Positions 1 to 64,000 of a stretch of 64,000 nucleotides of DNA are shown here, piece after piece; positions within the stretch are counted from its first letter, which is position 1, and each line of letters opens with the position of its first letter. The translations under genes were made by a program, and so were the position numbers. The stretch is taken from sequence record MZ574431.2. One strand, 5' to 3'. The notes under the pieces were generated by a model. The model was not told where the DNA came from. It made no database searches and saw nothing but the letters and a program-made list of their open reading frames with translations.

Positions 1-1
1 C

Positions 2-148
2 ACCGGCGCGGTCATGAACGGCGGCTCGGGCACCTTCGCCATCACCTTCGGCACCGAGTCGTCCACCAACGCCACCGGCAACGAAATCATCGTCCGCCTC
101 AAGCTGAACCCTGGCCAGTCGGTGACGGCGCTCAGCTTCACCAACTAG
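2..148 (+). CDS. 3' end of an upstream (probably virion) protein, truncated by window edge
   Basis: Open frame TGAVMNGGSGTFAITFGTESS...ALSFTN ending TAG at 146-148, GC3-rich codons, followed by GGAGG RBS of next gene. Confidence 0.75.
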   Translation, partial: TGAVMNGGSGTFAITFGTESSTNATGNEIIVRLKLNPGQSVTALSFTN

Positions 149-160
149 GGGAGGGGATGA

Positions 161-853
161 GTGACCATCACCATCGACCAGAAGGTCGACTTCCTCTGGA
201 AGCGGTTGATCTACGGGGTCACCAAGACCGCGACGGCGGACGATAAGGCCGGCTCCAACGAGTCGATCCCTTCGCCGATCATCGTCTCGGCCAACGACGT
301 CTGGTCCGATGTCGACCTGATCACCGCCAGCCCGCCCGTGGCGGACACTGCGGTGATCAAGCTGTGGACGGGCCTGACCCGTCTTCGGGCCTCCAGCGAT
401 CCGACGGCTCAGCCGAACTTCACCTGGATCGCGACCAGCACCTTTGGCGATCTGGCCTCCCGCAAGGGCGAGTTCATCCCGCCCGGCTTCGGCTCTGGCT
501 ACGCCGTCAAGGTCTACATCGGCGACCCGGCGACGGGACCCGCCGCCCGCATCTTCCCCGACACCACGGGCGAAGAGTGGGTCTTCGATTACGCCGCAGG
601 TGTACTCAACTTCGCCGGCGCAGTGCCGGCCAATAAAACCGCCACGATCGGTAGTGGAACAGTCTCGGTAGCCAGTAATGGAATCTACTTCGAGGCCTAC
701 CAGTACATCGGAGAAAAGGGCGGAGGCGGAGGCGTGGAACCCGAAGACTTGGGCACCATGGCTTACCAAGACTCCGACGACGTCAACATCACTGGTGGCA
801 CTATCGCAAACGCCACTTTCATCAACGTCACCATCGATGGTGGCACTTTCTAA
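161..853 (+). CDS. Hypothetical virion-associated protein (230 aa)
   Basis: GGAGG RBS, GTG start, typical codon bias, beta-rich composition, in structural gene run. Confidence 0.75.
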   Translation: MTITIDQKVDFLWKRLIYGVTKTATADDKAGSNESIPSPIIVSANDVWSDVDLITASPPVADTAVIKLWTGLTRLRASSDPTAQPNFTWIATSTFGDLASRKGEFIPPGFGSGYAVKVYIGDPATGPAARIFPDTTGEEWVFDYAAGVLNFAGAVPANKTATIGSGTVSVASNGIYFEAYQYIGEKGGGGGVEPEDLGTMAYQDSDDVNITGGTIANATFINVTIDGGTF

Positions 854-867
854 GAGGAATTGCCGTC

Positions 868-1284
868 ATGGCCTCTCTCGTCTACAACTCGATGCTGGAT
901 GATCTCGTCAAGGGCGCGATCAACTTCAACAGCGATACCTTCAAGGTTATGCTGGTGACTTCGGCCTACACGCCGAACAAGGACACCCACACCCGCAAGA
1001 ACCAAGTCACCAACGAAGTGACGGGCACCGGCTACACCGCCGGCGGTCAGGCCTCGGCCGTGACCATCACGCCCGACACCACCAACGACCGCGAAGACCT
1101 GTCGTTCGCCACGGTGACCTGGACCTCGGCCACGATCACCGCGCGCGCCGCCGTGATCTACAAGGACACCGGCACGGCGTCGACGAGCCCGCTGGTCGCC
1201 TATGTCGACTTTGGCTCGGACGTCTCGTCCACGAACGCCAACTTCGCCGTGTCGTTCTCCAGCCCGCTGCGCTTCCAGAACTAA
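868..1284 (+). CDS. Conserved phage structural/minor tail-type protein (138 aa)
   Basis: GAGG RBS; pattern (DTFKVMLVTSAYTP...NEVTGTGYTAGG...TWTSATITARAAVIYK...PLVAYVDFG) recalled from phage virion proteins. Confidence 0.7.
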   Translation: MASLVYNSMLDDLVKGAINFNSDTFKVMLVTSAYTPNKDTHTRKNQVTNEVTGTGYTAGGQASAVTITPDTTNDREDLSFATVTWTSATITARAAVIYKDTGTASTSPLVAYVDFGSDVSSTNANFAVSFSSPLRFQN

Positions 1285-1293
1285 GCGCGACCT

Positions 1294-1330
1294 GATGGCG
1301 ACGCCTTCGGGCGTCGCATCGGTTTTTCTT
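1294..1330 (+). terminator. Intrinsic terminator
   Basis: GCGACGCC-TTCG-GGCGTCGC stem followed by T-rich tract. Confidence 0.75.
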
Positions 1331-1353
1331 CCGCCCTCAACCAGGATCGCCTA

Positions 1354-4300
1354 GTGGCCACCCTTCCCCTTGGAACGCCCGTCAGCGTCGCCTATTCAGG
1401 CGCGTCGGTGTCGTACGTTCCTACTGCGGACGGGCAAGTCACGATTCACCTGTGGGGTGGGGCCGGTTCTGGCGGTTATTACGCCGACGGTAGCGGCAAC
1501 CTCAACAAGTATGGTGGGGCGGGCGGCTATACCAACGTCCGTTTCATGGCTAAGGCCGGCGACACCATCGACATCGAGGTGGGCCAGGGCGGGCAGGTGC
1601 CGACTGGCACCGGCACGACCGCTTCCTCGGGCGGCGCGGGCGGCTGGCCTGACGGTGGTTACGGCGGACGCTCGACCACCGCCTATGTCGGTCTGGGCGG
1701 CGGCGGGGGCTCCTCTCGCGTCTATCTCAACGGCGAACTTATCGCTGTGGCGGGCGGCGGCGGTGGCGCAACTGGCTTCTATGCCGGGGGCAATGGCGGC
1801 GGTGGCATCGGCGTAACGTCGACCGACACCTCCTCGGGTGCCGGCGGCACTCAGCTTACGGGCGGCGTGGCCGGCTCGGGCACGCTTGCCGTGCAGAGCG
1901 GCGGCTACTTCAGCGGCGGTAAGGGCGGCGCAACGGCGGCCACGGCGCATGCCTATGCGGGCGGCGGCGGCGGCGGCGGCCTCTATGGCGGTGCGTCGAA
2001 CGGCGGCGGTTCGCTCTCTCACGGCTCCGGCGGCGGCGGTTCAGGCTGGATCAGCCAGACCACCGAGTTTGCGGGGCTCTGTAAGGCGGGTCCTCAGGAT
2101 GGCCTGGGCACGCCCTATACCGTCGCGGGTGTCACCCTGCCTGCCGGCGTGGCCCAAGGCGGCACGGGACCGAAGGTCGCGAGCACCGGGTGGGGATCGA
2201 TCACGCCGGGCGGCAACGGCTATGCCTATCTGACGCTGACCGATATTGCGGCCAGCGCTCCGTCCCTGCCGGCTGGATCGACGACGCTCAGCTACACGGG
2301 CGCTCGCGAGGTCTACAAGGTCACGCAACTCTGCGCGATCGACCTTGAGATGTGGGGCGGCGGCGGCGCGGGCGGCTACTATACGTCGAGCGGCAACAAC
2401 GCGCGCTGGGGCGGCGCGGGCGGCTATACCAAGCTGACCCGTGTCTTCTACCCAGGCGACATTATCGAGGTCGAGGTCGCCCAAGGCGGTCAGCCGCCTC
2501 TAGGGGCCGTCGGAAACACCGGCGGTATCGGCGGCTGGCCGAATGGTGGTGACGCAGGCCGCCCTTCGGTCAATACTGGCGCGAACATGGGCGGTGGCGG
2601 CGGCTCGACGAATGTTTGGGTCAACGGCCGGCTTTTGGCGATCGCCTCAGGCGGCGGTGGCGCGACGGGCTTCTACTACGGCGGCAACGGCGGCGGCAGG
2701 TTTGGCCTGCAAGACGCAGGGACGACCGCCAATAGTGGCACCGGCGGCACCTGGGGCGGGGCCAACACCACCTCCAGCCAGGGTCGCGGTTACTTCCTGT
2801 CGGGCGGCGTTGGCTCTCCAAACGAGTCGAAGGACGTTGCACACCCAAACGCAGGTGCGGGCGGCGGCGGCGGCTTTTGGGGTGGTGGCGGAGCAAAGGG
2901 CGGCTCGGGTACGCACGGGGCGGGCGGCGGTGGCTGCGGCTATGTGTCCGGCGACAATACCTATAACCGCGTCATGCAGGCCGGCACGCCTCAGACGGGC
3001 GTGCCCTTTAGCACGGCCAATCGCCCTGCGGGAATTGGTCAAGGTGGAGCCGGCGGTAGCGGCAATACGGGCTACCTGACGACGACGGCAGGAGGCAACG
3101 GCGCTTGCCTTCTGACCGTCAACCCGGTCACGACCTCGACCCTGCCGACCGGCAAGACCGTCTTCAGTTTCACCAATGCCGCCGAGCATTATATCGCACC
3201 CTCCAACGGTGTGATGGCCCTCAAGGTTTGGGGCGCGGGCGGCGGCGGCTGCACCCGCTCGTCAGGCACGCTGCGGCGCGGCGGCGGTGGCGGCTTCCTC
3301 AAGATCGATCTCATCAAGATCGCCGCAGGCGATATTGTCACCTTCGTCGTGGGCGAGGGTGGCAAGGGCATGCCCGGCGCTAACCTGGGCGGCCGAGGCG
3401 GCTTCCCCAACGGCGAAGGCGGCAATGCCGGCGACGCCACCGGCGGTAACGGTGGTGGCGGCGGCTCCTCGCACGTCTACATCAATGGCAAGCTCGTCGC
3501 CGTGGCGGCGGGCGGCGGCGGCGGCGCGATCTCGTTCGACGGCGGCACCGGCGGCCTATCGTCCTATCCGCCCAGCGGTGACGGCTTTGGTCCCTCGGGG
3601 GCCTCCCTCTATTACGGGGGCTACTCGCCCCAACGCGGCGCCGAGGGCAACAACCGTGGCGTCTTCATGCTGGCCGGCATTGGTCAGATTGATGGCGCGT
3701 CGCTCGATACGCCCAACAACCTGGGCGGCGGTGGCGGTGGCGGTGGCTATTGGGGCGGGGCGGGCTCGACGCCGAACAACTCACGCTTCCAGCCCGGAGG
3801 CGCCGGCTCGACCTACATCCTGCCCGGCTATGTGGGCACCCAGCAAGTGGGCACCAATAGCGGCACCAACACCACCGACGCCGATTGGGGCTCGTCCGCC
3901 AGCGTCGGTGGCCAAGGCTCCAACACCCCTGGCAACGCGATCACCAACGGTGGTCATGGCCGCATCGTCTGCCAATTCGACATTCCCGCGACGCTGAACG
4001 AAAGCGTCAGCGCCAACACGCCCACGACCGCTCAATTGCAGACCTTCATGGTCGGCAATGACGGCACCTTGACGCTGAAGACCTGGGGTGCTGGCGGTGG
4101 CGGCGCCATGATGACCGCCAACTCCGGCACGGAGCTTGCGGGTGGTGGCGGCTACGCGACCGCGACGCTTGATGTCAAGCAGGGTCAAATTCTCCGCGTC
4201 TATAACGGCAACGGTGGTCAGGGCGCGCAATACACCAGCGGCGTCGGCGGCGCGTTCGTCGGCACGGGTGGTCCCGGCGGCTGGCCCGATGGCGGCCAGG

Positions 4301-7300
4301 GCGGCATGCACGTCTCGGGCATCTTCGGCGGCGGCGGCGGCTCCACGCGGGTCTACCTCGACGAAGTTCTGCTTCTCGTTGCGGGCGGTGGCGGTGGCGG
4401 CGGTATCCACACCACCACCACCACGGCTGGCGGCGGCGGCGGCGCGACAGGTCAGAACTCCGACACCGTCACGGTTTTCAACACCGGCGGCCAGACCTAT
4501 CGTGGTGGCGTCAACACCGGGCGCACTACCGATGCGACCACGTCGGGTAGCTGGTTCAAGGGTGGCGCGGGCTACCTTGCTGGCAGCACCGCCTCGACCA
4601 GCAACATCAGCCATGGCGGCGGCGGAGGCGGCGGCCTCTATGGCGGCTCGGGCTCGGGCTCTACCAACCAATCCTCGACGGGCTGGCTTGGCGGCGCGGG
4701 TGGCTCGGGCTTTGTCGCCGACGGCTGGGACATCACCGAGGACGACTATCTGCGCGACTATGTCGCTGCGCAGTATAGCTTCGACACGACCGGCGGCGTC
4801 GCCGACGACGCGCGCAAGCTCAACACCCTGCTGCTCGACACCGCGCCGACCATCACCACATCCGGCCCGAAGTACGGCACCTCCTGCCTGAACATCAACG
4901 GCGGCCACCTGACGACGACGATCCCGGCGATCGGTCAGCAGGATTTTACCCTGGAAGGTTGGTTCAACCCGGCGTCGATCTCGACGGGTGTGATGATGCT
5001 GTTGGGCGACCAGAGCATCGGCGGTTTGTCGCTGCATCACTTCGCGACCACCACGACGCTCGGTTTCCGCTATAACAACGCGGCGGTCGCGTCTGACCTC
5101 ACCTATGTGGATACGGCCCGAGCCGCCAACGTCTGGGCGCACTATGCGATCGTGCGCGACATCGGCGGCACGCGCATCTATAAGGACGGTATCCTGGTCG
5201 CGACTCAGACCGGCTCGCCGTTCGCGATCACCGCCACCACCCTGACGCTGGGCAACTATAACGCTGGTGCTGGCGCCAGCACGCGTTTCACCGGCAAGGC
5301 CGACGAAGTCCGCCTGACGATCGGCGCTGCGCGCTATCGCCAGAACTTCAAGCCTGTCCAGTTCCGCAACAAGCGGACCTTGGGCCTGACGAATACGGCG
5401 CTCGTCCAAGGCGCCAACAGCGGCAACGGCCTGCCCGCCTCGACGGGCGTTGCGGGCTATGTCGCGGGCCGTGGCGTCGGCGCTGCGGTCAAGACCACGG
5501 CGGCCAATGGCAACACCGGCGGCGACGGTCAGGTCTACTATTTCTTGCAGACCTCGACGGTCGCGGCCACGGGTCCGATCGGCACGGTCAATGTCGGCGG
5601 ACTGGTCACCGCTGCGGCCGGCGCCTTTTATCCTCTACCGGCCGCCGGCACGAAGACCGTCCACAGCTACACCGGCTCGCGGATCAACTACGTCGTCGAG
5701 GAACCCGGCGGCGCGCGTATTCGCGTCGAACTGTGGGGCGCTGGCGGCGGAGGCTGCTCGGCGACCAACTCCAGCACGTCAACGGGCGGTGGCGGCGGTG
5801 GCTACACCGTCTATGAGATGGACCTTGTCTACGACGACAGGATCACCTTGCAGACGCCGTCGGGCGGCTTTGGCGCCACGACCGCTGGTGGCAACGATGC
5901 CTCGGGCATCAATGCGGGCGGATACCCCGACGGTGGCAATGGCTATAAGCCGGCCTTCACCGCCTTCAACGGCGGCGGCGGCGGCTCAGCGCGCATGTGG
6001 GCGCGGGGCGATCTGGCGGCTGTTGCGGGAGGTGGCGGCGGCGGCGCCTATGGATCGGTCGCCTACGACTTCAACGGCGGCGCGGGTGGCGGCACGACGG
6101 GCGGCTCTGGCGCCTATGATGGCGTCAACGCGACCTTTCCAAACACCGGCGGTACGCAGACTACGGGTGGTTCAGGCTCGCCGAACGGCTTTGATGGCTC
6201 GTTCATGCAAGGCGGGAACGGCGGCGTCACCATCAGCATCGCCAACAACGGTCCTGGCGGCGGCGGCGGCTATTATGGCGGCGGCGGCGGAGGCGCCTAC
6301 AAGGCGGCCGGCGGCGGTTCCAGCTACGTAAACACCCTCCTGACGGGCTACCGCACCGGCTCCACGACCGGTGGCTCGGGTAACCTGCCCGGTGGCATGG
6401 CCTCGCCCAACTACGCCGCAGGCGTGGGCGTGGGTTCCAACAACAAGCCCGGTGTTCGCGACGGCGGCGCCGGCCGGATCGTCTTGTCGGTTATTACGCC
6501 GACCCCCGGTAACGCGGCAGGCACAATCGGGACGGTCAACGTCTCGGGCCTTGACACGACCGGACGGCTGATCGGGGTTCCGACCGGCGCGCTGCCGACC
6601 ATCAACCTCATCAATCTGGTGGGCCAGTTTGGCTTCCCAGCCAACGTCAATGTGCCGCTCCCGTCGGCCATTCTCGTCAATCCGGTCGAATCCAATCCGA
6701 CGACCAGCGCCCTGGTCATCGTCCCGATCAACGACAACACCTCGATCTCGATCACCGGGATCAATCCGGCCCCGTTCCACATCGATGCCGAAGGCGTGGG
6801 CGAAACGCTTCCGGTGCTGGTGCTGGCGCCGGAAGCCACGGTCTCCGTCCCGGCGGCCGTCAGCGGCTCGCTGGTCGACATCACGATCGAGCCTGTCGAG
6901 GCCACGCTAGACGTCATCGCGCCGGTTCAGGCGACCGGCGACATTGGCACGATCACGATCGAGCCGCTCCAGGGCGTGACGGACGTCAACAACGACGTCT
7001 TCCCGTCGGGCCTGCTCGGCACCATCTTGGTCGCCGCGCCCGAAGGCGTGGCCGAACCGGGCGATCCAACCGCGATCGGCGGTCTCACGACCATCACCGT
7101 CGTGGCGCCCGCAGGCTCGGCGCGTTCGTCGGCCACCATTCCGGGGACCATCGGCGACGTCACGATCAGCCCGCCTGAAGGCGGTGTCGATGGTACTGGC
7201 CAAGGAGACGTGAGCGAGACCGCCATCCAGGTGGTTCCGCCGCTGGTCTCGGTGGTGATCTCCCAGGATGGCGAGACGGACGTTGTCGCCGACATCGGAC

Positions 7301-9627
7301 TGATCTACGTCTACGGGCCGCGCGGCAATTTGCTGGTCATCGGCGACGACGAATTCTTCCACGTCCTGCCCGATCCGATCGTCGTCACCACCACCGCGCC
7401 CAACGCGACCGCGCGCGGTGATGTTCGCACGATCAGCGGGCTTGAGACCGTCACGGTCACGCCGCCAGAAGCCACGGTCTCTGTCCCGGCGGTCGTCGAA
7501 GCCTACACCGGCGACTTCATCATCCTGGCGATCCCGCCGTTCCCGCTGCTCGATCTGGCCGCCAACATCGCCGTCGCGATGCCGGCGCAGGTCGTCATCA
7601 ACGGCAACGACGCCGAAGCCTCGACCGACATTACGGTCCCGCTCACGGCGGCCGACATTCTGGTCACCGCGCCGGAAGCCAATCCGACGGGCGTCCATGG
7701 CGGTGATCTGGCCACGATCGTCGTCACCCCGCCCCAAGGCGGCCCGCAGATCGACGCCAATGCGGCGGGCACGGTCGGCACGATCCAGATCGAGCCGGTT
7801 CGCTCCTACCGCATCCCATCGATCACCGTCATCCCGCCTGAAGGTCAGGCGCTGGACGCGATCTCGGTCGACCTCAATCTGCCACTGCCGCCGGCCATCA
7901 CCCTCAACACCATCGAGGGCGGTTTCCAGGTCGGCGTCAACGTCTCGCTGCCGCTGACGACGATCTTCGTCTCGTCGATCTCGGCCATGGTCGTGATCGC
8001 CGCCGACGCCAAGGGCGCGATCGACACCATCGACGTGACGGGTCCCAGCGCCATCGTCCGCGTGCCGATCGCCATCAGCGGCACGGTCGGCACCATCCAA
8101 GTCCAGGCGCCCAACGTCTATGCGGGCGTTCCAGGCGATGCGACCGGCGCCCTGACGGTCATCAACCTCGAACCGCCTTCGACGACCGTGACCGGCGCGG
8201 TCCTGGCCTCGCGTCCGATCGACACCATCGACGTCACCGCGCCCGTCGGCATCCCCCGCGTGCCGATCGCGACCTCGGGCGATCTGGCCACGATCATCGT
8301 CTCCACGCCGACGGGCCAAGCTGTCGTCGACGCGGTCAACGTCGCTGGCGATCTGACCACCATCACCGTCACCTCGCCGACGGGTTCGGCGACGGGTCGC
8401 GCCCTGGGCACGGGCTCGATCGGCGTCATCACCGTGACGCCGCCGGTGGCCCATGTCGATGTTCCTGCTGCGGTCACCGGCACGGTGGGCACGATCATCG
8501 TCACCTCGCCCGAGCCCCTGGCCGGCGTCGCCGTTGATCTTTCCCTCGCCCTGGGCGTCATCACGCTCACCGCGCCCGAGGCTTCGACCCAGATCATCCC
8601 GCCGGTCCTGACGTCCGGCGACATCGGCACGATCATCGTCACGCCGGTGCCGGGCGCTTCGATCGTTCACGGCCAGAACTTCAGCCGCGCGATGCCGCCG
8701 GCGATCGCCGTCACCGCGCCCGTGGCCGACGTCAGCGCCGGCGTGGACCTGATCACCGAGCCGGAACTGACGGTGATCATCGGCACGCCCCAGCCGCTGC
8801 TCTACCAGGAAGCCAATGTCATCGTCGGCTTCCCGACGATCTTCGTCTACGCACCCGACGCCACGGCCCTGGAAATCGCCGAATTCGTCTCGGTGATCGT
8901 CACGCCGCCGGACTGCTATGTGACCGTGCCGCTGGCCGAGGGCGAGGCGCGCGTGCGCTACCGCCGCAGCCAGATCAAGGGGACGGCGCCGGCTTCCTTG
9001 CAACCGCTTGAGATTGCGCTTAATGAGTATGATGGCGTTCTCTTCACGCGTGACGGCTCGGGTAACGTCAAGCCGACGCCGCTGGGTTCGCTAGTCGACA
9101 CCGGCCTGCCGCCTGAAGGCGGTGACGAAGGTCAGGCTCTGAACGGAGCCTTGTCCTGGGCCGAGGTCGAGGCCACCTACACCGGTCCGATCCGCAACGC
9201 CCCGCCCGCCGGCGCCACCGTGCCGCTGAGCGATGGCGTGGTCGGGTCTGGCACCTTCACCCCGACCGTCGGCTTCACCTACACGCGTCCGTTCTTCGTG
9301 GCGCGGGAGATGGAGATCGATCACCTCGCCGTCGACGTGGTGACCAGCGTCGCCGCCACGGCGACCTGCGCCATCATCGAGTGGAGCCTGACGGGCACGC
9401 CCGGCGCGACCCTGGCGACGGGCGATGTCTCGACGGCCACGATCGGCGTGACGGCGGTGCCCGGCACGGCCATCACCCTGGCGCCGGGCTGGTACGCGGC
9501 CACCTTCGTCGTCAACGGCGCGGCGGGCGCAACCTTCCGTGCGGCGGTTTCGCCGGCCACGGTCGCGCCCGACATGACCACCACCCAGTCGACGCCGGCC
9601 TATGTCCTGGCGGCTTTGGAGACCTGA
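1354..9627 (+). CDS. Giant glycine-rich fibre/adhesin protein (2757 aa): five Gly-rich domains, a LamG/ConA-like domain, repetitive shaft, C-terminal anchor
   Basis: Five copies of W-G-x-GG-x-GG...GG-x-GGY...G(D/Q)...GGxP(D/N)GG...GGGGG-S(S/T/A)-x-(V/M) unit; LamG-like segment (DFTLEGWFNP...WAHYAIVRD...RIYKDG...FTGKADEVRLT); many GTIxVxxPxG repeats after aa ~1720. Confidence 0.85.
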   Translation: MATLPLGTPVSVAYSGASVSYVPTADGQVTIHLWGGAGSGGYYADGSGNLNKYGGAGGYTNVRFMAKAGDTIDIEVGQGGQVPTGTGTTASSGGAGGWPDGGYGGRSTTAYVGLGGGGGSSRVYLNGELIAVAGGGGGATGFYAGGNGGGGIGVTSTDTSSGAGGTQLTGGVAGSGTLAVQSGGYFSGGKGGATAATAHAYAGGGGGGGLYGGASNGGGSLSHGSGGGGSGWISQTTEFAGLCKAGPQDGLGTPYTVAGVTLPAGVAQGGTGPKVASTGWGSITPGGNGYAYLTLTDIAASAPSLPAGSTTLSYTGAREVYKVTQLCAIDLEMWGGGGAGGYYTSSGNNARWGGAGGYTKLTRVFYPGDIIEVEVAQGGQPPLGAVGNTGGIGGWPNGGDAGRPSVNTGANMGGGGGSTNVWVNGRLLAIASGGGGATGFYYGGNGGGRFGLQDAGTTANSGTGGTWGGANTTSSQGRGYFLSGGVGSPNESKDVAHPNAGAGGGGGFWGGGGAKGGSGTHGAGGGGCGYVSGDNTYNRVMQAGTPQTGVPFSTANRPAGIGQGGAGGSGNTGYLTTTAGGNGACLLTVNPVTTSTLPTGKTVFSFTNAAEHYIAPSNGVMALKVWGAGGGGCTRSSGTLRRGGGGGFLKIDLIKIAAGDIVTFVVGEGGKGMPGANLGGRGGFPNGEGGNAGDATGGNGGGGGSSHVYINGKLVAVAAGGGGGAISFDGGTGGLSSYPPSGDGFGPSGASLYYGGYSPQRGAEGNNRGVFMLAGIGQIDGASLDTPNNLGGGGGGGGYWGGAGSTPNNSRFQPGGAGSTYILPGYVGTQQVGTNSGTNTTDADWGSSASVGGQGSNTPGNAITNGGHGRIVCQFDIPATLNESVSANTPTTAQLQTFMVGNDGTLTLKTWGAGGGGAMMTANSGTELAGGGGYATATLDVKQGQILRVYNGNGGQGAQYTSGVGGAFVGTGGPGGWPDGGQGGMHVSGIFGGGGGSTRVYLDEVLLLVAGGGGGGGIHTTTTTAGGGGGATGQNSDTVTVFNTGGQTYRGGVNTGRTTDATTSGSWFKGGAGYLAGSTASTSNISHGGGGGGGLYGGSGSGSTNQSSTGWLGGAGGSGFVADGWDITEDDYLRDYVAAQYSFDTTGGVADDARKLNTLLLDTAPTITTSGPKYGTSCLNINGGHLTTTIPAIGQQDFTLEGWFNPASISTGVMMLLGDQSIGGLSLHHFATTTTLGFRYNNAAVASDLTYVDTARAANVWAHYAIVRDIGGTRIYKDGILVATQTGSPFAITATTLTLGNYNAGAGASTRFTGKADEVRLTIGAARYRQNFKPVQFRNKRTLGLTNTALVQGANSGNGLPASTGVAGYVAGRGVGAAVKTTAANGNTGGDGQVYYFLQTSTVAATGPIGTVNVGGLVTAAAGAFYPLPAAGTKTVHSYTGSRINYVVEEPGGARIRVELWGAGGGGCSATNSSTSTGGGGGGYTVYEMDLVYDDRITLQTPSGGFGATTAGGNDASGINAGGYPDGGNGYKPAFTAFNGGGGGSARMWARGDLAAVAGGGGGGAYGSVAYDFNGGAGGGTTGGSGAYDGVNATFPNTGGTQTTGGSGSPNGFDGSFMQGGNGGVTISIANNGPGGGGGYYGGGGGGAYKAAGGGSSYVNTLLTGYRTGSTTGGSGNLPGGMASPNYAAGVGVGSNNKPGVRDGGAGRIVLSVITPTPGNAAGTIGTVNVSGLDTTGRLIGVPTGALPTINLINLVGQFGFPANVNVPLPSAILVNPVESNPTTSALVIVPINDNTSISITGINPAPFHIDAEGVGETLPVLVLAPEATVSVPAAVSGSLVDITIEPVEATLDVIAPVQATGDIGTITIEPLQGVTDVNNDVFPSGLLGTILVAAPEGVAEPGDPTAIGGLTTITVVAPAGSARSSATIPGTIGDVTISPPEGGVDGTGQGDVSETAIQVVPPLVSVVISQDGETDVVADIGLIYVYGPRGNLLVIGDDEFFHVLPDPIVVTTTAPNATARGDVRTISGLETVTVTPPEATVSVPAVVEAYTGDFIILAIPPFPLLDLAANIAVAMPAQVVINGNDAEASTDITVPLTAADILVTAPEANPTGVHGGDLATIVVTPPQGGPQIDANAAGTVGTIQIEPVRSYRIPSITVIPPEGQALDAISVDLNLPLPPAITLNTIEGGFQVGVNVSLPLTTIFVSSISAMVVIAADAKGAIDTIDVTGPSAIVRVPIAISGTVGTIQVQAPNVYAGVPGDATGALTVINLEPPSTTVTGAVLASRPIDTIDVTAPVGIPRVPIATSGDLATIIVSTPTGQAVVDAVNVAGDLTTITVTSPTGSATGRALGTGSIGVITVTPPVAHVDVPAAVTGTVGTIIVTSPEPLAGVAVDLSLALGVITLTAPEASTQIIPPVLTSGDIGTIIVTPVPGASIVHGQNFSRAMPPAIAVTAPVADVSAGVDLITEPELTVIIGTPQPLLYQEANVIVGFPTIFVYAPDATALEIAEFVSVIVTPPDCYVTVPLAEGEARVRYRRSQIKGTAPASLQPLEIALNEYDGVLFTRDGSGNVKPTPLGSLVDTGLPPEGGDEGQALNGALSWAEVEATYTGPIRNAPPAGATVPLSDGVVGSGTFTPTVGFTYTRPFFVAREMEIDHLAVDVVTSVAATATCAIIEWSLTGTPGATLATGDVSTATIGVTAVPGTAITLAPGWYAATFVVNGAAGATFRAAVSPATVAPDMTTTQSTPAYVLAALET

Positions 9628-10301
9628 TGACCCTCGTCACCTTCCCTCAGGATTCGGTGATCTACCCCGAAGCGATCAAGATCAACGGCGGCTCGATCCC
9701 GCCGGGCTCGGTCGCGCCGGGTGAACTCTATCTCGACGAGGAGCACCGCCTACTGTACGTCGACACCTCCGCCGGCCTGGAGGGCGTGCCCCTTGATGTG
9801 GTGGCCGTACCGCCCCTGATCGATCGGACCGCCGACGACAGCCTCGTCCTGGTGCGCACCACGACGGGTGCGGTGTGGGATAAGCTCGACGCGGGCGGCG
9901 GCGGCACCATCTACGACAACGGCTCCTTTCGTGTGCCGGGTCTGGCGCCTTCCGCGCTTGGCGTCCTGGTCTTGCCGGCAGGCGCCGGCGGGCGGGCGAT
10001 CTTCGAGATGTCCCAGCCGGGAACCATCGTCGCCATCGGTGCGCGCGCCAAGTCAGGCTCGGGCGCGATCAGCTTCAGCCTCCATGCCTGGAACGGCGCC
10101 TTGGGGCCTTCGCTGATCACGCAGAACCTCTCCTTCGCCGGCGTCGAGGCCAAGGTCGCCAATATCAGCGTCGCGCTCGATGCGGGGCAATATGCCTGGA
10201 CCTGGACATCGACGGCCACGCTAACCCTGGAAACCGTCGAAGGCTTCCTGCCCTGGTCGAAGGGCGCCGAGGCCCATCCCGCTTTCATGCAGGTCGCCTA
10301 A
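9627..10301 (+). CDS. Fibre-associated protein (224 aa)
   Basis: ATG overlaps upstream stop (TGATG); N-terminal PGSVAPGELYLDEEHRLLY resembles a motif in both neighbours; the longer 9381 start lies inside the upstream gene. Confidence 0.75.
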   Translation: MTLVTFPQDSVIYPEAIKINGGSIPPGSVAPGELYLDEEHRLLYVDTSAGLEGVPLDVVAVPPLIDRTADDSLVLVRTTTGAVWDKLDAGGGGTIYDNGSFRVPGLAPSALGVLVLPAGAGGRAIFEMSQPGTIVAIGARAKSGSGAISFSLHAWNGALGPSLITQNLSFAGVEAKVANISVALDAGQYAWTWTSTATLTLETVEGFLPWSKGAEAHPAFMQVA

Positions 10302-10302
10302 G

Positions 10303-11085
10303 ATGGCCATTCAGAACCTCCACTCCTTCACGACCGGCACGATCCCGAATCTGCTGCCGGGCATGCTCGCGATCAACATCCCCGACGATGTCTTCTGGAT
10401 TCGCAAGGATGGCCGTCGCACGCCGGTCAAGCTGACGGAGGTCCGCGAGCGCGCTGTCCCCGCCACGGGCCTTCCTGGCGCGCCCCTGGTGCGCGAGGGC
10501 GGTAAGGCTGTCTGGGACAACGCCCAGGCCCCTTCGAGCGTGGTCAACGGCGTCATCCGCGTTGACCTGCCGCCGGCCCCAGGTGTTTTCGCCATCCCTG
10601 GCGCCCAGATCAATGGCTTTGCCGCCGACAAGACCCTGGGCGTCAATGCGGTGGAGATCGCCCCGTTCTATGTGCGCTCCGACAGCGTCACCATCACCCA
10701 CCTGTCGGTCGGCATCAAGTCGGCAGCACCTGGGCCAGTGCGCATCGGCATCTGCGATAGCCTTGGCATCATCATCACCGATCAGTTGATCTCTTCGCCT
10801 GTGCAAGGCGCCAATGTCGTCGCCCTGGGCGCGCCGCGTCTCTTGCCGCGCGGCACCTACCGCACCATCCTCTGGTGCTCGGCGATCACCACCTTCGGCG
10901 TGGCCAACGCTGTCCAGCCGGAACAGGGCTGGAGCCTCAACAACCCCAGCCTCCTGTTCACCCGCGCCTATCAAGGCATCAAGGACATGAGCGCGGGCAT
11001 CGGCAGTCTGCCGGCCCTATCCTCGCGCAATACCTCCGAGCCGGGCCAGGACAAGATGGTCATGCTGCGCTGGACCGTGCCCTGA
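10303..11085 (+). CDS. Fibre-associated protein (260 aa)
   Basis: Starts 1 nt after upstream stop; IPNLLPGMLAINIPDDVFW motif; C-terminal module similar to C-terminus of 1354..9627. Confidence 0.75.
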   Translation: MAIQNLHSFTTGTIPNLLPGMLAINIPDDVFWIRKDGRRTPVKLTEVRERAVPATGLPGAPLVREGGKAVWDNAQAPSSVVNGVIRVDLPPAPGVFAIPGAQINGFAADKTLGVNAVEIAPFYVRSDSVTITHLSVGIKSAAPGPVRIGICDSLGIIITDQLISSPVQGANVVALGAPRLLPRGTYRTILWCSAITTFGVANAVQPEQGWSLNNPSLLFTRAYQGIKDMSAGIGSLPALSSRNTSEPGQDKMVMLRWTVP

Positions 11086-11088
11086 CGC

Positions 11089-11120
11089 AAAAGGGCGGCC
11101 CACTACAGGCCGCCCTTCCC
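11089..11120. terminator. Terminator hairpin between convergent genes
   Basis: AAGGGCGGCC-CACTACA-GGCCGCCCTT. Confidence 0.65.
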
Positions 11121-11151
11121 TGGTTGATGAAAGAGACGAAGAAGACCTGGA

Positions 11152-11511
11152 TCAGGTCTTGCCGGCCCCCGATCGCTCATGCAGCCAGGGCATGATGTCC
11201 TGACCCGTGAAACGGCTTCCCTGCTGACTCTTCAGGTCGTCCAACTGGTCGACCGAGACGCCCAGCGACTGCGCCACGGCGTTGCGGTCGTCGAACGAGA
11301 CGTCGAGGGCGTCCTGCTTGCCGAGCACCGAGGTCGACAACCCCCTCTGGAACGCCTGGACGATCTCGGGCGTGGCCTGGATCGTCTGGGTCTTGCCATC
11401 CGCCTCGATGGTGATCGTGGCGTTGGACGAGCCCGCGCCGCTGAGCGCTTGGAGCGCCCCGTAGGCTTGGACATATTGGGACTTGTCGGCCGGCAGATTC
11501 AGTTCACGCAT
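11152..11511 (-). CDS. Hypothetical protein (119 aa)
   Basis: GGAG RBS on minus strand, own TTGACG-N17-TAGCGT promoter (11600-11572), GC3-rich codons. Confidence 0.7.
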   Translation of the reverse strand: MRELNLPADKSQYVQAYGALQALSGAGSSNATITIEADGKTQTIQATPEIVQAFQRGLSTSVLGKQDALDVSFDDRNAVAQSLGVSVDQLDDLKSQQGSRFTGQDIMPWLHERSGAGKT

Positions 11512-11644
11512 GCGTAACTCTCCCTCAGGATCAGGACTGCGCCATCGACGCCAAAACAGCGCCTGAGAAGGACGCTATGCCCGGCCCAAACCGGCGTCAA
11601 CCGGCCAAAATGAAAAAATGACGCGTGTCAAGCACTACATCCCC

Positions 11645-11685
11645 GTGACGTAATTCTTGACATGGTTAATCCGTGAGCCTATCGT
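11645..11685 (+). promoter_or_regulatory. Sigma70-type promoter with phage upstream motif and CtrA-like half-site
   Basis: GTGACG-TAATTC-TTGACA(11657-62)-N17-TATCGT; ATGGTTAA (=TTAACCAT) at 11662-69. Confidence 0.7.
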
Positions 11686-11712
11686 GCGGCTCCAGACTTC
11701 AGGAGTGCCGCT

Positions 11713-12021
11713 GTGACTGTCCGTGTTTATGCCCCCGATGGAGAGCCGTTCGACATCCCAGCGCACCGGGAAGCCGATCTGCTGCTCTACAAGGGCTTCA
11801 GCCGGACGCCGCACGACCCCAACGCCGAGCCGATCGTCCAGGACGTTCCGGGCTACCGCGCGCTCAAGCAGCGCGAGTGGGAAGAACTCGAAGCCGAACG
11901 CGACTACATCGCCGGCCAAGAGATCGACTTTGGCGCGCTGCTGGGCGGTGAGCCGACCGTGCAGCCGATCGAGGAAGAACCCAAGCCCCGACCGCGTCGC
12001 CGCCGCAAGGCCGCCGCGTGA
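11713..12021 (+). CDS. Hypothetical protein (102 aa)
   Basis: AGGAG RBS, GTG start, overlaps next gene by GTGA; basic C-terminus. Confidence 0.7.
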   Translation: MTVRVYAPDGEPFDIPAHREADLLLYKGFSRTPHDPNAEPIVQDVPGYRALKQREWEELEAERDYIAGQEIDFGALLGGEPTVQPIEEEPKPRPRRRRKAAA

Positions 12022-12524
12022 GGGTCATCAACCTCTATGGCGGCCCAGGCGCTGGCAAGTCGACCACCAGGGCAGGCCTCTTCTATCAAATGAAGATGGC
12101 CCACCTCAAGGTCGAAGAAGCCCCTGAGTACGCCAAGGACCTGACCTACGAGAAGAACTGGACGGCCCTGTCCAACCAGTGGCTCGTGATCGGCGAGCAG
12201 AACCATCGGCTCAACCGCCTGCGCGGGCAAGTCGACTACGCCGTCAGCGACAGCCCTCTGCCGCTGGGACTGATGTTCGCCACCCCGGCCTTCCAGACCG
12301 AGTGGTTCTCCGATGCTGTCTGGGGTCTCTACGACACCTACGACAACGTCAACGTGTTCATCGAGCGCGTCCAGCCCTATCAGGCGTTCGGGCGCAATCA
12401 GTCGGAAGATGAGGCACGCCTGATCGACCGAAAACTACGCCACCTGATGCGCGACCGGATCGACCTCTACGTCCCTGGCGACGAGAGCGCTCCGGCCCGG
12501 ATCATGGGGTTCCTGGGCCTCTAA
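12018..12524 (+). CDS. P-loop NTPase, NadR/AAA_28-like kinase
   Basis: Walker A GGPGAGKST followed by EYAKDL and VSDSPL motifs typical of the phage NadR-like family. Confidence 0.75.
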   Translation: MRVINLYGGPGAGKSTTRAGLFYQMKMAHLKVEEAPEYAKDLTYEKNWTALSNQWLVIGEQNHRLNRLRGQVDYAVSDSPLPLGLMFATPAFQTEWFSDAVWGLYDTYDNVNVFIERVQPYQAFGRNQSEDEARLIDRKLRHLMRDRIDLYVPGDESAPARIMGFLGL

Positions 12525-12535
12525 GGCCCACCGGT

Positions 12536-12610
12536 GCGGCTATAGCTCAGTGGTAGAGCGCCTGCTTGCCATGCAGGAGGTCGAGGGTTCGAGCCCCTCT
12601 AGCCGCTCCA
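12536..12610 (+). tRNA. tRNA-Gly(GCC)
   Basis: GCGGCTA/TAGCCGC acceptor, anticodon arm CCTGC-TTGCCAT-GCAGG, TTCGA T-loop, U73, CCA. Confidence 0.95.
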
Positions 12611-12632
12611 TTCTAAGCACAAGGACAAGACT

Positions 12633-12893
12633 ATGAAATCGCGCGACTTCTGTTATTGGCTCCAGGGCCTGTTCGAACTGCAAAACCCCGTGGTGATCAA
12701 CGAGACCCAGACCCGCCTGATCAAGGCGCATCTGAACATGGTCTTCACCCACGAGATCGACCCCAGCTTCCCGGCCGCCCAGCAGGCGGCGTTGAACGCC
12801 GATCACGAGGCCGGCAAGAAGCCCGCGTCGAAGAACAACGGCTTCTTCGAGATTGTCGATTCGGGCCGCCAAGAAGGCCTCATGCGCTGCTGA
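12633..12893 (+). CDS. Conserved hypothetical phage protein (86 aa)
   Basis: AAGGA RBS; N-terminal FCYWLQGLFE...IKAHLNMVF pattern. Confidence 0.7.
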   Translation: MKSRDFCYWLQGLFELQNPVVINETQTRLIKAHLNMVFTHEIDPSFPAAQQAALNADHEAGKKPASKNNGFFEIVDSGRQEGLMRC

Positions 12894-12923
12894 CGCGGCG
12901 CCCACTTCCCAGGACAATTCATC

Positions 12924-13214
12924 ATGCAGACCGTCGACCTTCTGGGCGACGCGCCATTCTGCGCGCGTCCAGGCTACCATCTGCGCGACTTCCGCAAGGG
13001 CGTACTGGGCGAGGCCTCCAAGGTCCGTGAGGAGACCGAGGAGTTCCTGGACGCCGTCGAGCAAGGCTCGCTGATCATGGCGTTGGTGGAGCTTTCCGAT
13101 CTCCACGGCGCCATCGAAGCCTATCTGGCCAAGCATGCGCCGGGCGTCACCATGGACGATCTCGCCCAAATGTCCGCCATCACCAAAAGGGCCTTCCGTC
13201 ATGGACGTCGCTAG
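12924..13214 (+). CDS. MazG-like nucleotide pyrophosphohydrolase
   Basis: All-alpha acidic motif KVREETEEFLDA...ELSDLHGAI (EExxE...ExxD) characteristic of dimeric dUTPase/MazG fold. Confidence 0.6.
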   Translation: MQTVDLLGDAPFCARPGYHLRDFRKGVLGEASKVREETEEFLDAVEQGSLIMALVELSDLHGAIEAYLAKHAPGVTMDDLAQMSAITKRAFRHGRR

Positions 13215-13779
13215 CTGGAAACGCCTTTCGCAGGCGATCGAGTTCTACACCGCGCGCGGCTACACCTATGTCGACGCGCCCTGGGCCGTACGCCGGCCGG
13301 TCATGGACATGACCTGCCCGCGCCCCGATCTAGCCAGTCCTCTGGGCGAGAAGTTCCTGGTCGGTTCGGCCGAGCAGTCCTTCCTGGACCTGGAGATCGA
13401 CGTCCTGGGCAAGGGACGCTTCGTGGCCTTGACGCCGTGTTTCCGCGTCGCCGATGAAGGCCGCTCACCGCTGCATGACGGCTACTTCATGAAGGTCGAG
13501 CTTTACGCCAATCTCACCGAGAACCGAGGGCGTGTCCTCAATCGCATGATCGACGACGCCATGACCTGTTTCCGATCCTTCGGGGCCGGTGACCTGGACG
13601 TCTACAACACCTTCGAGCAGGACGCCAAGCTGACCCGCGACATCGTCATGCGCGGCGTGGAGATCGGCTCCTATGGCATGCGCACGCGTCGCCATCCCGT
13701 GCTCGACGAGGACCACACCTGGGTCTACGGCACTGGCCTTGCCGAACCGCGCTTCTCGCGCGCCCTCCAGCGCCTCTGA
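13201..13779 (+). CDS. Minimal class II aminoacyl-tRNA synthetase-like catalytic domain (192 aa)
   Basis: LVGSAEQSF, motif-2-like TPCFRVADEGRSPLHDGYFMKVELY, VEIGSYG, motif-3-like GTGLAEPRF; no anticodon-binding domain; ATG overlaps the MazG-like gene. Confidence 0.65.
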   Translation: MDVASWKRLSQAIEFYTARGYTYVDAPWAVRRPVMDMTCPRPDLASPLGEKFLVGSAEQSFLDLEIDVLGKGRFVALTPCFRVADEGRSPLHDGYFMKVELYANLTENRGRVLNRMIDDAMTCFRSFGAGDLDVYNTFEQDAKLTRDIVMRGVEIGSYGMRTRRHPVLDEDHTWVYGTGLAEPRFSRALQRL

Positions 13780-13794
13780 TTAGGATTTCACGAC

Positions 13795-13840
13795 ACGCTG
13801 TCGTAATCCTTGACAAGCACGAATTTCTGTGAGACACGTC
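13795..13840 (+). promoter_or_regulatory. Promoter of tRNA operon 1
   Basis: TGTCG-TAATCC-TTGACA (13810-15) matching the repeated phage promoter motif. Confidence 0.6.
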
Positions 13841-13845
13841 GCCTT

Positions 13846-13911
13846 ATGACCTTCTCGATCTTCCTTTTCCGAGAGACCGGCTCGCCGAGCCGAGATACCA
13901 GCGCCTCCTAG
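13846..13911 (+). CDS. Candidate leader peptide of tRNA operon 1 (MTFSIFLFRETGSPSRDTSAS)
   Basis: ATG near predicted TSS; contains one Glu and one Asp codon; alternative CGGCTCG/CGAGCCG pairings. Confidence 0.35.
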   Translation: MTFSIFLFRETGSPSRDTSAS

Positions 13912-13939
13912 GCTGCTGGTACGACGGCTCGCGCTATGT

Positions 13940-14016
13940 GGGCCTGTCTTCTAAATGGACTAGGAATCTCGGCTTTCAATCGAGCAATGCGGGTTCGAGC
14001 CCCGTCAGGCCTACCA
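13940..14016 (+). tRNA. tRNA-Glu(TTC)
   Basis: GGGCCTG/CAGGCCT acceptor, CTCGG-CTTTCAA-TCGAG arm, T-arm, CCA. Confidence 0.9.
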
Positions 14017-14040
14017 ACATCACGATCGAAAGCCACCCTG

Positions 14041-14116
14041 GGCTCTAGGGTGTGAAGGTTAGCAGCGCCGGCTTGTCAGGCCGGAGGAAGGGGTTCGAGT
14101 CCCCTTAGAGTCGCCA
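14041..14116 (+). tRNA. tRNA-Asp(GTC)
   Basis: GGCTCTA/TAGAGTC acceptor, CCGGC-TTGTCAG-GCCGG arm, G73, CCA. Confidence 0.9.
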
Positions 14117-14118
14117 TT

Positions 14119-14362
14119 TGCCCAAGCGGGCACATCCAATCGAAAGCGCCGGGCAAGAGACTTAGCGGTCTCCAAGCGCCTGGGTCGAGCCAAAAACGCA
14201 GGGGTCGTCGGGTCCGCAAGGACAGCCCTGGTCAGTGAGCGATGGCGGATAAGAAATGGGTCCCAACCTGCTGAAGGTGGTTGGCGCCGCCGAGGGCGTT
14301 ACCTCGGATTTCACGTGACGACACTGCCCCACTGGCTTTTGCCATGCGCGTCCGTTGCTCTA
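14119..14362 (+). ncRNA. Candidate structured ncRNA co-transcribed after tRNA-Asp
   Basis: No credible ORF; nested helices (GAGAC/GTCTC, CAGGG..GTCC-GCAA-GGAC..CCCTG, GAGCGATGG/CCGTTGCTC long-range helix, CCAACC/GGTTGG, CCGAGG/CCTCGG, TGGC/GCCA), followed by a terminator. Confidence 0.6.
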
Positions 14363-14405
14363 GGACCCCAGGACAGGCTAGCCCTCTCCTGGGGTTTCCT
14401 TTTTG
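14363..14405 (+). terminator. Intrinsic terminator ending tRNA operon 1
   Basis: CCCCAGGA...TCCTGGGG stem followed by TTTCCTTTTT. Confidence 0.75.
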
Positions 14406-14431
14406 TGGGACCCAAGAAATTTTTCACGGAT

Positions 14432-14474
14432 TCGTGCATCGTTTCTTGACATCCTCTTGAGCCTGTGTCATAGG
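14432..14474 (+). promoter_or_regulatory. Promoter of tRNA operon 2
   Basis: CGTTTC-TTGACA(14446-51)-N17-CATAGG. Confidence 0.65.
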
Positions 14475-14525
14475 CTCAATCCTCAACAGCCCAGATCGGG
14501 CTTTCACTCCGCCGGAACAAGGTCC

Positions 14526-14645
14526 ATGACCCGCATCCATACCACGCTGACGACCGCCAAGCCCGCCTCCACCGGCGCGCTTACGCTCGCCTCGTGGCCG
14601 GCGTCGAGCAAGCCGCTATTGCGGCACTCAGCGGTTCTCGCCTAA
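14526..14645 (+). CDS. Leader peptide of tRNA operon 2 (MTRIHTTLTTAKPASTGALTLASWPASSKPLLRHSAVLA)
   Basis: AAGG RBS; 33 of 38 non-Met residues are P/T/K/L/H/A/S/W, the amino acids of the 12 downstream tRNAs; overlaps antiterminator helix. Confidence 0.7.
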   Translation: MTRIHTTLTTAKPASTGALTLASWPASSKPLLRHSAVLA

Positions 14646-14700
14646 CAGGCGACCGCTCCGGGTGCCGCTTCTAAGCCGCACCCGATCTCTCCTCCGACAC
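14612..14700 (+). promoter_or_regulatory. Attenuator-like RNA switch of tRNA operon 2
   Basis: Segments 1 GCCGC(14612-16), 2 GCGGCACTC(14621-29), 3 GGGTGCCGC(14660-68), 4 GCACCCG(14678-84); 1:2, 2:3 and 3:4 pairings are mutually exclusive; tail after 3:4 is pyrimidine-rich, not a U-run. Confidence 0.6.
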
Positions 14701-14770
14701 ATCTTCCCAAAACGTCGTAGCTGAACCGGGTGCTCCTGATCTCTCAGGAGATCGCCATCTATTTCAGTTT

Positions 14771-14846
14771 CGGTGTGTAGCTCAGTTGGTAGAGCACGGG
14801 GTTTGGGACCTCGGGGTCGGAGGTTCGAGCCCTCTTGCACCGACCA
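14771..14846 (+). tRNA. tRNA-Pro(TGG)
   Basis: CGGTGTG/TGCACCG acceptor region, CGGGG-TTTGGGA-CCTCG arm, CCA. Confidence 0.92.
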
Positions 14847-14916
14847 ATTCGCCCTCCGCCGGCCTTAGGCCGGACCGCGATCGCTTGAGCGTCGGCGGAG
14901 GCGTGTTCTTTGTCGT

Positions 14917-14995
14917 GCCGGTATAGCTCAGTCTGGTAGTCAGCGACTGCCTCGTAAGCAGTAGGTCCGGGGTTCGAATCCTCGTGCCGGCACCA
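14917..14995 (+). tRNA. tRNA-Thr(CGT)
   Basis: GCCGGTA/TGCCGGC acceptor, ACTGC-CTCGTAA-GCAGT arm, CCA. Confidence 0.92.
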
Positions 14996-15039
14996 CCAAG
15001 AACACGATCAACAGAAGGATCAACAAGACACAGACTTTC

Positions 15040-15126
15040 GGGCGAGTAGCCGAGTGGTTAAAGGCACCTGACTCTTAATCAGGCGTGAGAAATCCTACGT
15101 GGGTTCGAATCCCACCTCGCCCTCCA
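15040..15126 (+). tRNA. tRNA with Lys(CTT) anticodon on a class II (long variable arm) body
   Basis: GGGCGAG/CTCGCCC acceptor, 3-bp D-stem, CCTGA-CTCTTAA-TCAGG arm, 15-nt variable region, U73, CCA. Confidence 0.85.
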
Positions 15127-15213
15127 TCGATAAAGACTTCCATGTTCCCGTACGGGAACATTTCGGCCAGGACAAGGGTCCTGGGATGGAAATGTTCCCG
15201 ATCGGGATCACGG

Positions 15214-15300
15214 GCGGGTGTGGCGAAGTTGGTAGCCGCGCGAGTCTCAGGTACTCGTGGTCGAAAGGCCGGGGAGGTTCGAATCCTCTCACCCGCACCA
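15214..15300 (+). tRNA. tRNA-Leu(CAG)
   Basis: GCGGGTG/CACCCGC acceptor, CGAGT-CTCAGGT-ACTCG arm, long V-arm, A73, CCA. Confidence 0.93.
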
Positions 15301-15312
15301 ACACTCCTCTGG

Positions 15313-15399
15313 GCGGCGCTGGCGGAATGGTAGACGCGCCGGCTTCAAGTCCCGTGTGTCCGTAAGGATGTCCGAGTTCGAATCTCGGGCGCCGCACCA
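15313..15399 (+). tRNA. tRNA-Leu(CAA), imperfect anticodon stem
   Basis: GCGGCGC/GCGCCGC acceptor, CCGGC-TTCAAGT-CCCGT arm (3 WC pairs), long V-arm, CCA. Confidence 0.8.
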
Positions 15400-15442
15400 A
15401 GACGAGGGTTGGCGATGGAAAGCGAAGGTCAAAGCGAGACGT

Positions 15443-15529
15443 GCGGAAGTGGCGTAACGGTAGCCGCGCCAGACTGAGTATCTGGTGATCTAAAGGGTCG
15501 TGGAGGTTCGAGTCCTCTCTTCCGCACCA
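15443..15529 (+). tRNA. tRNA-Leu(GAG)
   Basis: GCGGAAG/CTTCCGC acceptor, CCAGA-CTGAGTA-TCTGG arm (U37), long V-arm, CCA. Confidence 0.9.
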
Positions 15530-15564
15530 AACACAAGGAGAGGTAAGAGACAGATTTGGTTTGT

Positions 15565-15636
15565 GCTGAAATGGCCTAGCGGTAAAGGCGCTGCATTGTG
15601 GATGCAGACACGATGGTTCGAATCCATCTTTCAGTG
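15565..15636 (+). tRNA. tRNA-His(GTG), no G-1, no encoded CCA
   Basis: GCTGAAA/TTTCAGT acceptor (G1:U72), CTGCA-TTGTGGA-TGCAG arm; next tRNA starts 2 nt after position 73. Confidence 0.85.
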
Positions 15637-15637
15637 C

Positions 15638-15713
15638 GGGGATATAGCTCAGTTGGTAGAGCAGTTGCTTTGCAAGCATCAGGTCGTCGGTTCGAGCCCG
15701 ACTATCTCCACCA
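15638..15713 (+). tRNA. tRNA-Ala(TGC)
   Basis: GGGGATA/TATCTCC acceptor with G3:U70, TTTGCAA loop, CCA. Confidence 0.95.
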
Positions 15714-15778
15714 GACCAGGGGACCCAGGCTGCGGCGCCGGATCGGCGACCACCTGGGTCCGTGACAACAAGAAAACT

Positions 15779-15872
15779 GGAGGGCTGGCAGAGCCTGGGT
15801 TAATGCACCCGTTTCGAAAACGGGCAGGGGCTGAAAGGTCCCTCGGGGGTTCAAATCCCTCGCCCTCCGCCA
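15779..15872 (+). tRNA. tRNA-Ser(CGA)
   Basis: GGAGGGC/GCCCTCC acceptor, CCCGT-TTCGAAA-ACGGG arm, long V-arm, G73, CCA. Confidence 0.93.
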
Positions 15873-15891
15873 ACACCAAGCCGGCATCTTT

Positions 15892-15983
15892 GGAAGGATG
15901 GCTGAGCCGGCTGAAAGCACCCGCCTGGAAAGTGGGTCGACCTCACAAGGGTCGCGGGGGTTCGAATCCCTCTCCTTCCGCCA
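15892..15983 (+). tRNA. tRNA-Ser(GGA)
   Basis: GGAAGGA/TCCTTCC acceptor, CCCGC-CTGGAAA-GTGGG arm, long V-arm, G73, CCA. Confidence 0.93.
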
Positions 15984-16018
15984 GATACCGAGCCGGCGCG
16001 GATCGCCGGCCGAAGCTA

Positions 16019-16108
16019 GGTGGGTTGACCGAGTGGTAAGGTGCGCGGTTGCTAACCGCAGGTCAGCCTGGAAGGGCTGCGGGGGTTCGATCCCCTCACC
16101 CACCGCCA
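16019..16108 (+). tRNA. tRNA-Ser(GCT)
   Basis: GGTGGGT/ACCCACC acceptor, TTGCTAA loop, long V-arm, G73, CCA. Confidence 0.93.
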
Positions 16109-16123
16109 TAGCTTCGACGATGC

Positions 16124-16200
16124 AGGGGTGTAGCTCAACTGGCTAGAGCGTCGGTCTCCAAAACCGAAGGTTGCGGGTTCGAGTCCCGCCGCCCCTGCCA
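16124..16200 (+). tRNA. tRNA-Trp(CCA)
   Basis: AGGGGTG/CGCCCCT acceptor, TCGGT-CTCCAAA-ACCGA arm, G73, CCA. Confidence 0.95.
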
Positions 16201-16222
16201 ACATTTTCCGCGATTCAGGACC

Positions 16223-16501
16223 ATGACCAAGAAAGGAGGACCCCTGATGAAACCCGCACCCACTATGACCCAATGCCGCTTGACGCGCGGTGACCAGGGC
16301 GTCCAAGTCTCCTGGATTCCCAGCGAGTTCGCCCAGGTCGGCCGCATCGTCGATCTGAAGGAAAAGGACTACTGGTCCAACGGCTGGCGGGTCGACCAGA
16401 CCTGGGGCACCATGGACGCCAGCGTGATCGCCGATCGCAGTCGAGATCACCTCAACCACAGCAAGGCCACCGGCGATCGATGGCCCACCGCCCGCGCCTA
16501 G
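16223..16501 (+). CDS. Hypothetical protein at end of tRNA operon 2 (alternative start ATG 16247 has the stronger AGGAGG RBS)
   Basis: GC3-rich codons, RBS, followed by terminator. Confidence 0.7.
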   Translation: MTKKGGPLMKPAPTMTQCRLTRGDQGVQVSWIPSEFAQVGRIVDLKEKDYWSNGWRVDQTWGTMDASVIADRSRDHLNHSKATGDRWPTARA

Positions 16502-16504
16502 CGC

Positions 16505-16539
16505 AAAAAGGCCGCCCAGGTCTCCCTGGGCGGCCTTTC
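16505..16539. terminator. Bidirectional intrinsic terminator
   Basis: AAAAAGGCCGCCCAGG-TCTC-CCTGGGCGGCCTTT. Confidence 0.85.
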
Positions 16540-16544
16540 ACGTT

Positions 16545-17045
16545 CTAGGCGTGTGGTGGGAAGTCACCCGTCAGGACGCCCGCCGTGCGCGCGTAGCAGA
16601 ACCAGTAGGAGCCGGTCCAGCGCAGCATGGCCACTTCGGGGACATGCACGGCCTCGACAAGGCGTTGATAGCCTGTGCCATCGCCCTCAGTATCCGCTTT
16701 GCCGTCCATATCCACATCAGGCTGCGAGGCCTGGGGAACCTGTAAGGTCAGAGCCGCCGAAACATCGGAGAAGACGATGCGAGGGTTTGCGACCCCGTAG
16801 TGAGGACGTGCGAAGACGACAACCTGAGAGGAGCCAAAGGCCGTATTTGTCCTCGGATAGAACTGAAGCTGAAGCTCATCGCCGACTTCCGTCGCCGGCA
16901 TGAGCGAAGCGTAGAAGGACCCTTGAAACGGTTGATCGGGATCGACTTGCTTCGTGTAGATGTCGATGATGCCGACCTCGCCATTGGCGTTCAGGATTTC
17001 GGCGGCGGCCTCGTAGACCGTGTTGATGACGATGGTTCTGGACAT
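16545..17045 (-). CDS. Hypothetical protein, paralogue B (166 aa)
   Basis: Shares PHYGVANPRIVF, (M/F)DGKAD(T/V)EGDG(T/P)GYQRL and LRWTGS(Y/F)WFCYAR blocks with 17066..17551. Confidence 0.8.
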   Translation of the reverse strand: MSRTIVINTVYEAAAEILNANGEVGIIDIYTKQVDPDQPFQGSFYASLMPATEVGDELQLQFYPRTNTAFGSSQVVVFARPHYGVANPRIVFSDVSAALTLQVPQASQPDVDMDGKADTEGDGTGYQRLVEAVHVPEVAMLRWTGSYWFCYARTAGVLTGDFPPHA

Positions 17046-17065
17046 GTGTCTGGTTACCCTAGGCT

Positions 17066-17551
17066 TTAGAGTGAGAGGCTGTCAGTGGTCATCATGCCGA
17101 GCGAGCGGGCATAACAGAACCAGAACGAGCCCGTCCACCGAAGGAGTGCAACGAGAGGGACGCCGGGGGCTTCGCCCAAGCGCTGGTAGCCAGGACCATC
17201 ACCCTCGACGTCAGCCTTGCCGTCGAAGTCCAGGTCTTTCTGCTCTATCGCACCCGCGTACAGAGCCATAGCATCTGTGATGTTCGGCGCACGATCAGCG
17301 AAAACGATCCTCGGGTTGGCCACACCATAGTGCGGCAAGGCGAAGATCAGCACGGTAGCGAAGCTACCCTTGCTGGCGGGGAAGACCTGAACCTGGAGGT
17401 CGTCTCCGACCTCTCGACCGGGAGCGAGGGCGGCGTAGAGAAAGCCACCACCGATTTCAGGAATGATGTTGATCACCCCTTTGAGGCCGTTGGGATTTAT
17501 CGGCTCAGCTAATTGCCGTTCGGTGGCGCGCACCAGCACGTTCATCGCCAT
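17066..17551 (-). CDS. Hypothetical protein, paralogue A (161 aa, start MAMNV)
   Basis: AAGGA RBS before ATG 17551; homology to the neighbour begins after this start; the longer 17821 start crosses a terminator. Confidence 0.8.
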   Translation of the reverse strand: MAMNVLVRATERQLAEPINPNGLKGVINIIPEIGGGFLYAALAPGREVGDDLQVQVFPASKGSFATVLIFALPHYGVANPRIVFADRAPNITDAMALYAGAIEQKDLDFDGKADVEGDGPGYQRLGEAPGVPLVALLRWTGSFWFCYARSLGMMTTDSLSL

Positions 17552-17671
17552 CGGGAGTCTATCCTTAGGAAGGCCGGCCCAGCGCCGGCAAAGCTCCCTA
17601 CCCGATCTAGGAACACCGATCGACCCAAGATCGCAAACTATCCACAGCAACTTTTGCGACAGTCTAACGAC

Positions 17672-17700
17672 AAAAAGAAAGGCTCCCGAAGGAGCCTTCC
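17672..17700 (-). terminator. Intrinsic terminator (minus strand)
   Basis: AAGGCTCC-TTCG-GGAGCCTT-TCTTTTT on minus strand. Confidence 0.85.
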
Positions 17701-17703
17701 AAA

Positions 17704-18060
17704 TCACGCCATCGCTGCGTTGCGTTTCCCGCGCTGCTTTTCCAACGCGGCCTCCATCGACTGCCAAACGAGCCGAGGCCGCCACGGCTCCTCGTTGTAA
17801 GGCGTGTCCAGGTAGCACCACCCCTCGCTAGGGGTCGCCAGGATCGGAAGACCTTCGAAGTCTTCGTCCTGCTGCTCCTCGGGGGTCAAACGCCGCGTCG
17901 ACCAACGCAACCCGCCGCTCGGCAGTTTGGCGAATTCCAGGCCGCTAGGATCGCGGTCCTCGTCGAGGATGTCGAAGAGTTCGGTGAGGTCCTGGGCATT
18001 GACCAGGAAGGCCTCGGTCTGTTCGTCGGGATCGATCGCCCGCACGAGATAGAGCGCCAT
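17704..18060 (-). CDS. Acidic hypothetical protein (118 aa, start MALYLV)
   Basis: GGAG RBS, GC3-rich codons, bracketed by two near-identical terminators. Confidence 0.75.
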   Translation of the reverse strand: MALYLVRAIDPDEQTEAFLVNAQDLTELFDILDEDRDPSGLEFAKLPSGGLRWSTRRLTPEEQQDEDFEGLPILATPSEGWCYLDTPYNEEPWRPRLVWQSMEAALEKQRGKRNAAMA

Positions 18061-18147
18061 GGGTGTCTCCTTTGTAGGCAAAGCCAAGGTGGGAGACAAG
18101 GACCGGGTTGTCCAGGCACTATAGTGCTGAAAAGAGGTCCAGACACG

Positions 18148-18173
18148 AAAAAGGGCTCCCGAAGGAGCCCCTT
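18148..18173 (-). terminator. Intrinsic terminator ending the large ncRNA
   Basis: GGGCTCC-TTCG-GGAGCCC-TTTTT on minus strand. Confidence 0.85.
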
Positions 18174-18174
18174 G

Positions 18175-19016
18175 CGTAGGGTTCAAAGGCTTGAGACACT
18201 AGGGCCTTCACGACGAGACCTCAGGGATTATCCTTGTTCAGGTTCCCCTGGGTGTCCAGGAGCCTTTCGGCTTCTCTGTCCCGCCAACGACGGTCATTTT
18301 AGGTCCACCACAGACCGTCCTGATGTACTACTCAGCCTCTCCACTACCATCAAAGGCTGGCCGGCCCTCAAAGGAAGCTTCCTGACACTCGTTACGACAC
18401 CTTGCGAGGTCCCGCAACGTCCCTGCTAAGCCGAAGCCCAGGGAACGTAGTCGTCTATTGCACACCAGCGGCCAGACTTTCGCTTTTGCTTCGTCAGCCA
18501 AATGATGATTGGAGGTTGGTTTACGCCCCCAGCTTGCCTTCCCTAGTGACGACGTGCTGTCCAGAGCTTCGTGGCTTTTGGCCACAAAATACTCGACGCC
18601 GTCCTGATCCCTAGATGGGACCGATCTGATCCGATTACCCCTCCAGGTGCTTTTCACACCCAGCTTGGAACCCAGAACAAATTGGGTCTCGCCCTAAGCC
18701 GGTATCACTCCGACCTCGAACTGTCGCAGATAGCTGTCGCTGATCCGCCCCCTACACCTGAATCCTCGTCCACTCGGTCGTTTGAGTTGACATGTCCGGT
18801 GGTTCTCAGGCCACACCAGAGCGTCTCACGACGCCTTTCGAACACATCACGACCTCATCGACTATCCTCCACCCCCGCTTTTAACGGGCTATGAAGGACG
18901 GGCTGGTTAGACCCGGTCTTCGATGCCTGCTTGAGTGGTCCCGGTTGCCCAGGCGACGAGGGGTAGGTCCCCCGCCCAGCCTCCGAGTTGCCCCGGCGGC
19001 CCCGCTCTCAAGCGAT
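18175..19016 (-). ncRNA. Large ornate ncRNA candidate (GOLLD/ROOL class), ~840-870 nt
   Basis: Bounded by a minus-strand promoter and terminator; no ORF with the phage codon bias; many minus-strand GNRA/UUCG-capped hairpins and long-range helices. Confidence 0.75.
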
Positions 19017-19022
19017 GACTGG

Positions 19023-19051
19023 GTTGTAGACGGACGATTTCCGGCGGTCAA
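19023..19051 (-). promoter_or_regulatory. Promoter of the large ncRNA
   Basis: Minus strand TTGACC-N17-TACAAC. Confidence 0.75.
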
Positions 19052-19094
19052 CAGCCAAATCGCACTTTTTTCGAAAAAGTTTCGATCGGCGTCG

Positions 19095-19137
19095 CGATGA
19101 CGCGTTTCTTGACCCGCCCTTCGCGATCAGGCAGAAC
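19095..19137 (+). promoter_or_regulatory. Divergent promoter with phage motif
   Basis: GATGACGCGTTTC-TTGACC(19109-14)-N17-CAGAAC. Confidence 0.6.
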
Positions 19138-19139
19138 CA

Positions 19140-19473
19140 TCGGCGAGGGCGCCACGCGTAGTGGAAGAATCCGTGATCCCGCCCAAGGCGACGCCGCGTA
19201 TCGACCTACGGTCATGCGCAATAGGCCGACCCTAAGCCGCATCGCGTCGACTACCTGCATGCTCCAGGCACTGAGCAAATCCCGGTCCGGCGGACATCCC
19301 ACGAAGCTGGTGGAGATAACCGGAGGTTACCGTTCCTGTGGAGCGGATGGAAGGAAGGGTCTCAGTCGAGCCCTGGTAGGCCGTCCAGCCAGTAGCGCTG
19401 CTGTCTGGGTCCGGGACCGCCCAATCGACGACTCGCGAAAAGAGCCCGGCTGGTTTCGCGGCTGGCCGGGCTC
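19140..19473 (+). ncRNA. Candidate structured ncRNA divergent from the large ncRNA
   Basis: ~330 nt after a promoter; TCCCGG/CCGGGA and CGGAC/GTCTG long-range helices enclose several hairpins; terminal GAGCCCGGC/GCCGGGCTC stem. Confidence 0.5.
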
Positions 19474-19494
19474 ACTAACCGCTTGAGAACCCTC

Positions 19495-19818
19495 ATGATC
19501 GACAACACCTTCATCCAGGCCGACGGCCCGCTCTATCTGACGCTGGAAGCGGCCCTGGAGGCGCCCGGCGCGATCTACACCCACGTCAAGAAGGGCGGCA
19601 TCTATCGCCGTATGGGTGAGGCCAAGTACGCCGGCGACGCGGCGGCCCAGACGCTGGAAGGCGTGATGATGGCCGTCTATGAGCACCTCTACCCATACGC
19701 GCACTCCTTCTTTGTGCGTCCTCAAAGTGAGTTTGTCGAGGTCGTGCGGACCCAGCATGGCGAGCACCGCCGTTTCGTCTTTCACACCAATGAGATACTG
19801 ACCGTTCTCGACACTTGA
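19495..19818 (+). CDS. DUF1653-like small protein (107 aa)
   Basis: IYTHVKKGGIY...VYEHLY...FFVRPQSEF...RRF matches the YxHxKG..Y / VY..LY / xVRP..F / RF pattern of DUF1653. Confidence 0.65.
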   Translation: MIDNTFIQADGPLYLTLEAALEAPGAIYTHVKKGGIYRRMGEAKYAGDAAAQTLEGVMMAVYEHLYPYAHSFFVRPQSEFVEVVRTQHGEHRRFVFHTNEILTVLDT

Positions 19819-19920
19819 GGGTACGTGAGACCCCATACCGTGCCCTGCGGCATGGTGACGCAATCCTTGACTTGGCCTACGATCTAGGGTAGAGACGAGA
19901 CCCTCTCTCCCAAGGAAATC

Positions 19921-21645
19921 GTGATGCTCAAGCCGCAAGCCTCTTCGCGGCGCGCGCGCCTCGCGCCCGCGTCGATCCCCATCATTCCGGCTGACATCGC
20001 CCTGGTCGGCGCGGTCATCCCCGCCGGCAGTCCGGCCGGGACCCTGGTCGGCACGCTGAGCGCGCTACCGGCCGCCGGCGACTACGAGTTCACCCTACTC
20101 GACAGCGCGGGCGGGCGCTTTGCCATTCAGGGCTCGGCCCTGGTCGCGGGCGCCACGCCTTCGGCCGGTGGGGAGAACCCGACGATTACCGTGCGCACCA
20201 CGGCGGCGTTCTCGCGACTGACGTTCGACAAGACCTTCTCGATCGCTGTCCAGACCGTCGTCGCCCCGATCACGCTGTCGCCGACCAATCCGACCGTCGC
20301 CGAGAACACTGCTGCCGGCGTGACGGTCGCGTCGATTTCCTCGCCCGGCGCGACCTTGAGCCTGACCGACAATGCCGGCGGCCGGTTCGCCATCAGCGGG
20401 ACCAATCTGGTCACCGGCGCGACGGCGACCAACTATGAGGTGGCCACCAGCCACGATGTGACCATCCGCGCCGAGTATAACGGCGATGTGACGACCAAGA
20501 CCGTGACGGTCCAGGTCTCCAACGTCGTCGAGATCACCAATATCACCCTGGCCGCCAGCAGCATCCCCGAGAACTCGGCCGCCGGCGTGGTCGTCGGGCA
20601 ACTGGCCTCGGTCCCGCCCGGTGCGGCCCTGACCCTGACCGACAGCGCCGGCAGCCGCTTTGCCATCGACGGCAGCAACCGTCTCGTGGCTGGCTCGGTC
20701 GCCACGGACTACGAGACCAACACCACACACGACGTCTCCGTGCGCGCCACCCAAGGCCCCGACGTCTACAACAAGACCTTCACCATCAGCGTCACCAACG
20801 TCAATGAACTGACCGACATCACCCTGTCGGCCAATTCGATCGCCGAGAACTCGGCCGCTGGCGTCGTGGTCGGCAACCTCGCCAGCGTGATCCCCGGCGC
20901 CTCGTTCGCTGTGACCGGCCAGACGCCGTCAGGGACCTACTTCACCGTCAACGGCTCCAACCAGCTTGTGACTGGGGCGACGGCGACCAACTTCGAAGTC
21001 AATGCCAGCCACTCGGTCACCGTCACCGCGACCAAGGGCACCGACACCTTCCAAAAGACCTTCACGATCAACGTCAGCAACCAGACCGAGATCACCGACA
21101 TCAGCCTGAGCAACGCCAGTATCAACGAAGGTGTCGCCCAGGGCACCGCCGTCGGCACCCTGTCGTCGACCCCGACGGGCGCGACCTTCTCCTTGGCGCC
21201 AACCAACCCTGCGGGCACGCGCTTCCAGGTCTCGGGCACGACGCTGCAACAAGGCGCGACGCCGAACGATCGCGAAGCCACGCCGACCGTGACGGTGAAG
21301 ATTCGCGGCACGCGCCAGAGCGAAACCTTCGACAAGGATTTCGTCATCACCATCAACAACGTCGTCGAACTGACCGACTTCACGCTGTCGGGCCTGACGA
21401 TCGACGAGAACGCCGTCCAGGGCACTCCGGTGGGGACGCTGTCGTCGACCCCGACGGGCGCGACCTACACCCTGAACGACAATGCCGGCGGGCGCTTCCA
21501 GCTTGTCGCCGGCGCCATCCAGGCCGGCGCGGTGGCGACCGACTTCGATACCGCCACCAGCCACGACATCATCGTCACAGCCTCCCGAGGCGGCGAGACG
21601 ATGCAGAAGACCTTCACGATCACGGTCAACGACCTCGGCGACTAG
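19921..21645 (+). CDS. Cadherin-like repeat protein (574 aa), probable virion decoration/adhesin
   Basis: Five to six ~95-aa repeats: ITLS..SI.EN...G..VG.L....DNAGGRF......L......(N/D)(Y/F)E....HD(V/I)T.....FDKTFTI.V.NV; own promoter (TTGACT 19867) and terminator. Confidence 0.85.
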   Translation: MMLKPQASSRRARLAPASIPIIPADIALVGAVIPAGSPAGTLVGTLSALPAAGDYEFTLLDSAGGRFAIQGSALVAGATPSAGGENPTITVRTTAAFSRLTFDKTFSIAVQTVVAPITLSPTNPTVAENTAAGVTVASISSPGATLSLTDNAGGRFAISGTNLVTGATATNYEVATSHDVTIRAEYNGDVTTKTVTVQVSNVVEITNITLAASSIPENSAAGVVVGQLASVPPGAALTLTDSAGSRFAIDGSNRLVAGSVATDYETNTTHDVSVRATQGPDVYNKTFTISVTNVNELTDITLSANSIAENSAAGVVVGNLASVIPGASFAVTGQTPSGTYFTVNGSNQLVTGATATNFEVNASHSVTVTATKGTDTFQKTFTINVSNQTEITDISLSNASINEGVAQGTAVGTLSSTPTGATFSLAPTNPAGTRFQVSGTTLQQGATPNDREATPTVTVKIRGTRQSETFDKDFVITINNVVELTDFTLSGLTIDENAVQGTPVGTLSSTPTGATYTLNDNAGGRFQLVAGAIQAGAVATDFDTATSHDIIVTASRGGETMQKTFTITVNDLGD

Positions 21646-21648
21646 CAG

Positions 21649-21674
21649 AAAGCCCGGCTCCGGCCGGGCTTTTT
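21649..21674 (+). terminator. Intrinsic terminator
   Basis: AAAGCCCGGC-TCCG-GCCGGGCTTTTT. Confidence 0.85.
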
Positions 21675-21749
21675 CGTTGACGGCGTCATTGCGCCGCTTA
21701 TGGTGGCCTCACGGCGGAGAGATCGCGCCGTTCAGAAGGAGAAACCACC

Positions 21750-22283
21750 ATGACCATGATCGTCAAGATCATGACGGGCCATGACCTGCCCGACGATTCC
21801 CCCTACAAGACCTTCACCCTGGTGTCCGAAGTCAAGAGCGCGACATTCCACACCCAGGAAGACAGTGAGGGCCGGCGCCACTCCTACATGCGCGCCTACA
21901 TCGCTGATCCGGTCAAGACCGCCGAGGTCCCCGGTTTCAGCGAGCACGAAGTGGTCTATGACATCCCGCCCAACGTCAACGTCTACGTGATGAACGGCAA
22001 CGGCAAGACCATCTCGTCCTGGACCGCGCCGCCCGTGGCCGAGGGAAAGTTCACCTTTTCCGCTTCGGCGCCGATCAAATTTGTCGACGTCAGCCGTGAC
22101 ACCCTCTACGGGCGCATGGAAGCCTACTGCAAATATCGGGCAAATGGGTTCACCGCGATCAAGGCTGCCCTGGCCAGCGGCTTTCCTGATCCGACCAAGG
22201 TGATCGACGCGCTGGAAGCCGACCCACTCCTCATCTCCAGGATCGAGGAACTTTCGGCCCAGGCGTCCACCTCGACGACCTAG
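21750..22283 (+). CDS. Hypothetical protein (177 aa)
   Basis: AAGGAG RBS, typical codon bias. Confidence 0.75.
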   Translation: MTMIVKIMTGHDLPDDSPYKTFTLVSEVKSATFHTQEDSEGRRHSYMRAYIADPVKTAEVPGFSEHEVVYDIPPNVNVYVMNGNGKTISSWTAPPVAEGKFTFSASAPIKFVDVSRDTLYGRMEAYCKYRANGFTAIKAALASGFPDPTKVIDALEADPLLISRIEELSAQASTSTT

Positions 22284-22309
22284 GCCGGACGGGCCTGTCG
22301 AAAAACACG

Positions 22310-22357
22310 CGTCACGATGTCGTATTTCTTGACAGGCCCAAAAGCCTCCTGTATAAG
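22310..22357 (+). promoter_or_regulatory. Promoter of tRNA operon 3
   Basis: GATGTCGTATTTC-TTGACA-N17-TATAAG; predicted TSS at or next to leader ATG 22365 (leaderless). Confidence 0.8.
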
Positions 22358-22364
22358 CCCCGTT

Positions 22365-22463
22365 ATGAGCAAGTCGTATCGTCAATTTGTGCGCCAGATT
22401 CAGTTCGTCCGAGTTAATCGGGCGGGCCGTTCGCGCATGGATGATGGTGGGACCCGAGTGTAG
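22365..22463 (+). CDS. Leader peptide of tRNA operon 3 (MSKSYRQFVRQIQFVRVNRAGRSRMDDGGTRV)
   Basis: Codons 5-18 are all read by the eight downstream tRNAs; antiterminator segment begins immediately after. Confidence 0.75.
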   Translation: MSKSYRQFVRQIQFVRVNRAGRSRMDDGGTRV

Positions 22464-22535
22464 GGTCCAAAGACCTCTCAATCCATTTCTGCGAAGGCCC
22501 GCCCAGGTAACCCCTCGGCGGGCCTTCTGCGTTTT
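22420..22535 (+). promoter_or_regulatory. Attenuator: antiterminator/terminator of tRNA operon 3
   Basis: Terminator GAAGGCCCGCC(22493-503)/GGCGGGCCTTC(22517-27)+TGCGTTTT; competing helix GGGCGGGCC(22420-28)/GGCCCGCCC(22496-504), extended by ATGGAT/ATCCAT. Confidence 0.8.
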
Positions 22536-22591
22536 CACCCTTCGTTTTCATCCGGTAGCGAGCGAGATCATGACCGGAAACTAACCCCTTC

Positions 22592-22681
22592 GGGTCGGCA
22601 GGTGGGCACTGGCATGAGCCCAAGGGACTGTAACTCCCCCGTCGAAAGGCTGTGTAGGTTCGAGTCCTACCCGACCCACCA
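22592..22681 (+). tRNA. tRNA-Tyr(GTA), atypical acceptor/D-arm junction
   Basis: GGGTCGG/CCGACCC acceptor, GGGA-CTGTAAC-TCCC arm, V-arm, A73, CCA; 5-nt linker CAGGT before D-stem. Confidence 0.85.
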
Positions 22682-22714
22682 TTCTTCCGTGGAGCCCGAG
22701 TAAACGGCCTCTGC

Positions 22715-22786
22715 GCTTCAGTAGCTCAGTGGTAGAGCGCCGTCTTGACATGGCGGAGGTCGAAGGTTCGAACCCTTCCTGAAGCA
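22715..22786 (+). tRNA. tRNA-Val(GAC), no encoded CCA
   Basis: GCTTCAG/CTGAAGC acceptor, CCGTC-TTGACAT-GGCGG arm; abuts tRNA-Ile. Confidence 0.9.
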
Positions 22787-22787
22787 C

Positions 22788-22863
22788 GCTAGGTTAGCTC
22801 AGTTGGTAGAGCACCGGACCGATAATCCGGTTGTCACAGGTTCGAGCCCTGTACCTAGCACCA
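22788..22863 (+). tRNA. tRNA-Ile(GAT)
   Basis: GCTAGGT/ACCTAGC acceptor, CCGGA-CCGATAA-TCCGG arm (C33), CCA. Confidence 0.92.
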
Positions 22864-22978
22864 AACACTTATACGCTTTACCGTATAAAGTAAAAATATA
22901 CGATCTAGCGTATAAAATGACTTGAACTTACCGAATTCGGTAAATAAAAAGAGGTGAACAGAGGAAAGGACAAGTAAC

Positions 22979-23053
22979 GGGCCGGTAGCTCAGTGGTAGA
23001 GCGCTGCTGTCACATAGCAGATGTCGAGTGTTCGAGACACTCCCGGCCCACCA
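22979..23053 (+). tRNA. tRNA-Val(CAC)
   Basis: GGGCCGG/CCGGCCC acceptor, CTGCT-GTCACAT-AGCAG arm (G32), CCA. Confidence 0.92.
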
Positions 23054-23060
23054 GTTCAGT

Positions 23061-23134
23061 TGAAGCATGGTGTAATGGTAGCACATCAGAGTTTGGTTCT
23101 GGGAGTCTAGGTTCGAGTCCTAGTGCTTCAGCCA
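23061..23134 (+). tRNA. tRNA-Gln(TTG)
   Basis: TGAAGCA/TGCTTCA acceptor (U1:A72), TCAGA-GTTTGGT-TCTGG arm, G73, CCA. Confidence 0.92.
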
Positions 23135-23188
23135 ACTGAAAGAGTTTCAGGTCTCATGTGACGAGATCAGGAGAGAGAAGGCGAGTTT

Positions 23189-23263
23189 TTCCGAGTAGCT
23201 CAGCGGTAGAGCAGCGTGCTGTTAACACGACGGTCGGTGGTTCGATCCCACCCTCGGGAGCCA
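23189..23263 (+). tRNA. tRNA-Asn(GTT)
   Basis: TTCCGAG/CTCGGGA acceptor, CTGTTAA loop, G73, CCA. Confidence 0.93.
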
Positions 23264-23278
23264 TTACTTCTTCTCCAC

Positions 23279-23357
23279 GCCCGGTTAGCTCAGCGGAATT
23301 AAGAGCAGACGCCTACGAAGCGTAAGGTCGGGGGTTCGAATCCCTCACCGGGTGCCA
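23279..23357 (+). tRNA. tRNA-Arg(ACG)
   Basis: GCCCGGT/ACCGGGT acceptor, CTACGAA loop, CCA. Confidence 0.93.
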
Positions 23358-23386
23358 TTTTCACGTATGCAGTGCTTCGGCCCTGC

Positions 23387-23461
23387 GGGGATGTAGCTCA
23401 GTGGTAGAGCGGGAGACTGAAAATCTCCGCGTCGGTGGTTCGACCCCACCCTTCCCCACCA
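23387..23461 (+). tRNA. tRNA-Phe(GAA)
   Basis: GGGGATG/CTTCCCC acceptor, GGAGA-CTGAAAA-TCTCC arm, CCA. Confidence 0.93.
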
Positions 23462-23480
23462 GTTCTCGGTGACCGCGAGG

Positions 23481-23515
23481 CGGCCGTCAGGATGTTCGAT
23501 CCTGGCGGCCTTTTT
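23481..23515 (+). terminator. Intrinsic terminator ending tRNA operon 3
   Basis: GGCCGTCAGGA-TGTTCGA-TCCTGGCGGCC-TTTTT. Confidence 0.85.
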
Positions 23516-23607
23516 CATGCCCGTGGTTCAGTGAACGTCGGCCTCTCGACATTGAGGCGAGTTCTGGATTAGGTAAAACGTCAGGATGTATTTACGACCC
23601 ACGTCAC

Positions 23608-23649
23608 CGTGACGCAAATCTTGACATCTATCAGAGCTTCCCCTACCCT
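23608..23649 (+). promoter_or_regulatory. Promoter with phage motif
   Basis: GTGACGCAAATC-TTGACA(23621-26)-N17-TACCCT. Confidence 0.7.
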
Positions 23650-23763
23650 GCAAGCACATTTTCAATGGCTCAAGTCGGGGACGAGAGCATGGCCCATGCC
23701 CATCAGCGTCCTCCCGAAGCGGCCTCGGAGGAAACCGAGCAAACGCCGCAAAGGACAAATGCC

Positions 23764-23859
23764 ATGAAGACGCTCATTGAGCGCCTGCGAGCGGCCCACC
23801 TGGAGGCCGAAGCCGAGCGCGTTGCCCAGTACCTGTCCGCGCAAGCCTTGGAGGCCTAA
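23764..23859 (+). CDS. Small hypothetical protein (31 aa)
   Basis: AAGGA RBS, helical amphipathic sequence, ends 3 nt before next gene. Confidence 0.5.
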   Translation: MKTLIERLRAAHLEAEAERVAQYLSAQALEA

Positions 23860-23862
23860 GCT

Positions 23863-24207
23863 ATGACTTCCCAGGCCAACAATACCGCGCAGGCGCGTGA
23901 GCGTCACCTGCAAATCCAACTCTTCGAGACGATCAACGACAAGCTCGACAAGGTCGACGTCCGCTTCGACAAGGTCGAGGACCGCTTCGACAAGCTGTCG
24001 GACTCGATCACCGACGTCTCCACGCGCCTGACGCGCATCGAAGCCTCGGACGTGGCGTCCCGCGTCCAGAAGCTCGAAGACAGCCTTCACGAGAACGATC
24101 GCCGGATCACCAAGCTGGAGACGATCCTGCTGCCGGTGACGGGTCTGGGCTCGGCCCTGGCCGGCGCCCTCGCCACCTGGGTTTTCGGTTTGTTCCCGCA
24201 TGCTTAA
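23863..24207 (+). CDS. Coiled-coil protein with C-terminal transmembrane segment (XhlA/holin-like architecture)
   Basis: GGAGG RBS; DKLDKVDVRFDKVEDRFDKL heptads; hydrophobic C-terminus. Confidence 0.7.
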   Translation: MTSQANNTAQARERHLQIQLFETINDKLDKVDVRFDKVEDRFDKLSDSITDVSTRLTRIEASDVASRVQKLEDSLHENDRRITKLETILLPVTGLGSALAGALATWVFGLFPHA

Positions 24208-24355
24208 GGTTTAACGGCTAAGCTTAGGCGACCTGAAGGTGCGTCAAACGACCTCAGGTTAATTTTTCATAAACACGCCTTCGCACCTCTTGTTCCTTCC
24301 GAAACAGTCGGTAGGGTCGATCCAACAAATCGATCCGGCGTTTTGAGGAGAGAAC

Positions 24356-24580
24356 ATGCTGGCCGCCGTTTCCGTTCCCGACCACCTGGAAAATTTTGAT
24401 CTCCAGGAGGCGGTTGATCAGGCCCAAGGAAGCCTGATCGTGTCGTCCACCCAGCTTTCTGAACTGAGTGCGGAACCCCTGTCTGACACGGGTGTCGCGC
24501 GTCTGGTCAAGCTGGTCGCCCAGATCAATCACGATCTCTCGGCGACTGTCGAGGCCTGGAAAGCCAGTAATCCAGTGTAG
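24356..24580 (+). CDS. Hypothetical protein (74 aa)
   Basis: GAGGAG RBS, helical. Confidence 0.65.
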   Translation: MLAAVSVPDHLENFDLQEAVDQAQGSLIVSSTQLSELSAEPLSDTGVARLVKLVAQINHDLSATVEAWKASNPV

Positions 24581-24612
24581 TCCCTCGGCAGAGGGACCCG
24601 AAGGGAGTCCCT

Positions 24613-25488
24613 TTGACCGACCTGCTTCCTGACGACATGTTCGAGGCTCGACCTCTGAACAAGGCCGCAGCCCGCGCCCAGCGGCGTTCCGCAGCCAAGA
24701 ACAATCCCACCCCGGATCGTCGTCAACGCGCCGGAGACCAACCCGGCGCCAAGCCTCTCGAACCGAAGACGGCCAAGCAGGCCGAATATATCCAGTATCT
24801 TCAAGCCGGAAAGTCGGTCGCCGCCACTGGCGGCGCCGGCACCGGCAAGACCTACGTAGCCGCCCGCGTCGCCGCGCGCGGCCTGATCGAGGGCAAGTAC
24901 GAGAAGATCGTGCTGTGCCGCGTCGCGGTCTCCAAGGCCAAGCACGCCATGGGCTTCCTGCCCGGCAAGATCGAAGACAAGCTCAAGCCCTGGCTGGTTC
25001 CCGTGATCGACGGCCTTCGCGCCGAGGTCTCGGCCGGCACGCTCGAAGAGTGGAAGGCCAAGGGCATGTTCGAAGTCGTCGCCTTCGAGCACATGCGCGG
25101 CCGGACCTTCAACAACGCCTTCGTCATCATGGACGAGGCCCAGAACGCCGACTTCGGTGACCTGAAGCTGTTCCTGACCCGCACGGGCATGCACAGCCAG
25201 ATCGTCCTGACCGGCGACATGGACCAGATCGACATCCACAACTCCGGCCTGTCCGAGGTGATCGACATGATCCTCGAATACGACGTGCCGGTCGAAGTGG
25301 TGCAGTTCACGTCGGCCGACGTGGTCCGCTCGCCGCTGGCCAAGGCGTTCGTCACCGCGTTCGAGAAGCACGCCGCGCGCAAGGCCCAGGCGGTCAATGA
25401 TGTGGGTGCTCAGGAGGCACGTGTCGCGTTTCTTGACGCGCCGCCTCGCTTCCTCGACAATGGCATCTCCAGGCGGCAAGCCGCCTAA
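24613..25488 (+). CDS. phoH: PhoH-like ATPase
   Basis: GGAGTGKT Walker A, GFLPG, RGRTF, (I)MDEAQN, LTRTG, GDMDQ motifs. Confidence 0.93.
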   Translation: MTDLLPDDMFEARPLNKAAARAQRRSAAKNNPTPDRRQRAGDQPGAKPLEPKTAKQAEYIQYLQAGKSVAATGGAGTGKTYVAARVAARGLIEGKYEKIVLCRVAVSKAKHAMGFLPGKIEDKLKPWLVPVIDGLRAEVSAGTLEEWKAKGMFEVVAFEHMRGRTFNNAFVIMDEAQNADFGDLKLFLTRTGMHSQIVLTGDMDQIDIHNSGLSEVIDMILEYDVPVEVVQFTSADVVRSPLAKAFVTAFEKHAARKAQAVNDVGAQEARVAFLDAPPRFLDNGISRRQAA

Positions 25489-25577
25489 GCCTTCCGACAA
25501 TTAGCCGCCGTAATGGCAGGACCTCGTGTCAGGTGCAGGATTGTGCCGCGCACGGGGTCCATTTTTCTGGAACCCTC

Positions 25578-26123
25578 ATGTCCTTCACCTTCGTCGTCGA
25601 GACGGGTCAGGCTCTACCTGACGCCACGTCCTACGTCAACATCGAATTCGCCGACGACTATGTCGAGCAGGACATTCACAAGTCCGACGAGTGGCTGGGC
25701 CTGGACGAGGACGTCAAGGAGCGACTGCTGTCGCGCGCCAGCAAGATGCTCGACAGCCGCGTCCAGTGGAAGGGCCGCAAGTACGACAGCGACAGTGGCC
25801 TGAAGTGGCCGCGCGTGGGGGTGATGGACCCCGACAGCTACACGATGATCTCCGACGACGTGGTGCCCCGCATCGTCATGGAAGCCACCGTGGAATACGC
25901 CAAGTATTTCATGGAGGACGACATCGTCGCCGGCTCGACGATCTCCAACTACCGCGAAATCCAGGTCGACGTGATCGAACTGAAGATCAACAACGAAACC
26001 AACCCGGCCCTGGTCCCCGACGTCGTCAAGACGATGATCGAGAATTCCGGCCTGGGCACCGTCGATGACGGCACCTCCTCCACCAACGGGCGGATGGGCT
26101 TCAAGAAGATTCGTCGCACCTAA
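25578..26123 (+). CDS. Head-tail adaptor (DnaT-like family)
   Basis: FVVETG...ATSYV...ADDY...LKWPR pattern; first gene of neck block; motif promoter TTGACG(25433)-N17-GACAAT inside phoH 3' end. Confidence 0.7.
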   Translation: MSFTFVVETGQALPDATSYVNIEFADDYVEQDIHKSDEWLGLDEDVKERLLSRASKMLDSRVQWKGRKYDSDSGLKWPRVGVMDPDSYTMISDDVVPRIVMEATVEYAKYFMEDDIVAGSTISNYREIQVDVIELKINNETNPALVPDVVKTMIENSGLGTVDDGTSSTNGRMGFKKIRRT

Positions 26124-26503
26124 TGGCCTCGCTGAGCAAGGTAATCCAGCGCGGCGTCGACACCGCGTTCAAGGCGATCGGCGACATCGCCAAGCCCGGC
26201 ACGTGGCGGCAAATCCGCACGACCGGCACGAACGCGATCGACATCACCGGCGGCGTCCCGATCCAGCCCTACACCGACTACCCACTCCCTCGCGTCGTCT
26301 TCGCCCGCTTCAAGCAGGAAGAGACCGACCACACGACCATCACCCTCAATGACCAGAAGGTGCTGTTTCCTCGCCAGGACCTGCCGGTCGAACCGGCCGA
26401 CAGTGACGCGGTGATCGACAGCAAGGGCCGCCTTTGGCAGGTCGTGCGGGTCATGAGCCCGCCGGCCGACGCCGTGGTCATCTGTCAGGTCAGAGCGTCG
26501 TGA
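26123..26503 (+). CDS. Head-tail joining/closure protein
   Basis: TAATG coupling; size and position in neck module. Confidence 0.6.
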   Translation: MASLSKVIQRGVDTAFKAIGDIAKPGTWRQIRTTGTNAIDITGGVPIQPYTDYPLPRVVFARFKQEETDHTTITLNDQKVLFPRQDLPVEPADSDAVIDSKGRLWQVVRVMSPPADAVVICQVRAS

Positions 26504-27009
26504 CGACGCGCGGCGGCGGCTCGAAGTTCACGGCCGGCGTCCAGGGCAACTGGCGCCGCACGTTCGAGGCCTTCAAGCTGACGGCCAATCGCGCCTTCAA
26601 TCGCTACATCGATCGCTTCGCTGTGGCGCTCAACGAAAACCTCCTGGGCAACACGCCGGTCTGGGAAGGCACCACGGTGCGCAACTGGAACTGGTCGGTG
26701 GGCTCAGCGGATCGCTCGGCGGCGCTGCCGGCCGAGGGCGACGGCCCCACCGGACGAACCAACGCCATGCCGCTCGGTCCCGAACCGAGACGCCCGGCCA
26801 ACGAGAACGCCGAAGAAAGCGATTTCGAGAATTTCCGCCGGCAACTGGCGGCCCAAACCAAGCCGGTCAACATCTACGTGACCAACACCTCACCCAACGC
26901 CGTCTCCCTGGAATTCGGCATGCTGCCCACCCCCGCCACCTCGCGTCGCAAGAAGGGCATGCTTTTGCTGTCCGTCGTCGAGACGCTGGCGGCCATGGGT
27001 GTGCGCTAG
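26500..27009 (+). CDS. Neck/tail-completion protein (HK97 gp10-like)
   Basis: GTGA overlap; TPVWEGTTVRNWNWS and IYVTNTSPNAVSLEFG patterns. Confidence 0.7.
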   Translation: MTTRGGGSKFTAGVQGNWRRTFEAFKLTANRAFNRYIDRFAVALNENLLGNTPVWEGTTVRNWNWSVGSADRSAALPAEGDGPTGRTNAMPLGPEPRRPANENAEESDFENFRRQLAAQTKPVNIYVTNTSPNAVSLEFGMLPTPATSRRKKGMLLLSVVETLAAMGVR

Positions 27010-27034
27010 GCCCATTTCTTGCTAGGAGCCACCG

Positions 27035-27484
27035 ATGGCCGATGAAACCTTCGCCTTTGAAGAACTGCGCAAGCGCTTCCTGACCGAAGCGATCCAGGCG
27101 GCCAACACCGCTGGCCTGGGCGACGTCTTCAAGACGCCCGGCTACCCGTTCGTCCAGCCGCAAGCCACGCCCTGGGTCGAGTTCACCTACGAGGTCGGCA
27201 AGACCTTCCCCGCCAGCCTGGGCGCCGGAGAGGACCTGGACGCGCCCGACTACACCGTCGGCATCTTCCAGTTCGACGTCTATGTGCCTGAGGATAGCGG
27301 CACCGGTCCCGGAACCATCCTGGGCGAGAAGCTGCGCAAGCAGGTCAATCGCAAGGAGTGGCTGGTGGGTGACGTCGGGCACGTCAAGCTCGGGGCCTTC
27401 TCCACCCAGCCGGTGAACACCACCATGAAGGGCTGGAACTGCATCTGCGTGCGCGGCTCCTACGGATTCTGGCACCGAGGCTAA
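27035..27484 (+). CDS. Tail terminator protein
   Basis: VGIFQFDVYVPEDSGTG pattern; directly upstream of tail tube gene. Confidence 0.7.
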   Translation: MADETFAFEELRKRFLTEAIQAANTAGLGDVFKTPGYPFVQPQATPWVEFTYEVGKTFPASLGAGEDLDAPDYTVGIFQFDVYVPEDSGTGPGTILGEKLRKQVNRKEWLVGDVGHVKLGAFSTQPVNTTMKGWNCICVRGSYGFWHRG

Positions 27485-27529
27485 GCCTCCGACGAAAATC
27501 TGACCTAAGCTGGCGGTGACACGAACCGC

Positions 27530-27576
27530 GTCACGATGACGTGTTTCTTGACTTTAGGAATTAATTCCTATACGGT
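27530..27576 (+). promoter_or_regulatory. Promoter of tail tube gene
   Basis: GATGACGTGTTTC-TTGACT(27548-53)-N17-TACGGT. Confidence 0.65.
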
Positions 27577-27646
27577 CCCCACCAGCCTTTGATGCGCCAC
27601 CGGGGCGGTGCGCCATCCGCAACCCCACAACTTTAGGTGACGCCTG

Positions 27647-29479
27647 ATGGTCGCAATTTTCGCCGACTCGAACCGCGCTCGTATGCGCTACATCAAGTCC
27701 GTTGATGGCTGGGGCACCACCCCCGCCGACGGTCGCACCCGTGAGCTTCGCTACACCGGCTCGTCCGTGACCGCCTCCAAGGAGACGACGGTCTCGGAAG
27801 AAATCCGTGCGGACCGCATGGTCTCGGACATCATTGAAACGTCCGCCAAGTCGGCGGGCGAGATCAACATCGAATTCTCGGCCGGCTCGCACGACGACTT
27901 CCTGGAGTCGTTCATGATGGGCGCCTGGACGCGTCCGATGACCTTCGACAGCGCCCAGGGCAAGTCGCTCGTCTTCGCCGACGCCGACACGATCTACATC
28001 AAGGGCAAGGACGTCACCGACTACTTCTTCGCGGGTCGCCGCATCCGCACCAACGGCTTCGTCAACCCGGCCAACAACAACTACTGGCAGATCGACACGA
28101 TCACGTTCAACTCGGGCGCCAACCGCACCGAGATCACGCTGACGACCGCCACGGCCGTCGCCGAGAACGGCACCGCCAACACCTTCATGTATGACGCCAA
28201 CGACGTCATCGTCCTGCGCAACACCAACATCCGCGCCGGCACCAGCGGCCTGCCGACCTTCGACTCGAACGGCACCAACGCCTTCGCCTCGGCGATCGCT
28301 GCGGGTCAGATCGTTCCGGGCCAGAAGATTTTCGTCGACGGCCTGGGCTTCGCCACCGGCACGGTCACCCTGACGGGTCAACCGGCGGCCGGCTCCAAGG
28401 TGCGCCTGTCGGACGGCAAGAAGGCCATCACGTTCCAATTCGGCGGCGTCTTCACCCAGACGGTCGAAGGCGTGGACCTGGGCACGGACTTCAACCAGAC
28501 GGCCGAGAACCTCGCCCTGGCCGTGAACCAAGCGCGCTCGGTGGGCAAGATCAACGCCTCGGCGACCTTCGCCGGCGGTGTGGTCACCATCAAGCTGCAA
28601 GCGGACGCCGGCACCCTGACCGAAGTGACCGACACCGGCAACGTCATCGCCGTGGCCAACTTCACGGGTGGCGACACGAGCCTGCACGGCATCTTCACGA
28701 TCCTGTCGGCGACCGACGACGTCCTGGAAGTCTCGCCGGCCCCGACCACGTTCGCCAACGGCGCCAACCGCCCGGTGACGATCAAGGGCTCGATGCTGCG
28801 CAACCCGCACCTCGTCGAAGACATCACGCCGCAGGACTACGTCCTGGAGACGGGCTTCGAAGACGTCGGCCAATACTTCATCGCCGACGGTCAGCGCGTG
28901 GGCGGCTTCAGCTACGACGTCACGTCGAACTCGATCCTGACCGGCTCGTTCACCTTCTCGGGCCGCGCCATGACCCGTTCGGACGTCAGCGTCCTGGGCG
29001 ACGAGGCCATCTACACGGTCCTGGGCACCACCTCGACCGAAGTGGCCAACGCGACCGTGAACGTCGGTAACGTTAACATCAACGGCGAAGTGCTTTCGAC
29101 CGCGCTCCAGTCGATCCAACTGACCGGCGACAACAACCTGCGTGACCAGAACGCGGTGTCCTACAAGTTCCCGGCCGGCATCGGCTCGGGCCGCATGGAC
29201 ATCACCGGCTCGGTCAACGCCTACTTCGCCGACGGCTCGCTGTGGGACAAGTTCCTCAACCACGAGACCGTGTCGCTGTCCTACTCGGTGACGGACGTGG
29301 CGGGTCACACCTACCACTTCACGATCCCCTCGGCCAAGTTCTCGTCGGACCAAGTCAACCCGGCCGGCGGCAACCAGGACGTCATGGAAGCGCTGGAATT
29401 CACCGCCAAGCGCGACCCGGAAACCGAGTGCCAAATCCAGATCGACCGGTTCTCCTCGAACCACCCGATCACCGCCTAA
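27647..29479 (+). CDS. Major tail tube protein (610 aa) with internal insertion domain
   Basis: LRYTGSS...SEEIRADR...GEINIEFS N-terminus; ITGSVNAYF...PSAKF C-terminus; very strong codon bias. Confidence 0.85.
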   Translation: MVAIFADSNRARMRYIKSVDGWGTTPADGRTRELRYTGSSVTASKETTVSEEIRADRMVSDIIETSAKSAGEINIEFSAGSHDDFLESFMMGAWTRPMTFDSAQGKSLVFADADTIYIKGKDVTDYFFAGRRIRTNGFVNPANNNYWQIDTITFNSGANRTEITLTTATAVAENGTANTFMYDANDVIVLRNTNIRAGTSGLPTFDSNGTNAFASAIAAGQIVPGQKIFVDGLGFATGTVTLTGQPAAGSKVRLSDGKKAITFQFGGVFTQTVEGVDLGTDFNQTAENLALAVNQARSVGKINASATFAGGVVTIKLQADAGTLTEVTDTGNVIAVANFTGGDTSLHGIFTILSATDDVLEVSPAPTTFANGANRPVTIKGSMLRNPHLVEDITPQDYVLETGFEDVGQYFIADGQRVGGFSYDVTSNSILTGSFTFSGRAMTRSDVSVLGDEAIYTVLGTTSTEVANATVNVGNVNINGEVLSTALQSIQLTGDNNLRDQNAVSYKFPAGIGSGRMDITGSVNAYFADGSLWDKFLNHETVSLSYSVTDVAGHTYHFTIPSAKFSSDQVNPAGGNQDVMEALEFTAKRDPETECQIQIDRFSSNHPITA

Positions 29480-29795
29480 AACTCGCGGCGCCGGCGCAAG
29501 CCGGCTGTCCGTCCGCCTCGCCGGAGGGCGTTAACTTCCGGTTCCCATTTCGCCCGAACGGGCAACCTGACCAGCGCCCCCTGCTAGGAGGGGAAACGCC
29601 CTGATCCCTCACCAGGATCAGCCCGGCCGCCAAGGCCGCCGGGACCAAAACACCCCGACAGAGAAACAGAGCTTCGGACCCTCGCGGTCCCTCCCAAAGC
29701 TCACCGGTGAGCCGGACGGTGGGAGAGTTCTGTCGGGGTTCTCTCCCACCATCCACCCCGACCTAAAACCCCGAAACCTGTAGGAATTGAAGACC

Positions 29796-30218
29796 ATGAG
29801 CACCGTGCTCGACGACCTGTTCGCGACCAACACCACCGCCGAAGAAGACGGCGTCTGGGTTGACGTCACCGCCACCCTGAAGCTGAAGGTCCGCGCCTAT
29901 AGCGCCAAGGTCGTGGGCGACCTGCGCGACAAGCTGACCAAGCCCTATCAGATGCTGCTGCGTCAGAACCTGAAGATTCCCGACGAGCAGAACGAAGACA
30001 TCGCTCTGAAGGTGATCGCCGGCGGCGTTCTGGCCGACTGGAAGGGCCTGACCGCCAAGAACCAAGACGGCGTCGAAGTCGACGTGCCGTTCACGGCCGA
30101 AACCGCCTACGACTACCTGAAGCGCCTGCCCAAGCTGGCCAACTTCATCGTCGGCGTCGCCACCGACAGCACGTTCTTCAAGGATGAAGAACTGCGCGAG
30201 GACGGCGCAAAAAACTGA
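29796..30218 (+). CDS. Tail assembly chaperone G
   Basis: Between tube and tape measure; EDGVWV...LADWKGL pattern; ends in A AAA AAC TGA. Confidence 0.8.
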   Translation: MSTVLDDLFATNTTAEEDGVWVDVTATLKLKVRAYSAKVVGDLRDKLTKPYQMLLRQNLKIPDEQNEDIALKVIAGGVLADWKGLTAKNQDGVEVDVPFTAETAYDYLKRLPKLANFIVGVATDSTFFKDEELREDGAKN

Positions 30219-30622
30219 GAGCGGCGCTAGACGCCGCCTTGTCCAAGAAGACGGACAAGGTCTCGAAGTTTCTGGAAGACCTCCGGGCGGAAGGGATCAT
30301 TGATGGTCCCTCCGAGCCGGAGAACAAGCAGATCGAGGTCTACACCGATCTCATCTGGGTCTGGAACGCTTTTTGGCGTCTATCCGCCGCACGAGACATC
30401 GGTTTCGACCGCCCCAACCGCATCAAGGTCTCTGAAGTCAAGGCCTATGCCGACCTGAAGAGACTGGCCCCTCACAAGGCCTCCGAACTCCTCTTCTACG
30501 TAGACGTCCTCGACGAGTGCTGGATGGAGCACGCCGAAGACGCCCGCGCCAAGGCCGAGGAGGAGCGGAAGAAGAAGCAGAAAGACATCACACCAACCAA
30601 AGCACGCCCCAAAGGGCGGTAG
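30209..30622 (+). CDS. Tail assembly chaperone T portion, reached by -1 frameshift
   Basis: The -1 frame from slippery heptamer 30209-15 (AAA AAA CTG AGA GCG...) is open and in frame with ORF 30239..30622. Confidence 0.8.
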   Translation, partial: KKLRAALDAALSKKTDKVSKFLEDLRAEGIIDGPSEPENKQIEVYTDLIWVWNAFWRLSAARDIGFDRPNRIKVSEVKAYADLKRLAPHKASELLFYVDVLDECWMEHAEDARAKAEEERKKKQKDITPTKARPKGR

Positions 30623-30628
30623 GGGACA

Positions 30629-33600
30629 ATGCAAGCCGAGGCTCTCCAGCTTACAGTCGACTCGAAGGGCGCCGTTGCCGACCTCGGCGCCCTTTCGCGT
30701 GCCTTGGATGGAGCCGGCCGCGCGTTCGACGGCTTCGAGAAGAAGGTCTCCTCCGACGCGGGCAAGATCGACGCCGCGCTCCAGAAGTCCATGCGCTCGG
30801 CCGAGAAGTCGGCCAAGGTCGCCCAGCTTCTGGGTCAGGTCAAGATCAACGGCGGCTCGGCTTCCGCCCTCAAGGATTTCGCCGGCGCCCTGGACAGCCT
30901 GGGCCGCGCGCGCACCTTCACCGACGCCAAGCTCAAGGGTCTCCAGGAGTTCATCAAGCTCCTGCCGCAAATCCGCGTCCCCGGCGGCGTGGGCCAGCTT
31001 CAGCAGTTCATGACGACCATCGGCGGCGCCAAGGCCCCGTCGCAGGCCCAAATCCGCAATCTCTCCGAGTTCCTGAAGGTCCTGTCGTCGTATCGGGGCT
31101 CCTCGGCGACGCGCGGCGCAGGTCAGATCACCCAGTTCCTGCAAGCCCTTTCCGGCGCCACCGCTCCGAGCGCGGCGACGATCAAGCGCCTGGGCGACTT
31201 CCTCTCGACCCTGGCCAACGCCAAGGGCATCCCCAACGCCTCCCGTATCGCCAACGACCTGATGATGGTCGCCAACGCCGCCCAGCGCGCCTCGGCGGCC
31301 TTTGGCACGCTTCCCAACAACCTGCGCGGCTTTGCCGCCCCAGCCGGCGCGGCGAGCACGGCCGCCAGCAGCCTTGCGCGTAACGCCGCCAACGCCGGCA
31401 AGACGATCGCCGGCAGCGGCACGCAGATCGCCGGCGCACGCACCCACGTCAAGGGCCTGGGCGTCGACCTGGGCGGCCTGGGCGATCGCTTCAAGCTCTC
31501 CTACCAAGCCGGCACGATCTTCTCGGCCCTGTTCTCCTCGTTCACGATCGGTCAGTTCGTGAAGGGCATCTATGATGCCGGCATCGAGATGGCCAAGCTG
31601 CAAAAGGCCATGCTGTTCACCACCGGCTCGTTCGATGGCGCCCAACGCGCGACCGGCGAGTACATGGCGATGGCCCAGAACCTGGGTCTGTCGATCGACA
31701 AGACCGCCGAATCGTTCGGTCGCTTCTCGATCACCGCCAAGACCGCCGGCCTGTCGGCTGAGTCGTCCAAGAAGATTTTCTCTTCGATCAGTAAGTCCCT
31801 GCAAGTCGTCGGTGCGTCCAACGAACAGACGCAGTATGCGTTCTACGGTTTGACGCAGATGATGCAAAAGGGCAAGGTTTCGTCCGAAGAATTCAACCGC
31901 CAGATCGGCGAACAACTTCCAGGTAACGCTGAAGCTGGTCGTCGTGCTTTGTCTAAGCTTGAAGGTCGCGCCGTCTCGATGGGCGAATTCTTCAAGAAGA
32001 TGTCGACGGGCTCGATCATGTCGGCTGACTTCGTGCCCGCCTGGGCCGAAGAACTGAACAAGATGTTCGACCCGCTGAACGCGATCGCCCAAAAGCGCCC
32101 CGACGTGGCGCTGAACCGTCTGGGCAACGCCTTCAAGCTGTTCTCGGCGACGGCCGCCAACGCCGGCTTCATGGGCGCGGCAGGCAAGTCGTTCGACGAA
32201 CTGGCCAAGAAGATGGTCGTGACCAAGGACGGCATGCTCGAACTCACGCCCGAGTTCCAGGCGCTGGCCGACCGCATCGGCACCAACCTCGGCAAGGCCG
32301 TCAAGACCGCCGGCGACTTCCTGAAGTTCCTGGCCGAGAACATCGACACCGTCGTCAATGCCGCCAAGCTCCTGCTGGCGATCAAGATCGGCTCGACCGT
32401 GGTCCAGTGGGGCCGTGACGCCACCGACGCCGCGAAGGGCTTTGGCATCCTGGCTGAGAAGATCGGCTTGGCGACGGCCGCCAGCGCGGCTCAGCAGGAA
32501 GTCAAGATCGGTACGGGCGTCGCGGCGACCACCGCCGACATCATCGCCTCCCGTGGTCGCGGTGGCGGTCGTGGTGAGACCGGCCGTCCGATGACCGCGT
32601 CGAACTTCGGCCCGGCGGGTTTCGCCGTCGACGCCATGAGCAGCTTCGGCAAGCGCCGGGGCGGCGTGGGCGCGGCACAAACCGCTGGCCGTGTCATCCA
32701 GGGCGGTCGCGGTCTCGGCGGCGTGACCGCCACGGTCGGCGCCAACGCCGCCATGTCGGTCATGAAGAGTGAGCCGCTGCTGGGCGCAGGCGCGCGCGCA
32801 GGTCTGACGGGCCTGATGGGTCCGCTGCGCTCGGTGCTGGGCCTGCTCTCCAACGCCCACCCCCTGCTCAAGGCGCTCTATGTCACCCTGATCGCCGCCG
32901 GCGCGGCCTGGGCGGTCTTCGGCAACAAGATGACCGAGGTACAGGGCAAGCAGGTCAAGGTCAACGACGTCCTGGGCGCCAGCTTCAAGATTCTGGGCAA
33001 CAACCTCAAGCAAGGTTGGATGGACGGGATCGGCAAGAACTTCCAGAACTTCAACAAGTACCTCGATGAGGTCGCCAAGGGTAGTGGCGGCTTCGTCACC
33101 CAGATCGCCACCGGCCTTGTCTGGCTGGGCGAGTTCGTGGGCAAGCTTGGCCAGCAGATGGCCTACGACCTGCTGAAGCCGTTCAAGCAGGTCATGGCCG
33201 CGATCGAGGCCTGGAAGAAGACCGGCAAGGTCACCGACGCCATCAGCGCCGCTGACAAGTTCAACGCGCCCGCCAATCAGCCGCTGGCGCAAATGCGCTC
33301 GTGGAAGGACATCCAGGCCGAGGTCGAAAAGACCGCGATCAAGACGGCCGAGGATCGTAAGAACGCCACGGTCAACTCGGGCAAGAGCCCTGCCGAACTG
33401 GCGGCGCAAGAAGCGCTGCAACGTCAGAATCGCGAGAACGCCGCTGCCGAAGCGCAAGGCCGCCTTGAGCAACTGCGCGACATCCTCTCGCCGGTCAAGA
33501 CGCCCACGATCGAGGAACTGCAAAAGTCGTTCGTCGATCTGGCCGCTGCCGCCAATCAGGCCACCGACAAGGTCAAGGCCATGGGCGAGACGGGCACCGT

Positions 33601-36600
33601 CGCGCTAATGGGCGGCGACTCCAAGGAGATGGCCTATAGCCTGATCAAGAAGAAGGAAGGCTATAAGGAAAAGGCCTACTGGGACGTCAACGCTTGGCGT
33701 GCCGGCTTCGGCTCGGACACCTGGACCGACGACAAGGGCGGCGTCCACAAGGTCACCAAGGACTCCAAGGTCGGCGGTCGCGAAGCCGCCGCTGACTTGC
33801 AGCGCCGCATCGGCATCTTCCAGGACAGCGCCTCCAAGAAGGTCGGCGCGGACAACTGGAACAAGCTGGCGGACACCACCAAGGCTGCCCTGACCTCGAT
33901 CACCTACAACTACGGTCAACTGCCGGGCCGACTGGTCGCGGCGGTCAAGACCGGCGACAACAACAAGATCGCCTCGGCGGTCGAAGGCCTCGCTGGCGAC
34001 AACAAGGGCGTCAACCGCTCGCGTCGCATGGAAGAAGCGGCCCTGATCCGTGGCGGCAAGCAGCATCCGATCGGCGCCAACGACATCGAGGACCTCGCCG
34101 AGAAGTTCAACAACGCCCGAGGCACCTGGGAAGGCCTTGCCGCGTCGCTGAACCCTGGCGCTGCTGCGGTCTCGGACCTCAACAAGTTCATCCTGACGCT
34201 GGAGGACCTGCGCAAGAAGCAGGAGGACTTCAACAAGGCCAAGCCCGGCGCGCCGCAGATCGTCGACACCAAGGTGCTCGACCAACTGATCGCGCGCAAG
34301 CGCCAGGAAGTCGAGGACCTGACCAATCCGCTGGGCAAGGACAACCGGGACGCCGAAAAGGCGCTCGAAATCGACCGCATGCGCGCCAACGGCCTGGAAG
34401 ATATGGCCACGTGGCAGGAGAAGCTGAACCGTCTCCAGGATCAAGGCTACGACCTGTCGACCCTGAACCTGGACGCTGAGAAGCAGCGCTTCCTCCAGGT
34501 CCAGAACGCTAACCGCGTGCTCGAAGCCCAAGTCTCCCTGGCTGGCAAGCTGCGCGACATCGAGGCCCAGCGCGTCGCCCGCACGGGCAACGGCTTCCAA
34601 GCCGCCGAAGCCAACGCCGTGGCCAACCTGGGTCAGGGCCAGGAGACGCTTGACCAGACGCGTGCCCGCCTCCAGGCGCAAGGCACCTACAATCCCCTGG
34701 TCCAAGGCATCCAAGCCCAGGAAGGCGAGCGCCGCGCCGCCGCCATGCAGAACGCGCGCGACCAGTTCTCCGAAATGCGCGCCACGACGGGCCTGTCCGA
34801 CAAGGACAAGCGCTATCGCGAGGCCTATAAGCAGTACCTGAAGGACCTGACCGGCGCCCAGAGCGATGCGCTCTCGACGATCGAGCAGTCGGCGACGGCT
34901 GCCGAGCGCAAGATGGCGGCCGGCTACACCACCCTGCTGCGCCAACTGGAAAACCCGCCGGGCTTCCAGCGCTGGGCGCAGGCGCTGCAACCGTTCGCCG
35001 ATCGACTCCAGGACATCAAGTCCAACTTCATGGACGGCCTGTCGGACGGCATCACCGCCGCCCTGACCGGCGATAAGTTCGACTGGCGCCAGATGCTGCA
35101 TGGCATCTCCCAGCAACTGGTCAAGGCCCAGGTCGACTCGATGCTGAGCGGCGTCGTGACCGCGATCACCGGCAAGCCGGCGGCCCTCAAGCCAGAGCAG
35201 CAGGCTATGCTGGCGGCGGAGACGCAAACCAACGCGGCCATGACGCAAGGCCAAGCCGCGCAGATCAACCTGCAAGCAGCCCAGACGATCGCCCAAGCGG
35301 CGGGCGGCATGGGCGTGGCGGGTCCTGCCGGTTCGCCGGCCGGCGCCTTTGGCGTCCTGGCCAACGCGCAACGCCAAGGCGCCGGCGAGATCGCCAGCGC
35401 TGTGACCCAGTCGTCGGTCAACGGTCAGCAAGCCCTGGCCTCGATCGGCTCGATCCTGAACAAGCCCACGGCGCCGACCACGGCCTACGGCGCGGCGAGC
35501 AGCAGCATCGCCACGACCGGCGCCATGGACGTCACCAACGCGGCCATGCAGGTCGCCCAGTCGCAGATGAACGTCTCGGCCACGAGCGTCTCGCTCAACG
35601 CCGCCCAAGTCAATGGCCTGGGTGGTGGTGGTGGCGTCGCCGGCGCGGCCAGCGGACTGCTGAACACCGGCCTGGGCAGCGTCACCGGCGGCACGGTCGG
35701 TGGCAACGGCATCCAGGGCCTGGGCAACATCCTGGGCGGTCTGGGCGGCATCACCTCCTCGATCATGGGCAGCCTGAGCGGCGGCGCCAGTTCGCTGGCC
35801 AACATCACCAACAACGCCGTGTCGGTGGCCGACAACATCCTCAAGCCTCTGGTGCTGGACAGCACGGGCGGTCCTGGCTTCCAGGCGGCGGGCTCGTTCA
35901 TGTCTTCGCTGGGCAAGATCACCCCTCCGGGTGGCGCGGGCGGCCTGGGCGGTCTGTTCTCCAGCCTGGGCAGCGGCATGAGCGGACTGATGCAGGGCGC
36001 GGGCAGCATCTTCAGCATGTTCGCCGGTCCGCTGCTGGGCCAACTGACCAAGCCCAAGGCGGCCAAGTCGCAGAAGTTCAACACCGACAAGCCGCTCAAC
36101 GGCATCATCGGCGAGCGTCGCGCGGTCAACCTGGAAGGTCGCGCCGTCGGCCCCAAGCAGAACATCATCGGCACGATCCTGAGCATCGCCACCGACCTCT
36201 TCAACCCGGTCGGCGGCATCATGAGCGGCATGGGCATCGCCAGCAGTGCGGCAGGCGCAGCAGGCGCGGCCGGCAGCGCTGGCGGCCTGGGCGGTCTCAT
36301 GAGCATGTTCAGCGGCGGCGGCGCTGGCGGCATGGGCGGCCTGATGAGCATGTTCAGCGGCGGCGGCATGATGGGTGGCGCTGGCGGCATGGGCGGTCTG
36401 ATGGGCCTGCTCAACGGCGGTGGCGGCGGCATGGGCGGTCTGGGTGGCCTTTTCGGCGGCATGTCGGGCCAAGGCGGCGGTCTGGGCGGCCTCTTCGGTG
36501 GCCTCTTCGGAGCCTTCGAGGAAGGCGGCATCGTCGGCGCCCCGGTGTCCAAGGTCATGGGCATGGTCAGCTTCCGTGATGCGCCACATTACAAGGAAGG

Positions 36601-36850
36601 CACGGCCAACACCTCGGGCATCCCGTCGATCCTGCACCCGAACGAAGCGGTCATCCCGCTGAGCCGTGGTCGCTCGGTCCCGGTCGAGATGAACGACAAT
36701 GGCCGCTCCCAGCCGATCAACGTCAGTTCGAGCTTCACGATCGTGACCCCGGACGCCAACAGCTTCCGCCAGTCGAACGGCTCGATCATGCGCGAGCAGA
36801 ACAAGCAGCAAAAGCGCGCCGCGCGCCGCAACCTGACCCCCGGCGGCTAA
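30629..36850 (+). CDS. Tape measure protein (2073 aa) with embedded lysozyme-like domain
   Basis: Tape-measure block (QMMQKGKVSSEEFNRQIGEQLPG); lysozyme-like LIKKKEGYKEKAYWD...GFG...ALTSITYNYG...RRMEEAALI; Gly/Met-rich C-terminal region; GILHPNE-type tail end. Confidence 0.92.
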   Translation: MQAEALQLTVDSKGAVADLGALSRALDGAGRAFDGFEKKVSSDAGKIDAALQKSMRSAEKSAKVAQLLGQVKINGGSASALKDFAGALDSLGRARTFTDAKLKGLQEFIKLLPQIRVPGGVGQLQQFMTTIGGAKAPSQAQIRNLSEFLKVLSSYRGSSATRGAGQITQFLQALSGATAPSAATIKRLGDFLSTLANAKGIPNASRIANDLMMVANAAQRASAAFGTLPNNLRGFAAPAGAASTAASSLARNAANAGKTIAGSGTQIAGARTHVKGLGVDLGGLGDRFKLSYQAGTIFSALFSSFTIGQFVKGIYDAGIEMAKLQKAMLFTTGSFDGAQRATGEYMAMAQNLGLSIDKTAESFGRFSITAKTAGLSAESSKKIFSSISKSLQVVGASNEQTQYAFYGLTQMMQKGKVSSEEFNRQIGEQLPGNAEAGRRALSKLEGRAVSMGEFFKKMSTGSIMSADFVPAWAEELNKMFDPLNAIAQKRPDVALNRLGNAFKLFSATAANAGFMGAAGKSFDELAKKMVVTKDGMLELTPEFQALADRIGTNLGKAVKTAGDFLKFLAENIDTVVNAAKLLLAIKIGSTVVQWGRDATDAAKGFGILAEKIGLATAASAAQQEVKIGTGVAATTADIIASRGRGGGRGETGRPMTASNFGPAGFAVDAMSSFGKRRGGVGAAQTAGRVIQGGRGLGGVTATVGANAAMSVMKSEPLLGAGARAGLTGLMGPLRSVLGLLSNAHPLLKALYVTLIAAGAAWAVFGNKMTEVQGKQVKVNDVLGASFKILGNNLKQGWMDGIGKNFQNFNKYLDEVAKGSGGFVTQIATGLVWLGEFVGKLGQQMAYDLLKPFKQVMAAIEAWKKTGKVTDAISAADKFNAPANQPLAQMRSWKDIQAEVEKTAIKTAEDRKNATVNSGKSPAELAAQEALQRQNRENAAAEAQGRLEQLRDILSPVKTPTIEELQKSFVDLAAAANQATDKVKAMGETGTVALMGGDSKEMAYSLIKKKEGYKEKAYWDVNAWRAGFGSDTWTDDKGGVHKVTKDSKVGGREAAADLQRRIGIFQDSASKKVGADNWNKLADTTKAALTSITYNYGQLPGRLVAAVKTGDNNKIASAVEGLAGDNKGVNRSRRMEEAALIRGGKQHPIGANDIEDLAEKFNNARGTWEGLAASLNPGAAAVSDLNKFILTLEDLRKKQEDFNKAKPGAPQIVDTKVLDQLIARKRQEVEDLTNPLGKDNRDAEKALEIDRMRANGLEDMATWQEKLNRLQDQGYDLSTLNLDAEKQRFLQVQNANRVLEAQVSLAGKLRDIEAQRVARTGNGFQAAEANAVANLGQGQETLDQTRARLQAQGTYNPLVQGIQAQEGERRAAAMQNARDQFSEMRATTGLSDKDKRYREAYKQYLKDLTGAQSDALSTIEQSATAAERKMAAGYTTLLRQLENPPGFQRWAQALQPFADRLQDIKSNFMDGLSDGITAALTGDKFDWRQMLHGISQQLVKAQVDSMLSGVVTAITGKPAALKPEQQAMLAAETQTNAAMTQGQAAQINLQAAQTIAQAAGGMGVAGPAGSPAGAFGVLANAQRQGAGEIASAVTQSSVNGQQALASIGSILNKPTAPTTAYGAASSSIATTGAMDVTNAAMQVAQSQMNVSATSVSLNAAQVNGLGGGGGVAGAASGLLNTGLGSVTGGTVGGNGIQGLGNILGGLGGITSSIMGSLSGGASSLANITNNAVSVADNILKPLVLDSTGGPGFQAAGSFMSSLGKITPPGGAGGLGGLFSSLGSGMSGLMQGAGSIFSMFAGPLLGQLTKPKAAKSQKFNTDKPLNGIIGERRAVNLEGRAVGPKQNIIGTILSIATDLFNPVGGIMSGMGIASSAAGAAGAAGSAGGLGGLMSMFSGGGAGGMGGLMSMFSGGGMMGGAGGMGGLMGLLNGGGGGMGGLGGLFGGMSGQGGGLGGLFGGLFGAFEEGGIVGAPVSKVMGMVSFRDAPHYKEGTANTSGIPSILHPNEAVIPLSRGRSVPVEMNDNGRSQPINVSSSFTIVTPDANSFRQSNGSIMREQNKQQKRAARRNLTPGG

Positions 36851-36968
36851 GCCGTCGGGGACGCTGCTCCTTTCCCATGACGTTTTTCTTGACCGGTGTC
36901 ACCATCCGTGACACTAAGGTCGCCTGCGCCGTTAACCATGGCGCCAACCTCCAAAAGCACCTCCCCAC

Positions 36969-37619
36969 ATGCCTGTCTTCCATGAAGTCCTCTTCCCCGA
37001 GGACATTTCCTATTCGAGCGGCGGCGGTCCGAAGTTCAAGACCACCGTCTTCATGTCCGATTCGGGCTACGAGCAGCGCAACATCGACTGGTCGAACTCG
37101 CGGGCCGAGTACGATGTCAGCCAGGGCATCAAGAACCAGGACCAGATGGACGTCCTCACCGCGTTCTTCTACGCGCGGCGCGGCAAGGCCTACGGCTTCC
37201 GGTTCAAGGACTTCAACGACTATCGCATCAAGCAGCAGGTGCTGGGCGTCGGCGACGGCGTCAAGACCAAGTTCCAACTGATCAAGACCTACATCAACGG
37301 TCAGACCGAATCCGGCGAATCCTACACCTACACCCGCAAGATCACCAAGCCCGTCTGGGGTACGGTGGCGGGCGTGACCGTCGGCGTCGCCGTGAAGGTT
37401 TCCCCCGACGACTACGAGGTCGACTACACCACCGGGATCATCACGTTCTTCGTGCCGCCGCCCATGGGCGCCCAGGTCAAGGTCGGATCGGCCCAGTTCC
37501 ATGTGCCGGTCCGCTTCGACACCGACCAACTCGACGCCACCCACGAATTTTGGAACCACCAGACCTGGGGCTCCATCCCCCTGGTCGAGGTCCGCGACTG
37601 GACGGATGTCTTCGCATGA
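36969..37619 (+). CDS. Distal tail protein, GTA-like DUF2460 (TIGR02217)
   Basis: FHEVLFP...GGP.FKT...SG.EQRN..W...FFYARRGKAYGFRFKD...FHVPVRFDTD. Confidence 0.9.
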   Translation: MPVFHEVLFPEDISYSSGGGPKFKTTVFMSDSGYEQRNIDWSNSRAEYDVSQGIKNQDQMDVLTAFFYARRGKAYGFRFKDFNDYRIKQQVLGVGDGVKTKFQLIKTYINGQTESGESYTYTRKITKPVWGTVAGVTVGVAVKVSPDDYEVDYTTGIITFFVPPPMGAQVKVGSAQFHVPVRFDTDQLDATHEFWNHQTWGSIPLVEVRDWTDVFA

Positions 37620-39265
37620 AGGACTTGACCGACAAGCTCCTGGAGCACCTGCGCGGCGGCGTCACCACGATCTGCACGTGCATCGAGATCGTGCGCAAGG
37701 ACAAGAAGTCCTTCCGGTTCACCGATCACGACGAGCCCCTGACGGTGGCCAACGCCATCTACGTGCCCTATGCCTCCTATGCCCGCACCTCGATCTCGAC
37801 CTCGATCGAGAACGAGGTCGACGAGATGGAGATCAGGGGCATCCTGAACTCCAACTACATCGCCCGCGATGACGTGGCCGCCGGCCTCTTCGACCACGCC
37901 GACGTGTCCATCTTCGTCGTCAACTACAGCGATCCCGACAGCGGCACCTGCGTGCTCCGCACCGGCTGGATCGGCGAAGTGACGATGAACGAGGACAACA
38001 CCTACGTCGCCGAAATCCGGGGCCTGTCGCAAATCCTGACCTACCGGATCGGCGAGGCCTATTCCCCCGAGTGCCGCGCCGACCTGGGTGACAGCCGCTG
38101 CAAGCTCGCCCTCTCGCCACCGCGCTGGCAGCGCAACTATCGCTATGCGCGCGGGACGAGCGTTCTGGGCGTGATCAACCCGGCCTACCTCTATCTGAAC
38201 CTCAACTTCGTCAACCCGTCCTTCGACCAGGAGGGCTATGTCGAACTGACCCGCGACGTCGAGGGTTGGACCACCTACGGTGATCCGCGAGGCCGCTGGT
38301 CGATCCGTCAGGACCCGTTCTACAACACGCCGGGCAAGGAAGGCCACGCCCTCTTCGGGACCGACGACGGCAAGGACCAGGACCCGGTCAAGCACACCGT
38401 GGCCGACATCGGCATCTATCAGGACCTCGACCTCGTCGAGCAGGGCGTCGACGAGTACGACATCGACAGCGGCGAGTGCCGGCTTTACGCGACGCTCTAC
38501 AGCGCCTGCGTCAACGGCACCGAGGCCGGTACGCGTTTCCGCATCTATGCGCTGAACGAATTCGGCGGCCAAATCTCGCCGGCCGCGATCTACGACACCG
38601 GCCAGAAGAAGACCGCCGAGGACAAGTGGTTCCAGACCATCGTCCAGGACCTGCTGATCCCGGCCGGCACGCGCAAGCTGCGCTTCGATCTCTTCGCCCA
38701 CAAGCGCCCCCGCTACGAGGAAGGCGCGGCCTTCGACACCATCACCGCCGCGATCAACATGCCCGGCGGCAACTACGGCTCGGCCGATCAATACGGCGAC
38801 GTGGCCTTCCTGGCGCTCACCGACGGGGTCAGCGGCGACACCGAGCCGGCGTGGGGCAACCTGCTCAACACCACCTACACCGACGGCTCCATCACCTGGA
38901 AGGCGGTCAAGTCTTGGAAGCGCACGACCTATGTCGACAGCGCCACCAACGGCGGGCGCAACATCGTGCCGACCTACGTGCCCGAGGGCAACGGCTACTA
39001 TGACGGCGGACTGATCACCTGGGAGACGGGCAAGAACGCCGGCAAGTCCCAGGAGATCAAGTCGTGGAAGGACGGCGTCCTCACCACCTTCCAGCGCCCG
39101 TTCTACCTGCCCAAGGAAGGCGATCGCTTCGTCATTCACCCCGGCTGCGACAAGCGCCGGGTGACGTGCAAGGAGAAGTTCGCCAACATCCTGAACTTCC
39201 GGGGCGAACCCGACGTGCCCGGCCAGGACAGCTACTACTCCACGCCTGACGCGCCGGTGGCCTGA
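37616..39265 (+). CDS. Baseplate hub protein, GTA-like DUF2163/BR0599, with large internal insertion (549 aa)
   Basis: ATGA overlap; FRFTDHD, CRADLGDSRC, GCDKRRVTCKEKFANILNFRGEP motifs. Confidence 0.85.
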   Translation: MKDLTDKLLEHLRGGVTTICTCIEIVRKDKKSFRFTDHDEPLTVANAIYVPYASYARTSISTSIENEVDEMEIRGILNSNYIARDDVAAGLFDHADVSIFVVNYSDPDSGTCVLRTGWIGEVTMNEDNTYVAEIRGLSQILTYRIGEAYSPECRADLGDSRCKLALSPPRWQRNYRYARGTSVLGVINPAYLYLNLNFVNPSFDQEGYVELTRDVEGWTTYGDPRGRWSIRQDPFYNTPGKEGHALFGTDDGKDQDPVKHTVADIGIYQDLDLVEQGVDEYDIDSGECRLYATLYSACVNGTEAGTRFRIYALNEFGGQISPAAIYDTGQKKTAEDKWFQTIVQDLLIPAGTRKLRFDLFAHKRPRYEEGAAFDTITAAINMPGGNYGSADQYGDVAFLALTDGVSGDTEPAWGNLLNTTYTDGSITWKAVKSWKRTTYVDSATNGGRNIVPTYVPEGNGYYDGGLITWETGKNAGKSQEIKSWKDGVLTTFQRPFYLPKEGDRFVIHPGCDKRRVTCKEKFANILNFRGEPDVPGQDSYYSTPDAPVA

Positions 39266-39687
39266 TGCGCCGCCAGGAGATCATCGACGAGGCCCGCCGC
39301 TACGTGGCCGCCCGCACCCGCTGGCGCCCGCGCGGCCGGTCCATCCAGGCCGTCGATTGCATCGGCTTGGTTGCCTGTGTCGGCACGGCGTTCGGGGTGC
39401 CGTACGAAGACATCGACGGGTACTCCCAAAATCCCGACGGCCGCTTCGTCGACCACATCCGAAAGTTCATGATCTATCGCGATCCCCAGACGGTCGTTCC
39501 AGGCTGCGCGGTGATCTTCAACGACAACCACCAAGCCTGCCACATCGGGATCATTGGCGAGCGCTATGGCCAGCGCTCGCTGATCCACGCCTCCTTGGCG
39601 CAACGCCAAGTCGTCGAGGAGGAATATGACGGCCATTGGACGAGCCGCTTCCGCTGCGCGCTCGATTTCCCCGGAGTAGAGGACTAG
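39265..39687 (+). CDS. NlpC/P60 family peptidase of tail tip
   Basis: WRPRGRS..AVDCIGLV (catalytic Cys) ... HIGII ... IHA. Confidence 0.88.
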   Translation: MRRQEIIDEARRYVAARTRWRPRGRSIQAVDCIGLVACVGTAFGVPYEDIDGYSQNPDGRFVDHIRKFMIYRDPQTVVPGCAVIFNDNHQACHIGIIGERYGQRSLIHASLAQRQVVEEEYDGHWTSRFRCALDFPGVED

Positions 39688-42600
39688 ATGGCTCAAGCAG
39701 CCGCGTTCGCCGCCACCCAGGCTTTGAAGATCGGGATCAGCTATCTGTTCCCGAGCGATGGCCCGCGCCTGAAGGACCTCAAGCTCACCGCCTCGACCTA
39801 TGGCGCTGCGATCCCCTGGGTGTTTGGCATGATGCGCGTGCCCGGCAACATGATCTGGGCCAAGCCGATCCGCGAAAAGAAGAAGAAGAAGTTCGCCGGC
39901 AAGGGCGGCTTCTACAACCAGTACACCTACTATGGCACCTTCGCCATGGCCCTGTGCAAGGGTCCGGTCAAGTCGATCCTGCGCATCTGGGCCGACAACA
40001 AGATCATCTACGACGCCACCGCCGGCACCCCGCGCAAGGAAGGCACCCTGCCGTCGGGAACGCTCAAGCAGTACATCCGCACCCTGGCCCTGGAGGCAGG
40101 CAACCAGATCACCTCGTCCAAGTACAAGATGCGCTTCTACACCGGCTCGGAGGACCAAGTCCCCGACTCGACCATGGACGCGCACCTGGGCGTGGGCAAT
40201 GCGCCCGCCTTCCGAGGCACCGCCTACATCCTCTTCGACGACATCCCGCTGGCCGACTTCGGCAACCGCATCCCCCAGATCACCGCCGAGGTCTTCATCG
40301 GCGAGTTGAACGAGACGGTGATCGTCGAGAACCTCTTCGAGGCCGATGGCGACACGCCCCTGGCGACCGACTATTCGGTGACCGACGCGGCCTTCGACTG
40401 GAGCCGCAACTACGCCTTCCTGCGCTACGGGACCTCCGTCACCCAGGTCAATCTGCGCACCTACCATGCCGTCAAGACCTATGGGACCACTGAGTTCCAG
40501 TTCCCCGGCGGCGCGGAGATCGCCAAGCTGCATGCCTGCGGCCAGGACAGCTTCGTCTATGCGACCTACGGCCCCGACGCTCCGACCATGCCGCTGGCCA
40601 AGCTCGATCCCTATTCGTTGCAGATGGTCGCCACCCAAACCATCGCCAAGCCGTTGGAGGTCTCCACGGCCACCGACAGCACCGCGATCGAGCACGTCAT
40701 CGCCATCTCCGAGACGGGCGCCTACACCGTCATGAAGGCCGCCGACCTGTCGATCGAAGGCGCCGACCAGATCGGCTCCGGCCCGCACCTGGGCAATTTC
40801 AAGGTCTGCGGTCGCGACCCGGACGTGACGACCAAGTCCACCTTCTATGTCTTCCACAAGGAGGACGACAACACGCTCAAGCTCGTGCGCATCAATGGCG
40901 CGGGCCAGAATGTCGTCGACACCATGGTCGGCACGGGCATGGAAGTGGGCGGCGCCTTCTGGGACACGGTGATCCCTGGCGTGATCCTGTTCTGGAAGTC
41001 GGGCGGCCAAGCCTACATCTCCAAGTGGGGCGAGGATCGCGGCGCCGAGGTCTGGCGCGCGTCCATCCCCGGCTATCCCGAGCGCTTCGATGCGCAGACG
41101 CGGATCAACGGTCAGCTTTTCTGCTGGGAGTACGGCAGCGCCCTGTTCGGCGTCGACACCTCCAATGGCCTCTTCAAGGACCAGATCGTCGACCCGGCGA
41201 CTGGCGAAGTGAACGCCAACGTCGGCAAGATCGACTGGGACGACTACATGAACCGCTACCCCGACGTCCAGGCCGCGTGGCTCTCGTCGGGAACGTCCGT
41301 CGCCGGCTCGCGCGAGGGCTTCGCCCAGTGGCACTACGAAAACTACGGCAAGTCCGAGGGCCGCACGGTCAACAACATCGGCGAGGGTCAGGGCCAGGGC
41401 TTCCCCCTGCCCGAAGCCTTCGAGGGTGAGCACGCCGTGCTGCAAGCCTTCAGCCCCCAGCAGGGCCTGCTGGTCGCTCTGGGCGGCATCGACGGCATCG
41501 TGCGCGTCAACACCATCTCCTCGGGCGTGAGCGTCGCTACGGTCCTGGAGCGCCTGTTCCTGGAAGCGGGCCTGACCTCCGCCCAGATGGACCTCAACAG
41601 CCTCTACCAAATCCCCATTCGGGGCTACGGCTGGGCCAACGGCACCGACATCAAGTCGATCATCGACGAGTTGGGCCGGCTCTACCTCTTCGACATCTCC
41701 GAGCGCCAGGGCGTGATGACCGCCATCCCCCGCGCCCCCGACAACGAGTTTGGCCCCTCCACCCAGACCATTCCGCAAAACGCGCTGGGCTCGTCGAGCC
41801 CGGACGCGGTCGACTTCTGGCAGGAAACGCGCCTCCAGGAGGTCGACCTGCCGTCCCAGGTCTCCCTGACCTACATGAACTGGGACCAGGACTACGAGAC
41901 CGGCGTGGTGCGCTCCAAGCGCATCACCAACCCCAAGCCGACGATGTATTCGCGGCAGCAGGTCAACCTCGAAATGAACATGGTCATGTCGCCCACCGAG
42001 GCGAAGGTCCAGGTCAACAAGATTCTCTATTCGCAGTGGGGTGAGCGGACCAAGCACACCTCGACGCTCCCGTGGGCCTTGCTCAACCTCGATCCGTCCG
42101 ACATCGTGACGGTCGAGTTCAATGACGGCCGCAGCTACATCGAGCGCGTCCACCGTCTGGAGTTCGGCGCCGACTACCACATGGCGTTCGAATCCTATGG
42201 CCAGGACAGCGGCGCCTACGAGAACTGGGACGAGATCACCACCGCCGACGGCGGCGACGGCAAGCTGCCGGCCGTGCTCGACGACGCGCCCCGCACCGCC
42301 ATTCCGTTCATCCTTAACACCCCGCTACTGCGCGACTCCGACGACGCGGGCGGCGCGGTCTCGCGCTACTATGTCGGGATCGGTAACGGCTATCCGGGCG
42401 CCTACCAGGGCGCGGGTCTGTTCAAGTCCACCAATCTGCTGGACTACACGCAGATCGATGGCGGCGACAATGACGTCGAGTGGGCCACGGTCGTGGGCAA
42501 GCTGCCCGTGCCGCACGCCGGCCCGTTCGCCATGGATTGGCAGACCCGGCTGAAGCTCGTGCCGGCCGTATCCTGGTTCGAGCTAGAGTCGATCACCGAC

Positions 42601-43293
42601 GATGAGCTTTGGCAGGGCCTCAACCCGGTCATGGTCGGCGACGAGGTCATCCAGTTCCGCGACGCCATCGAGAACGACGACGGGACCTGGACGATCTGGA
42701 ACCTGCTGCGCGGCCGGCGCGGCACTGAGTACGCCTGCAACAACCACGTCAACGGCGAGCGGTTCATCTTCCTCAACGATTCGACCATCTCCCAGCAAGG
42801 CGAGTTGATCAACGCCAGGGGACAGGCGCGCTACTTCAAGGCCGTCGCCCAGGATCGCACCCTCCAGGAAACCGCCGCCACGACGATCCTCTACGAACCG
42901 CGCGACTTGATGCCCTACGCACCAGTCGACATCCGTCGTGAGTTCGCCACCGACAACAGCTTGGACATCACCTGGGCGCGCCGCACGCGCTATGGCGGCG
43001 GCATGGTCGACGGGACCGGAGAGGTTCCCCTGGGCGAGCGGTTCGAGCGCTACGAGGTCTATGTCCTGCCCTCGGCCTTCTCGGGCGACCTGTCGCGCGG
43101 CGCCGAGCCTGTGGGCTACACCCGCAAGTTCGAGACCACCAACTCGACCATCAGCTACACGCCGGAGATGCAGGCTGTCGATGGCTTCAATCGAGCCTCC
43201 GACACCCTGCACCTTGCCGTCTACCAGCTTTCCGACGCCGTGGGCCGGGGTTTCCCCGGCGTGCGCTCCATCCTGCCGACCAATCCGTTCTAA
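39688..43293 (+). CDS. Tail tip/host-specificity protein 1 (GTA gp15/J-like)
   Basis: STYGAAIPWVFG.MR.PGN.IW, PAFRGTAY..FDD.PLADFGNRIPQI, LLRGRRGTE motifs. Confidence 0.85.
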   Translation: MAQAAAFAATQALKIGISYLFPSDGPRLKDLKLTASTYGAAIPWVFGMMRVPGNMIWAKPIREKKKKKFAGKGGFYNQYTYYGTFAMALCKGPVKSILRIWADNKIIYDATAGTPRKEGTLPSGTLKQYIRTLALEAGNQITSSKYKMRFYTGSEDQVPDSTMDAHLGVGNAPAFRGTAYILFDDIPLADFGNRIPQITAEVFIGELNETVIVENLFEADGDTPLATDYSVTDAAFDWSRNYAFLRYGTSVTQVNLRTYHAVKTYGTTEFQFPGGAEIAKLHACGQDSFVYATYGPDAPTMPLAKLDPYSLQMVATQTIAKPLEVSTATDSTAIEHVIAISETGAYTVMKAADLSIEGADQIGSGPHLGNFKVCGRDPDVTTKSTFYVFHKEDDNTLKLVRINGAGQNVVDTMVGTGMEVGGAFWDTVIPGVILFWKSGGQAYISKWGEDRGAEVWRASIPGYPERFDAQTRINGQLFCWEYGSALFGVDTSNGLFKDQIVDPATGEVNANVGKIDWDDYMNRYPDVQAAWLSSGTSVAGSREGFAQWHYENYGKSEGRTVNNIGEGQGQGFPLPEAFEGEHAVLQAFSPQQGLLVALGGIDGIVRVNTISSGVSVATVLERLFLEAGLTSAQMDLNSLYQIPIRGYGWANGTDIKSIIDELGRLYLFDISERQGVMTAIPRAPDNEFGPSTQTIPQNALGSSSPDAVDFWQETRLQEVDLPSQVSLTYMNWDQDYETGVVRSKRITNPKPTMYSRQQVNLEMNMVMSPTEAKVQVNKILYSQWGERTKHTSTLPWALLNLDPSDIVTVEFNDGRSYIERVHRLEFGADYHMAFESYGQDSGAYENWDEITTADGGDGKLPAVLDDAPRTAIPFILNTPLLRDSDDAGGAVSRYYVGIGNGYPGAYQGAGLFKSTNLLDYTQIDGGDNDVEWATVVGKLPVPHAGPFAMDWQTRLKLVPAVSWFELESITDDELWQGLNPVMVGDEVIQFRDAIENDDGTWTIWNLLRGRRGTEYACNNHVNGERFIFLNDSTISQQGELINARGQARYFKAVAQDRTLQETAATTILYEPRDLMPYAPVDIRREFATDNSLDITWARRTRYGGGMVDGTGEVPLGERFERYEVYVLPSAFSGDLSRGAEPVGYTRKFETTNSTISYTPEMQAVDGFNRASDTLHLAVYQLSDAVGRGFPGVRSILPTNPF

Positions 43294-46200
43294 TGGCCGA
43301 TCAGCTTTTTTCCTTCGCCACCGACCAAGTCGTCAACATCGGGGTCAGCTTCCTGTTCCCGAGCAAGGGTCCGCGCCTGAAGGACCTGAAGATGAGCGCC
43401 TCGACCTATGGCGCGGCGATCCCGATCGTCTTTGGCTCCACCCGCGTGCCGGGCAACATGATCTGGGGAACCGGGATCAAGGAGCACAAGCGCAAGAAGC
43501 TTTCGGTTGCAGGTAAGGGCGGCTTCTATCTGAAGTACACCTACACCGCATCGGTCGCCTTTGCCTTCTGCAAGGGGCCGATCACCTCGTTCCGGCGTAT
43601 CTGGGCCGACGGCAAGGTGATCTATGACAACACCGGCAAGTCCAAGGTCGCCAACAAGAAGAAGTACAAGTTCCGCTTTTACCTGGGCGACGAGGATCAG
43701 GTCCCCAACTCGACGATCGAGGCGGACAAGGGCGTGGGCAATGCCCCGGCCTATCGCGGCTTGGCCTACATGGTCATCGAGGACATGCCGCTTGAGGACT
43801 TCGGCAATCACATCCCTCAGATCACCGCCGAAGTCTACAACATGGAGCGCTTCACCGACACGCCCCAGGTGCCGGTGACGGCGCTCAAGGAAGATGGCAC
43901 GCCGCGTCCGCTCAGCTACCAGGGCAACTCGTTTTCTGCCGACACCACGCGCGGCTACTTCTACCTGACCGACCACGACTTCAAGCATACGGGCAAGACC
44001 GTCCTTCGCCGCTTCAACATGGAGACGGGCGACGAGGACATGGCCATCCAGCCTGAGTTCATGAACACCGCCGCCGGGGTCGGCATCTATGACGATCAGT
44101 CGCTGCTCTACCTGCACGGGGTGAAGCGCGACGGCACGCTGTTCGTCGCCAATGGCGGCCTCAACAACTACGTGGCTGCCTCGCTCATCGAGCCGCAGGG
44201 CTATAACACCATCGCTACCCAGGGCGTCAGCGACGCCTTTGGGCGATCGAACGCGGGCCTGGGCCTGGAAGCGGGCTACCCACCCACCGATGGTTCGGCC
44301 CGGACGACGGCCTATTCGATCACTGGCAATGGCCGCGAGATGTTCCTGTGGTGGGGCCTCTTTGGCGACGTCACCACCTTCGACGTCACCGACGTCAACC
44401 AGTTCCAGAGGACAGGCGGCACGACGTGGCCGGTTCGGTTCGGTTCGGTCTACAACGGCGCCTGCGTCTGCGGCTCCGAAGGGCTGGCCAGCAACCAGTT
44501 CTATGGAGCCCTCGGCGCTGAAAACCCGGACCAAGCGGCGGGCATCGGGCTCTACGACATCACGACCGGGGGTCCTGGCCGGCTGCTGGGCTTCCTGGAG
44601 CGAAAGATCGCAGGCCTGGGCCTGCTGCCGTACTGGATCATGTACGACGCCTATGATCCTGGCATCCTCATGGCCTACACCGAGGGCGATAGCTCGGTGT
44701 GGATGGCCAAGTTCTCCCTGACGAACATGGATTGGCGCTGGCGCAAGCGCGTGGCCTACGACGCCATCAGTCTCGATCCGCGCCTGGGCACGATCGTCAA
44801 CGGCGAGTATGCGTGGCTTCAATCCACGCCCTACGGTCCCACGGCCGTGGCGGTCTATGTGATCGATACCCTCACGGGCCAGTACATCCAGAAGACGGCC
44901 CTGCCGCCGGAACTGATCGATCCAGACGACGTCCAAAGCCCCTACGTGCCCGATGAGGATTATCACGGCATCCCGGTCGATCGTCCTGGCCTGACCGCGA
45001 CCGGCTCTCAATTCTTCAACACCCGCAACTTCAGCATCGTCTCGGTGCAGACCTTCGCCGGCGTCGGCGACAATCGCATCACCTTCCTGGGTCCCAAGAA
45101 TGGCTATTGCAGCCTGGGGTTCATCTGCGACCGCCTGCTGCGCATGGCGGGCCTGACCTCCAAGCAGATCGACATGTCGCGCCTGATGGACACGCCGGTC
45201 TTGGGCTATGGCTGGGCGCAGGCCACCGATCTCAAGTCGGTCCTCGACCAGTTGAAGATGATCTACCTCTTCGACATCGTCGAGAGCGACGGCAAGATGA
45301 CGGGCTTCCTGCGCACGGAAGGCTCCAACGAAGGCGCGCCCGTCGCCTTTATCAAGAAGGCCGCCCTGGGCTCGTCGAGCCCGGACGCGGTTGACTACTG
45401 GACTGAAACGCGCCTCCAGGAAGCCGAAATCCCGCAAAGAATTTCGCTCACCTACCTCAACTACGATCGCGACTACCAGGAGTCGGTCGCGATGTCGAAG
45501 CGCATCGTCAGCCCCTACGCCACGATGCAGTCCAACCAGTTGGTCGCCATCGAGGCCAATCTGATCCTCAAGCCGTCCGAGGCCAAGGAGCGTGTCAACC
45601 ACATGCTCTACGACCAGTGGAACGAGCGCACGCGGCACACCACCAACCTGCCCTGGGCCTACCTTGATCTTGATCCGTCGGACTGGATCGAGGTTCGCCT
45701 GGACGACGATCGGACCTATTCCGACCGCATCCAGCGCATGGAGGTTGGGGCCGACTTCGCGCTCTCGGTGGAGGCCTACGGACGTGACGGCGGCGCCTAC
45801 GAGCCGCAGGCCGTGGCGGCCGACGGGGGCACCAGCCCCACCCAGACGATCCACGATCCGGGGCAGTCCGCTCCGTTCGTCATCAACACCCCGCTGCTGC
45901 GCGACAGTGACGATAGCGGTGGCAACCTGAGCGTCTTCTACTATGGCGTCGGCAACAACACCTCCAAGGCGTTTGACGGCTCCAGCCTCTATCGTTCGCT
46001 GGACCAGATCAACTACGACGAACTCGACAATTTCGACAAGGACCTGGAATGGGGCGTGACGACCAACGTCCTGCCCAAGGCCCGTCACGGCCACTTCGCC
46101 CTCGACTGGGAAAGCCGCCTGACGATCCAGCCCTACGCCCTTTGGTTCGAGCTTGAGTCGATCACCGACGATGAACTCTGGGCCGGGCATAACGCCCTGC

Positions 46201-46883
46201 TCGTGGGCGACGAGATCATCCAGTTCCGCGACGCGGTCGAGAACCCCGACAAGACCTGGACGATCTGGAACCTGCTGCGCGGCCGGCGCGGCACCGAGTA
46301 CGCCACCCACACCCACAAGAAGGGTGATCGGGTCATCGTGCTCCAGAACGAAGGCACGCTGGAGAAGGCCGGCGAGACAATCGACGTCAACGGGCAGGTT
46401 CGCTACTACAAGGCCGTCTCTCGCGGGCAGGATTTTGGCGAGGGCCTGACCCAGACCCTCGTCTACCGCCCGCGCGACCTGATGCCCTACGCGCCCAAGG
46501 ACATCCGCCGGTCGATCAACGGCGACGGGACCATGACCTTCACCTGGAGACGCCGCACCCGGCTGGGCGGCGGCTTACAGGACTACACCGGAACCGTGCC
46601 GGTCAACGAGACGACCGAGCGCTACGAGGTCTACATCTACGTCAACACGACGCCTGCGGTCGACCTTTCCGCCGGGGTCGTCGATCCGTCCTATGTCACC
46701 AGGGCGGAGACCACGACCGACAGCTTCGTTTGGAGCTATGCCGACCTGAAAGACTGGATGTCACTTCCCGTGACATTTGACGTCAATCTTGACACGGTGA
46801 CCGTGGTGGTCTATCAAGTTTCATCCGCTGTTGGACGCGGATTCCCCGGCATGCGTGTGATCGAGCCCTGGCAGGACTTCTAG
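43293..46883 (+). CDS. Tail tip/host-specificity protein 2 (paralogue)
   Basis: Same motifs as 39688..43293; divergent central ~450 aa; TAATG coupling. Confidence 0.85.
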   Translation: MADQLFSFATDQVVNIGVSFLFPSKGPRLKDLKMSASTYGAAIPIVFGSTRVPGNMIWGTGIKEHKRKKLSVAGKGGFYLKYTYTASVAFAFCKGPITSFRRIWADGKVIYDNTGKSKVANKKKYKFRFYLGDEDQVPNSTIEADKGVGNAPAYRGLAYMVIEDMPLEDFGNHIPQITAEVYNMERFTDTPQVPVTALKEDGTPRPLSYQGNSFSADTTRGYFYLTDHDFKHTGKTVLRRFNMETGDEDMAIQPEFMNTAAGVGIYDDQSLLYLHGVKRDGTLFVANGGLNNYVAASLIEPQGYNTIATQGVSDAFGRSNAGLGLEAGYPPTDGSARTTAYSITGNGREMFLWWGLFGDVTTFDVTDVNQFQRTGGTTWPVRFGSVYNGACVCGSEGLASNQFYGALGAENPDQAAGIGLYDITTGGPGRLLGFLERKIAGLGLLPYWIMYDAYDPGILMAYTEGDSSVWMAKFSLTNMDWRWRKRVAYDAISLDPRLGTIVNGEYAWLQSTPYGPTAVAVYVIDTLTGQYIQKTALPPELIDPDDVQSPYVPDEDYHGIPVDRPGLTATGSQFFNTRNFSIVSVQTFAGVGDNRITFLGPKNGYCSLGFICDRLLRMAGLTSKQIDMSRLMDTPVLGYGWAQATDLKSVLDQLKMIYLFDIVESDGKMTGFLRTEGSNEGAPVAFIKKAALGSSSPDAVDYWTETRLQEAEIPQRISLTYLNYDRDYQESVAMSKRIVSPYATMQSNQLVAIEANLILKPSEAKERVNHMLYDQWNERTRHTTNLPWAYLDLDPSDWIEVRLDDDRTYSDRIQRMEVGADFALSVEAYGRDGGAYEPQAVAADGGTSPTQTIHDPGQSAPFVINTPLLRDSDDSGGNLSVFYYGVGNNTSKAFDGSSLYRSLDQINYDELDNFDKDLEWGVTTNVLPKARHGHFALDWESRLTIQPYALWFELESITDDELWAGHNALLVGDEIIQFRDAVENPDKTWTIWNLLRGRRGTEYATHTHKKGDRVIVLQNEGTLEKAGETIDVNGQVRYYKAVSRGQDFGEGLTQTLVYRPRDLMPYAPKDIRRSINGDGTMTFTWRRRTRLGGGLQDYTGTVPVNETTERYEVYIYVNTTPAVDLSAGVVDPSYVTRAETTTDSFVWSYADLKDWMSLPVTFDVNLDTVTVVVYQVSSAVGRGFPGMRVIEPWQDF

Positions 46884-46930
46884 TCCTGTCGCGACGTGCG
46901 CGTTAGCGCCCGCTTTTCTCCCTGGACAAT

Positions 46931-47761
46931 ATGGCCAATTCGCCCATCCTCAACCTGCCCCAGGTTGCGCCGAACCAAAATCAAAAGGAATCCACGATCA
47001 ACACCGCCCAGGGCATCCTGGAAGCGGCAGCGAACGATGGGATCAACCTTGCCGTCGCGGCCAACCGGACCCTGACCGCCGACGAGTACACCAGGGCCTT
47101 CATGCTGACCCTGACCGGGCTGGCCAGCCCGTTCACCGTGTCGGCGCCCAACACCAAGCGCTTCTTCGCGGTGAGCAACACCGGCGCCTCCAACGCGACC
47201 ATTAAGGTTAGCGGATCGTCCGGGGCGACGGTCGTGGTCGAACCGGGCAAGCGGACGCTGATCTACAGCAACGGCGTCGACATGGTCGCCATCAGTTCGG
47301 GCAACAGCAACCTGTCGGGCATGAGCGACACGGCCGGCGTCGACGACGCCAGCGATGGCCAAGCCCTGGTCTGGGACGCCTCGTCCTCGCGCTGGACCCC
47401 GGCGGACATGCCCTCGGACCACTCGATCACGAGCATCCCCAAGCCGACCAACGGCCAGACGCTCTACAAGTACGTCTTCACCCGCAACGAGCGCTTCTAC
47501 AGCGACTACTCTGGCTCCCAGGGCCATGCGGACGATACCGCCACCGCCACGACGGTCTTCAACGTCTATAAGAACACCACCCTGGTCGGCCACGTCACCT
47601 TCACCGCTGGCTCGGCCACGCCGACCTTCAGCACCGATCTTGGCTCAGGCTCCTCTTCGGTCACCTACGCGCCTGGAGACCGCATGACGGTCACCGGGCC
47701 GGCCGTCGCCGACGCCACCCTGGCGCGCCTCTCCTTCACCCTGCGGGCTGTGTACCTCTAA
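46931..47761 (+). CDS. Tail fibre-associated protein (DUF2793-like N-terminus)
   Basis: LNLPQVAPNQNQKESTINTA N-terminus shared with next gene. Confidence 0.75.
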   Translation: MANSPILNLPQVAPNQNQKESTINTAQGILEAAANDGINLAVAANRTLTADEYTRAFMLTLTGLASPFTVSAPNTKRFFAVSNTGASNATIKVSGSSGATVVVEPGKRTLIYSNGVDMVAISSGNSNLSGMSDTAGVDDASDGQALVWDASSSRWTPADMPSDHSITSIPKPTNGQTLYKYVFTRNERFYSDYSGSQGHADDTATATTVFNVYKNTTLVGHVTFTAGSATPTFSTDLGSGSSSVTYAPGDRMTVTGPAVADATLARLSFTLRAVYL

Positions 47762-47762
47762 G

Positions 47763-50700
47763 ATGACCGACTACACGCCCATGCTCCACCTGCCCCTGGT
47801 TGCCCCCAACCAGGACCAGAAGGAAGCCACGATCAACACCGCCCTCGCCATCCTTGAGGCGGCGAACAACGACACGCTCCAGGTGTCGCTGTCTGCGGGC
47901 GACGTGACGCTGAACACCGATCAGTTCACCAAGTATTTCCACCACCAGTTCTACGGCCACACCACGGCGCGCAGCGTCACCCTGCCCGACACCAATCGCT
48001 GGTTCGCGGTGGAAAACCAGGGCACGGCCACCATCACCTTCGTGATCAGCGGGTCCTCGGGCCTCTCGGCGGAGCTTGCCTCGGGCAAGATCGGTCTGGT
48101 CGTGTCCGACGGCACGGACCTGCGTTTTGTCGTCCCCGATCCGACCAGCGGGCTTGGCCTGCTGTCTGACCTCTCCGATGTCGACGGCGGCCAGACCGAC
48201 GGCCAGCTTCTGCGCTGGTCCAATGCCGAGAGCGCCTGGAAGCCGTGGACGCTCGACTTCTCGTTCCTGAACCTCAACGACACGCCCACCACCTACGTGT
48301 CCAACATCGGCAAGCTGGTGGCGGTCAAGTCCGACGGCACCGGCCTGGAGTTCGTCTCCTCGGCCGCCAACGTCAATTCGTTCGTCGACCTGGACGACAC
48401 GCCCGACGGCTATGCGGGCTATGCCAACCGCACCGTCAAGGTCAACGGCGCCGCCAATAGCCTGATCTTCGATTGGCCTAAGCTGACGGAAGCCTCCGAC
48501 TTCCCGTCGTCCTACGCCGGCGCGGCCAACAAGTTCCTGCGCGTCAACGCCGGTACGAACGCCGTGGAATTCCATGCGCCGGTCGTGGCCGACCTTTCCG
48601 ACGGGCCGGGCGCGCCCACGGGCAACGCCCTGAAGTACCTGCGCGTCAAGGCTGACGGGACCGGCGTCGAATACGCCACGGGCACCGGCGGCCCGGACGA
48701 CTTCCTCGAATTGCTCGACACCCCCGACAGCTACGCGGGCAAGGGTCTCTACTTCGTGCGGGTCAAGTCCGACCTCTCGGGCCTGGACTTCCTGCGCGCC
48801 AGCTTCACCGACCTGATCGACGTGCCCAGCACCTATTCGGGGCAGGGCGGCAAGTACGTCAAGGTCAATGGTGGCGGGACGGGCTTGACCTTTTCGGCGC
48901 CGACAGTGCAGGAACTGTCCAACGGGCCGGGCAATCCGGCAGGTCAGGCCAACAAGGTTGTGCGCGTCAAGTCCGACGGCACCGCCCTTGAGTACGCGAC
49001 CTTGCCGATCACCACGCTCTCGGGCTTCCCGTCGAGCTTCGCGGGCCAGGGCGGCAAGTACCTCCAGGTCAAGGGCGACGAGACTGGCGTCCAGTTCGTC
49101 ACCTCCTCCTATACGACCAACTTCCTGGCCCTGACCGACACGCCGAGCAGCTACGTCGGGCAAGCTAACAAGCTGATCGCCGTCGACCCGACGGGCACGG
49201 GCCTGATCTTCGTCTCGCCGTCCAGCGGCGGGGCGACGAAGCTCGATGATCTCAACGACGTGGAGTTCCCGACCGGCACGCCGGCCGATGGCATGGTGCT
49301 GACCTTCCGGGGCGGTATGTGGTCGCCGGAGGTCTCCGCTGGAGGTTCCGATGGAACCCTGGCCGGCTTGACCGACGTGGCCCTGACCACGCCTGAGGAG
49401 GGTCAGGCGCTCGTCTATCGAAGCGGCGCCTGGACCAACGAGGACCAAAGCTCCACCGCGATCGGCGTGCCCTCGTACGGCGCGCATGCTTATTGGCGCC
49501 TGCTGCTGCACACGACGGATGGATCGACCATCCAGTACGGCATCCAGGAAATCCAGTTCAAGGCGACGCGCGACGGCCCTGATCTGGCCAACGGCGGCAC
49601 CGCCTCGGCCAGCACCGACGAATTCGGCACCGTCACGGGCGCGTTCGACAACATCATCAGTGGCGCATGGTTCTCGACCACCGCCGCCGATGGTGAGTGG
49701 ATCAAGTACCATTTCACCGCGCCGGCCGGCGTGCGCTATGTCACGATCCAAGGCTCGCAGTCCCAGCCGTCGACGTCGCCGGCCTCGTTCTCGGTTCAGT
49801 ACAGCGACGACGACGCCGAATGGACCACGGCCTGGGAAGTCATCGGTCAGACCGGCTGGGCGCCGGGCCAGACGCGCATGTTCCATGGTCCGATGGACCT
49901 CTTCTTCACCGATCTGGCCGACGCGCCCCAGTCCTATGTCGGGCAAGCGGGCAAGTCGCTGCGGGTCAACACCGGCGGCACCGCCCTGGAGTTCTTCACC
50001 CTGCCCTTCGTGCCGGTGTCGATCGGCGATCTGGCTGACGTGGAGATGGGCACGGGCACGCCGGCCAACGGCTCGGTCCTGACCTGGAAGGACGGCGTCT
50101 GGCAGGCGGAGCCAAACACCGGTGGTGGAGGCGGCGGCGGCGCGAGTTCCTTCCTGGGCCTCAACGACACACCCGACAGCTACGTCGGCGAGGGTGGTAA
50201 TGCCATCCGTGTCAAGATGACCGAAGATGGTTTGGAATTCTACACCGCCGGGACCGGAGGGGGTGGAGGCGGTAGCTGGCGCGGCGGCTGGGCGGCGGGC
50301 GCCGAGCAGGTCTTCATCGATTTCGAATCGGGTAGCCTCAATCCGGCGTTCACCTACGATGCGTCGGGCTTTGCCGTCGTTGTCCAGCCCGATACCTTGG
50401 CGGGCACGACCAATGCACTGAAGTTCCGTCCGATTGGCAATGGCGCGACCTGCTACTGCGAACTGCCGATCACGGACGTTCTCAGCGTCTCAAGCCTGAA
50501 GGTGCGCTACAAGGTCTCTTCCGAAGGCCCAGACTTTTTCCGCGTCTTGCAGGACGGGTCGCAGGTTCACCAGGACAGCGGCAACACCGGTCTTTACGAA
50601 GAATTCTCGCTGGCCACGACGGGTGACCACACCCTGCGATTCTCCTATACCAAGGACGGATCGCTCGCGGTTGGCGACGACACCGTCTATATCTCGCAGA

Positions 50701-52613
50701 TCACCTACTACAAGACCCTGGATAATCCGTACGTCTATGGCGATACGGTCACCTACCAGGGCGCCTATTGGCTGTGCCGCCAAGCAGGTACGTCCGAAGC
50801 CCCCGGCGCTGGCGATGACTGGATCAAGCTGCCCGAGACCTTGGCGTTGCTCAAGGACATCGACTTTTCGACTCCTCCGTCGGACGGTCAGGCGCTCGTC
50901 TATGATGGCGCCTCCAACAAGTTCAAGGCCGCAGACGTCGCGGGTGGCACAAGCGGCGGCAACAGATACAACATCGGCGTGACCCCGCGCACGCGCCTGC
51001 ACCGCGCCGCTGTTCAGTCGATCCCGACCTCGACCTGGACGGCCGTCCAATGGGATACCGAAACCGAGGACGCGGTCAACGCTTTCGTCTCCGGCGCCAA
51101 CACCCGCGTCACCATCCCCGTGGGTGTAAAGGCCGCCCGCGTGACGGCCTACGCCAACTGGGTCACCTCGGTTGATGCTGCGAACGTCGGTATGGCCCTT
51201 CGCCGCAACGGCGTTGAGATCGGCTCGACTGGCGGTTCGCCGATCGCGGCCTCGCGCCCAGGTCAGTACCAGTCTCATCTGAACTTCACCTCGGAGTGGT
51301 TCACGGTCACCGCCGGTGACTACTACGAGATGTTCGTCTTCCAAAATTCCGGCTCAAGCCAGGACCTGAACGGTCCGGTCACCAACTTTGGCGAGAACAC
51401 CTATCTCCAGTTCGAATGGGACGAAGGGGTGCCGGTCTCGTCGATCGAAGCTGGCGACTTCCACGCCCCGCACCAGGGCTGGAGAATGTTGGTTCTGGAC
51501 AGCCAGACGGGCACCTACGCCACGATCACGGAGTTGAAGTTCTACGACCGCAGTGGCGTGCAGATCGCCACGACGGGTGGCAAGCTGTTCGACACCAATT
51601 CCCACCCCAGCTACCCGGTGCAGCAAGCGTTCGATGGCTCGACCACCTACTGGTCGTCGTCCCAGACGACCTCGACCGGTCAACTTGCCGGCCCTGGCTA
51701 CATCTTCGCCGCGCCTGTCGATGTCGGTTCGGTCAAGGTCACCTCGCCCAGCACCGACTTCAACGCCACCAACTCGCCCAAGAACTTCGTCATCCAGTAC
51801 AGCGACGACGCCGGCGCCACGTGGCTGACCTTCGCCATGTTCACCAACCAGACCGCCTGGGGTGATCGCGAAGAACGCACCTTTGTCCTGCCGACGAGTG
51901 GTGTCGCCCGCGTCGGGGGCGCCCGTACACTCGACGAACTCAACGACGTCGCGATCGGCGTGCCCAAGCATGGGGACCTGCTGACCTACGATGGCGCGAC
52001 CTCGACCTGGAAGCAGAAGACCCGCTGGGGCTATGCTCCGCCTAAGGCGGCAGACTTCCCGACGGCCGTGGGCGCGGTCGCCCTGACCCTGTCGGATGAC
52101 GATGAAGCTGGGTTGATGATCGACTGCGGCGCCAGCGCCACCTCGGACATTCAGCGCGGCGTTTTCAAAAGCCTGCCGACGGGTGACTGGTCCGTTACGG
52201 CCAAGATCATCGATCATCTGGCGCCGGTCTACTATAACGCCGTCGGGATCATGCTGCGCGAGTCGGCCACCGGCAAGCTCGTACTGCTGGGCTGCGAGGT
52301 CGCCGGATCGAGCTTCACAGTTCCGATGCGCCAAGTGCGTTACTCGCGACTGCCGGGCCTGTCCGGCTTCACGGCCAATGACTATGGCCGTCCCTCCCCG
52401 TCGATCCCGCAATGGTATCGGATTTCCTTGACGGGCAGCACCCTGAAGGCAGAAGTCTCGGCCGACGGGAAGTTCTGGCGCACCATCGTCACGCAGGCTG
52501 TGACGACCGGGTTCACGACCAAGCCTGACCAGATCGGTCTGGGCTGTTCGCTGAACTATACCGATACCCAGAGCGCCATGCTCTCGGTTCCCTACTGGAA
52601 CCAGTCCTTCTAA
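47763..52613 (+). CDS. Tail fibre / receptor-binding protein (1616 aa)
   Basis: DUF2793-like N-terminus; ~10 DxPxSYxGxxxKxxxVxxxGTGLEF repeats; LxDLxDV motifs; two galactose-binding/discoidin-like modules; C-terminal lectin-like domain. Confidence 0.85.
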   Translation: MTDYTPMLHLPLVAPNQDQKEATINTALAILEAANNDTLQVSLSAGDVTLNTDQFTKYFHHQFYGHTTARSVTLPDTNRWFAVENQGTATITFVISGSSGLSAELASGKIGLVVSDGTDLRFVVPDPTSGLGLLSDLSDVDGGQTDGQLLRWSNAESAWKPWTLDFSFLNLNDTPTTYVSNIGKLVAVKSDGTGLEFVSSAANVNSFVDLDDTPDGYAGYANRTVKVNGAANSLIFDWPKLTEASDFPSSYAGAANKFLRVNAGTNAVEFHAPVVADLSDGPGAPTGNALKYLRVKADGTGVEYATGTGGPDDFLELLDTPDSYAGKGLYFVRVKSDLSGLDFLRASFTDLIDVPSTYSGQGGKYVKVNGGGTGLTFSAPTVQELSNGPGNPAGQANKVVRVKSDGTALEYATLPITTLSGFPSSFAGQGGKYLQVKGDETGVQFVTSSYTTNFLALTDTPSSYVGQANKLIAVDPTGTGLIFVSPSSGGATKLDDLNDVEFPTGTPADGMVLTFRGGMWSPEVSAGGSDGTLAGLTDVALTTPEEGQALVYRSGAWTNEDQSSTAIGVPSYGAHAYWRLLLHTTDGSTIQYGIQEIQFKATRDGPDLANGGTASASTDEFGTVTGAFDNIISGAWFSTTAADGEWIKYHFTAPAGVRYVTIQGSQSQPSTSPASFSVQYSDDDAEWTTAWEVIGQTGWAPGQTRMFHGPMDLFFTDLADAPQSYVGQAGKSLRVNTGGTALEFFTLPFVPVSIGDLADVEMGTGTPANGSVLTWKDGVWQAEPNTGGGGGGGASSFLGLNDTPDSYVGEGGNAIRVKMTEDGLEFYTAGTGGGGGGSWRGGWAAGAEQVFIDFESGSLNPAFTYDASGFAVVVQPDTLAGTTNALKFRPIGNGATCYCELPITDVLSVSSLKVRYKVSSEGPDFFRVLQDGSQVHQDSGNTGLYEEFSLATTGDHTLRFSYTKDGSLAVGDDTVYISQITYYKTLDNPYVYGDTVTYQGAYWLCRQAGTSEAPGAGDDWIKLPETLALLKDIDFSTPPSDGQALVYDGASNKFKAADVAGGTSGGNRYNIGVTPRTRLHRAAVQSIPTSTWTAVQWDTETEDAVNAFVSGANTRVTIPVGVKAARVTAYANWVTSVDAANVGMALRRNGVEIGSTGGSPIAASRPGQYQSHLNFTSEWFTVTAGDYYEMFVFQNSGSSQDLNGPVTNFGENTYLQFEWDEGVPVSSIEAGDFHAPHQGWRMLVLDSQTGTYATITELKFYDRSGVQIATTGGKLFDTNSHPSYPVQQAFDGSTTYWSSSQTTSTGQLAGPGYIFAAPVDVGSVKVTSPSTDFNATNSPKNFVIQYSDDAGATWLTFAMFTNQTAWGDREERTFVLPTSGVARVGGARTLDELNDVAIGVPKHGDLLTYDGATSTWKQKTRWGYAPPKAADFPTAVGAVALTLSDDDEAGLMIDCGASATSDIQRGVFKSLPTGDWSVTAKIIDHLAPVYYNAVGIMLRESATGKLVLLGCEVAGSSFTVPMRQVRYSRLPGLSGFTANDYGRPSPSIPQWYRISLTGSTLKAEVSADGKFWRTIVTQAVTTGFTTKPDQIGLGCSLNYTDTQSAMLSVPYWNQSF

Positions 52614-52628
52614 AACCCCGAGTAGCTT

Positions 52629-53273
52629 ATGCGTCATTACTGGAAGGTCCCCCGGCTTTGGGCCGGGGAGACCTGCGTCATCATTGGCGGCGGCCCCAGC
52701 GTCGCCGATGTCGATCTCTCCCAGATCAAGGGCCGCGCCCGTGTGATCACCCTCAACAACGCTTGGGAACTGGTCCCTTTCAACGACATCCAGTTCTTCG
52801 CCGACACCCGCTGGTGGCGCTGGCATGGCGACAAATTCCCGGCTGATTATCCGGCTCGGATCGTCACGGTCTCCAAGGGCGACTTGCCCAACGGCGAGCG
52901 GGTCTTCCGGCTGCGCAAGGAGCATGAGGGCGGCATCTGCACCGATCCGCAGGCTGTGTTCGGCCGCGACAGCGGGCTGATGGCGATGAACCTTGCCTTC
53001 AATCTCGGGGTGGGGCGCATCGTCCTGATCGGCTATGACATGCGCTTCACGGGCGGCCAAGGGCACTGGCACGAGGATCACCCGATCCCCGGCAAGGAAA
53101 GCTACTATACCGACGACTTCGCGCCGCTCTATCCGCCGGCGGTCGCCAAGATGCAGCAAGTGGGCGTCGAGGTGCTGCGCGTGACGCCCTCGGCCCTTGA
53201 CTTCATCCCCCAGGTCACGCTCGAAGACGCACTCTCGCGCCCACCGCGCCACCGAAGCGATCTCTATGCCTAG
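52629..53273 (+). CDS. DUF115/sialyltransferase-like glycosyltransferase
   Basis: CVIIGGGPS...VITLNN...FFAD...IVLIGYDM..GHWH pattern. Confidence 0.6.
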   Translation: MRHYWKVPRLWAGETCVIIGGGPSVADVDLSQIKGRARVITLNNAWELVPFNDIQFFADTRWWRWHGDKFPADYPARIVTVSKGDLPNGERVFRLRKEHEGGICTDPQAVFGRDSGLMAMNLAFNLGVGRIVLIGYDMRFTGGQGHWHEDHPIPGKESYYTDDFAPLYPPAVAKMQQVGVEVLRVTPSALDFIPQVTLEDALSRPPRHRSDLYA

Positions 53274-54090
53274 AGCCTATGTCGATCTCAAGGACACGCC
53301 CCACTATCGGCTGACGAGTTTCATCAACGGCTTTGCGCGCCTGGGCTTCTTGGTGCGACGCGGAGCGCCCGACCAGCCGCTGGGTCCCGACGACGCGGTC
53401 GTGGTCTGGAACCGGATGGGGCGCTCGCTGAAGGCCGAAACCATGGCCAGGGAAGGTGGAGCGGCGCTGATCGTCGCCGAGAACGGCTACCATGGCAAGG
53501 ACGCCGACGGCATCCAAAGCTATGCCCTGGCGCTGGATGGCCACAATGGCTCGGGCCGTTGGTTCGTCGGCGACGACGAGCGCCTGAAGGCCTTGCGCAT
53601 CGATTTCAAGCCCTGGCGCGTGCAGCAGACCGGCAAGTTCCTGATCGCCGCCCAGCGCGGGATTGGCTCACCCTTGATGCGTTCTCCGCCGCACTTCGCC
53701 GAACGGCTGGTCGAGCGGGTGGAAGCCCAGGGCATGCGCGCCTATATCCGCCCCCATCCAGGTCAGCACACGCCGCCAACGACCCTGCTCCAGGACCTGG
53801 AGGACAAAGAGGGCCTGCTGGTCTGGTCCTCGAACGCGGCGACCCAGGCATTGATCCACGGTGTGCCTGTTCATTACATGGCGCCGTCGATCGTGACGCG
53901 AGGCGCGGCCAAGCGCTTGACAACTCCTTTCTTGTGGAATAGCTCTGCGGATGCTCGCCCGGAGGCTTTCCAGCGGATGGCGTGGGCGCAGTGGTTCTTG
54001 AGCGAGATCGCTTCTGGCGAAGCGCTCAGAACCTTACTCGACGTCCACCAGGGCAAGCTGCCCTCCGTCCAAGAAGGATTTGGTATTTGA
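53266..54090 (+). CDS. Capsule-synthesis-like GT-B glycosyltransferase 1 (274 aa)
   Basis: YIRPHP...LLVWSSNAATQALIHGVPV C-terminal motif. Confidence 0.65.
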   Translation: MPRAYVDLKDTPHYRLTSFINGFARLGFLVRRGAPDQPLGPDDAVVVWNRMGRSLKAETMAREGGAALIVAENGYHGKDADGIQSYALALDGHNGSGRWFVGDDERLKALRIDFKPWRVQQTGKFLIAAQRGIGSPLMRSPPHFAERLVERVEAQGMRAYIRPHPGQHTPPTTLLQDLEDKEGLLVWSSNAATQALIHGVPVHYMAPSIVTRGAAKRLTTPFLWNSSADARPEAFQRMAWAQWFLSEIASGEALRTLLDVHQGKLPSVQEGFGI

Positions 54091-54947
54091 GCGATTTTGG
54101 GGTCTTCAAGCCTCCCTTCGTCGTGATCCAGCGCGGCAAGGAAAAGTCCGAGATGCTGGCCTCGGCCGTCGTCAAGGGCTATGGCATGGGCGTGGGCCAG
54201 ATCGGCTACGGCACGCCCCTGGCGGACATCCCCGAGACGTTCATGCCGGTCTACGTCGGGGTCCACCCCCAGACGATCCAGTCGCTCCGCGACTGCCACG
54301 CCGCCCAGCGCCCCTTCGTCACGGTCGATAACGGCTATTTCAAGGGCTACAAGCGCGGCGGCTATTTCCGCCTGACGACCAACGCCATGCAGTGGGCGCA
54401 CCGCCGCCATGGGGCCAACGCCCAGGACATGGCTCGCTTCAAGGCCCTGGACATGCCGGTCCAACCTCTGCGTCTGGGCCAGGGCGAACATATCCTGATC
54501 GCCTGCCAGTCGCCGACTTGGTATCAGATGATGGGCCTCGAAAGCGTCGAGGCCTGGGTCAATCCGCTGATTGATCGCCTGCGGCTGGTCACCGACCGAC
54601 CGATCCGCGTGCGCCAAAAACCCCTCAAGGGCGTCAAAGAGCCGCCGATCGAGGAAGACCTGGAAAAATCCTGGGCCGTGGTGGCCTATTCGTCCAACAC
54701 CTTGATCGAGGCGGCCCTAATGGGCATCCCGATCTTCCCTATGGCGTTCAGCGCTGCAACGCCTCTGGGCTCGACCGACCTCTCCACCATCGAGAGCGCG
54801 CCTTTCCGAAATCAGCGCACCATCAACCGTCCCGAGGTCTTTGCCCAATTGGCAGGCGCCCAATGGACGATCCCCGAAATCGAGTCGGGCAAGGCGTGGC
54901 TGGACCTAAGCCAGCGCTACGATCCCGACTTCAAGCCGCTGGCCTAA
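54087..54947 (+). CDS. Capsule-synthesis-like GT-B glycosyltransferase 2 (286 aa, TTG start)
   Basis: IRVRQKP...VVAYSSNTLIEAALMGIPI; paralogous to previous gene; AAGGA RBS, TTGA overlap. Confidence 0.65.
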   Translation: MSDFGVFKPPFVVIQRGKEKSEMLASAVVKGYGMGVGQIGYGTPLADIPETFMPVYVGVHPQTIQSLRDCHAAQRPFVTVDNGYFKGYKRGGYFRLTTNAMQWAHRRHGANAQDMARFKALDMPVQPLRLGQGEHILIACQSPTWYQMMGLESVEAWVNPLIDRLRLVTDRPIRVRQKPLKGVKEPPIEEDLEKSWAVVAYSSNTLIEAALMGIPIFPMAFSAATPLGSTDLSTIESAPFRNQRTINRPEVFAQLAGAQWTIPEIESGKAWLDLSQRYDPDFKPLA

Positions 54948-54956
54948 GGACCCACC

Positions 54957-55763
54957 ATGCCCCATCACGTCTTCGTCGGCTATGACAGCCGCGAGCAGGC
55001 CGCCTACGACGTCTGTGTCGACAGCCTCGTCGAGCATAACAAAGGTGACGACAACGACATCGTCGTCCACAAGCTGGAGCACCGCGACCTGCGGCGGCGT
55101 GGCCTCTTCACCCGGCCCTGGCGGATCGACGAGACGGGTCAGTTCTGGGACGAGCGCGACGGACGACCGTTCTCGACCGAGTTCAGCCACAGTCGCTTCC
55201 TGGTGCCGACCCTGGCCTCGCAGATGGGCATCGTCTCGCCGGTCATGTTCGTCGACTGCGACTTTCTGTTCGTCGAGCCGGTGCAGAACCTCTTCCACGA
55301 GGTCCTGGCGACCAAGCCCTTCGAGGACGGCAGCAATCCGCTCTGGGTGGTCAAGCACGAATTCAGCAAGGCCGAGGAAGGCGTCAAGATGGACGGCATG
55401 GTCCAGCAGGCCTACTTCCGCAAGCTGTGGTCGAGCCTGATGATCTACGACCTGCGCTTCCCGCTGCGATGGTTCCCGACCGCCGGCGAGGCCAACCACC
55501 ATTCCGGCTCGCATCTGCACGGCTTCTACATCGCCCCCAACCTGCCGATGGAGGATGATGTCATCGGAGCCCTTGATCCGGCCTGGAACTGGATTCCGGG
55601 CCATTCCTCGGACGACATCAAGCCCAAGGCCGTCCACTGGTCCCTAGGCGGGCCGTGGATGGACGGCTATGAAGACACCCCCTACGCCGTGACGTGGCGG
55701 CAGTACCGCAAGGCCACCCTGCTGGAGCAGGCTGGCATCCTCAAGAAGACCAAGGCAGCCTGA
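54957..55763 (+). CDS. GT-A fold glycosyltransferase (GT8-like)
   Basis: VFVGYDSRE...STEFSHSRFLVP...FVDCDFLF (DxD)...RKLWSSLM...WNW...HWSLGGPW. Confidence 0.8.
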   Translation: MPHHVFVGYDSREQAAYDVCVDSLVEHNKGDDNDIVVHKLEHRDLRRRGLFTRPWRIDETGQFWDERDGRPFSTEFSHSRFLVPTLASQMGIVSPVMFVDCDFLFVEPVQNLFHEVLATKPFEDGSNPLWVVKHEFSKAEEGVKMDGMVQQAYFRKLWSSLMIYDLRFPLRWFPTAGEANHHSGSHLHGFYIAPNLPMEDDVIGALDPAWNWIPGHSSDDIKPKAVHWSLGGPWMDGYEDTPYAVTWRQYRKATLLEQAGILKKTKAA

Positions 55764-56290
55764 TGTCGTCGACCATCTCCGAAGCCTACCGCCGGCTGAA
55801 CGCCCAGCTACACGCCGAAAACGACAGCTACGGCGTCCATGGCTGGATGTGGCTGGGACCGGTGCTTCACTTCGCCCAGGCCGCTGGCGCCCGCTCCCTC
55901 CTCGACTATGGCTGCGGCAAGGACACCCTGGCGCGCTGGATGCCCGTGACCGCGCCGGCCATCCGCGTCGAAAGCTACGACCCGGCCATCCCCGAGCATG
56001 CGGCCGATCCGCCGCCTTGCGACTTCGTCGCCTGCCTGGACGTGATGGAGCACATCGAGCCTGACCATCTCGATGCGGTGCTGGCCCATATCCGCACCAA
56101 GATGCGCAAGGGCGGCTTCATGGTCATCTGCCTGCGCGAGGCCAAGAAGGCGCTTCCCGACGGGCGTAACGCGCACCTGATCGTGGAGTCCTCGGACTGG
56201 TGGCTGGACAAGCTCCGCACGGTCTTCAGCCGCGTCGACAAGCTCAAGGGCCTGTCGAAGGATTCGCTGGTCGTGGTGGTGACCCCCTAA
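55763..56290 (+). CDS. Class I SAM-dependent methyltransferase (175 aa)
   Basis: LLDYGCGK motif I; DFVACLDVMEHI; DGRNAHLI. Confidence 0.85.
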   Translation: MSSTISEAYRRLNAQLHAENDSYGVHGWMWLGPVLHFAQAAGARSLLDYGCGKDTLARWMPVTAPAIRVESYDPAIPEHAADPPPCDFVACLDVMEHIEPDHLDAVLAHIRTKMRKGGFMVICLREAKKALPDGRNAHLIVESSDWWLDKLRTVFSRVDKLKGLSKDSLVVVVTP

Positions 56291-57159
56291 TGGGTATTGG
56301 CGACAAGATGATGGCGATCGGTGATGCCTGGAGGCTGCACCGAAACGATCCGTTCAACCGGCGCGTGGCGATCGGCGATGGCCGGATCATCGACCAGACC
56401 GACAACGACCTGCTCTTTGGCCTCAACTTCATCGCCCGCGCTGGCCACATGGTCGAGCGCGAAGAGGTCCAGTGGGTGATCAGCTACCCCGGAAATCGCC
56501 CGTACATCGACTATCAGGCGATGCGCCGCGCTCTGGTCGCCCAGGGCCAGCGGGTCTTCAAGCAGAAGAAGCTGGCCTCGACGTTGGGCCGGTACATCTG
56601 GAAGATGGACTATCGTCCAACGCCGGCGCCGATCAAGCAGACGGCCGAGGAGGAGATGATCACCGCCCGCTGGGCCAAGACCCCCTTCGTGGCGATCGAG
56701 CCCTATATCAAGGACGCAGCGCCCCGCGCCAAGCAGTGGCCCGTCGAGTACATGGCCGAGACGGTGCGGCGCCTCCGCGATCAGGGCGTCAAGGTCGTGC
56801 AGATCAGCGCCGGCGGCCAGGACATCATGCCCGGTGCCACCATGGCGGCCACGCGATCCTATCGAGAGGCCCTGGCGGTCCTGAAGGCTGCCTCGCTCTA
56901 CATCGGCCCCGAGGGCGGGCTGCACCATGGCGCGGCTGCCATGGGCACCAAGGCCGTGGTCATGTTCGGCGGCTACATCGATCCGCTGGTCACCGGCTAC
57001 GACATGCACGTCAACCTCACGGGCGGGGTCGAGCAGTCCTGCGGCGTCCGCGAGGGCCACTGCCCGCACTGCAAGGAGGCGATGGCGAAGATCACGCCCG
57101 ATCTGGTCATGGATCACGCCGTCCGGTTGCTGCGAGAGACCGTCACGAAAGTGCCTTGA
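56290..57159 (+). CDS. GT9/heptosyltransferase-like glycosyltransferase (289 aa)
   Basis: MGIGD N-terminus; LYIGPEGGLHHGAAAMGTKAVVMFG. Confidence 0.78.
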   Translation: MGIGDKMMAIGDAWRLHRNDPFNRRVAIGDGRIIDQTDNDLLFGLNFIARAGHMVEREEVQWVISYPGNRPYIDYQAMRRALVAQGQRVFKQKKLASTLGRYIWKMDYRPTPAPIKQTAEEEMITARWAKTPFVAIEPYIKDAAPRAKQWPVEYMAETVRRLRDQGVKVVQISAGGQDIMPGATMAATRSYREALAVLKAASLYIGPEGGLHHGAAAMGTKAVVMFGGYIDPLVTGYDMHVNLTGGVEQSCGVREGHCPHCKEAMAKITPDLVMDHAVRLLRETVTKVP

Positions 57160-57251
57160 CGCGTTCAGAAACCTCTGCTACGTGTCGTGATTCTTGACTT
57201 GAGACGTTAACCGTGACACGAAAGGGGCCTCTCCCCTTTCGTGAGCACCCT

Positions 57252-57887
57252 ATGCGCGTCTCCCCCGCAGGCTTGGCGCTGATCCAAGCCTGGGAAGGCA
57301 TCGAAGACGGCGATCCGTCGACGGTCCTTCTCGACCCCTATATCGACATCGTCGGCATCTACACCATCGGCTGGGGCCACGTGCTCCTGACGCCGGCCGG
57401 CGTCCAGATCAACGTCAACACCTTCGGCAAGGCCAAGGCCGCCAAGCTCGCCAAGGAAGCCATGGTCCGCATGTTCGGCGCCGAGGCGATCACCCGCGAG
57501 AAGGCCGAAGAACTGCTTCGCGCCGACATCTTCTCGTTCGAGAGCTACGTGTCGGGCATCGTCGCTGCCGACACGACCCAGGGCCAGTTCGACGCCCTGT
57601 GCGCCTTCGCCTTCAACGTCGGCAAGCAGGGCCTTGCCAAGTCGAGCTTGCTGCGTCTGCACAACGCCGGCAAGCGCGCGGTGGGCACGCTCGACGTGGC
57701 CAACCTGATCGCCACCTCCAAGGCCCAGAAGGCGCCGACAAACATCCCGCAGGGCTTCACCTCCTGGTCCTACGCGGCCAAGAAGTGGACGCGCGGCCTC
57801 TTCCGCCGCCGCTGTTCCGAAGCCCTGGTCTATGGCGGCATGCCCGGCGCCCAGGCGTTCAAGCAGGTGCAGAGCTATGCCGCCTAA
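57252..57887 (+). CDS. Endolysin, GH24 lysozyme (211 aa)
   Basis: LIQAWEG...YIDIVGIYTIGWGH; QGQFDALCAFAFNVG; GLFRRR..E. Confidence 0.9.
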   Translation: MRVSPAGLALIQAWEGIEDGDPSTVLLDPYIDIVGIYTIGWGHVLLTPAGVQINVNTFGKAKAAKLAKEAMVRMFGAEAITREKAEELLRADIFSFESYVSGIVAADTTQGQFDALCAFAFNVGKQGLAKSSLLRLHNAGKRAVGTLDVANLIATSKAQKAPTNIPQGFTSWSYAAKKWTRGLFRRRCSEALVYGGMPGAQAFKQVQSYAA

Positions 57888-58191
57888 GCGCAGGCTGAGC
57901 GAGCAGTCGGTCAGTCGGGTCCGCCGGGCGATCTTCGCCTTTTTCCTGACCCTGCTCTCGTGGGCCAGCATCATGACGCTGGCCCGCTTTCCTGTGCCGG
58001 TGAACCAGGAGATCGTCATGAAGGCGATCGACTCCCTGGGCTTCTTCGCCACGGCCATCGGCCTGGGCTACATCGGCGGCTCGGTCGTCGATTTCTCGGG
58101 CATGTTCAGCGCCATCGGCGGCAAGTTCGGGATCAACATCCCTCAGGCCATGCCGCCTCAACAACGCAACGATGAGATTGGAGGCGTCTGA
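57877..58191 (+). CDS. Holin (104 aa)
   Basis: Overlaps endolysin end; basic N-terminus and two hydrophobic segments. Confidence 0.7.
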   Translation: MPPKRRLSEQSVSRVRRAIFAFFLTLLSWASIMTLARFPVPVNQEIVMKAIDSLGFFATAIGLGYIGGSVVDFSGMFSAIGGKFGINIPQAMPPQQRNDEIGGV

Positions 58192-58721
58192 TGCTCAGCG
58201 CCATCTTCGGTCATCTCGACCTCTTTGGCCTGATCTTTGGCCATCCCAAGCTCTGGCTTGGCATCCTGGTCCTGGCGCTCGCCGCCGGGGTCATCGTCTT
58301 CAAGGGCGCCTTCCTGAAGTTCCTGCTCAACGCCAGGACGCTTCTGGTGATCGCCGTGGCCGTGGGCCTGCTGTCGGTCGCCAGCCTCAAGAAGGACATG
58401 CAGGTCCTGGAGGCCAAGAACCAGCACCTGACCGAACAGGTCCAGGCTACCGCCGACGGCATGGCCGCCGTCACCCACAAGTCAAAGGCTCAGCGCGTCA
58501 ACGCCGTCAAGACCGCGCGCCTGCACGAGGTCATCTCCAATGCACAACCCGACCAAGCCCTCGATGACGTCCTCGACGAGATCGCCGTTCAACAAGGCCA
58601 AAGCGACCCTGGCGGCGCTGGCCATGGTCCTGTCGCTAAGCCTGACGGCGTGCGCCACGACCAGCCCGACCTCACTCGACCCGGAAGCATTGATCCCTAC
58701 AACATTGACCGTCTGCGCTGA
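58191..58721 (+). CDS. Inner-membrane spanin (Rz-like)
   Basis: N-terminal TM segments followed by coiled-coil. Confidence 0.7.
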   Translation: MLSAIFGHLDLFGLIFGHPKLWLGILVLALAAGVIVFKGAFLKFLLNARTLLVIAVAVGLLSVASLKKDMQVLEAKNQHLTEQVQATADGMAAVTHKSKAQRVNAVKTARLHEVISNAQPDQALDDVLDEIAVQQGQSDPGGAGHGPVAKPDGVRHDQPDLTRPGSIDPYNIDRLR

Positions 58722-58929
58722 CGCGCCGGCGGTGCCGCCCAGGGTCGCTCCTGGCGAGCCGCGAACCGACGAGGCCCAGGCCACTTACGTGGCCGCGCTC
58801 AATGACGCCTACCGCGACTGCAAGTCGACGGTCGGCGCCGTGAAGGTGCGCCGTGACGCCCTTGACCAGCGCGCCTTCGAAGCCAAGCCCTGGTTCGAAA
58901 AGCTGTTCAAGAAGGGGCCGAAGAAGTGA
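58540..58929 (+). CDS. Outer-membrane lipoprotein spanin (Rz1-like), overlapping Rz; true start may be downstream
   Basis: Signal peptide with lipobox SLTA-C; Pro-rich periplasmic part; overlaps i-spanin 3' end in another frame. Confidence 0.75.
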   Translation: MHNPTKPSMTSSTRSPFNKAKATLAALAMVLSLSLTACATTSPTSLDPEALIPTTLTVCADAPAVPPRVAPGEPRTDEAQATYVAALNDAYRDCKSTVGAVKVRRDALDQRAFEAKPWFEKLFKKGPKK

Positions 58930-59297
58930 CGTCGCCTCACCAGGACATCAAAGCTCTGGAGGCGCGGATCGCGGCGCTGGAGGAAACGGTCAAGAGCCTG
59001 GAAAAGGCCCTCGACCGTCTTGTCTACCGTCACCCCGATCCGGTGATCCCGCTACCGGCGCTTCCGCCGATGCAGGTCTTTCCGACCCTGCCGGTGATGC
59101 CGGCTCCGATCCCCTACGAGCCGATCCCCTTCGACCTGCCAAGGCCCATCACCACGCCGAATGTTCCGGCGCAGGAGCCCTGGATCACGCCGATGACGCC
59201 CAGCTATCCGTGGGTTTCGCCAAACCTGCCGGCTCAGACGCCCTGGCTGACGCCCATCACCATCTGCACCGCCGACAGGGCCAGCGACGCCGCATAG
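58926..59297 (+). CDS. Hypothetical protein, coiled-coil N-terminus and Pro-rich C-terminus
   Basis: GTGA overlap; three PW(I/V/L)(T/S)P repeats. Confidence 0.6.
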   Translation: MTSPHQDIKALEARIAALEETVKSLEKALDRLVYRHPDPVIPLPALPPMQVFPTLPVMPAPIPYEPIPFDLPRPITTPNVPAQEPWITPMTPSYPWVSPNLPAQTPWLTPITICTADRASDAA

Positions 59298-60292
59298 GCC
59301 GCCGAGCGATCGGCGACCGCCTTCAGGTAGTCCTCGCCGGTCATGAACACCTCGACATTGGCGAAACCATCGCCGTTCTTGATGTCCTTCAGGTTCGACC
59401 GGAAGACCTCCTCATGCTTGCGCACGAGGTTGATTTCCTCCTTGCCGTGCTTCTTCAGCACCTTCAGGCGGTCGCCGGCCGTGGCCTCGATCTCTTCGAC
59501 CGGTCGGTGGATGACGACGTAGGCGACCTTGACGCCCCGAGGCGCGGCCTTGACCAGGGCGACACGATCGGCGCGGCGCACATTGGTCGCGTCCACCACC
59601 GTGGGCAGGCCCGCCAGCAAGCGCGCTTGCACCACCATCTCCAGCGCCCGGAACACCGCCGCATTGCGGTCCTGGGCTTCAGGCGAGCCGGCCAGCAGGA
59701 GGCGCAGCGTGTCGGTCGACGTCACCGACTGCGGCTCGAACGCACTGAGCGCAAAGGACGTCTTCCCAGCGCCGGCCGGGCCGATCAGCACCGTCAGCAG
59801 CGGCACGCCGCCCTCGTCATAGAGCCCGTAGGGGCGCACCTGCTTGGGCGCGTCGAAGTCGCCAGGATTGACCTGGAAGCACGGCACGTCATTGGCGCGC
59901 CACATGTCAACGACCTTCTGACGGTCATCGAAGATCACGTCGGGCGTATGCCCCAGCGAACGTTCCTCGTTCAGCCAGGAAAGCTTCAGCTTGTCGTCGG
60001 GCTGGAAGTCGTCGATCGGGCGCATGCGCTTGAGGTGGATGGGGTCCACGCCCTTGCGCGCCAGCCAGTCGCGAGACTTCTGCTCGACCGCCGCGCTGCG
60101 GCCCGACCAGATTTCAACGCGATGCCCGGCCTTGGCCAGGATGTTCAGGATGTCGATGACCTCTTGGATCGGCGCGTCCTGGTCGCAGGCTTCGAAGAAG
60201 GCGTTCCAGTCTCGCCTGCCGTCCTCCACGAGGTGACGGCGATGATCGATCTGGGCCAGCGTGCCGTCAAAGTCGAAAATGTAGAAGCCCAT
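59234..60292 (-). CDS. Polynucleotide 3'-phosphatase/5'-kinase (PseT-like), HAD domain first
   Basis: IFDFDGTLA (DxDGT), WSGR, DDKLK, FDDRQKVVDMW; then GPAGAGKT Walker A, STDTLR, VVDATN. Confidence 0.85.
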   Translation of the reverse strand: MGFYIFDFDGTLAQIDHRRHLVEDGRRDWNAFFEACDQDAPIQEVIDILNILAKAGHRVEIWSGRSAAVEQKSRDWLARKGVDPIHLKRMRPIDDFQPDDKLKLSWLNEERSLGHTPDVIFDDRQKVVDMWRANDVPCFQVNPGDFDAPKQVRPYGLYDEGGVPLLTVLIGPAGAGKTSFALSAFEPQSVTSTDTLRLLLAGSPEAQDRNAAVFRALEMVVQARLLAGLPTVVDATNVRRADRVALVKAAPRGVKVAYVVIHRPVEEIEATAGDRLKVLKKHGKEEINLVRKHEEVFRSNLKDIKNGDGFANVEVFMTGEDYLKAVADRSAAYAASLALSAVQMVMGVSQGV

Positions 60293-60404
60293 CAGGGTGC
60301 TCCGTGGCTTGTGTCACGGTGTCATTAACCCTAACATGGGAAGCGGTCAAGCGAACGATGTCGCGTTTCTTGACCTGTGTCGTGGATCGTGACATGGACG
60401 TGCC

Positions 60405-61037
60405 ATGCTCCTTTCCACAGCCGTCCACAAGGACCCGTCAATGCTCGGGCAGCAGCTTTATGCGCGCGCTGAGCTTGACCATTACCCCACGCCGCCTGAA
60501 GCCACCAAGGCCTTCCTCAAGACCGGCGTCGCCCAGGCCCTTCTGGCCAACGCGTTTGTCTGGGAGCCCGCGTGCGGCGACGGGGCGATCGTTAAGGTTA
60601 TCGAGTCCTGCGCCAAGTCGGTGTTCGGCTCCGACATCGCCGTCTACCCCGGAGACTACGAGCCCAACGCCCTGGTCGATTTTCTCAAGATCGTCAGCCT
60701 GGACGAGGTCTTCTACCACCATCCCCAGGGCCAGCCCACCGGCATCGTCACCAACCCGCCCTATGGCAAGGAAGCCGAGGCCTTCGCGCGGCAAGCCCTG
60801 AAACTCATGGCTGAAAGCGGCGGCTTCGTGGTGATGCTTTGCCGCCACGAATGGGATACGGCCAAGTCCCGCAAAGACCTCTTCGATCATCCGGCGTTCC
60901 TGGCCAAGGTCACTTTGAGGTTCCGGCCGCGCTGGATCAAGAACACCAAGGGTTCTCCGCGCCACTCCTATGCTTGGTATGTCTGGTCCTGGTCCAAGGA
61001 TCGCATCCACGCCCCCAACATCTTTTACGCAGGCTAG
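60405..61037 (+). CDS. N6-adenine/N4-cytosine DNA methyltransferase
   Basis: DHYPTP, WEPACGDG (motif I), IVTNPPY (motif IV). Confidence 0.8.
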   Translation: MLLSTAVHKDPSMLGQQLYARAELDHYPTPPEATKAFLKTGVAQALLANAFVWEPACGDGAIVKVIESCAKSVFGSDIAVYPGDYEPNALVDFLKIVSLDEVFYHHPQGQPTGIVTNPPYGKEAEAFARQALKLMAESGGFVVMLCRHEWDTAKSRKDLFDHPAFLAKVTLRFRPRWIKNTKGSPRHSYAWYVWSWSKDRIHAPNIFYAG

Positions 61038-61042
61038 TACCC

Positions 61043-62779
61043 ATGGGCATGCTTACCCCCGAAGAACCCGTCATCGTCGATGCGGGTGAAGCCGAAGCGC
61101 CGCGCCGAGCCAAGCTCGAAGACATGACGCTGACCAAGCTGGCGTCCATGGCGCACACTGAAATCCTGACCCTGGTCAAGAAGGCCGGCGGCCAGCGCGC
61201 CTTTTCCCGAAAGACCGGCATCCCGCGCACCACCCTCCAGGCCCATCTCTACAAGACCCGCGAGGACCCGTTCGGCCACAGGCCCGCGCCCGAGCCGATC
61301 GAGATGATCACCGACTTTGGACCGGCCTGCGGCAAGATCGTCCGCCGCTTTATCCTGACCTCGGCCCAGGACGGCACGCTGGTGCATGAGCCGTTCCTGC
61401 GCAATCTCGAAGCCTTGGTCGACTACTTCAACACCGATCGCGGCGACACCTGCGAACTGATCGTCGCCGGGTTCACCTACAACAAGTCGCTGTTCGAGGA
61501 CCACTCCAAGCAGAAGGTCTTCTGGCCGGACTCGATCGCCAAGTACATGCGCAACGAGCGCCTGCGCTTCAACGACCGCGTCGACTTCTGCGCCGAGATG
61601 AACACCCAGCCGACGGCCGACAAACCGCTGTCGGGCTTCTTCGGCTACACCCACGACAAGTGGGGCATCTACCCGCATCCGAAGGTGCAACTGGTCTCGA
61701 TCCCGACCATGGCCCACGAGCCGGCCTTGATGAACATGACCACCGGCGCGGTCACCAAGCCCAACTACGTGCCCAAGAAGGCCGGGCTGAAGGCGGCGTT
61801 CCACCACATCATCGGCGCCGTCCTCCTCGAACTCGATCACCGAGGCCGGTTCTTCGCCCGCCATCTGATCGCCGACGAAGCCGACGGCAGCTTCTATGAC
61901 CTGGATCGCTTCGTCTTCAACGGCGAGGTCACCACGGGCCACCGCGCCCGCGCCCTGACCCCCGGCGACGTCCACGTCTTCCAGATCGATCCGATGGTCT
62001 CGGCCGTCACCTTTGGCATGTCGCCGACCGAGATGCGCGATCCCGAGAAGGGGCGTATCTGGCAGACCGCCGAGTGCGTCTCGATCGTCGATCACCTGCG
62101 CCCTGAATACCTGTTCATCCACGACGTCTGCGACTTCCGGGTGCGCAACCACCATTCGATTTCCAGCCCCCTGGACCGTTTCCGGCTCTACATCGACGGC
62201 ACCGACACCGTCGAGGAGGAATTGAAGGAGGTCGCCTTCTTCCTTTCCAACATCACCCGGCCCGAGACCGAGGTGGTCGTGGTCGAAAGCAACCACGATC
62301 TGGCGTTGAACAAGTGGCTCGACACGGCCGACTACCGCCAGGACCCGCCCAATGCGCGCTTCTTTCTGGAGTGCCAGTTGGCGCGCTACAGGGCCGAGGA
62401 GGAGAAGAACGACGCCTTCTCGATCTTCCAGGAAGTGATGACCACCGCCTTCGACGACTATCGTTGCGAGGGCGTGACCTTCCTGAAGGAAGACGACAAG
62501 TTCAATGTCGACGGCGTGGAGATGGCCAACCACGGCCACAACGGCGTCAACGGCAGCCGGGGCAGCATCGCTCAGTACGCCAAGATCGCCACCAAGGTCA
62601 CGATCGGCCACTCCCACTCGCCGGGCATCCTCAACGGGGCCATGCAGACGGGCACCTCGACCAAGATGAAGCTGGGCTACAACAAGGGACCGGGCTCGTG
62701 GTCCTGGACCCATGCCCTCCAGTATCAGAACGGCAAGCGCACCTTGCTGACCATCCAAGACGGCCTCGCCTATCTGTGA
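61043..62779 (+). CDS. Calcineurin-like metallophosphoesterase with N-terminal HTH (578 aa)
   Basis: GDVH, HD, ESNHD, HGH, GHSH motifs; GGQRAFSRKTGIPRTTL HTH-like segment. Confidence 0.7.
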   Translation: MGMLTPEEPVIVDAGEAEAPRRAKLEDMTLTKLASMAHTEILTLVKKAGGQRAFSRKTGIPRTTLQAHLYKTREDPFGHRPAPEPIEMITDFGPACGKIVRRFILTSAQDGTLVHEPFLRNLEALVDYFNTDRGDTCELIVAGFTYNKSLFEDHSKQKVFWPDSIAKYMRNERLRFNDRVDFCAEMNTQPTADKPLSGFFGYTHDKWGIYPHPKVQLVSIPTMAHEPALMNMTTGAVTKPNYVPKKAGLKAAFHHIIGAVLLELDHRGRFFARHLIADEADGSFYDLDRFVFNGEVTTGHRARALTPGDVHVFQIDPMVSAVTFGMSPTEMRDPEKGRIWQTAECVSIVDHLRPEYLFIHDVCDFRVRNHHSISSPLDRFRLYIDGTDTVEEELKEVAFFLSNITRPETEVVVVESNHDLALNKWLDTADYRQDPPNARFFLECQLARYRAEEEKNDAFSIFQEVMTTAFDDYRCEGVTFLKEDDKFNVDGVEMANHGHNGVNGSRGSIAQYAKIATKVTIGHSHSPGILNGAMQTGTSTKMKLGYNKGPGSWSWTHALQYQNGKRTLLTIQDGLAYL

Positions 62780-62843
62780 CGTTTTCCTTGACATGGTTAA
62801 TTTCCATGTCATGAATGACGTCACCAAAGACCCCCGGACATCC

Positions 62844-63830
62844 ATGACCTTTCGCTACCTGACGACCTGCTCGGGCGTCGAGGCGGTGACGCTCGGCTGG
62901 GCGCCTCTTGGCGCCCGCGCCGTCGCCTATTCCGACTACGACCCCGACAACGACTTCCCGACGCGCTTCCTCAAGGAACGCTTCCCCGAAATCCCCAATC
63001 TCGGCGACATGCTGAAGATCGACGGCCGCCTCTGGCGCGGCCGGGTCGACGTGCTCTGGGGCTCCACGCCCTGCCAGAGCTTCAGCCTCGGCGGGCTGCG
63101 TAAGGGCATCAAGGACCCGCGCGGCGCCCTGACCCCGGCCCTGGTGGGCCTCGCCAACGAAATCGCCCCCAAGGTTCTCTGCTGGGAGAACGTCGACGGG
63201 GTCCTTACCGACAAGGAAAACGCTTTTGGATGCTTTCTCGCAGCGCTGGCCGGAAGCGATACTGTCCTCGTCGCTCCAGGGAACAAATGGCCAAGTGCAG
63301 GTTACGTTGTTGGACCCGAACGCCGCATCGCGTGGCGAGTGCTCGATGCCAAACATTTCTTCCTCGCCCAGCAGCGCCGGCGAGTGTTCCTTGTCGCGTG
63401 TCCTGTTGACGGACCCGATCCCCGAGAAGTTCTATTTGAAGGCTTCGCGCCTTTCGACGCTCTTGGAGAACGCCGCGAAAGCTGGGCGCCAGTTGTCGAG
63501 CGCCGCGATGTCAGCACTGACGCTTACGCCTGCGCGATCCGAGGCCGCAAGCACGGACAGCAGTTCGAGCAAGGCGGACTGATCGCCAACTGCCTCCGCG
63601 CCAGCCAGGGCGGCTCCGACAAGCCCCAGGTCCTGGCCAAGGAGGCCGACGACCAATGGCGTGTGCGCAACATGACCCCGGTCGAGGCCGAGCGGTGCAT
63701 GGGCATGCCCGACGATTGGACCCTGATCCCCGGCGCCTCTGACAGCGATCGCTACCACGCGATCGGCAACAGCCTCGCCGTTCCTTGCGTCCGCTACATC
63801 GGCGAACGCCTCCTCAAAGTGCTCGGGTAA
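62844..63830 (+). CDS. DNA cytosine-5 methyltransferase (328 aa)
   Basis: CSGVE (motif I variant), GSTPCQSFS, WENV, QQRRRVF, MTPVEAERCMGMPD, GNSLAV. Confidence 0.92.
   Translation: MTFRYLTTCSGVEAVTLGWAPLGARAVAYSDYDPDNDFPTRFLKERFPEIPNLGDMLKIDGRLWRGRVDVLWGSTPCQSFSLGGLRKGIKDPRGALTPALVGLANEIAPKVLCWENVDGVLTDKENAFGCFLAALAGSDTVLVAPGNKWPSAGYVVGPERRIAWRVLDAKHFFLAQQRRRVFLVACPVDGPDPREVLFEGFAPFDALGERRESWAPVVERRDVSTDAYACAIRGRKHGQQFEQGGLIANCLRASQGGSDKPQVLAKEADDQWRVRNMTPVEAERCMGMPDDWTLIPGASDSDRYHAIGNSLAVPCVRYIGERLLKVLG
63226..63582 (+). CDS. Overlapping alternative-frame ORF resembling M.EcoHK31I beta polypeptide (118 aa)
   Basis: TTG start 8 nt after AAGGA; RW...GECSMPN....P...ECSLSRVL...P..FYL...L....A...L..A..AL pattern; main-frame codon bias collapses over the overlap. 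Confidence 0.65.
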   Translation: MDAFSQRWPEAILSSSLQGTNGQVQVTLLDPNAASRGECSMPNISSSPSSAGECSLSRVLLTDPIPEKFYLKASRLSTLLENAAKAGRQLSSAAMSALTLTPARSEAASTDSSSSKAD

Positions 63831-63926
63831 GGCGCGTCCCGCCAACCCGGCCTCCCGGCGCTGACGAAGCGCCCACAACACGCCTACCCGCGACGGAAAT
63901 GCGCGGCCCTGGGCCTGGAGACCTCC

Positions 63927-64000
63927 ATGAAACTGCGTCGTCGCCGCCTTGTGTGGGACATCGAAACCGATGGCCTGCTGCACGAACTGACCCGCGTCCA
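63927..64000 (+). CDS. Start of family A DNA polymerase (3'-5' exonuclease domain), truncated by window edge
   Basis: GGAG RBS; MKLRRRRLVWDIETDGLLHELTRV contains ExoI motif DIET as in T7-type polymerases. Confidence 0.7.
   Translation, partial: MKLRRRRLVWDIETDGLLHELTRV

What the first reader, a model, noticed from the sequence alone, without database searches (positions are those of the whole stretch)
14432..16200. Second codon-matched leader and RNA switch upstream of the 12-tRNA operon 2
Seen: the 39-aa ORF 14526-14645 has 33 of 38 non-Met residues from P,T,K,L,H,A,S,W, exactly the amino acids of the downstream tRNAs. A cognate codon is present for all 12 (CCG, ACG, AAG, CTG, TTG, CTT/CTC, CAT/CAC, GCG, TCG, TCC, AGC, TGG). 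It contains no Y, F, Q or N, while the sensing run of the operon 3 leader has no P, T, K, L, H, A, S or W. Mutually exclusive helices 1:2 (14612-16/14621-25), 2:3 (14621-29/14660-68, enclosing a hairpin over the stop codon) and 3:4 (14659-65/14678-84) follow. The tail after 3:4 is C/U-rich rather than a U-run, so termination could be weak or Rho-dependent. Inference: a second, sequence-unrelated instance of the same sensing logic, which makes chance less likely.
Basis: partly seen in the sequence, partly recalled or inferred. Interest (0 to 1): 0.88.

Follow-up and report, generated by a model that had tools for sequence, protein, structure and literature searches.

The report
Codon-matched leader attenuator before phage tRNAs
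A 39-codon mini-gene just upstream of a Caulobacter phage's 12-tRNA cluster is built almost entirely from codons those same tRNAs read and is followed by competing RNA hairpins, so it probably lets the phage adjust tRNA production to how fast ribosomes decode those codons, a control scheme not described for tRNA genes.

Summary
The window is a Caulobacter jumbo phage (C1-like Bertelyvirus). ORF 14526-14645 has a cognate codon for all 12 downstream tRNAs, and 22 of 38 codons are cognate against about 11 expected (P about 1e-4 to 7e-4 for full coverage under four null models).

Homologous leaders sit before the equivalent tRNA array in all four genera of the subfamily. Their indels are in frame, and amino-acid changes stay within the array's amino-acid alphabet (17 of 19). 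Content tracks the array: Trp and AAA codons appear only where the matching tRNA is in the array.

The phiCbK group has a canonical terminator 22 nt before the first tRNA. Ribosome-position folding models flip terminator and antiterminator in phiCbK, CcrPW and the window's own operon 3. In the window, a ribosome at codons 25-28 flips 1:2 and 3:4 into 2:3 plus a new 4:5 pairing.

Helix 3:4 is probably an anti-antiterminator, and the terminator equivalent is the last hairpin, 14733-14750, which lacks a clean U tract here.

Unrelated phages carry differently composed leaders, each matched to its own array. All function is inferred. No paper describing this was found.

The parts
14366..14404 (+). 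Canonical intrinsic terminator (8-bp GC stem plus U tract) that closes the upstream Glu/Asp tRNA unit, so the leader has its own transcription start
   Evidence: sequence read; terminator-like site; conserved columns
14446..14474 (+). Promoter-like element: TTGACA (14446-51), 17-nt spacer with CTGTG, -10-like hexamer 14469-74. The same motif precedes the operon-3 leader and the leaders of relatives
   Evidence: conserved amid diverged flanks. The simple sigma-70 scan did not score it, so this is inferred
14488..14502 (+). 5'-UTR hairpin
   Evidence: MFE and centroid; an analogous 5'-UTR hairpin in the phiCbK group shows a compensatory change
14526..14645 (+). Leader ORF, 39 codons plus stop, the first AUG after the putative start. 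22 of 38 codons are cognate to the 12 downstream tRNAs
14598..14612 (+). Predicted sensing window: P-site codons 25-28, A-site codons 26-29 (Pro, Ala, Ser, Ser, Lys codons, all cognate). It lies inside a run of seven consecutive cognate codons starting at TGG
   Evidence: ribosome-position scan; this is the stretch best conserved with CcrPW
14612..14629 (+). Segments 1 (14612-16) and 2 (14621-29). Helix 1:2 forms when no ribosome covers segment 1
   Evidence: P about 0.9-1.0 by default, 0 with the ribosome at codons 25-37
14630..14657 (+). Hairpin with the stop codon in its loop (inner stem 14638-43 with 14647-52). A hairpin over the stop codon is present in every genus with a different sequence
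   Evidence: compensatory changes in the phiCbK group (pair 36:49)
14659..14684 (+). Hairpin 3:4 (segment 3 at 14659-67, segment 4 at 14675-84). Read here as an anti-antiterminator
   Evidence: the same stem is present in the phiCbK group and L077
14685..14726 (+). C-rich, G-poor, weakly structured spacer (C 0.37, G 0.12)
   Evidence: the same skew is seen in all genera
14727..14733 (+). Segment 5, a direct repeat of segment 3. It pairs with segment 4 (helix 4:5) when 2:3 forms
   Evidence: P(4:5) 0.9-0.99 with the ribosome at codons 25-28, otherwise about 0. Analogous 4:5 pairs with other sequences occur in CcrPW and phiCbK
14733..14770 (+). Last hairpin (7-bp stem 14733-39 with 14744-50; an extended lower stem uses segment 5) and a U-rich but imperfect tail running up to tRNA-Pro. 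It is the positional and sequence homologue of the canonical terminator of phiCbK and L077
14771..16200 (+). Array of 12 tRNA genes: Pro-UGG, Thr-CGU, Lys-CUU, Leu-CAG, Leu-CAA, Leu-GAG, His-GUG, Ala-UGC, Ser-CGA, Ser-GGA, Ser-GCU, Trp-CCA

Best explanation
This is a ribosome-mediated (leader-peptide) transcription attenuator placed in front of a phage tRNA array.

Proposed mechanism:
- Transcription starts about 45 nt upstream of a 39-codon ORF whose codons are mostly ones read by the array's own tRNAs.
- If the leading ribosome moves quickly to the end of the ORF, helices 1:2 (or the ribosome itself), 3:4 and the last hairpin form. Transcription into the array is then reduced.
- If the ribosome is held around codons 25-29 because the matching tRNAs are scarce, segment 2 pairs with segment 3 and segment 4 pairs with segment 5. 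The base of the last hairpin is pulled apart and the polymerase reads on into the tRNA genes.
- The outcome would be negative feedback: the array is made when decoding of its own codons is slow.

What is shown: the ORF, the codon match, its conservation and composition-preserving evolution, the competing helices, and a canonical terminator in relatives.

What is inferred: translation of the ORF, the transcription start, where transcripts end in this phage (its last hairpin lacks a clean U tract), the sign of regulation, and how many of the 12 tRNAs are really sensed.
For: Codon match:
- It exceeds four null models.
- The leader is 96-100% identical to CcrSC and CcrBL9, while neighbouring genes are 55-85% identical. 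Its only two substitutions swap one cognate codon for another.

Conservation:
- Homologous leaders are present in Bertelyvirus, Colossusvirus, Shapirovirus, Poindextervirus and a metagenome relative. All have an ATG, in-frame indels and a 114-125 nt spacer to tRNA-Pro.
- In all 14 phages, every tRNA species of the array has a cognate codon in its own leader, and cognate codons are about 2-fold enriched.
- In the phiCbK group, 19 of 21 codon variants are non-synonymous and 17 of those 19 stay within P, T, K, L, H, A, S, against 48% expected. There is no third-position bias.
- Trp occurs only in the Bertelyvirus leader, where tRNA-Trp is in the array. AAA occurs only where tRNA-Lys-UUU is present.

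Structure:
- A canonical terminator is annotated 22 nt before tRNA-Pro in phiCbK, Swift and Karma.
- Both alternative structures are kept in 10 sequences: 94% and 98% of cells paired against 32-48% in slid controls, with a few compensatory pairs.
- Ribosome-position scans give P(terminator) of 0.02-0.11 with the ribosome at codons 27-33 and 0.9 or more at the ORF end in phiCbK. CcrPW behaves likewise. The window shows the 1:2/3:4 to 2:3/4:5 flip at codons 25-28.

Other leaders:
- The window's operon-3 leader is a textbook case: P(T) falls from 0.99 to 0.01.
- Independent leaders matched to other arrays exist in unrelated phages. Each of six leaders scores best on its own array.
Against: - In this phage the last hairpin has no proper U tract, and the 7-bp upper stem mostly survives the switch (P 0.26-0.38 only when the tail is included). 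Intrinsic termination may therefore be weak or absent.
- The equilibrium sensing window covers only about four codons, yet the codon bias extends over the whole ORF.
- The match is imperfect in relatives: Ser codons remain in Rogue, BL10 and BL57 without Ser tRNAs, and His codons remain in phiCbK.
- Some non-cognate codons are frequent (GCC and ACC, four each).
- The ORF frame is not the only open frame in this GC-rich stretch, and the Shine-Dalgarno match is weak.
- In three other phage leaders, the equilibrium model keeps the terminator folded at every ribosome position.
- No expression data were available.
Confidence: 0.62

Rival explanations
1. The region is a structured 5' leader that serves processing or stability of the tRNA precursor (for example, presenting the first tRNA to RNase P or RNase E, or protecting the 5' end). 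It senses nothing. The ORF is incidental or translated without consequence.
For: - Nucleotide identity is at the level of the tRNAs themselves.
- The fold is strong (z = -5.4).
- The last hairpin ends 20 nt before the mature 5' end of tRNA-Pro and lacks a U tract.
- Other frames are also open.
Against: - It does not explain the codon match to the array.
- It does not explain the composition-preserving amino-acid changes or the in-frame indels.
- It does not explain the canonical terminator in relatives, or that two mutually exclusive structures are both conserved.
Confidence: 0.14
2. Control is Rho-dependent or works by translation coupling. The C-rich, G-poor spacer after 3:4 is a Rho loading site. 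Whether Rho gets access depends on ribosome position or on the 4:5 long-range helix. The intrinsic hairpin is secondary in this genus.
For: - The spacer at 14685-14726 has C 0.37 and G 0.12 and little structure. CcrPW and Colossus, which also lack a U tract, have C 0.46.
Against: - The same C over G skew is present in the phiCbK group, which has a canonical terminator.
- The tract is only about 40 nt.
- No Rho data exist for this host and phage pair.
- The sign of regulation under simple polarity would be positive feedback, which fits the codon design less well.
Confidence: 0.12
3. The ORF encodes a small protein with a function of its own, and its composition reflects that function.
For: - It is annotated as a CDS in every relative.
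- The phiCbK version forms a PHROG family of unknown function.
Against: - The sequence changes freely while the composition is held.
- It is low-complexity with no Pfam match.
- Length and sequence differ between genera while the position before tRNA-Pro is fixed.
- Unrelated phages have leaders of quite different composition, each mirroring its own array.
Confidence: 0.05
4. Chance: a GC-rich spurious ORF that happens to match.
For: Ala, Pro, Thr, Ser and Leu are common in GC-rich frames. One mechanical ORF elsewhere in the window also covers 12 of 12 tRNAs, at lower density.
Against: - P is between 1e-5 and 7e-4 for coverage under four nulls.
- The match is repeated in four genera and in independent leader families.
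Confidence: 0.02

Closest known systems
Leader-peptide transcription attenuators of amino-acid operons (trpL, hisL, leuL, thrL, ilvL; Rfam Trp_leader, His_leader, Leu_leader, Thr_leader)
   Same: A short translated ORF lies in the 5' leader, regulatory codons sit just upstream of a set of mutually exclusive helices, and ribosome position chooses between terminator and antiterminator. Multivalent leaders such as thrL and ilvL already mix two or three amino acids (own knowledge).
   Different: The regulated genes are tRNAs, not biosynthetic enzymes, so the sensed quantity would be the product itself (tRNA supply). The leader mixes eight amino acids and 12 isoacceptors instead of a run of one to three. 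The window's version has six interacting segments and no clean U tract. There is no Rfam match.
pheST (pheM) attenuator of E. coli phenylalanyl-tRNA synthetase
   Same: Leader-peptide attenuation applied to a component of the translation machinery rather than to biosynthesis (own knowledge).
   Different: It controls a synthetase through one amino acid's codons. Here the tRNA genes themselves are controlled, in a phage, with many codon types.
T-box riboswitches
   Same: They are cis-acting leaders that couple tRNA status to read-through of a terminator.
   Different: A T-box binds an uncharged tRNA directly through a specifier codon and the T-box sequence, without translation. No T-box match was found here, and the element contains an ORF.
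tnaC / Rho-dependent leader control
   Same: A leader peptide is followed by a C-rich spacer with no intrinsic terminator between the ORF and the regulated genes.
   Different: tnaC works by a nascent-peptide arrest at the stop codon induced by free tryptophan. Nothing here suggests an arrest peptide, and relatives use an intrinsic terminator.
Operon-3 leader of the same phage (22365-22463 with terminator 22493-22527)
   Same: It has the same promoter motif, a short ORF enriched in its own array's codons, and an antiterminator inside the ORF.
   Different: The sequence is unrelated. It has a canonical terminator and a simple four-segment layout. Its sensing run is Y, R, Q, F, V, I, N instead of P, T, K, L, H, A, S, W.

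Membership tests
Ribosome-mediated (leader-peptide) transcription attenuator | Short ORF with a start codon in the 5' leader of the regulated unit, kept open in relatives | tested here: met
   The ORF at 14526-14645 is the first AUG after the promoter-like site. Homologous ORFs of 38-48 codons with in-frame indels occur in four genera and one metagenome contig.
Ribosome-mediated (leader-peptide) transcription attenuator | Enrichment of codons tied to the regulated product | tested here: met
   12 of 12 tRNAs are covered and 22 of 38 codons are cognate, P 1e-5 to 7e-4. The same holds in 14 phages.
Ribosome-mediated (leader-peptide) transcription attenuator | Mutually exclusive helices whose choice depends on ribosome position near the ORF end | tested here: met
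   Partition-function scans. Both states are conserved. This is modelling, not experiment.
Ribosome-mediated (leader-peptide) transcription attenuator | Intrinsic terminator (GC stem plus U tract) directly before the regulated genes | tested here: inconclusive
   In the window, a 7-bp stem is followed by an imperfect U-rich tail. The homologous site is canonical in phiCbK, Swift, Karma, Rogue, L077 and L156.
Ribosome-mediated (leader-peptide) transcription attenuator | Leader is translated and short terminated transcripts exist | not testable with these tools
   No expression data could be reached.
Rfam leader families (Trp, His, Leu, Thr leaders) and T-box | Match to the family covariance model | tested here: not met
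   Only tRNAs reach the gathering score. Nothing relevant appears at E up to 10 in 14300-14800.
Rho-dependent attenuator | C-rich, G-poor unstructured tract of roughly 70-80 nt downstream of the ORF | tested here: inconclusive
   A tract of about 41 nt with C 0.37 and G 0.12 is present. The same skew is seen in relatives that have an intrinsic terminator.

The most novel reading that the evidence does not exclude
Leader-peptide attenuators whose codons mirror the downstream tRNAs are a general, so far undescribed way for phages to autoregulate their tRNA arrays. Each array is switched on when ribosomes decode its own codons slowly, for instance when the host's tRNA pool is depleted or does not fit the phage's codon usage. 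The window holds two such devices. Unrelated phages hold others, with T/P/K/M, H/A/S, R/L/K/W and H/K/F/S/W leaders before arrays of exactly those tRNAs.
Probability: 0.5. Interest if true: 0.9.

Novelty: new variant of a known kind. Interest (0 to 1): 0.8.

Why it matters
Why phages carry tRNA genes, and how those genes are controlled, are open questions. A leader that reads out decoding speed at the very codons served by the array would give direct, product-level feedback on tRNA supply.

That would link phage tRNAs to host tRNA depletion and to codon-usage mismatch, and it would extend textbook attenuation from amino-acid biosynthesis to tRNA genes. The idea can be tested at once with expression data, because the predicted transcript ends, ribosome pause sites and their change over the course of infection are specific.

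The comparative signal also gives annotators a way to recognise these mini-ORFs, which databases now list as hypothetical proteins.

Tried and rejected
- Rfam gathering and permissive scans found no known leader, riboswitch or sRNA family.
I did not extend the query.
- tblastn with the peptide found only Bertelyvirus genomes. The Colossusvirus and phiCbK-group homologues were found through synteny of the tRNA array instead.
- IMG/VR scans with two flanking proteins and a degenerate leader pattern returned only CcrSC and CcrBL9.
- A metagenome scan with the last-hairpin sequence found nothing.
- Taking the 7-bp last hairpin alone as the terminator gave no switch in the window. The switch appeared only when 4:5 and the extended stem were scored.
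- The candidate leader before the Glu/Asp tRNAs (13846-13911) shows no codon match (P about 0.4), so it is not counted as a third instance.
- Equilibrium scans of three leaders from other phages (L156 first array, L058, L090) kept the terminator folded at all ribosome positions. Their antiterminators would have to act kinetically.
- ORF openness alone is weak evidence in this GC-rich stretch, because some other frames are open too.
- Eight literature searches found nothing on leader-peptide control of tRNA genes or arrays. The library covers open-access papers only.
- Procedural note: one search used the commonest codon at each variable column as a counting reference and printed those codons for variable columns only.
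Full report
**What the window is.** The stretch 14200-16400 is 100% identical to Caulobacter phage C1 and its close kin (Bertelyvirus, Dolichocephalovirinae, genomes of about 312 kb). It is 87-88% identical to CcrSC and CcrBL9. ARAGORN and Rfam find 22 tRNA genes in the window, including the 12-gene array at 14771-16200. GenBank records annotate the ORF at 14526-14645 as a hypothetical protein.

**Checking the observation.** Under strict wobble rules, 22 of 38 codons are cognate. I tested this against four nulls:
- In-frame 38-codon windows of the phage's own long ORFs: mean 6.4 tRNAs covered and 11.0 cognate codons; none of 100,000 reached 12; P(at least 22) = 1.5e-3.
- Independent draws from the phage's codon usage: 3e-4 and 2e-4.
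- Every stop-free 38-codon window in six frames: 7e-4 and 1.6e-2, jointly 2e-4.
- Markov resampling of the leader's own dinucleotides: 6e-5 for full coverage.

The operon-3 leader (22365-22463) has 17 of 31 codons cognate to its own array (P about 1e-3), and each leader is depleted in the other's codons. A candidate leader before the Glu/Asp tRNAs shows nothing. The three helices are real and replace one another in folding. The leader folds with z = -5.4.

**Conservation within the genus.** Positions 14500-14690 are 96-100% identical to CcrSC and CcrBL9, the level of the best-kept tRNAs. Flanking genes are 55-85% identical. The ORF has two substitutions, ACG to CCG and CTT to CTG. Both replace one cognate codon with another.

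**Relatives in other genera.** Following the synteny of the array (Pro, Lys, three Leu, His, Ala, Ser), I found homologous leaders in several places:
- CcrPW and CcrColossus, 39 codons.
- The phiCbK group and Rogue, BL10 and BL57, 45-48 codons.
- A metagenome contig, L077, 38 codons.

Each has the same promoter motif, an ATG and in-frame indels. The spacer to tRNA-Pro is 114-125 nt in the sequenced phages and 101 nt in L077. In all 14 phages every tRNA species of the array has a cognate codon in its own leader, and cognate codons are about twice the null.

Among nine phiCbK-group leaders, 19 of 21 codon variants change the amino acid. Of those 19, 17 stay inside P, T, K, L, H, A, S, where random mutation would give 48%. 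Differences are spread evenly over codon positions, 12, 13 and 8. This is selection on composition rather than on peptide sequence, which is what a codon-reading leader predicts and what a functional small protein or a purely structural RNA does not.

Content also tracks the array. A Trp codon occurs only in Bertelyvirus, the only genus with tRNA-Trp in this array. AAA occurs only where tRNA-Lys-UUU is present. The tracking is not perfect: Rogue, BL10 and BL57 keep many Ser codons without Ser tRNAs, and phiCbK keeps His codons.

**Structure and the terminator.** In phiCbK, Swift and Karma the depositors annotated a rho-independent terminator 22 nt before tRNA-Pro, and it is invariant in the group. 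All genera share the same order of elements: ORF-internal hairpin, hairpin over the stop codon, strong hairpin 3:4, C-rich spacer, last hairpin.

In each genus the 3' arm of 3:4 can instead pair with the 5' side of the last hairpin. The sequences involved differ between genera:
- Window: 14678-84 with 14727-33, a direct repeat of segment 3.
- CcrPW: a 10-nt pairing.
- phiCbK: an 8-nt pairing.

On a 10-sequence alignment, the terminated structure has 94% of cells paired against 32-48% for slid controls. Compensatory changes occur in the stop-codon hairpin and the spacer hairpin. The alternative helices have 98% of cells paired against 34-46%. Diversity is low, so covariation is modest.

**Ribosome-position modelling.** I masked 28 nt around each P-site codon and computed helix probabilities.
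- phiCbK: the terminator probability is 0.02-0.11 with the ribosome at codons 27-33, and 0.88-0.96 from codon 34 to the end.
- CcrPW: it is low until codon 32, then 0.8-0.95.
- Window: the default state is 1:2, 3:4 and the last hairpin. With the P site at codons 25-28, helix 2:3 (0.8-0.99) and helix 4:5 (0.9-0.99) take over, the outer stem of the last hairpin vanishes, and its upper stem falls to 0.26-0.38.
- Window, operon 3: the terminator falls from 0.99 to 0.01 with the ribosome at codons 10-14.

I therefore read 3:4 as an anti-antiterminator and the last hairpin (14733-14750 plus tail) as the terminator equivalent. It is the sequence homologue of the canonical terminators of L077 and phiCbK, but in Bertelyvirus and Colossusvirus it lacks a clean U tract. 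Termination in this phage may be weak, or helped by Rho acting on the C-rich spacer. The data cannot decide, because the C over G skew is present in all genera.

**Generality.** A pattern for the unusual long-armed tRNA-Lys(CUU) pulled in 142 loci with phage tRNA arrays. For arrays of at least four tRNAs, I scored the best ATG ORF in the 350 nt upstream against 200 control windows per locus. After removing duplicates, 18 of 81 arrays fall in the top 5% (4 expected, P = 8e-8). Without Dolichocephalovirinae-like loci the count is 11 of 70 (P = 7e-4). These loci are not all phylogenetically independent. Examples:
- L156, first array: a 31-codon ORF that starts about 7 nt downstream of its -10-like hexamer (short or no 5' UTR) uses ACC, ACA, ACG, CCA, CCC, CCG, ATG and AAG. 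It lies before three Pro, one Met, three Thr and one Lys tRNA, with a 13-bp terminator and a U run.
- L156, second array: a leader with 25 of 33 cognate codons lies before His, three Ala and four Ser tRNAs (P = 1e-11).
- L061 and L157: an R/L/K/W leader lies before Arg, Leu, Lys and Trp tRNAs. The modelled switch is clear.
- An AT-rich phage family: H/K/F/S/W leaders lie before His, Phe, Trp, Lys and Ser arrays. Each is followed by a canonical terminator whose 3' arm is copied inside the ORF.

In a six-by-six table, every leader scores highest on its own array. In three of these other leaders the equilibrium model keeps the terminator folded at every ribosome position, so any switch there must be kinetic.

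**Comparison with what is known.** The logic is that of the trp, his, leu, thr and ilv leaders and of the pheST attenuator. The differences are the regulated product (tRNAs), the breadth of the codon set, and in this window the six-segment layout and imperfect terminator. There is no Rfam or Pfam match. The phiCbK peptide is a PHROG of unknown function. The Gill et al. phiCbK genome paper (PMC3556154) reports the tRNAs and says Rfam found no other RNA elements. It has no occurrence of 'leader' or 'attenuat'. Eight full-text searches found no description of leader-peptide control of tRNA genes, but the library is open-access only.

**Verdict.** All functional statements are inference from sequence, comparison and thermodynamic modelling.

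**Procedural note.** One search used the commonest codon at variable columns as a counting reference.

Noticed in passing
window 15040-15126; L008, L010 and others; L021-L162: The phage tRNA-Lys(CUU) has a long variable arm (the shape of Leu, Ser and Tyr tRNAs), a U discriminator base and an encoded CCA. All Dolichocephalovirinae share it, and their Lys(UUU) tRNAs have it too. A pattern for it matches 114 metagenome and 29 IMG/VR stretches, mostly inside phage tRNA arrays.
   Followed up: partly
window 22593-22676: A tRNA-like gene with a GUA (Tyr) anticodon loop and a long variable arm was missed by ARAGORN and falls below Rfam's tRNA threshold (best hit the tRNA-Sec model, 29.6 bits, E = 2e-4). 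It is the first gene after the operon-3 attenuator and matches the Tyr codon in that leader.
   Followed up: partly
window 22329-22540: The operon-3 leader (ORF 22365-22463, which starts about 7 nt after its -10-like hexamer, so with little or no 5' UTR) has a canonical terminator at 22493-22527 plus a U tract. The modelled terminator probability falls from 0.99 to 0.01 with the ribosome at codons 10-14.
   Followed up: yes
window 14117-14300: A noncoding block after tRNA-Asp is 84-92% identical to CcrSC and CcrBL9 while nearby genes are much less so. It has no Rfam match and its function is unknown.
   Followed up: partly
L004 (phage RB23), just after the leader stop codon: RB23 carries a 15-nt tandem duplication that doubles segment 3 of the switch. 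It is a natural variant that should shift the balance of the helices.
   Followed up: no
window 22440-22463; L061, L099, L150, L154: Several otherwise unrelated leaders end with a similar Asp/Gly-Gly-Ser/Thr motif shortly before the stop codon. Whether this reflects RNA pairing or the peptide is unexplained.
   Followed up: no
window 14446-14474 and 22329-22357; L156 6399-6427; L010 19418-19445: A shared promoter-like motif (TTGACA, then 11-13 nt, then CTGTG or CTGTT) precedes each leader in several genera. The simple sigma-70 scan does not score it.
   Followed up: partly
L027 and L146 (IMG/VR and metagenome loci): ARAGORN calls two tRNAs with a CUA anticodon (labelled Pyl) in a phage tRNA array. 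These are possible amber suppressors.
   Followed up: no

Follow-up and report, generated by a model that had tools for sequence, protein, structure and literature searches.

A Predicted Gene for a Divergent GOLLD RNA between Two tRNA Arrays of Caulobacter Jumbo Phages

The genomes of a group of Caulobacter jumbo phages contain, between gp139c and gp140, a stretch of DNA to which no gene has been assigned, and the question that it raises is what, if anything, this DNA encodes. The window considered here comprises 64,000 nucleotides from sequence record MZ574431.2. An initial annotation, made from the letters of the window, had proposed for its minus strand a non-coding RNA of about 870 nt of the GOLLD/ROOL class, running from a promoter to a terminator. 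GOLLD has been known since 2009, the year in which Weinberg et al. reportedly described the RNA. We will argue that the minus strand from about 19016 to 18148 is very probably an independent gene for a GOLLD-family RNA of about 869 nt, with predicted transcription by the host sigma73 polymerase, a probable two-domain fold and, by extension from a known relative, a possible cage-like assembly. This reading is based on the match to the family model, the homology of the 5' junction, the covarying structure, the lack of a coding signal, and the conserved promoter and terminator motifs. The coordinates of the features are collected in Table 1.

For a 1-kb query around the locus, the identity is 100% with the Caulobacter phages RB23, C1, C2 and J4 as well as with two Bertelyvirus sp. 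records, 99.6% with BL47, and ca 83% with CcrBL9 and CcrSC. The phages carrying the locus belong to the genus Bertelyvirus (Dolichocephalovirinae); they are jumbo siphophages with genomes of 300-327 kb, and their host is Caulobacter vibrioides CB15. The matched locus is without annotation in 11 of 11 GenBank records, and the gap common to them corresponds to window positions 18061-19494. The proposed RNA gene is part of a short minus-strand island, on either side of which there is a plus-strand tRNA array, with 22 tRNAs in total. ARAGORN finds no tRNA between 16200 and 22715, and PHROG searches gave no function for the seven flanking proteins. A phage genome with a tRNA island is the typical setting of GOLLD (PMC12286853; PMC6582537). 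It is also the setting found here, in DNA of the RB23 phage group and with tRNAs on either side of the locus.

Table 1. Features of the locus and its surroundings, in window coordinates.
Feature	Position	Strand	Description
tRNA array	12536-16200	plus	15 tRNAs
gp139c	ATG at 18060	minus	ca 90 nt downstream of the RNA
Predicted intrinsic terminator	18173-18148	minus	GGGGCUCC-UUCG-GGAGCCCU, then UUUUU
GOLLD 3' domain	18187..18604	minus	universally conserved half, modelled by RF02032
Linker after first 3'-domain hairpin	18490..18546 (approximate)	minus	aligned to unpaired, variable Rfam stretch
Remainder of 5' domain	18605..18926	minus	two further multi-helix subdomains
5'-terminal four-way junction	18927..19016	minus	RNAalifold and covariance model R1
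Predicted sigma73-type promoter	19051-19023	minus	-35 TTGACC 19051-19046, 17-nt spacer, -10 TACAAC 19028-19023
Upstream conserved block	19055-19494		440 nt between RNA promoter and gp140
gp140	ATG at 19495	plus	divergent neighbour
tRNA array	22715-23461	plus	7 tRNAs

The class of the RNA follows from the comparison with Rfam that the initial annotation had suggested. Using Infernal (cmscan), the GOLLD model RF02032 matches the minus strand at 18604-18187 over its full length (model 1-416 of 416) with 104.4 bits. The E-value is 5.7e-28 for a search of 1.6 kb and 2.3e-26 for the whole 64-kb window and all 4227 families, and the match, which is present in a single copy, is the top-scoring one of all families in the window. 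The orthologous loci score 119.1 (CcrBL9), 120.1 (CcrSC) and 104.4 bits (BL47), with E-values of about 1e-31 for the first two. ROOL and the other large-RNA families, on the other hand, gave no match at E <= 10 in 17800-19400 with permissive filters, and ROOL gave none at E <= 0.001 on the whole window. The class is therefore GOLLD specifically. ROOL is likewise a large, ornate phage RNA that occurs near tRNAs, and it forms a cage (PMC12286853), but in both sequence and secondary structure the present RNA is a GOLLD. Judged from sequence, the region is a divergent member of an already known family rather than a categorically novel one, and our confidence in the GOLLD identity is high.

The signature GOLLD motifs, namely AUUUUGU...CAAAAG, AAAGCGAAAGUCU, CGCAAGG, GAGUAG, GGGGAA...AUAAUCCC and UCUCA, are all aligned to upper-case consensus positions. 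The fit is poor at the outer stems of the P21 three-way junction (model about 216-283) and at the hairpin at model 308-324. It is important to note that the gathering score of Rfam for GOLLD, 150 bits, which is an operational cut-off for annotation and not a biological property, is not reached by the 104.4 bits obtained here or by the 119-120 bits of CcrBL9 and CcrSC, whereas a canonical GOLLD, the locus L034, scores 226 bits. Default annotation thus misses the gene, and at the gathering thresholds the window yields 22 tRNAs and nothing else. With 104-120 bits, compared to 150 for gathering and 226 for the canonical case, this lineage consists of divergent members of the family.

We now consider the secondary structure. 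The alignment consists of four distinct sequences from three lineages, and each half was folded with RNAalifold. The consensus of the 5' half (19022-18605) has 133 pairs, of which 16 are changed on both sides and 3 are broken, while that of the 3' half has 124 pairs with 7 compensatory and 1 broken; since two of the three lineages are close to each other, these counts represent few independent events. Column shuffles (40) served as the reference: z is -9.0 for the 5' half, where 16 compensatory pairs stand against 6.0 +/- 1.8 (maximum 11), and -5.4 for the 3' half, with 7 against 1.8 +/- 1.1 (maximum 4). The reverse complements resemble the shuffles (z of -2.2 and -2.9, with 6 and 2 compensatory pairs, for the 5' and 3' halves, respectively). 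Also the single 869-nt sequence distinguishes the strands, with z = -4.4 on the minus strand vs -1.25 on the plus strand. The secondary structure covaries, in a strand-specific manner, over the whole length of the RNA. The covariation that the initial annotation had asked for is in other words present in both halves, and the seven tetraloop and other hairpins that it had listed are all found on the minus strand where it had placed them, in folds that exceed chance.

The helices of the 3' domain can be assessed in a further way, as the Rfam consensus itself is independent of the present sequences. When 12 Rfam helix segments (75 pairs), placed by eye from the model alignment, are transferred to our alignment, 286 of 300 cells are paired (95%) and 8 pairs are compensatory, including pairs in the long-range helix (model 145-154 with 289-298) and in the terminal hairpin. 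In slid controls, in which the 3' partners were moved by 1-3 columns, pairing drops to 34-50% with 0-1 compensatory pairs. The linker of ca 57 nt is without an embedded tRNA according to ARAGORN, and it is equivalent to the variable, disordered linker of GOLLD. Two long-range helices had been put forward initially, with different outcomes. The helix AGGGCC/GGCCCT (18363-68 with 18201-06) is present in the window, but the AGGCCT of CcrBL9 and CcrSC breaks two of its pairs. It was given up in favour of a local terminal hairpin, in which the changes are compensated (GGC...GCC to AGG...CCU). The helix GCTTGAG/CTCAAGC, on the other hand, is confirmed. It closes a four-way junction at the 5' end, and it has compensatory changes in a distant GOLLD.

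This junction consists of the closing helix GCUUGAG/CUCAAGC and three hairpins, two of which are capped by GNRA loops that read GCAA, the second being GAAA in CcrBL9 and CcrSC. The remainder of the 5' domain contains the hairpin GCGUC-GUGA-GACGC and, at 18646-18660, an invariant hairpin whose loop is GAAAA. Rfam covers only the 3' half of GOLLD, and two covariance models were hence built from the Bertelyvirus 5' domain, R1 from its first 90 nt and R2 from its last 144 nt. R1 matches L034, which is the GOLLD of the IMG/VR contig IMGVR_UViG_3300044699_000008, at 7728-7647, on the same strand as the 3' domain of that RNA and ca 330 nt upstream of it, with 21.7 bits and an E-value of 1.7e-4 (3.2 kb searched). 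Across 84 sources (875 kb), L034 is the sole non-self match of R1, at E = 0.095. The two junctions have a common architecture: besides the closing helix, both contain a hairpin capped by GCAA, a second one of the type GGCGGG...CCCGCC, and a third. In the model-fitted alignment of the junction, which leans toward the model and in which one row is a reverse-strand noise hit, 97% of the cells are paired and 10 of 30 pairs are compensatory; none of 500 shuffles equals this, and slid controls give 33-48%. We take the 5'-terminal junction, on the strength of these alignments, to be homologous to that of canonical GOLLD.

With R2, nothing significant was found in L034, and the central ca 320 nt of the 5' domain are, as far as tested, specific to this lineage. 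This agrees with published work, according to which the 5' region of GOLLD is less conserved (PMC12286853). As to the family traits of a length above 800 nt and a less conserved 5' domain, the RNA is predicted to have 869 nt, and its 5' domain of ca 412 nt is structured and covarying.

Taken together, the RNA is like other GOLLDs in that it matches the whole 3'-domain model, signature motifs and helices included, in the unpaired linker after the first 3'-domain hairpin, in its many GNRA loops, and in its location in a phage tRNA island. It is unlike them in its score of 104-120 bits, the poorly aligned P21 junction, the linker without a tRNA, a G+C content of 58%, an alphaproteobacterial host, and a central 5' domain that is unmatched among the GOLLDs compared.

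The distribution of the gene was examined in sister phages and in genome and metagenome collections. No GOLLD was found, at E <= 0.01, in the syntenic tRNA regions (32 kb each) of the phiCbK-like phage CcrSwift and the Brevundimonas phage Bambus. Within the members of the subfamily examined, the gene looks specific to Bertelyvirus, and because of its absence from these syntenic regions it looks like an acquisition. No close relatives beyond Bertelyvirus were found in IMG/VR, the JGI metagenomes or the GTDB genomes: nhmmer profiles of the 5' domain, the 3' domain and the upstream block returned nothing outside the genus, and searches for gp140 synteny returned Bertelyvirus genomes only. The gapped pattern AAAGTCT...GAGTAG...ATAATCC identified 81 loci in IMG/VR, of which one out of 15 tested reached the GOLLD gathering score, and most of the 81 are probably chance matches. 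A separate, specific pattern of fixed spacing occurs in IMG/VR in CcrBL9 and CcrSC only and has zero matches in the GTDB genomes. Its one match in a metagenome lies inside an open reading frame with a PAS-sensor-like translation. In the literature searched, nothing was found that connects Caulobacter phages with GOLLD.

An acquired gene with a score below the gathering threshold and with some mismatched Rfam helices could be a decaying, non-functional remnant left by horizontal transfer, which would account for the low score. This scenario is very improbable in our assessment. Compensatory changes are favoured among the substitutions that separate the species, and 95-97% of the pairs are intact; the promoter and the terminator are maintained, and the RNA is 79-88% identical between species while the flanking non-genic DNA is unalignable. 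The compensatory changes, the kept signals and this difference from the flanks point to purifying selection on the structure.

Alternatively, annotation might have missed one or more small proteins encoded at this locus. Mechanical open reading frames of 101-109 codons do occur on both strands, but none in the region exceeds 121 codons, and their positions and frames are not conserved between species. On the minus strand each frame contains 9-15 stops and on the plus strand 6-11, and indels of 1-2 nt are present. The substitutions are spread evenly over the codon positions, with variable columns modulo 3 of 40/30/24 in the 5' half (p = 0.12) and 19/19/16 in the 3' half (p = 0.85). As a positive control, gp140 at equal divergence gives 8/3/35 (p = 4e-9) without any indels, which means that the test has power. 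The initial annotation, which had seen no ORF with the phage codon bias, had named a lack of covariation or a conserved coding frame in homologues as outcomes that would speak against the RNA, and neither has appeared. There is next to no chance that proteins explain the locus.

We now turn to the ends of the RNA. The promoter TTGACC-N17-TACAAC, proposed initially, is present on the minus strand, and both its hexamers are invariant in the four phage sequences while the spacer varies. Malakooti, Wang and Ely reportedly gave, in 1995, the Caulobacter sigma73 consensus as TTGACGS-N10-14-GCTANAWC. The predicted promoter fits this consensus. The pattern TTGAC-N14-18-CTANAWC occurs once in the 64 kb, at the promoter site, compared to an expected 0.07 occurrences. 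The distance from the beginning of the sigma73 motif to the transcription start is 34-37 bp in 93% of Caulobacter cases (PMC4287350), and this spacing leads to a predicted start at about 19014-19017, directly preceding the closing helix of the junction (19013). At the other end, the UUCG terminator that had been proposed was confirmed in the letters, which read AAGGGGCTCCTTCGGGAGCCCTTTTT there. Its calculated fold energy is -20.6 kcal/mol, and the values for CcrBL9 and CcrSC are -20.8 and -21.9 kcal/mol, despite a change of the loop from UUCG to UCCG and changes in the stem. Measured against CcrBL9, the 5' half is 79% identical, the 3' half 88% and the terminator region 86%, and directly downstream the value falls to an unalignable 46%. 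Between the predicted ends the RNA is about 869 nt long, made up of ca 412 nt, ca 418 nt and a short tail.

These data also bear on the scenario in which the RNA is no free-standing molecule, but a cis-acting 5' leader or attenuator of the minus-strand genes gp139c-137c. It shares its strand with gp139c, whose ATG follows ca 90 nt downstream, and a separate promoter for gp139c is not predicted. However, a strong and conserved intrinsic terminator separates the two, and the similarity between species stops at this terminator. In addition, the gene downstream of the RNA in the RB23 group is unrelated to that in CcrBL9 and CcrSC (E of 25 and 0.6) while the RNA is kept, which disfavours a cis-acting role, and the homologous family consists of free-standing RNAs. 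We consider a leader function highly unlikely, and an independent gene remains the preferred reading.

A second scenario concerns the 5' end. The block upstream of the promoter is 85-86% conserved between species and is non-coding (22/22/21, p = 0.99), and it is moderately structured, with z of about -4 on either strand. One could therefore imagine a longer RNA that starts near or inside gp140 and has the block as its 5' extension, corresponding to a GOLLD precursor of ca 1.3 kb. A hairpin in the block, GCGTC...GACGC/T, indeed stays paired, as G-U, on the minus strand only. However, several other wobble changes favour the plus strand, and the block has many broken pairs and a covariation term of about 0, compared to -10.6 for the 5' domain. 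Furthermore, the invariant sigma73-type promoter is located exactly at the first helix of the junction, the junction aligns end to end with that of canonical GOLLD, and the sole minus-strand TTGAC further upstream, at 19589, is inside gp140. The longer RNA is thus quite improbable, and a start at the junction is retained.

For the block itself, another role can be proposed. Its promoter-proximal end carries the motif CGATG-N-CG-Y-GTTTCTTGAC, followed ca 17 nt later by a -10-like hexamer. There are six copies of this recurring promoter-type motif on the plus strand of the window, and the copy at 19109, downstream of which the block begins, faces gp140. On this ground, the block is probably a conserved leader of ca 350 nt of the divergent gp140 operon and not a part of the RNA. 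A plus-strand open reading frame at 19097-19486 was dismissed as a gene, as it has no periodicity, contains frame-breaking indels, and gives a translation rich in Arg, Ser and Gly. The two divergent -35 elements lie at a distance of 57 bp from each other, with an invariant, AT-rich near-palindrome between them (19064-19080).

On the basis of these results, the following scheme can be outlined for the independent GOLLD gene. The host sigma73 RNA polymerase would transcribe the RNA from the TTGACC/TACAAC promoter and would be stopped by the UUCG hairpin terminator. The transcript would then fold into a 5' domain of ca 412 nt and a 3' domain of ca 418 nt, connected by a flexible linker. This split is similar to that of GOLLD env-38 with 420 and 413 nt, for which cryo-EM has revealed an RNA-only 14-mer of D7 symmetry, held together by kissing loops and A-minor contacts (Kretsch et al. 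2025, PMC12286853). By analogy, copies of the phage RNA may self-assemble into an RNA-only multimeric cage, and for a divergent Caulobacter phage RNA we put the prospect of cage formation at about even.

One detail of the 3' domain is relevant here. The RNA lacks the hairpin at Rfam model about 249-265, and the loop at the consensus cGCAA (model 237-241) reads CGGCCA. That these are peculiarities of the present phages was ruled out, because the canonical L034 has both the CGGCCA loop and the missing hairpin; they are accordingly traits of a subtype. The 3' region of env-38 begins at residue 421, with the kissing dinucleotide of L21a at 656-657, and L21a is one of two self-kissing loops that join the GOLLD half-shells (PMC12286853). 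Going by residue numbering only, the CGGCCA loop is probably L21a, and its GGCC, which is self-complementary, is a candidate for a symmetric kissing contact.

What the cage would do is a matter of speculation. In other GOLLDs, the levels rise at lysis and the RNA has been found in ribosome pull-downs (PMC12286853). These reports, together with the position in the tRNA island, led us to propose that the cage could act on the translation apparatus or the tRNA pool late in infection, although any specific function assigned to the RNA is at present doubtful.

The GOLLD cage is a 14-subunit RNA-only particle larger than the ribosome. The present results would place the gene for such an RNA in isolated lytic jumbo phages, namely RB23, C1, C2, J4, BL47, CcrBL9 and CcrSC, and would fill 1.4 kb that is left unannotated in eleven GenBank phage records. 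The host, Caulobacter vibrioides CB15, is a non-pathogenic model bacterium and offers strong genetics, synchronisable cultures and good cryo-tomography, which makes this a tractable GOLLD system in which a knock-out, expression timing, partner pull-down and imaging of the cage inside the cell are ordinary experiments. It should also be pointed out that the Rfam gathering threshold hides divergent GOLLDs and that the host range of the family, extending here to Alphaproteobacteria, is probably under-counted.

Finally, we have considered whether there is a GOLLD subtype, made up of the Bertelyvirus RNA and L034, to which current models are largely blind, defined by a lineage-specific central 5' module of ca 320 nt, a four-base self-kissing GGCC loop and one 3'-domain hairpin fewer. 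In such a subtype, the stoichiometry or the geometry of the cage could differ from the 14-mer of env-38, since the cage is capped by the 5' domains. The RNA could also constitute a co-regulated module with the structured, divergent leader, as their promoters lie back to back. We regard this extended proposal as unlikely. The Bertelyvirus RNA and L034 have the palindromic GGCC in the CGGCCA loop, the absence of the hairpin at model 249-265 and an identical layout of the 5' four-way junction in common, while similarity in primary sequence is undetectable with nhmmer. The linker of L034 carries a tRNA-Gln, unlike that of the Caulobacter phage RNA, and the distance from the junction to the 3' domain is ca 250 nt in L034 compared to ca 320 nt here.

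The non-coding block on the 5′ side of gp140, the plus-strand gene divergent from the GOLLD RNA, is conserved at 85–86% identity across Bertelyvirus species. Codon periodicity is absent from the between-species comparison of this block (22/22/21 by codon position). Its folding indicates moderate structure on either strand (z about −4), and compensatory changes are seen in a few of its hairpins. The greater part of the block (19145–19494) probably makes up a long, conserved leader at the 5′ end of the gp140–142 operon.

Just 5′ of the gp140 start, an invariant 9-bp GC-rich hairpin followed by UCUUUU looks like an intrinsic terminator when read on the minus strand, and no minus-strand gene ends there. 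Read on the plus strand, the same site would give a stable hairpin ca 20 nt ahead of the ATG.

An extended promoter-like motif, CGATG-N-CG-Y-GTTTCTTGAC followed after ca 17 nt by a −10-like hexamer, is repeated on the plus strand of the window and may represent a class of phage promoters. The upstream extension is missing from the GOLLD promoter. Midway between the back-to-back promoters of GOLLD and gp140 lies an invariant AT-rich near-palindrome, in the only stretch of the region with a GC content below 50%. It could serve as an operator or as an UP element.

Coordinates of the features (window positions unless a locus is named)
Feature	Position	Strand	Details
gp137c	16545–17045	minus	phrog_28405
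gp138c	17066–17551	minus	phrog_28405
First 3′-domain hairpin	18571–18585	minus	loop CAAAA(G)
Invariant 5′-domain hairpin	18646–18660	minus	loop GAAAA(G)
Conserved block	19055–19494		ca 440 nt, with ca 350 nt in the probable leader part
Near-palindrome	19064–19080		ACTTTTTCGAAAAAAGT; single copy in the window
Promoter-like motif, TTGAC	about 19109, 22335, 25432, 27548, 36888, 60369	plus	hexamers TATAAG, TACGGT, GACAAT, CACTAA, CATGGA, CAGAAC
Hairpin before gp140	19434–19473	minus	GAGCCCGGC...GCCGGGCUC
Canonical GOLLD, L034	6954–7728	minus	226 bits; uncultured viral contig
CcrSwift gap, L091	16160–17446		NC_019411.1 49620–50906; ca 1.3 kb, unannotated
tRNA-Sec-like match, L091	16164–16246		44 bits
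tmRNA match, L092	16879–17010		31.9 bits, E 4e-9

The canonical GOLLD of L034, a locus on IMG/VR contig IMGVR_UViG_3300044699_000008, carries an embedded tRNA-Gln in its linker. Its 5′ four-way junction, its CGGCCA loop and its lack of one hairpin are all found in the Caulobacter phage RNA too, so that both RNAs appear to be of one subtype. Within the Caulobacter phage RNA, the invariant 5′-domain hairpin resembles the first hairpin of the 3′ domain. The latter hairpin is also the top match in L034 of R2, a covariance model of the last 144 nt of the Bertelyvirus 5′ domain, at a non-significant 7.1 bits. The likeness may stem from a motif common to both hairpins or from a duplication within the RNA.

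The gene content of the minus-strand island 3′ of the RNA varies by species: the RB23 group has three genes there, CcrBL9 and CcrSC a single, unrelated one. By their common match, gp137c and gp138c are paralogues.

We now turn to other phages. In CcrSwift, a gap between two tRNA clusters is syntenic with the GOLLD position and runs up to an annotated terminator; no GOLLD match was found in it, and at its start there is a tRNA-Sec-like match below the gathering score of 47. The tmRNA match of the Brevundimonas phage Bambus, likewise below its gathering score of 47, falls at an unannotated spot within the tRNA cluster. Finally, a 31-nt piece of the 3′ domain, taken from where its conservation is highest (about 18255–18285), shows 87% identity (E about 1) to unannotated regions of the Vibrio phages VspSw_1, Brizo, ValDsh2 and relatives (hits H35–H41), and these short matches could be due to chance or mark additional unannotated GOLLDs.

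Follow-up and report, generated by a model that had tools for sequence, protein, structure and literature searches.

What controls the expression of a tRNA array that a phage carries? The debate so far has been about why phages carry tRNAs at all, with codon bias, decay of host tRNAs and escape from anticodon nucleases as the proposed answers, and phage arrays have also been viewed as a way to offset the depletion or cleavage of host tRNAs; to our knowledge, how phages regulate these genes is essentially unknown. The question is raised by a stretch of 64,000 nucleotides from sequence record MZ574431.2 (the window), whose source is a Bertelyvirus (a Caulobacter jumbo phage of the C1/RB23 type). 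One of its tRNA operons, operon 3, lies behind a promoter, a short open reading frame and a hairpin. An earlier note, made from the letters of this DNA, had read the arrangement as an attenuator whose leader codons match its own operon, and that central claim is supported here by conservation of the ORF, by covariation, by restricted amino acid replacements and by sister leaders in front of other tRNA operons. We consider it quite probable, from sequence comparison and folding models, that a ribosome-mediated leader-peptide transcription attenuator controls operon 3.

Results

Eight tRNA genes behind a putative leaderless reading frame

The promoter, the reading frame and the genes of operon 3 are the following.

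22329-22357, plus strand: operon-3 promoter, with -35 TTGACA at 22329-22334, a 17-nt spacer and -10 TATAAG at 22352-22357
22365-22463, plus strand: predicted leader ORF of 32 aa (MSKSYRQFVRQIQFVRVNRAGRSRMDDGGTRV), with ATG at 22365 and stop codon TAG at 22461-22463
22592-22681, plus strand: tRNA-Tyr(GTA), type II and non-canonical with an odd D arm (relaxed ARAGORN; tRNA-Sec model, 29.6 bits; covariation)
22715-22787, plus strand: tRNA-Val(GAC) (ARAGORN, Rfam)
22788-22863, plus strand: tRNA-Ile(GAT) (ARAGORN, Rfam)
22864-22978, plus strand: AT-rich spacer with three conserved palindromes
22979-23053, plus strand: tRNA-Val(CAC) (ARAGORN, Rfam)
23061-23134, plus strand: tRNA-Gln(TTG) (ARAGORN, Rfam)
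23189-23263, plus strand: tRNA-Asn(GTT) (ARAGORN, Rfam)
23279-23357, plus strand: tRNA-Arg(ACG) (ARAGORN, Rfam)
23387-23461, plus strand: tRNA-Phe(GAA) (ARAGORN, Rfam)
23482-23515, plus strand: intrinsic terminator at the end of the operon, a 12-bp stem followed by TTTTT (terminator scan)

Seven of the eight tRNAs were found by ARAGORN together with Rfam. The remaining one, tRNA-Tyr, was missed by default ARAGORN and by the Rfam tRNA model; its alignment across seven phages has compensatory changes in 9 of 22 pairs and an invariant anticodon loop, CTGTAA. Relaxed ARAGORN also returned low-scoring Tyr and Phe tRNAs in Colossus, PW, Domovoi and Kabachok, and once such relaxed calls are counted the amino acid set of operon 3 is identical in all lineages. 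The 'Ile-AAT' tRNA of the phiCbK group is actually Asn-GTT (loop CTGTTAA). The spacer at 22864-22978 may act as a processing site or as an internal operator or promoter, and in the latter case it could uncouple the five distal tRNAs.

The positions given earlier for the promoter and for the ORF at 22365 hold in the sequence. The promoter belongs to a phage promoter class, TTCTTGACA, exact copies of which occur only at 11654, 14443 and 22326, each with a tRNA operon downstream. TTGAC is unchanged in 12 of 12 aligned phages, and the distance from the hexamer to the ATG is fixed at 30-31 nt (in the source phage, ATG 22365 lies 30 nt past TTGACA). This spacing suggests that transcription starts at or adjoining the A of ATG 22365, and the leader ORF is probably leaderless, with its AUG at or beside +1. 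Caulobacter has many leaderless mRNAs and translates them efficiently (PMC4117421). The ATG is invariant in the 12 aligned phages, the stop keeps its position and the indels are all of 3 nt, a pattern that points to translation. The in-frame ATG at 22317 was rejected as a start, as it lies upstream of the -35 hexamer, would make the ORF span the promoter and is not conserved; also set aside, as a GC-rich artefact, was a minus-strand ORF of 268 aa (21732-22538) that overlaps an annotated plus-strand gene and is unannotated in every record.

Leader codons match the tRNAs of their own operon

Within the ORF lies the run of codons on which the match to the operon depends.

22377-22418, plus strand: codons 5-18, the putative control run, all 14 read by the operon's eight tRNAs

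With the eight tRNAs located and standard wobble rules applied, the earlier statement that 14 consecutive codons are read by the downstream tRNAs, with every one of them represented, is confirmed. The codons are TAT CGT CAA TTT GTG CGC CAG ATT CAG TTC GTC CGA GTT AAT, and the tRNAs are Tyr-GTA, Val-GAC, Ile-GAT, Val-CAC, Gln-TTG, Asn-GTT, Arg-ACG (read as ICG) and Phe-GAA (8/8). These tRNAs can read 16 codons, 13 of which occur in the run. As the 16-codon set makes up 23% of trinucleotides, a 14-codon run is expected at about 1e-9 per position; this one is the longest in the window in six frames (the runner-up has 8 codons), and the longest matching run in Markov simulations (n=60) was at most 12. 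All eight tRNAs are covered within 14 codons at only 3 places in 128 kb. Chance is excluded as the source of the codon match. GC3 is 0.43 in the run and 0.857 in phage genes (p ~7e-4 given the peptide). The run is biased to A/T-ending codons, which are rare in this GC-rich system.

The other tRNA operons of the phage have comparable elements.

14446-14645, plus strand: sister element of the 12-tRNA operon, with TTGACA at 14446-14451 and a 39-aa leader ORF at 14526-14645; operon at 14771-16200
13810-13952, plus strand: Glu/Asp mini-element, with TTGACA at 13810-13815, a 21-aa ORF at 13846-13911 containing one GAG and one GAT, and alternative hairpins

Because the amino acid set of operon 3 is constant, covariation between leader codons and anticodons was examined on the sister operon. 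Leaders of the 12-tRNA type have a cognate codon for every tRNA of their operon (7 phages, 4 genera), with TGG only where the operon has Trp-CCA and AAA only where it has Lys-TTT, so that the co-variation predicted in the earlier note is seen there. The two leader types are cross-specific in four genera (Fisher p from 3e-7 to 2e-10). The 12-tRNA leader of phiCbK resembles a five-segment switch with a canonical terminator, that of the source phage has several overlapping hairpins and no canonical U-tract or terminator was found in it, and in the Glu/Asp mini-leader the final hairpin overlaps the 5' end of tRNA-Glu, leaving no room for a separate terminator.

The run varies mostly within the amino acid set of the operon

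The leader element is present in 45 Caulobacter and Brevundimonas phage records, and 12 phages from several genera were aligned. Pattern scans of IMG/VR and metagenomes for distant relatives gave only known isolates and chance GC-rich terminators. Across lineages, 12 of 13 replacements in the run stay within Y/R/Q/N/F/V/I (p = 2.5e-5), and many of them are chemically radical (F/N, V/R, V/N/F), which argues that the run is selected for membership in this set and not for the function of the peptide. Seven codon changes between genera are of the synonymous type. Colossus has its run in a different order and again matches at 14/14 codons, its low-scoring Tyr and Phe tRNAs counted. The match is imperfect in some lineages: no Tyr tRNA or Arg-ACG was found in the phiCbK group, yet TAT, CGT and CGC are retained; the BL9 run contains TCG (Ser); and the Bajun run has CGC and CGA without Arg-ACG. 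Within Bertelyvirus conservation is near-total at the nucleotide level, with almost no synonymous changes, and this could be explained by RNA structure alone.

Mutually exclusive helices link the leader ORF to a predicted terminator

The RNA from the control run to the first tRNA can be divided into segments that pair in alternative ways.

22403-22412, plus strand: core of segment 1 (GUUCGUCCGA), the putative anti-antiterminator strand, whose extended 5' arm reaches back to 22377
22418-22442, plus strand: segment 2, in which UCGGGCGGGC pairs with segment 1 and GGGCGGGCC (22420-22428) plus an extension to 22442 pairs with segment 3
22450-22468, plus strand: apical hairpin GGGACC/GGGUCC (-12.2 kcal/mol), with the leader stop UAG (22461-22463) in or at its loop
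22483-22507, plus strand: segment 3, in which GGCCCGCCC (22496-22504) and its flanks pair with segment 2 (antiterminator) or segment 4 (terminator)
22513-22536, plus strand: segment 4, the 3' arm of the terminator to 22531, and U-tract UUUUC

As the earlier note had said, GGGCGGGCC is the exact reverse complement of GGCCCGCCC in the 5' arm of the terminator. Both the 2:3 and the 3:4 helices show compensatory changes. The classical attenuator geometry that it described stands for segments 2, 3 and 4; segment 1 (22403-22412, extending to 22377) had been missed, and because this segment pairs with GGGCGGGCC the default state would be one that terminates. Calculated stabilities are -15.5 kcal/mol for the core 1:2 helix and -34.4 for its extended form, -52.6 kcal/mol for the antiterminator with its apical hairpin, and -30.8 kcal/mol for the terminator hairpin (22490-22531), which is followed by UUUUC and lies ahead of the first tRNA. 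A simple consensus terminator scan did not flag this hairpin, because the U-tract is short and interrupted in the source phage (CCUUCUGCGUUUUC; UUCUGCGUUUUC); the relatives have a canonical U-tract, CCUUUUCUUUU, at the same position, as a GC stem followed by UUUUCUUUU. They also retain the stem of the apical hairpin, with a variable loop, and in the 12 aligned phages the leader stop falls within this hairpin.

Covariation in the helices is modest, as there are only about 7 independent lineages, and has the following form. The 1:2 helix is paired in 80.8% of cells (34-45% in slid controls), and two of its closing pairs show GC/AU exchanges. Pairing in the 2:3 core reaches 87%, with GC in 8 and AU in 3 at column 99-180 and with GU in 7, GC in 3 and UA in 1 at column 97-182. 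The 3:4 helix is 86% paired, with column 180-198 as CG in 9, UA in 2 and UG in 1. Column 180 of segment 3 (C/U) thus covaries with both segment 2 (G/A) and segment 4 (G/A).

The full leader is predicted to fold as the 1:2 helix plus the terminator (P(3:4) = 0.96, z = -5.4). When the footprint of a ribosome is masked with its A site at codons 12-15, P(2:3) becomes 0.78-0.93, and masking at codon 6 also flips the equilibrium. Stalls at codons 7-10 leave the core of segment 1 free. At codons 16-18 (CGA, GTT, AAT) a ribosome with a standard footprint covers segment 2, the antiterminator strand, and termination is favoured. In the source phage a modelled stall thus shifts the fold towards the antiterminator at codons 12-15 (and 6) and away from it at codons 16-18, so that the 14 codons, all of which match, are not equivalent. 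For phiCbK, Magneto, Colossus and PW, masking the full-length leader never flips the equilibrium; the decision would therefore have to be kinetic, as in trp. We do not count this as a refutation, because the terminators of classical attenuators too are more stable than their antiterminators, and we take the snapshot before segment 4 exists to be the relevant state. In that snapshot the 2:3 helix is favoured in 9 of 9 lineages tested unless a ribosome sits on segment 2.

Discussion

A model for operon 3

In the model presented here, host RNA polymerase would start at or beside the A of ATG 22365, and a 70S ribosome would load on the leaderless 5' AUG and read the 32-codon ORF, sampling in codons 5-18 the 13 of 16 codons that the operon's tRNAs can read. 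With a fast ribosome, or none, segment 2 would be covered or paired with segment 1; segment 3 would then pair with segment 4, and transcription would end at about 22532-22536, ahead of tRNA-Tyr. A ribosome lingering in the run (best with its A site at about codons 11-15) would instead cover segment 1 and leave segment 2 free to capture the emerging segment 3 as the antiterminator, and polymerase would enter the tRNA genes. What the leader would sense is the charged pool of the operon's own isoacceptors, which would make the leader a negative-feedback supply meter whose output would go up with slow decoding (early infection, high demand, loss of host tRNAs) and fall as phage tRNAs accumulate.

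We infer termination, the sign of the response and its physiological trigger from sequence and folding. The leader may possibly respond to tRNA depletion, the trigger that the earlier note had favoured in the form of depleted host tRNAs or anticodon nucleases; product feedback is the more economical reading, because the leader would read the total charged pool, phage tRNAs included. Each phage tRNA operon would bear a leader and a codon list of its own. We lean towards extending this to the Dolichocephalovirinae of Caulobacter and Brevundimonas, in which each tRNA operon would lie behind its own leader with about one codon per tRNA, the ribosome would meter decoding capacity over many channels and the tRNA genes would be autoregulated by attenuation.

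Other readings of the locus

It is barely credible that the match between codons and tRNAs is a compositional coincidence, the regulatory stretch being AT-rich and so encoding, when translated, amino acids whose codons are AT-rich. The tRNAs of operon 3 do mostly serve such amino acids, and the low GC3 of the run reflects its AT-richness, but the length of the run is unique both in the window and beside the simulations, the sister leader, which is GC-rich, matches the different tRNA set of its own operon, and the cross-specificity of the leaders and their restricted replacements speak against coincidence as well. Very improbable, too, is an independent micro-gene, with a promoter, a small protein and a terminator of its own, next to a tRNA operon transcribed from elsewhere. 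Homologous ORFs are indeed annotated as hypothetical proteins in some records (Domovoi and Kabachok; for the sister leader, BL9 gp149 and phiCbK gp335). However, the stretch between the terminator and tRNA-Tyr is not conserved, and a promoter-class scan and the 12-phage alignment gave no conserved promoter motif there; radical amino acid replacements are tolerated; none of the three leader peptides matched a PHROG family, and a protein database search with the 48-aa version from the upstream ATG, used because the 32-aa peptide is below the length usable in such a search, gave no homologue. A micro-gene would also leave unexplained why an arm of the terminator can pair alternatively with the ORF.

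That the ORF is incidental to a structured non-coding leader RNA, either a switch that binds protein or tRNA or an sRNA released by termination, is decidedly unlikely. The scarcity of synonymous changes within Bertelyvirus and the very stable fold (the z-score given above) would suit such an RNA, and attenuator-derived sRNAs are known, for example rnTrpL in Sinorhizobium (PMC6614838). Nothing in such a model predicts a match to the tRNA set, though, and it is opposed by the conserved ATG and stop, the exclusively in-frame indels, the seven synonymous-type changes between genera, the confinement of replacements to the operon's amino acids, the covariation of TGG and AAA in the sister leader with tRNA content and the absence of any Rfam match, T-box included. 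A translated regulatory ORF whose output is something other than intrinsic termination (Rho access, processing or stability of the precursor, or folding of the first tRNA) is unlikely as well. The weak U-tract of the source phage, the mini-leader whose last hairpin runs into its tRNA and the 12-tRNA leader that has no canonical terminator in the source phage all point that way. They are to be set against the textbook terminators of the relatives at the same position, the covarying 3:4 helix and the sharing of segment 3 by two alternative helices, a hallmark of termination control. We thus retain the ribosome-mediated attenuator as the preferred reading.

Relation to known regulatory systems

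Multivalent attenuators are familiar from enterobacteria, where the ilvGMEDA leader has Leu, Val and Ile codons and the thr leader Thr and Ile codons; trp, his, leu and pheA are further cases. The attenuation model of Yanofsky is summarised in PMC4007540. As is proposed for the phage leader, these attenuators have a short translated leader whose control codons lie in segment 1 or directly ahead of it, their 1:2, 2:3 and 3:4 helices are alternatives, an intrinsic terminator precedes the first structural gene, the decision is a kinetic one made by ribosome position, and one leader can sense more than one amino acid. They differ in that the phage leader would regulate tRNAs and not biosynthetic enzymes, so that the product is the sensed molecule, and in that it lists seven amino acids (eight isoacceptors) with about 1-2 codons each, whereas theirs is a run of one to three kinds. 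The phage leader is, moreover, apparently leaderless and phage-borne, and its stop codon comes 33 nt after segment 2 and falls in the loop at the apex of the antiterminator. An Rfam cmscan (E <= 1, 11500-24500) matched no amino-acid leader family and no T-box; the element appears to work like the Rfam leader families and is not a sequence member of them.

Closer in function is pheM-pheST of E. coli, a leader-peptide attenuator of aminoacyl-tRNA synthetase genes. In Deinococcus deserti, leaderless leader peptides have been predicted before cysS and other genes (PMC4007540). Attenuators of synthetase genes, like the phage leader, control the decoding machinery and not metabolism, and the Deinococcus leaders begin at the 5' AUG of the transcript, as is proposed here. 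Synthetase leaders, however, respond to a single amino acid and control a gene for a protein, while the phage leader would regulate untranslated tRNA genes through the codons of the whole operon. T-boxes bind tRNA directly, without translation, via a specifier codon and the T-box sequence. They too sense the charging or availability of specific tRNAs and have a terminator/antiterminator switch, but their reader is the RNA itself and that of the phage element would be the ribosome.

Among tRNA arrays, the L-array (trn operon) of Anabaena PCC 7120 is induced by stress, with regulation through direct repeats overlapping the promoter and a putative repressor (PMC8421152). It is, like the phage operon, supernumerary and horizontally mobile, and would share with it a silent default state and induction by impaired translation; unlike for the phage operon, no leader ORF or attenuator is described for it (PMC8421152). 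The phiCbK genome paper covers the same tRNA clusters as are discussed here, viewing the arrays as codon-usage compensation; its account has no RNA element besides tRNAs, neither leader ORFs nor a switch, and reports no tRNAs for Tyr or Thr and, except in Colossus, none for Asn (PMC3556154). The phiCbK annotation does place 'predicted rho-independent terminators' just upstream of the arrays, left uninterpreted. The earlier note knew of no description of such control for phage tRNA arrays, and our literature search likewise found none of leader-peptide control of tRNA genes.

If the model is correct, this would be the first case found of tRNA genes controlled by leader-peptide attenuation, and it would carry attenuation of the Yanofsky type over to non-coding RNA genes and to as many as eight or, in the sister operon, twelve isoacceptors. 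The leaders predict cross-specific responses, with limitation for Ile, Val or Phe inducing operon 3 and limitation for Ser, Leu or Thr inducing the 12-tRNA operon, and C. crescentus with phiCbK or CcrBL9-type phages is a laboratory model in which the idea can be tested directly. The leaders could act as natural reporters of codon-specific translation speed, and their pattern offers a search image for similar elements before the tRNA arrays of other phages and of plasmids. For the phage itself, tRNA output would rise automatically when host tRNAs are depleted or are cleaved by defence nucleases. The phage would be measuring decoding speed codon by codon and supplying tRNAs on demand, and no feedback loop could be shorter, since its product would also be its signal.

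The leader of tRNA operon 3 and its codon run

A promoter-like sequence and a short ORF stand ahead of the eight-tRNA operon 3 (22592-23461), and the RNA offers four strands (segments 1-4) for pairing:

22329-34: -35 hexamer TTGACA
Promoter spacer: 17 nt
22352-57: -10 hexamer TATAAG
22365 (ATG) to 22461-63 (TAG): leader ORF, 32 codons
22403-12: segment 1, GUUCGUCCGA, pairs with segment 2 in a long hairpin
22418-27: segment 2, UCGGGCGGGC, pairs with segment 1; the 1:2 helix extends to 22377/22450
22490-22507 with 22513-22531: terminator helix 3:4, followed by UUUUC

Codons 5-18, the run, read TAT CGT CAA TTT GTG CGC CAG ATT CAG TTC GTC CGA GTT AAT. By standard wobble pairing (G34 with C/U, C34 with G, U34 with A/G, and A34, as inosine, with U/C/A) the eight operon-3 tRNAs decode 16 codons; all 14 codons of the run lie inside this set, and between them they use all eight tRNAs and 13 of the 16 codons. 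The set makes up 23% of trinucleotides, which gives such a run an expectation of about 1e-9 per position. It is the longest run of set codons among the six frames of the window, the runner-up being 8 codons, and the longest in 60 first-order Markov simulations of 64 kb each was 12; 14-codon windows touching all eight tRNAs occur at 3 places in 128 kb. The third base is A or T in eight of the 14, which puts GC3 at 0.43 as against 0.857 in 20 long phage ORFs (p about 7e-4 for codon choice given the peptide), and the run looks designed as a sample of the codon list, rare codons included. An earlier note made from the sequence had described the promoter, the ORF and codons 5-18, in every respect correctly on re-inspection, and its match of the 14 codons to eight tRNAs, all represented, holds under these wobble rules.

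Alternative folds and the position of the ribosome

The full leader (22365-22545) is predicted to form two structures, at -81.3 kcal/mol (z = -5.4). If the RNA ends before segment 4, segment 2 together with its 3' flank (22417-42) pairs instead with segment 3 (22483-22507), in a fold that encloses a small hairpin bearing the stop codon. The predicted energies are -34.4 kcal/mol for the extended 1:2 helix and -15.5 for its core, -52.6 for 2:3 including the apical hairpin and -30.8 for 3:4. As modelled, this is the classical layout of anti-antiterminator (1:2), antiterminator (2:3) and terminator (3:4). The earlier note had seen segments 2, 3 and 4 and overlooked segment 1 (22403-12), the strand that in the predicted folds makes the untranslated leader terminate.

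Pair probabilities were computed with a 28-nt footprint mask (from -15 to +12 of the first base of the A site) placed at every codon. Without a ribosome, P(2:3) is 0.0 and P(3:4) 0.96. P(2:3) rises to 0.72 with the A site at codon 6 and to 0.78-0.93 at codons 12-15; it is 0.0 at codons 16-31, where P(3:4) is 0.93-0.97, 0.05 at codon 32 (P(3:4) 0.90) and 0.02 at the stop codon (P(3:4) 0.94). The terminator forms at codons 16-26 because the mask covers segment 2 partly or wholly. In masked folding, a ribosome stalled in the middle of the run would thus free the antiterminator, as proposed, and one stalled at codons 16-18, the end of the run, would not, a distinction missing from the earlier note. 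For phiCbK, Magneto, Colossus and PW no position of the mask flips the full-length equilibrium, and in all nine lineages tested a transcript ending just before segment 4 prefers 2:3 unless a ribosome sits on segment 2; together these predictions imply that the choice between terminator and antiterminator must be kinetic, as in trp.

Conservation of the leader among related phages

Positions 21700-23700 are 100% identical to the Caulobacter phages RB23, J4, C1, C2 and BL47 (Bertelyvirus, about 312 kb, host C. vibrioides CB15) and about 78% identical to CcrBL9 (BL9) and CcrSC (SC); none of these records carries an annotation between gp142, the upstream gene (21750-22283), and tRNA-Val. A small hairpin at 22281-22296 (AGGCC GGAC GGGCCU) abuts the stop codon of the upstream gene; its stem is kept in BL9 and SC, its loop is variable and no U-tract follows. 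With a 226-nt query the operon-3 element was found in 45 phage records (37 Caulobacter, 2 Bertelyvirus sp., 6 Brevundimonas), in several of which a 'terminator' is annotated beneath the match.

Twelve leaders were aligned, from Bertelyvirus, Poindextervirus, Shapirovirus, Colossusvirus and three Brevundimonas phages. TTGAC is invariant, as is an ATG 30-31 nt 3' of the hexamer; the ORF has two indels, each of 3 nt, and the stop codon lies within the apical hairpin in 12 of 12. GG(G/A)CGGGCC, GGCCCG(C/U)C and the 3' arm are nearly invariant, and the relatives' terminator tract is a clean UUUUCUUUU. Paired cells amount to 80.8% for the 1:2 helix (34-45% in slid controls), with GC/AU exchanges at two closing pairs; to 87% for the 2:3 core (column 99-180: GC 8, AU 3; column 97-182: GU 7, GC 3, UA 1); and to 86.3% for 3:4 (column 180-198: CG 9, UA 2, UG 1). 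One segment 3 base covaries with both of its alternative partners, as is already evident between the window and BL9/SC. With only about seven independent lineages, these pair counts are supportive rather than overwhelming for all three helices.

Across lineages the run has undergone at least 13 amino-acid replacements, including F/N, V/R, V/N/F and N/F/I, exchanges that one would not expect any peptide function to withstand. Of the 13, twelve keep to the set Y, R, Q, N, F, V, I (p = 2.5e-5 against 21/61 codons), the sole exception being TCG in BL9. The Colossus run, YRNNVRQIRVRQFN, has another order, and the Colossus operon can decode all of it if its low-scoring Tyr and Phe tRNAs are included.

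The tRNA genes of operon 3

ARAGORN and Rfam detect seven of the eight tRNAs; Tyr-GTA (22592-22681) is detected by ARAGORN at a relaxed threshold only, and the Rfam tRNA-Sec model scores it at 29.6 bits. Since seven phages keep its cloverleaf, with compensatory changes at 9 of 22 pairs and an invariant CTGTAA anticodon loop, it is a genuine tRNA. Relaxed detection recovers Phe, Val, Ile, Val, Gln, Asn and Arg tRNAs in operon 3 of every lineage and Tyr in most, including, between leader and tRNA-Val, low-scoring Tyr-GTA in Colossus, PW, Domovoi and Kabachok, and low-scoring Phe-GAA in these four, BL10 and Bajun. Even so, Tyr and Arg-ACG were not found in the phiCbK group, nor Arg-ACG in Bajun, although its leader has CGC and CGA. 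The phiCbK-group 'Ile-AAT' (3096-3170 in phiCbK) has the anticodon loop CTGTTAA and is a misread Asn-GTT. Standard callers miss or misname several of these phages' tRNAs, and published inventories are probably incomplete: according to the phiCbK genome paper there are no Tyr or Thr tRNAs, and Asn occurs in Colossus only (PMC3556154); the relaxed scans suggest that the tRNAs called absent exist in non-canonical form.

An AT-rich 115-nt spacer (22864-22978) between tRNA-Ile and tRNA-Val(CAC) holds three palindromes, which BL9 and SC share and of which the window has no further copies:

22870-87 and 22897-914: TATACG-N6-CGTATA
22928-43: TTACCGAATTCGGTAA

They look like operator sites or processing hairpins, and TTGAAC-N17-TAAAAA in the same spacer is a possible internal promoter. 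The operon-end terminator stem GGCCGUCAGGAUGUUCGAUCCUGGCGGCC (23482-23510) includes GUUCGAUCC, a T-arm-like motif, and may be a tRNA remnant.

Sister leaders

As the amino-acid set of operon 3 is constant, its covariation with the leader cannot be assessed there. The promoter word TTCTTGACA occurs exactly three times in the window (11654, 14443, 22326), each time 5' of a tRNA operon, and with one mismatch at 13807. Two further ORFs lie ahead of tRNA genes:

14526-14645: sister leader ORF, 39 codons, MTRIHTTLTTAKPASTGALTLASWPASSKPLLRHSAVLA, 3' of the promoter word at 14443
13846-13911: third ORF, 21 codons, begins 30 nt downstream of TTGACA and lies ahead of tRNA-Glu and tRNA-Asp

The sister leader precedes a 12-tRNA operon (Pro, Thr, Lys, three Leu, His, Ala, three Ser, Trp). 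Thirty-three of its 39 residues belong to the operon's amino-acid set, and it holds a cognate codon for all 12 tRNAs, a coverage reached at 6 places in 128 kb. Leaders of this type are too divergent for good alignment; in BL9, SC, Colossus, PW, Rogue and phiCbK every operon tRNA has a codon in the sister leader. The covariation of leader codons with anticodons that the earlier note had put forward as a check is found here: TGG is present in Bertelyvirus alone, the sole lineage with Trp-CCA in this operon (elsewhere Trp lies in a separate Trp-Gly-Gly cluster), and AAA in Rogue and phiCbK alone, the sole ones with Lys-TTT. The two leader types are cross-specific, with Fisher p from 3e-7 to 2e-10 in four genera and 5.7e-6 at codon level within the window. 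In phiCbK a canonical terminator follows the sister leader, its 5' arm GCGGCUCC complementary to upstream GGAGCCGC, and additional pairings extend back into the ORF; in the window hairpins are present and the terminator is not canonical.

The operon-2 region of the window agrees with C1, C2 and J4 rather than RB23, which relative to 14648-14662 has a 15-nt tandem duplication, ACCGCTCCGGGTGCC, directly 3' of the leader stop codon: a natural variant of the switch region, within the leader hairpins, that leaves the ORF unaltered. The 12-tRNA leader has four ACC codons, readable by Thr-GGT only; BL9 (756-828) and SC (503-575) carry tRNA-Thr(GGT) directly after tRNA-Gly in the first tRNA locus, and ARAGORN finds none in the window phage (window locus 12536-12610). 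Between the second tRNA operon and the next structural gene, in a 1.4-kb stretch unannotated in the C1 record, 18187-18604 (minus strand) matches the GOLLD large ornate RNA (RF02032) over the full model length with 104 bits (E = 4.6e-27), below the gathering score of 150.

The third ORF shares its TTGACA-to-start spacing with the operon-3 leader and has one GAG just 5' of a small hairpin and one GAT 3' of it (YEREA..GRDT in relatives); three overlapping hairpins covary between genera, the last using the 5' end of tRNA-Glu. As a Glu/Asp leader it is suggestive only.

Discussion

The simplest account of the operon-3 element, and quite probably the right one, is a ribosome-mediated attenuator. 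The core of the earlier interpretation, a leader peptide whose codons match the operon's tRNAs, is supported by features legible in the sequence, namely the ORF, the codon match, the helices and their evolution. It is unlikely that a translated leader acts instead through Rho, processing or tRNA folding, which would suit the weak U-tract of the window phage but is at odds with the relatives' canonical terminators and the covarying 3:4 helix. Somewhat less likely still is an RNA-only switch or sRNA: synonymous change is nearly absent within Bertelyvirus, as this would have it, but it predicts neither the in-frame indels and fixed start and stop nor the set-restricted replacements and the TGG/AAA covariation, and no Rfam family, T-box included, matches. 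An independent micro-gene is improbable, given the radical replacements, the lack of protein homologues or families in our searches and of a conserved promoter between terminator and tRNA-Tyr. That the codon match is a compositional coincidence is hardly credible, as the GC-rich sister leader matches a different tRNA set.

For the attenuator we infer a transcription start, translation of the ORF, termination and a response to tRNA supply. A leaderless start is plausible, since C. crescentus translates 375 leaderless mRNAs as well as leadered ones (PMC4117421); in Deinococcus, leader peptides with leaderless starts have been proposed for attenuators (PMC4007540). The leader would sense the total charged pool, host and phage, for the listed codons: slow decoding of these partly rare codons would open the operon, and accumulating phage tRNAs would close it, so that the circuit would primarily be a product-feedback loop. 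Degradation or cleavage of host tRNAs, the trigger envisaged earlier, would likewise raise output, and the default reading is feedback rather than defence.

By function the operon-3 leader is, on this reading, a Yanofsky-type attenuator, although by sequence it belongs to no Rfam leader family. Its nearest known counterparts are the multivalent ilvGMEDA and thr leaders and the synthetase attenuator pheM-pheST. The Anabaena L-array, the one tRNA operon known to answer translational stress, is controlled at the promoter by repeats and without a leader ORF (PMC8421152). The phiCbK genome paper annotates terminators and reports no RNA element besides tRNAs (PMC3556154). Leader-peptide control of tRNA genes, which the earlier note had not known described for phage tRNA arrays, is described nowhere that we found in full-text literature whose coverage leaves out most subscription journals. 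Three points are new: the target is tRNA genes, so that the product is also the signal; the leaders list eight and twelve isoacceptors, each about once; and all this takes place in a phage, where every operon has a leader of its own. The attenuator reading of the operon-3 leader is directly testable.
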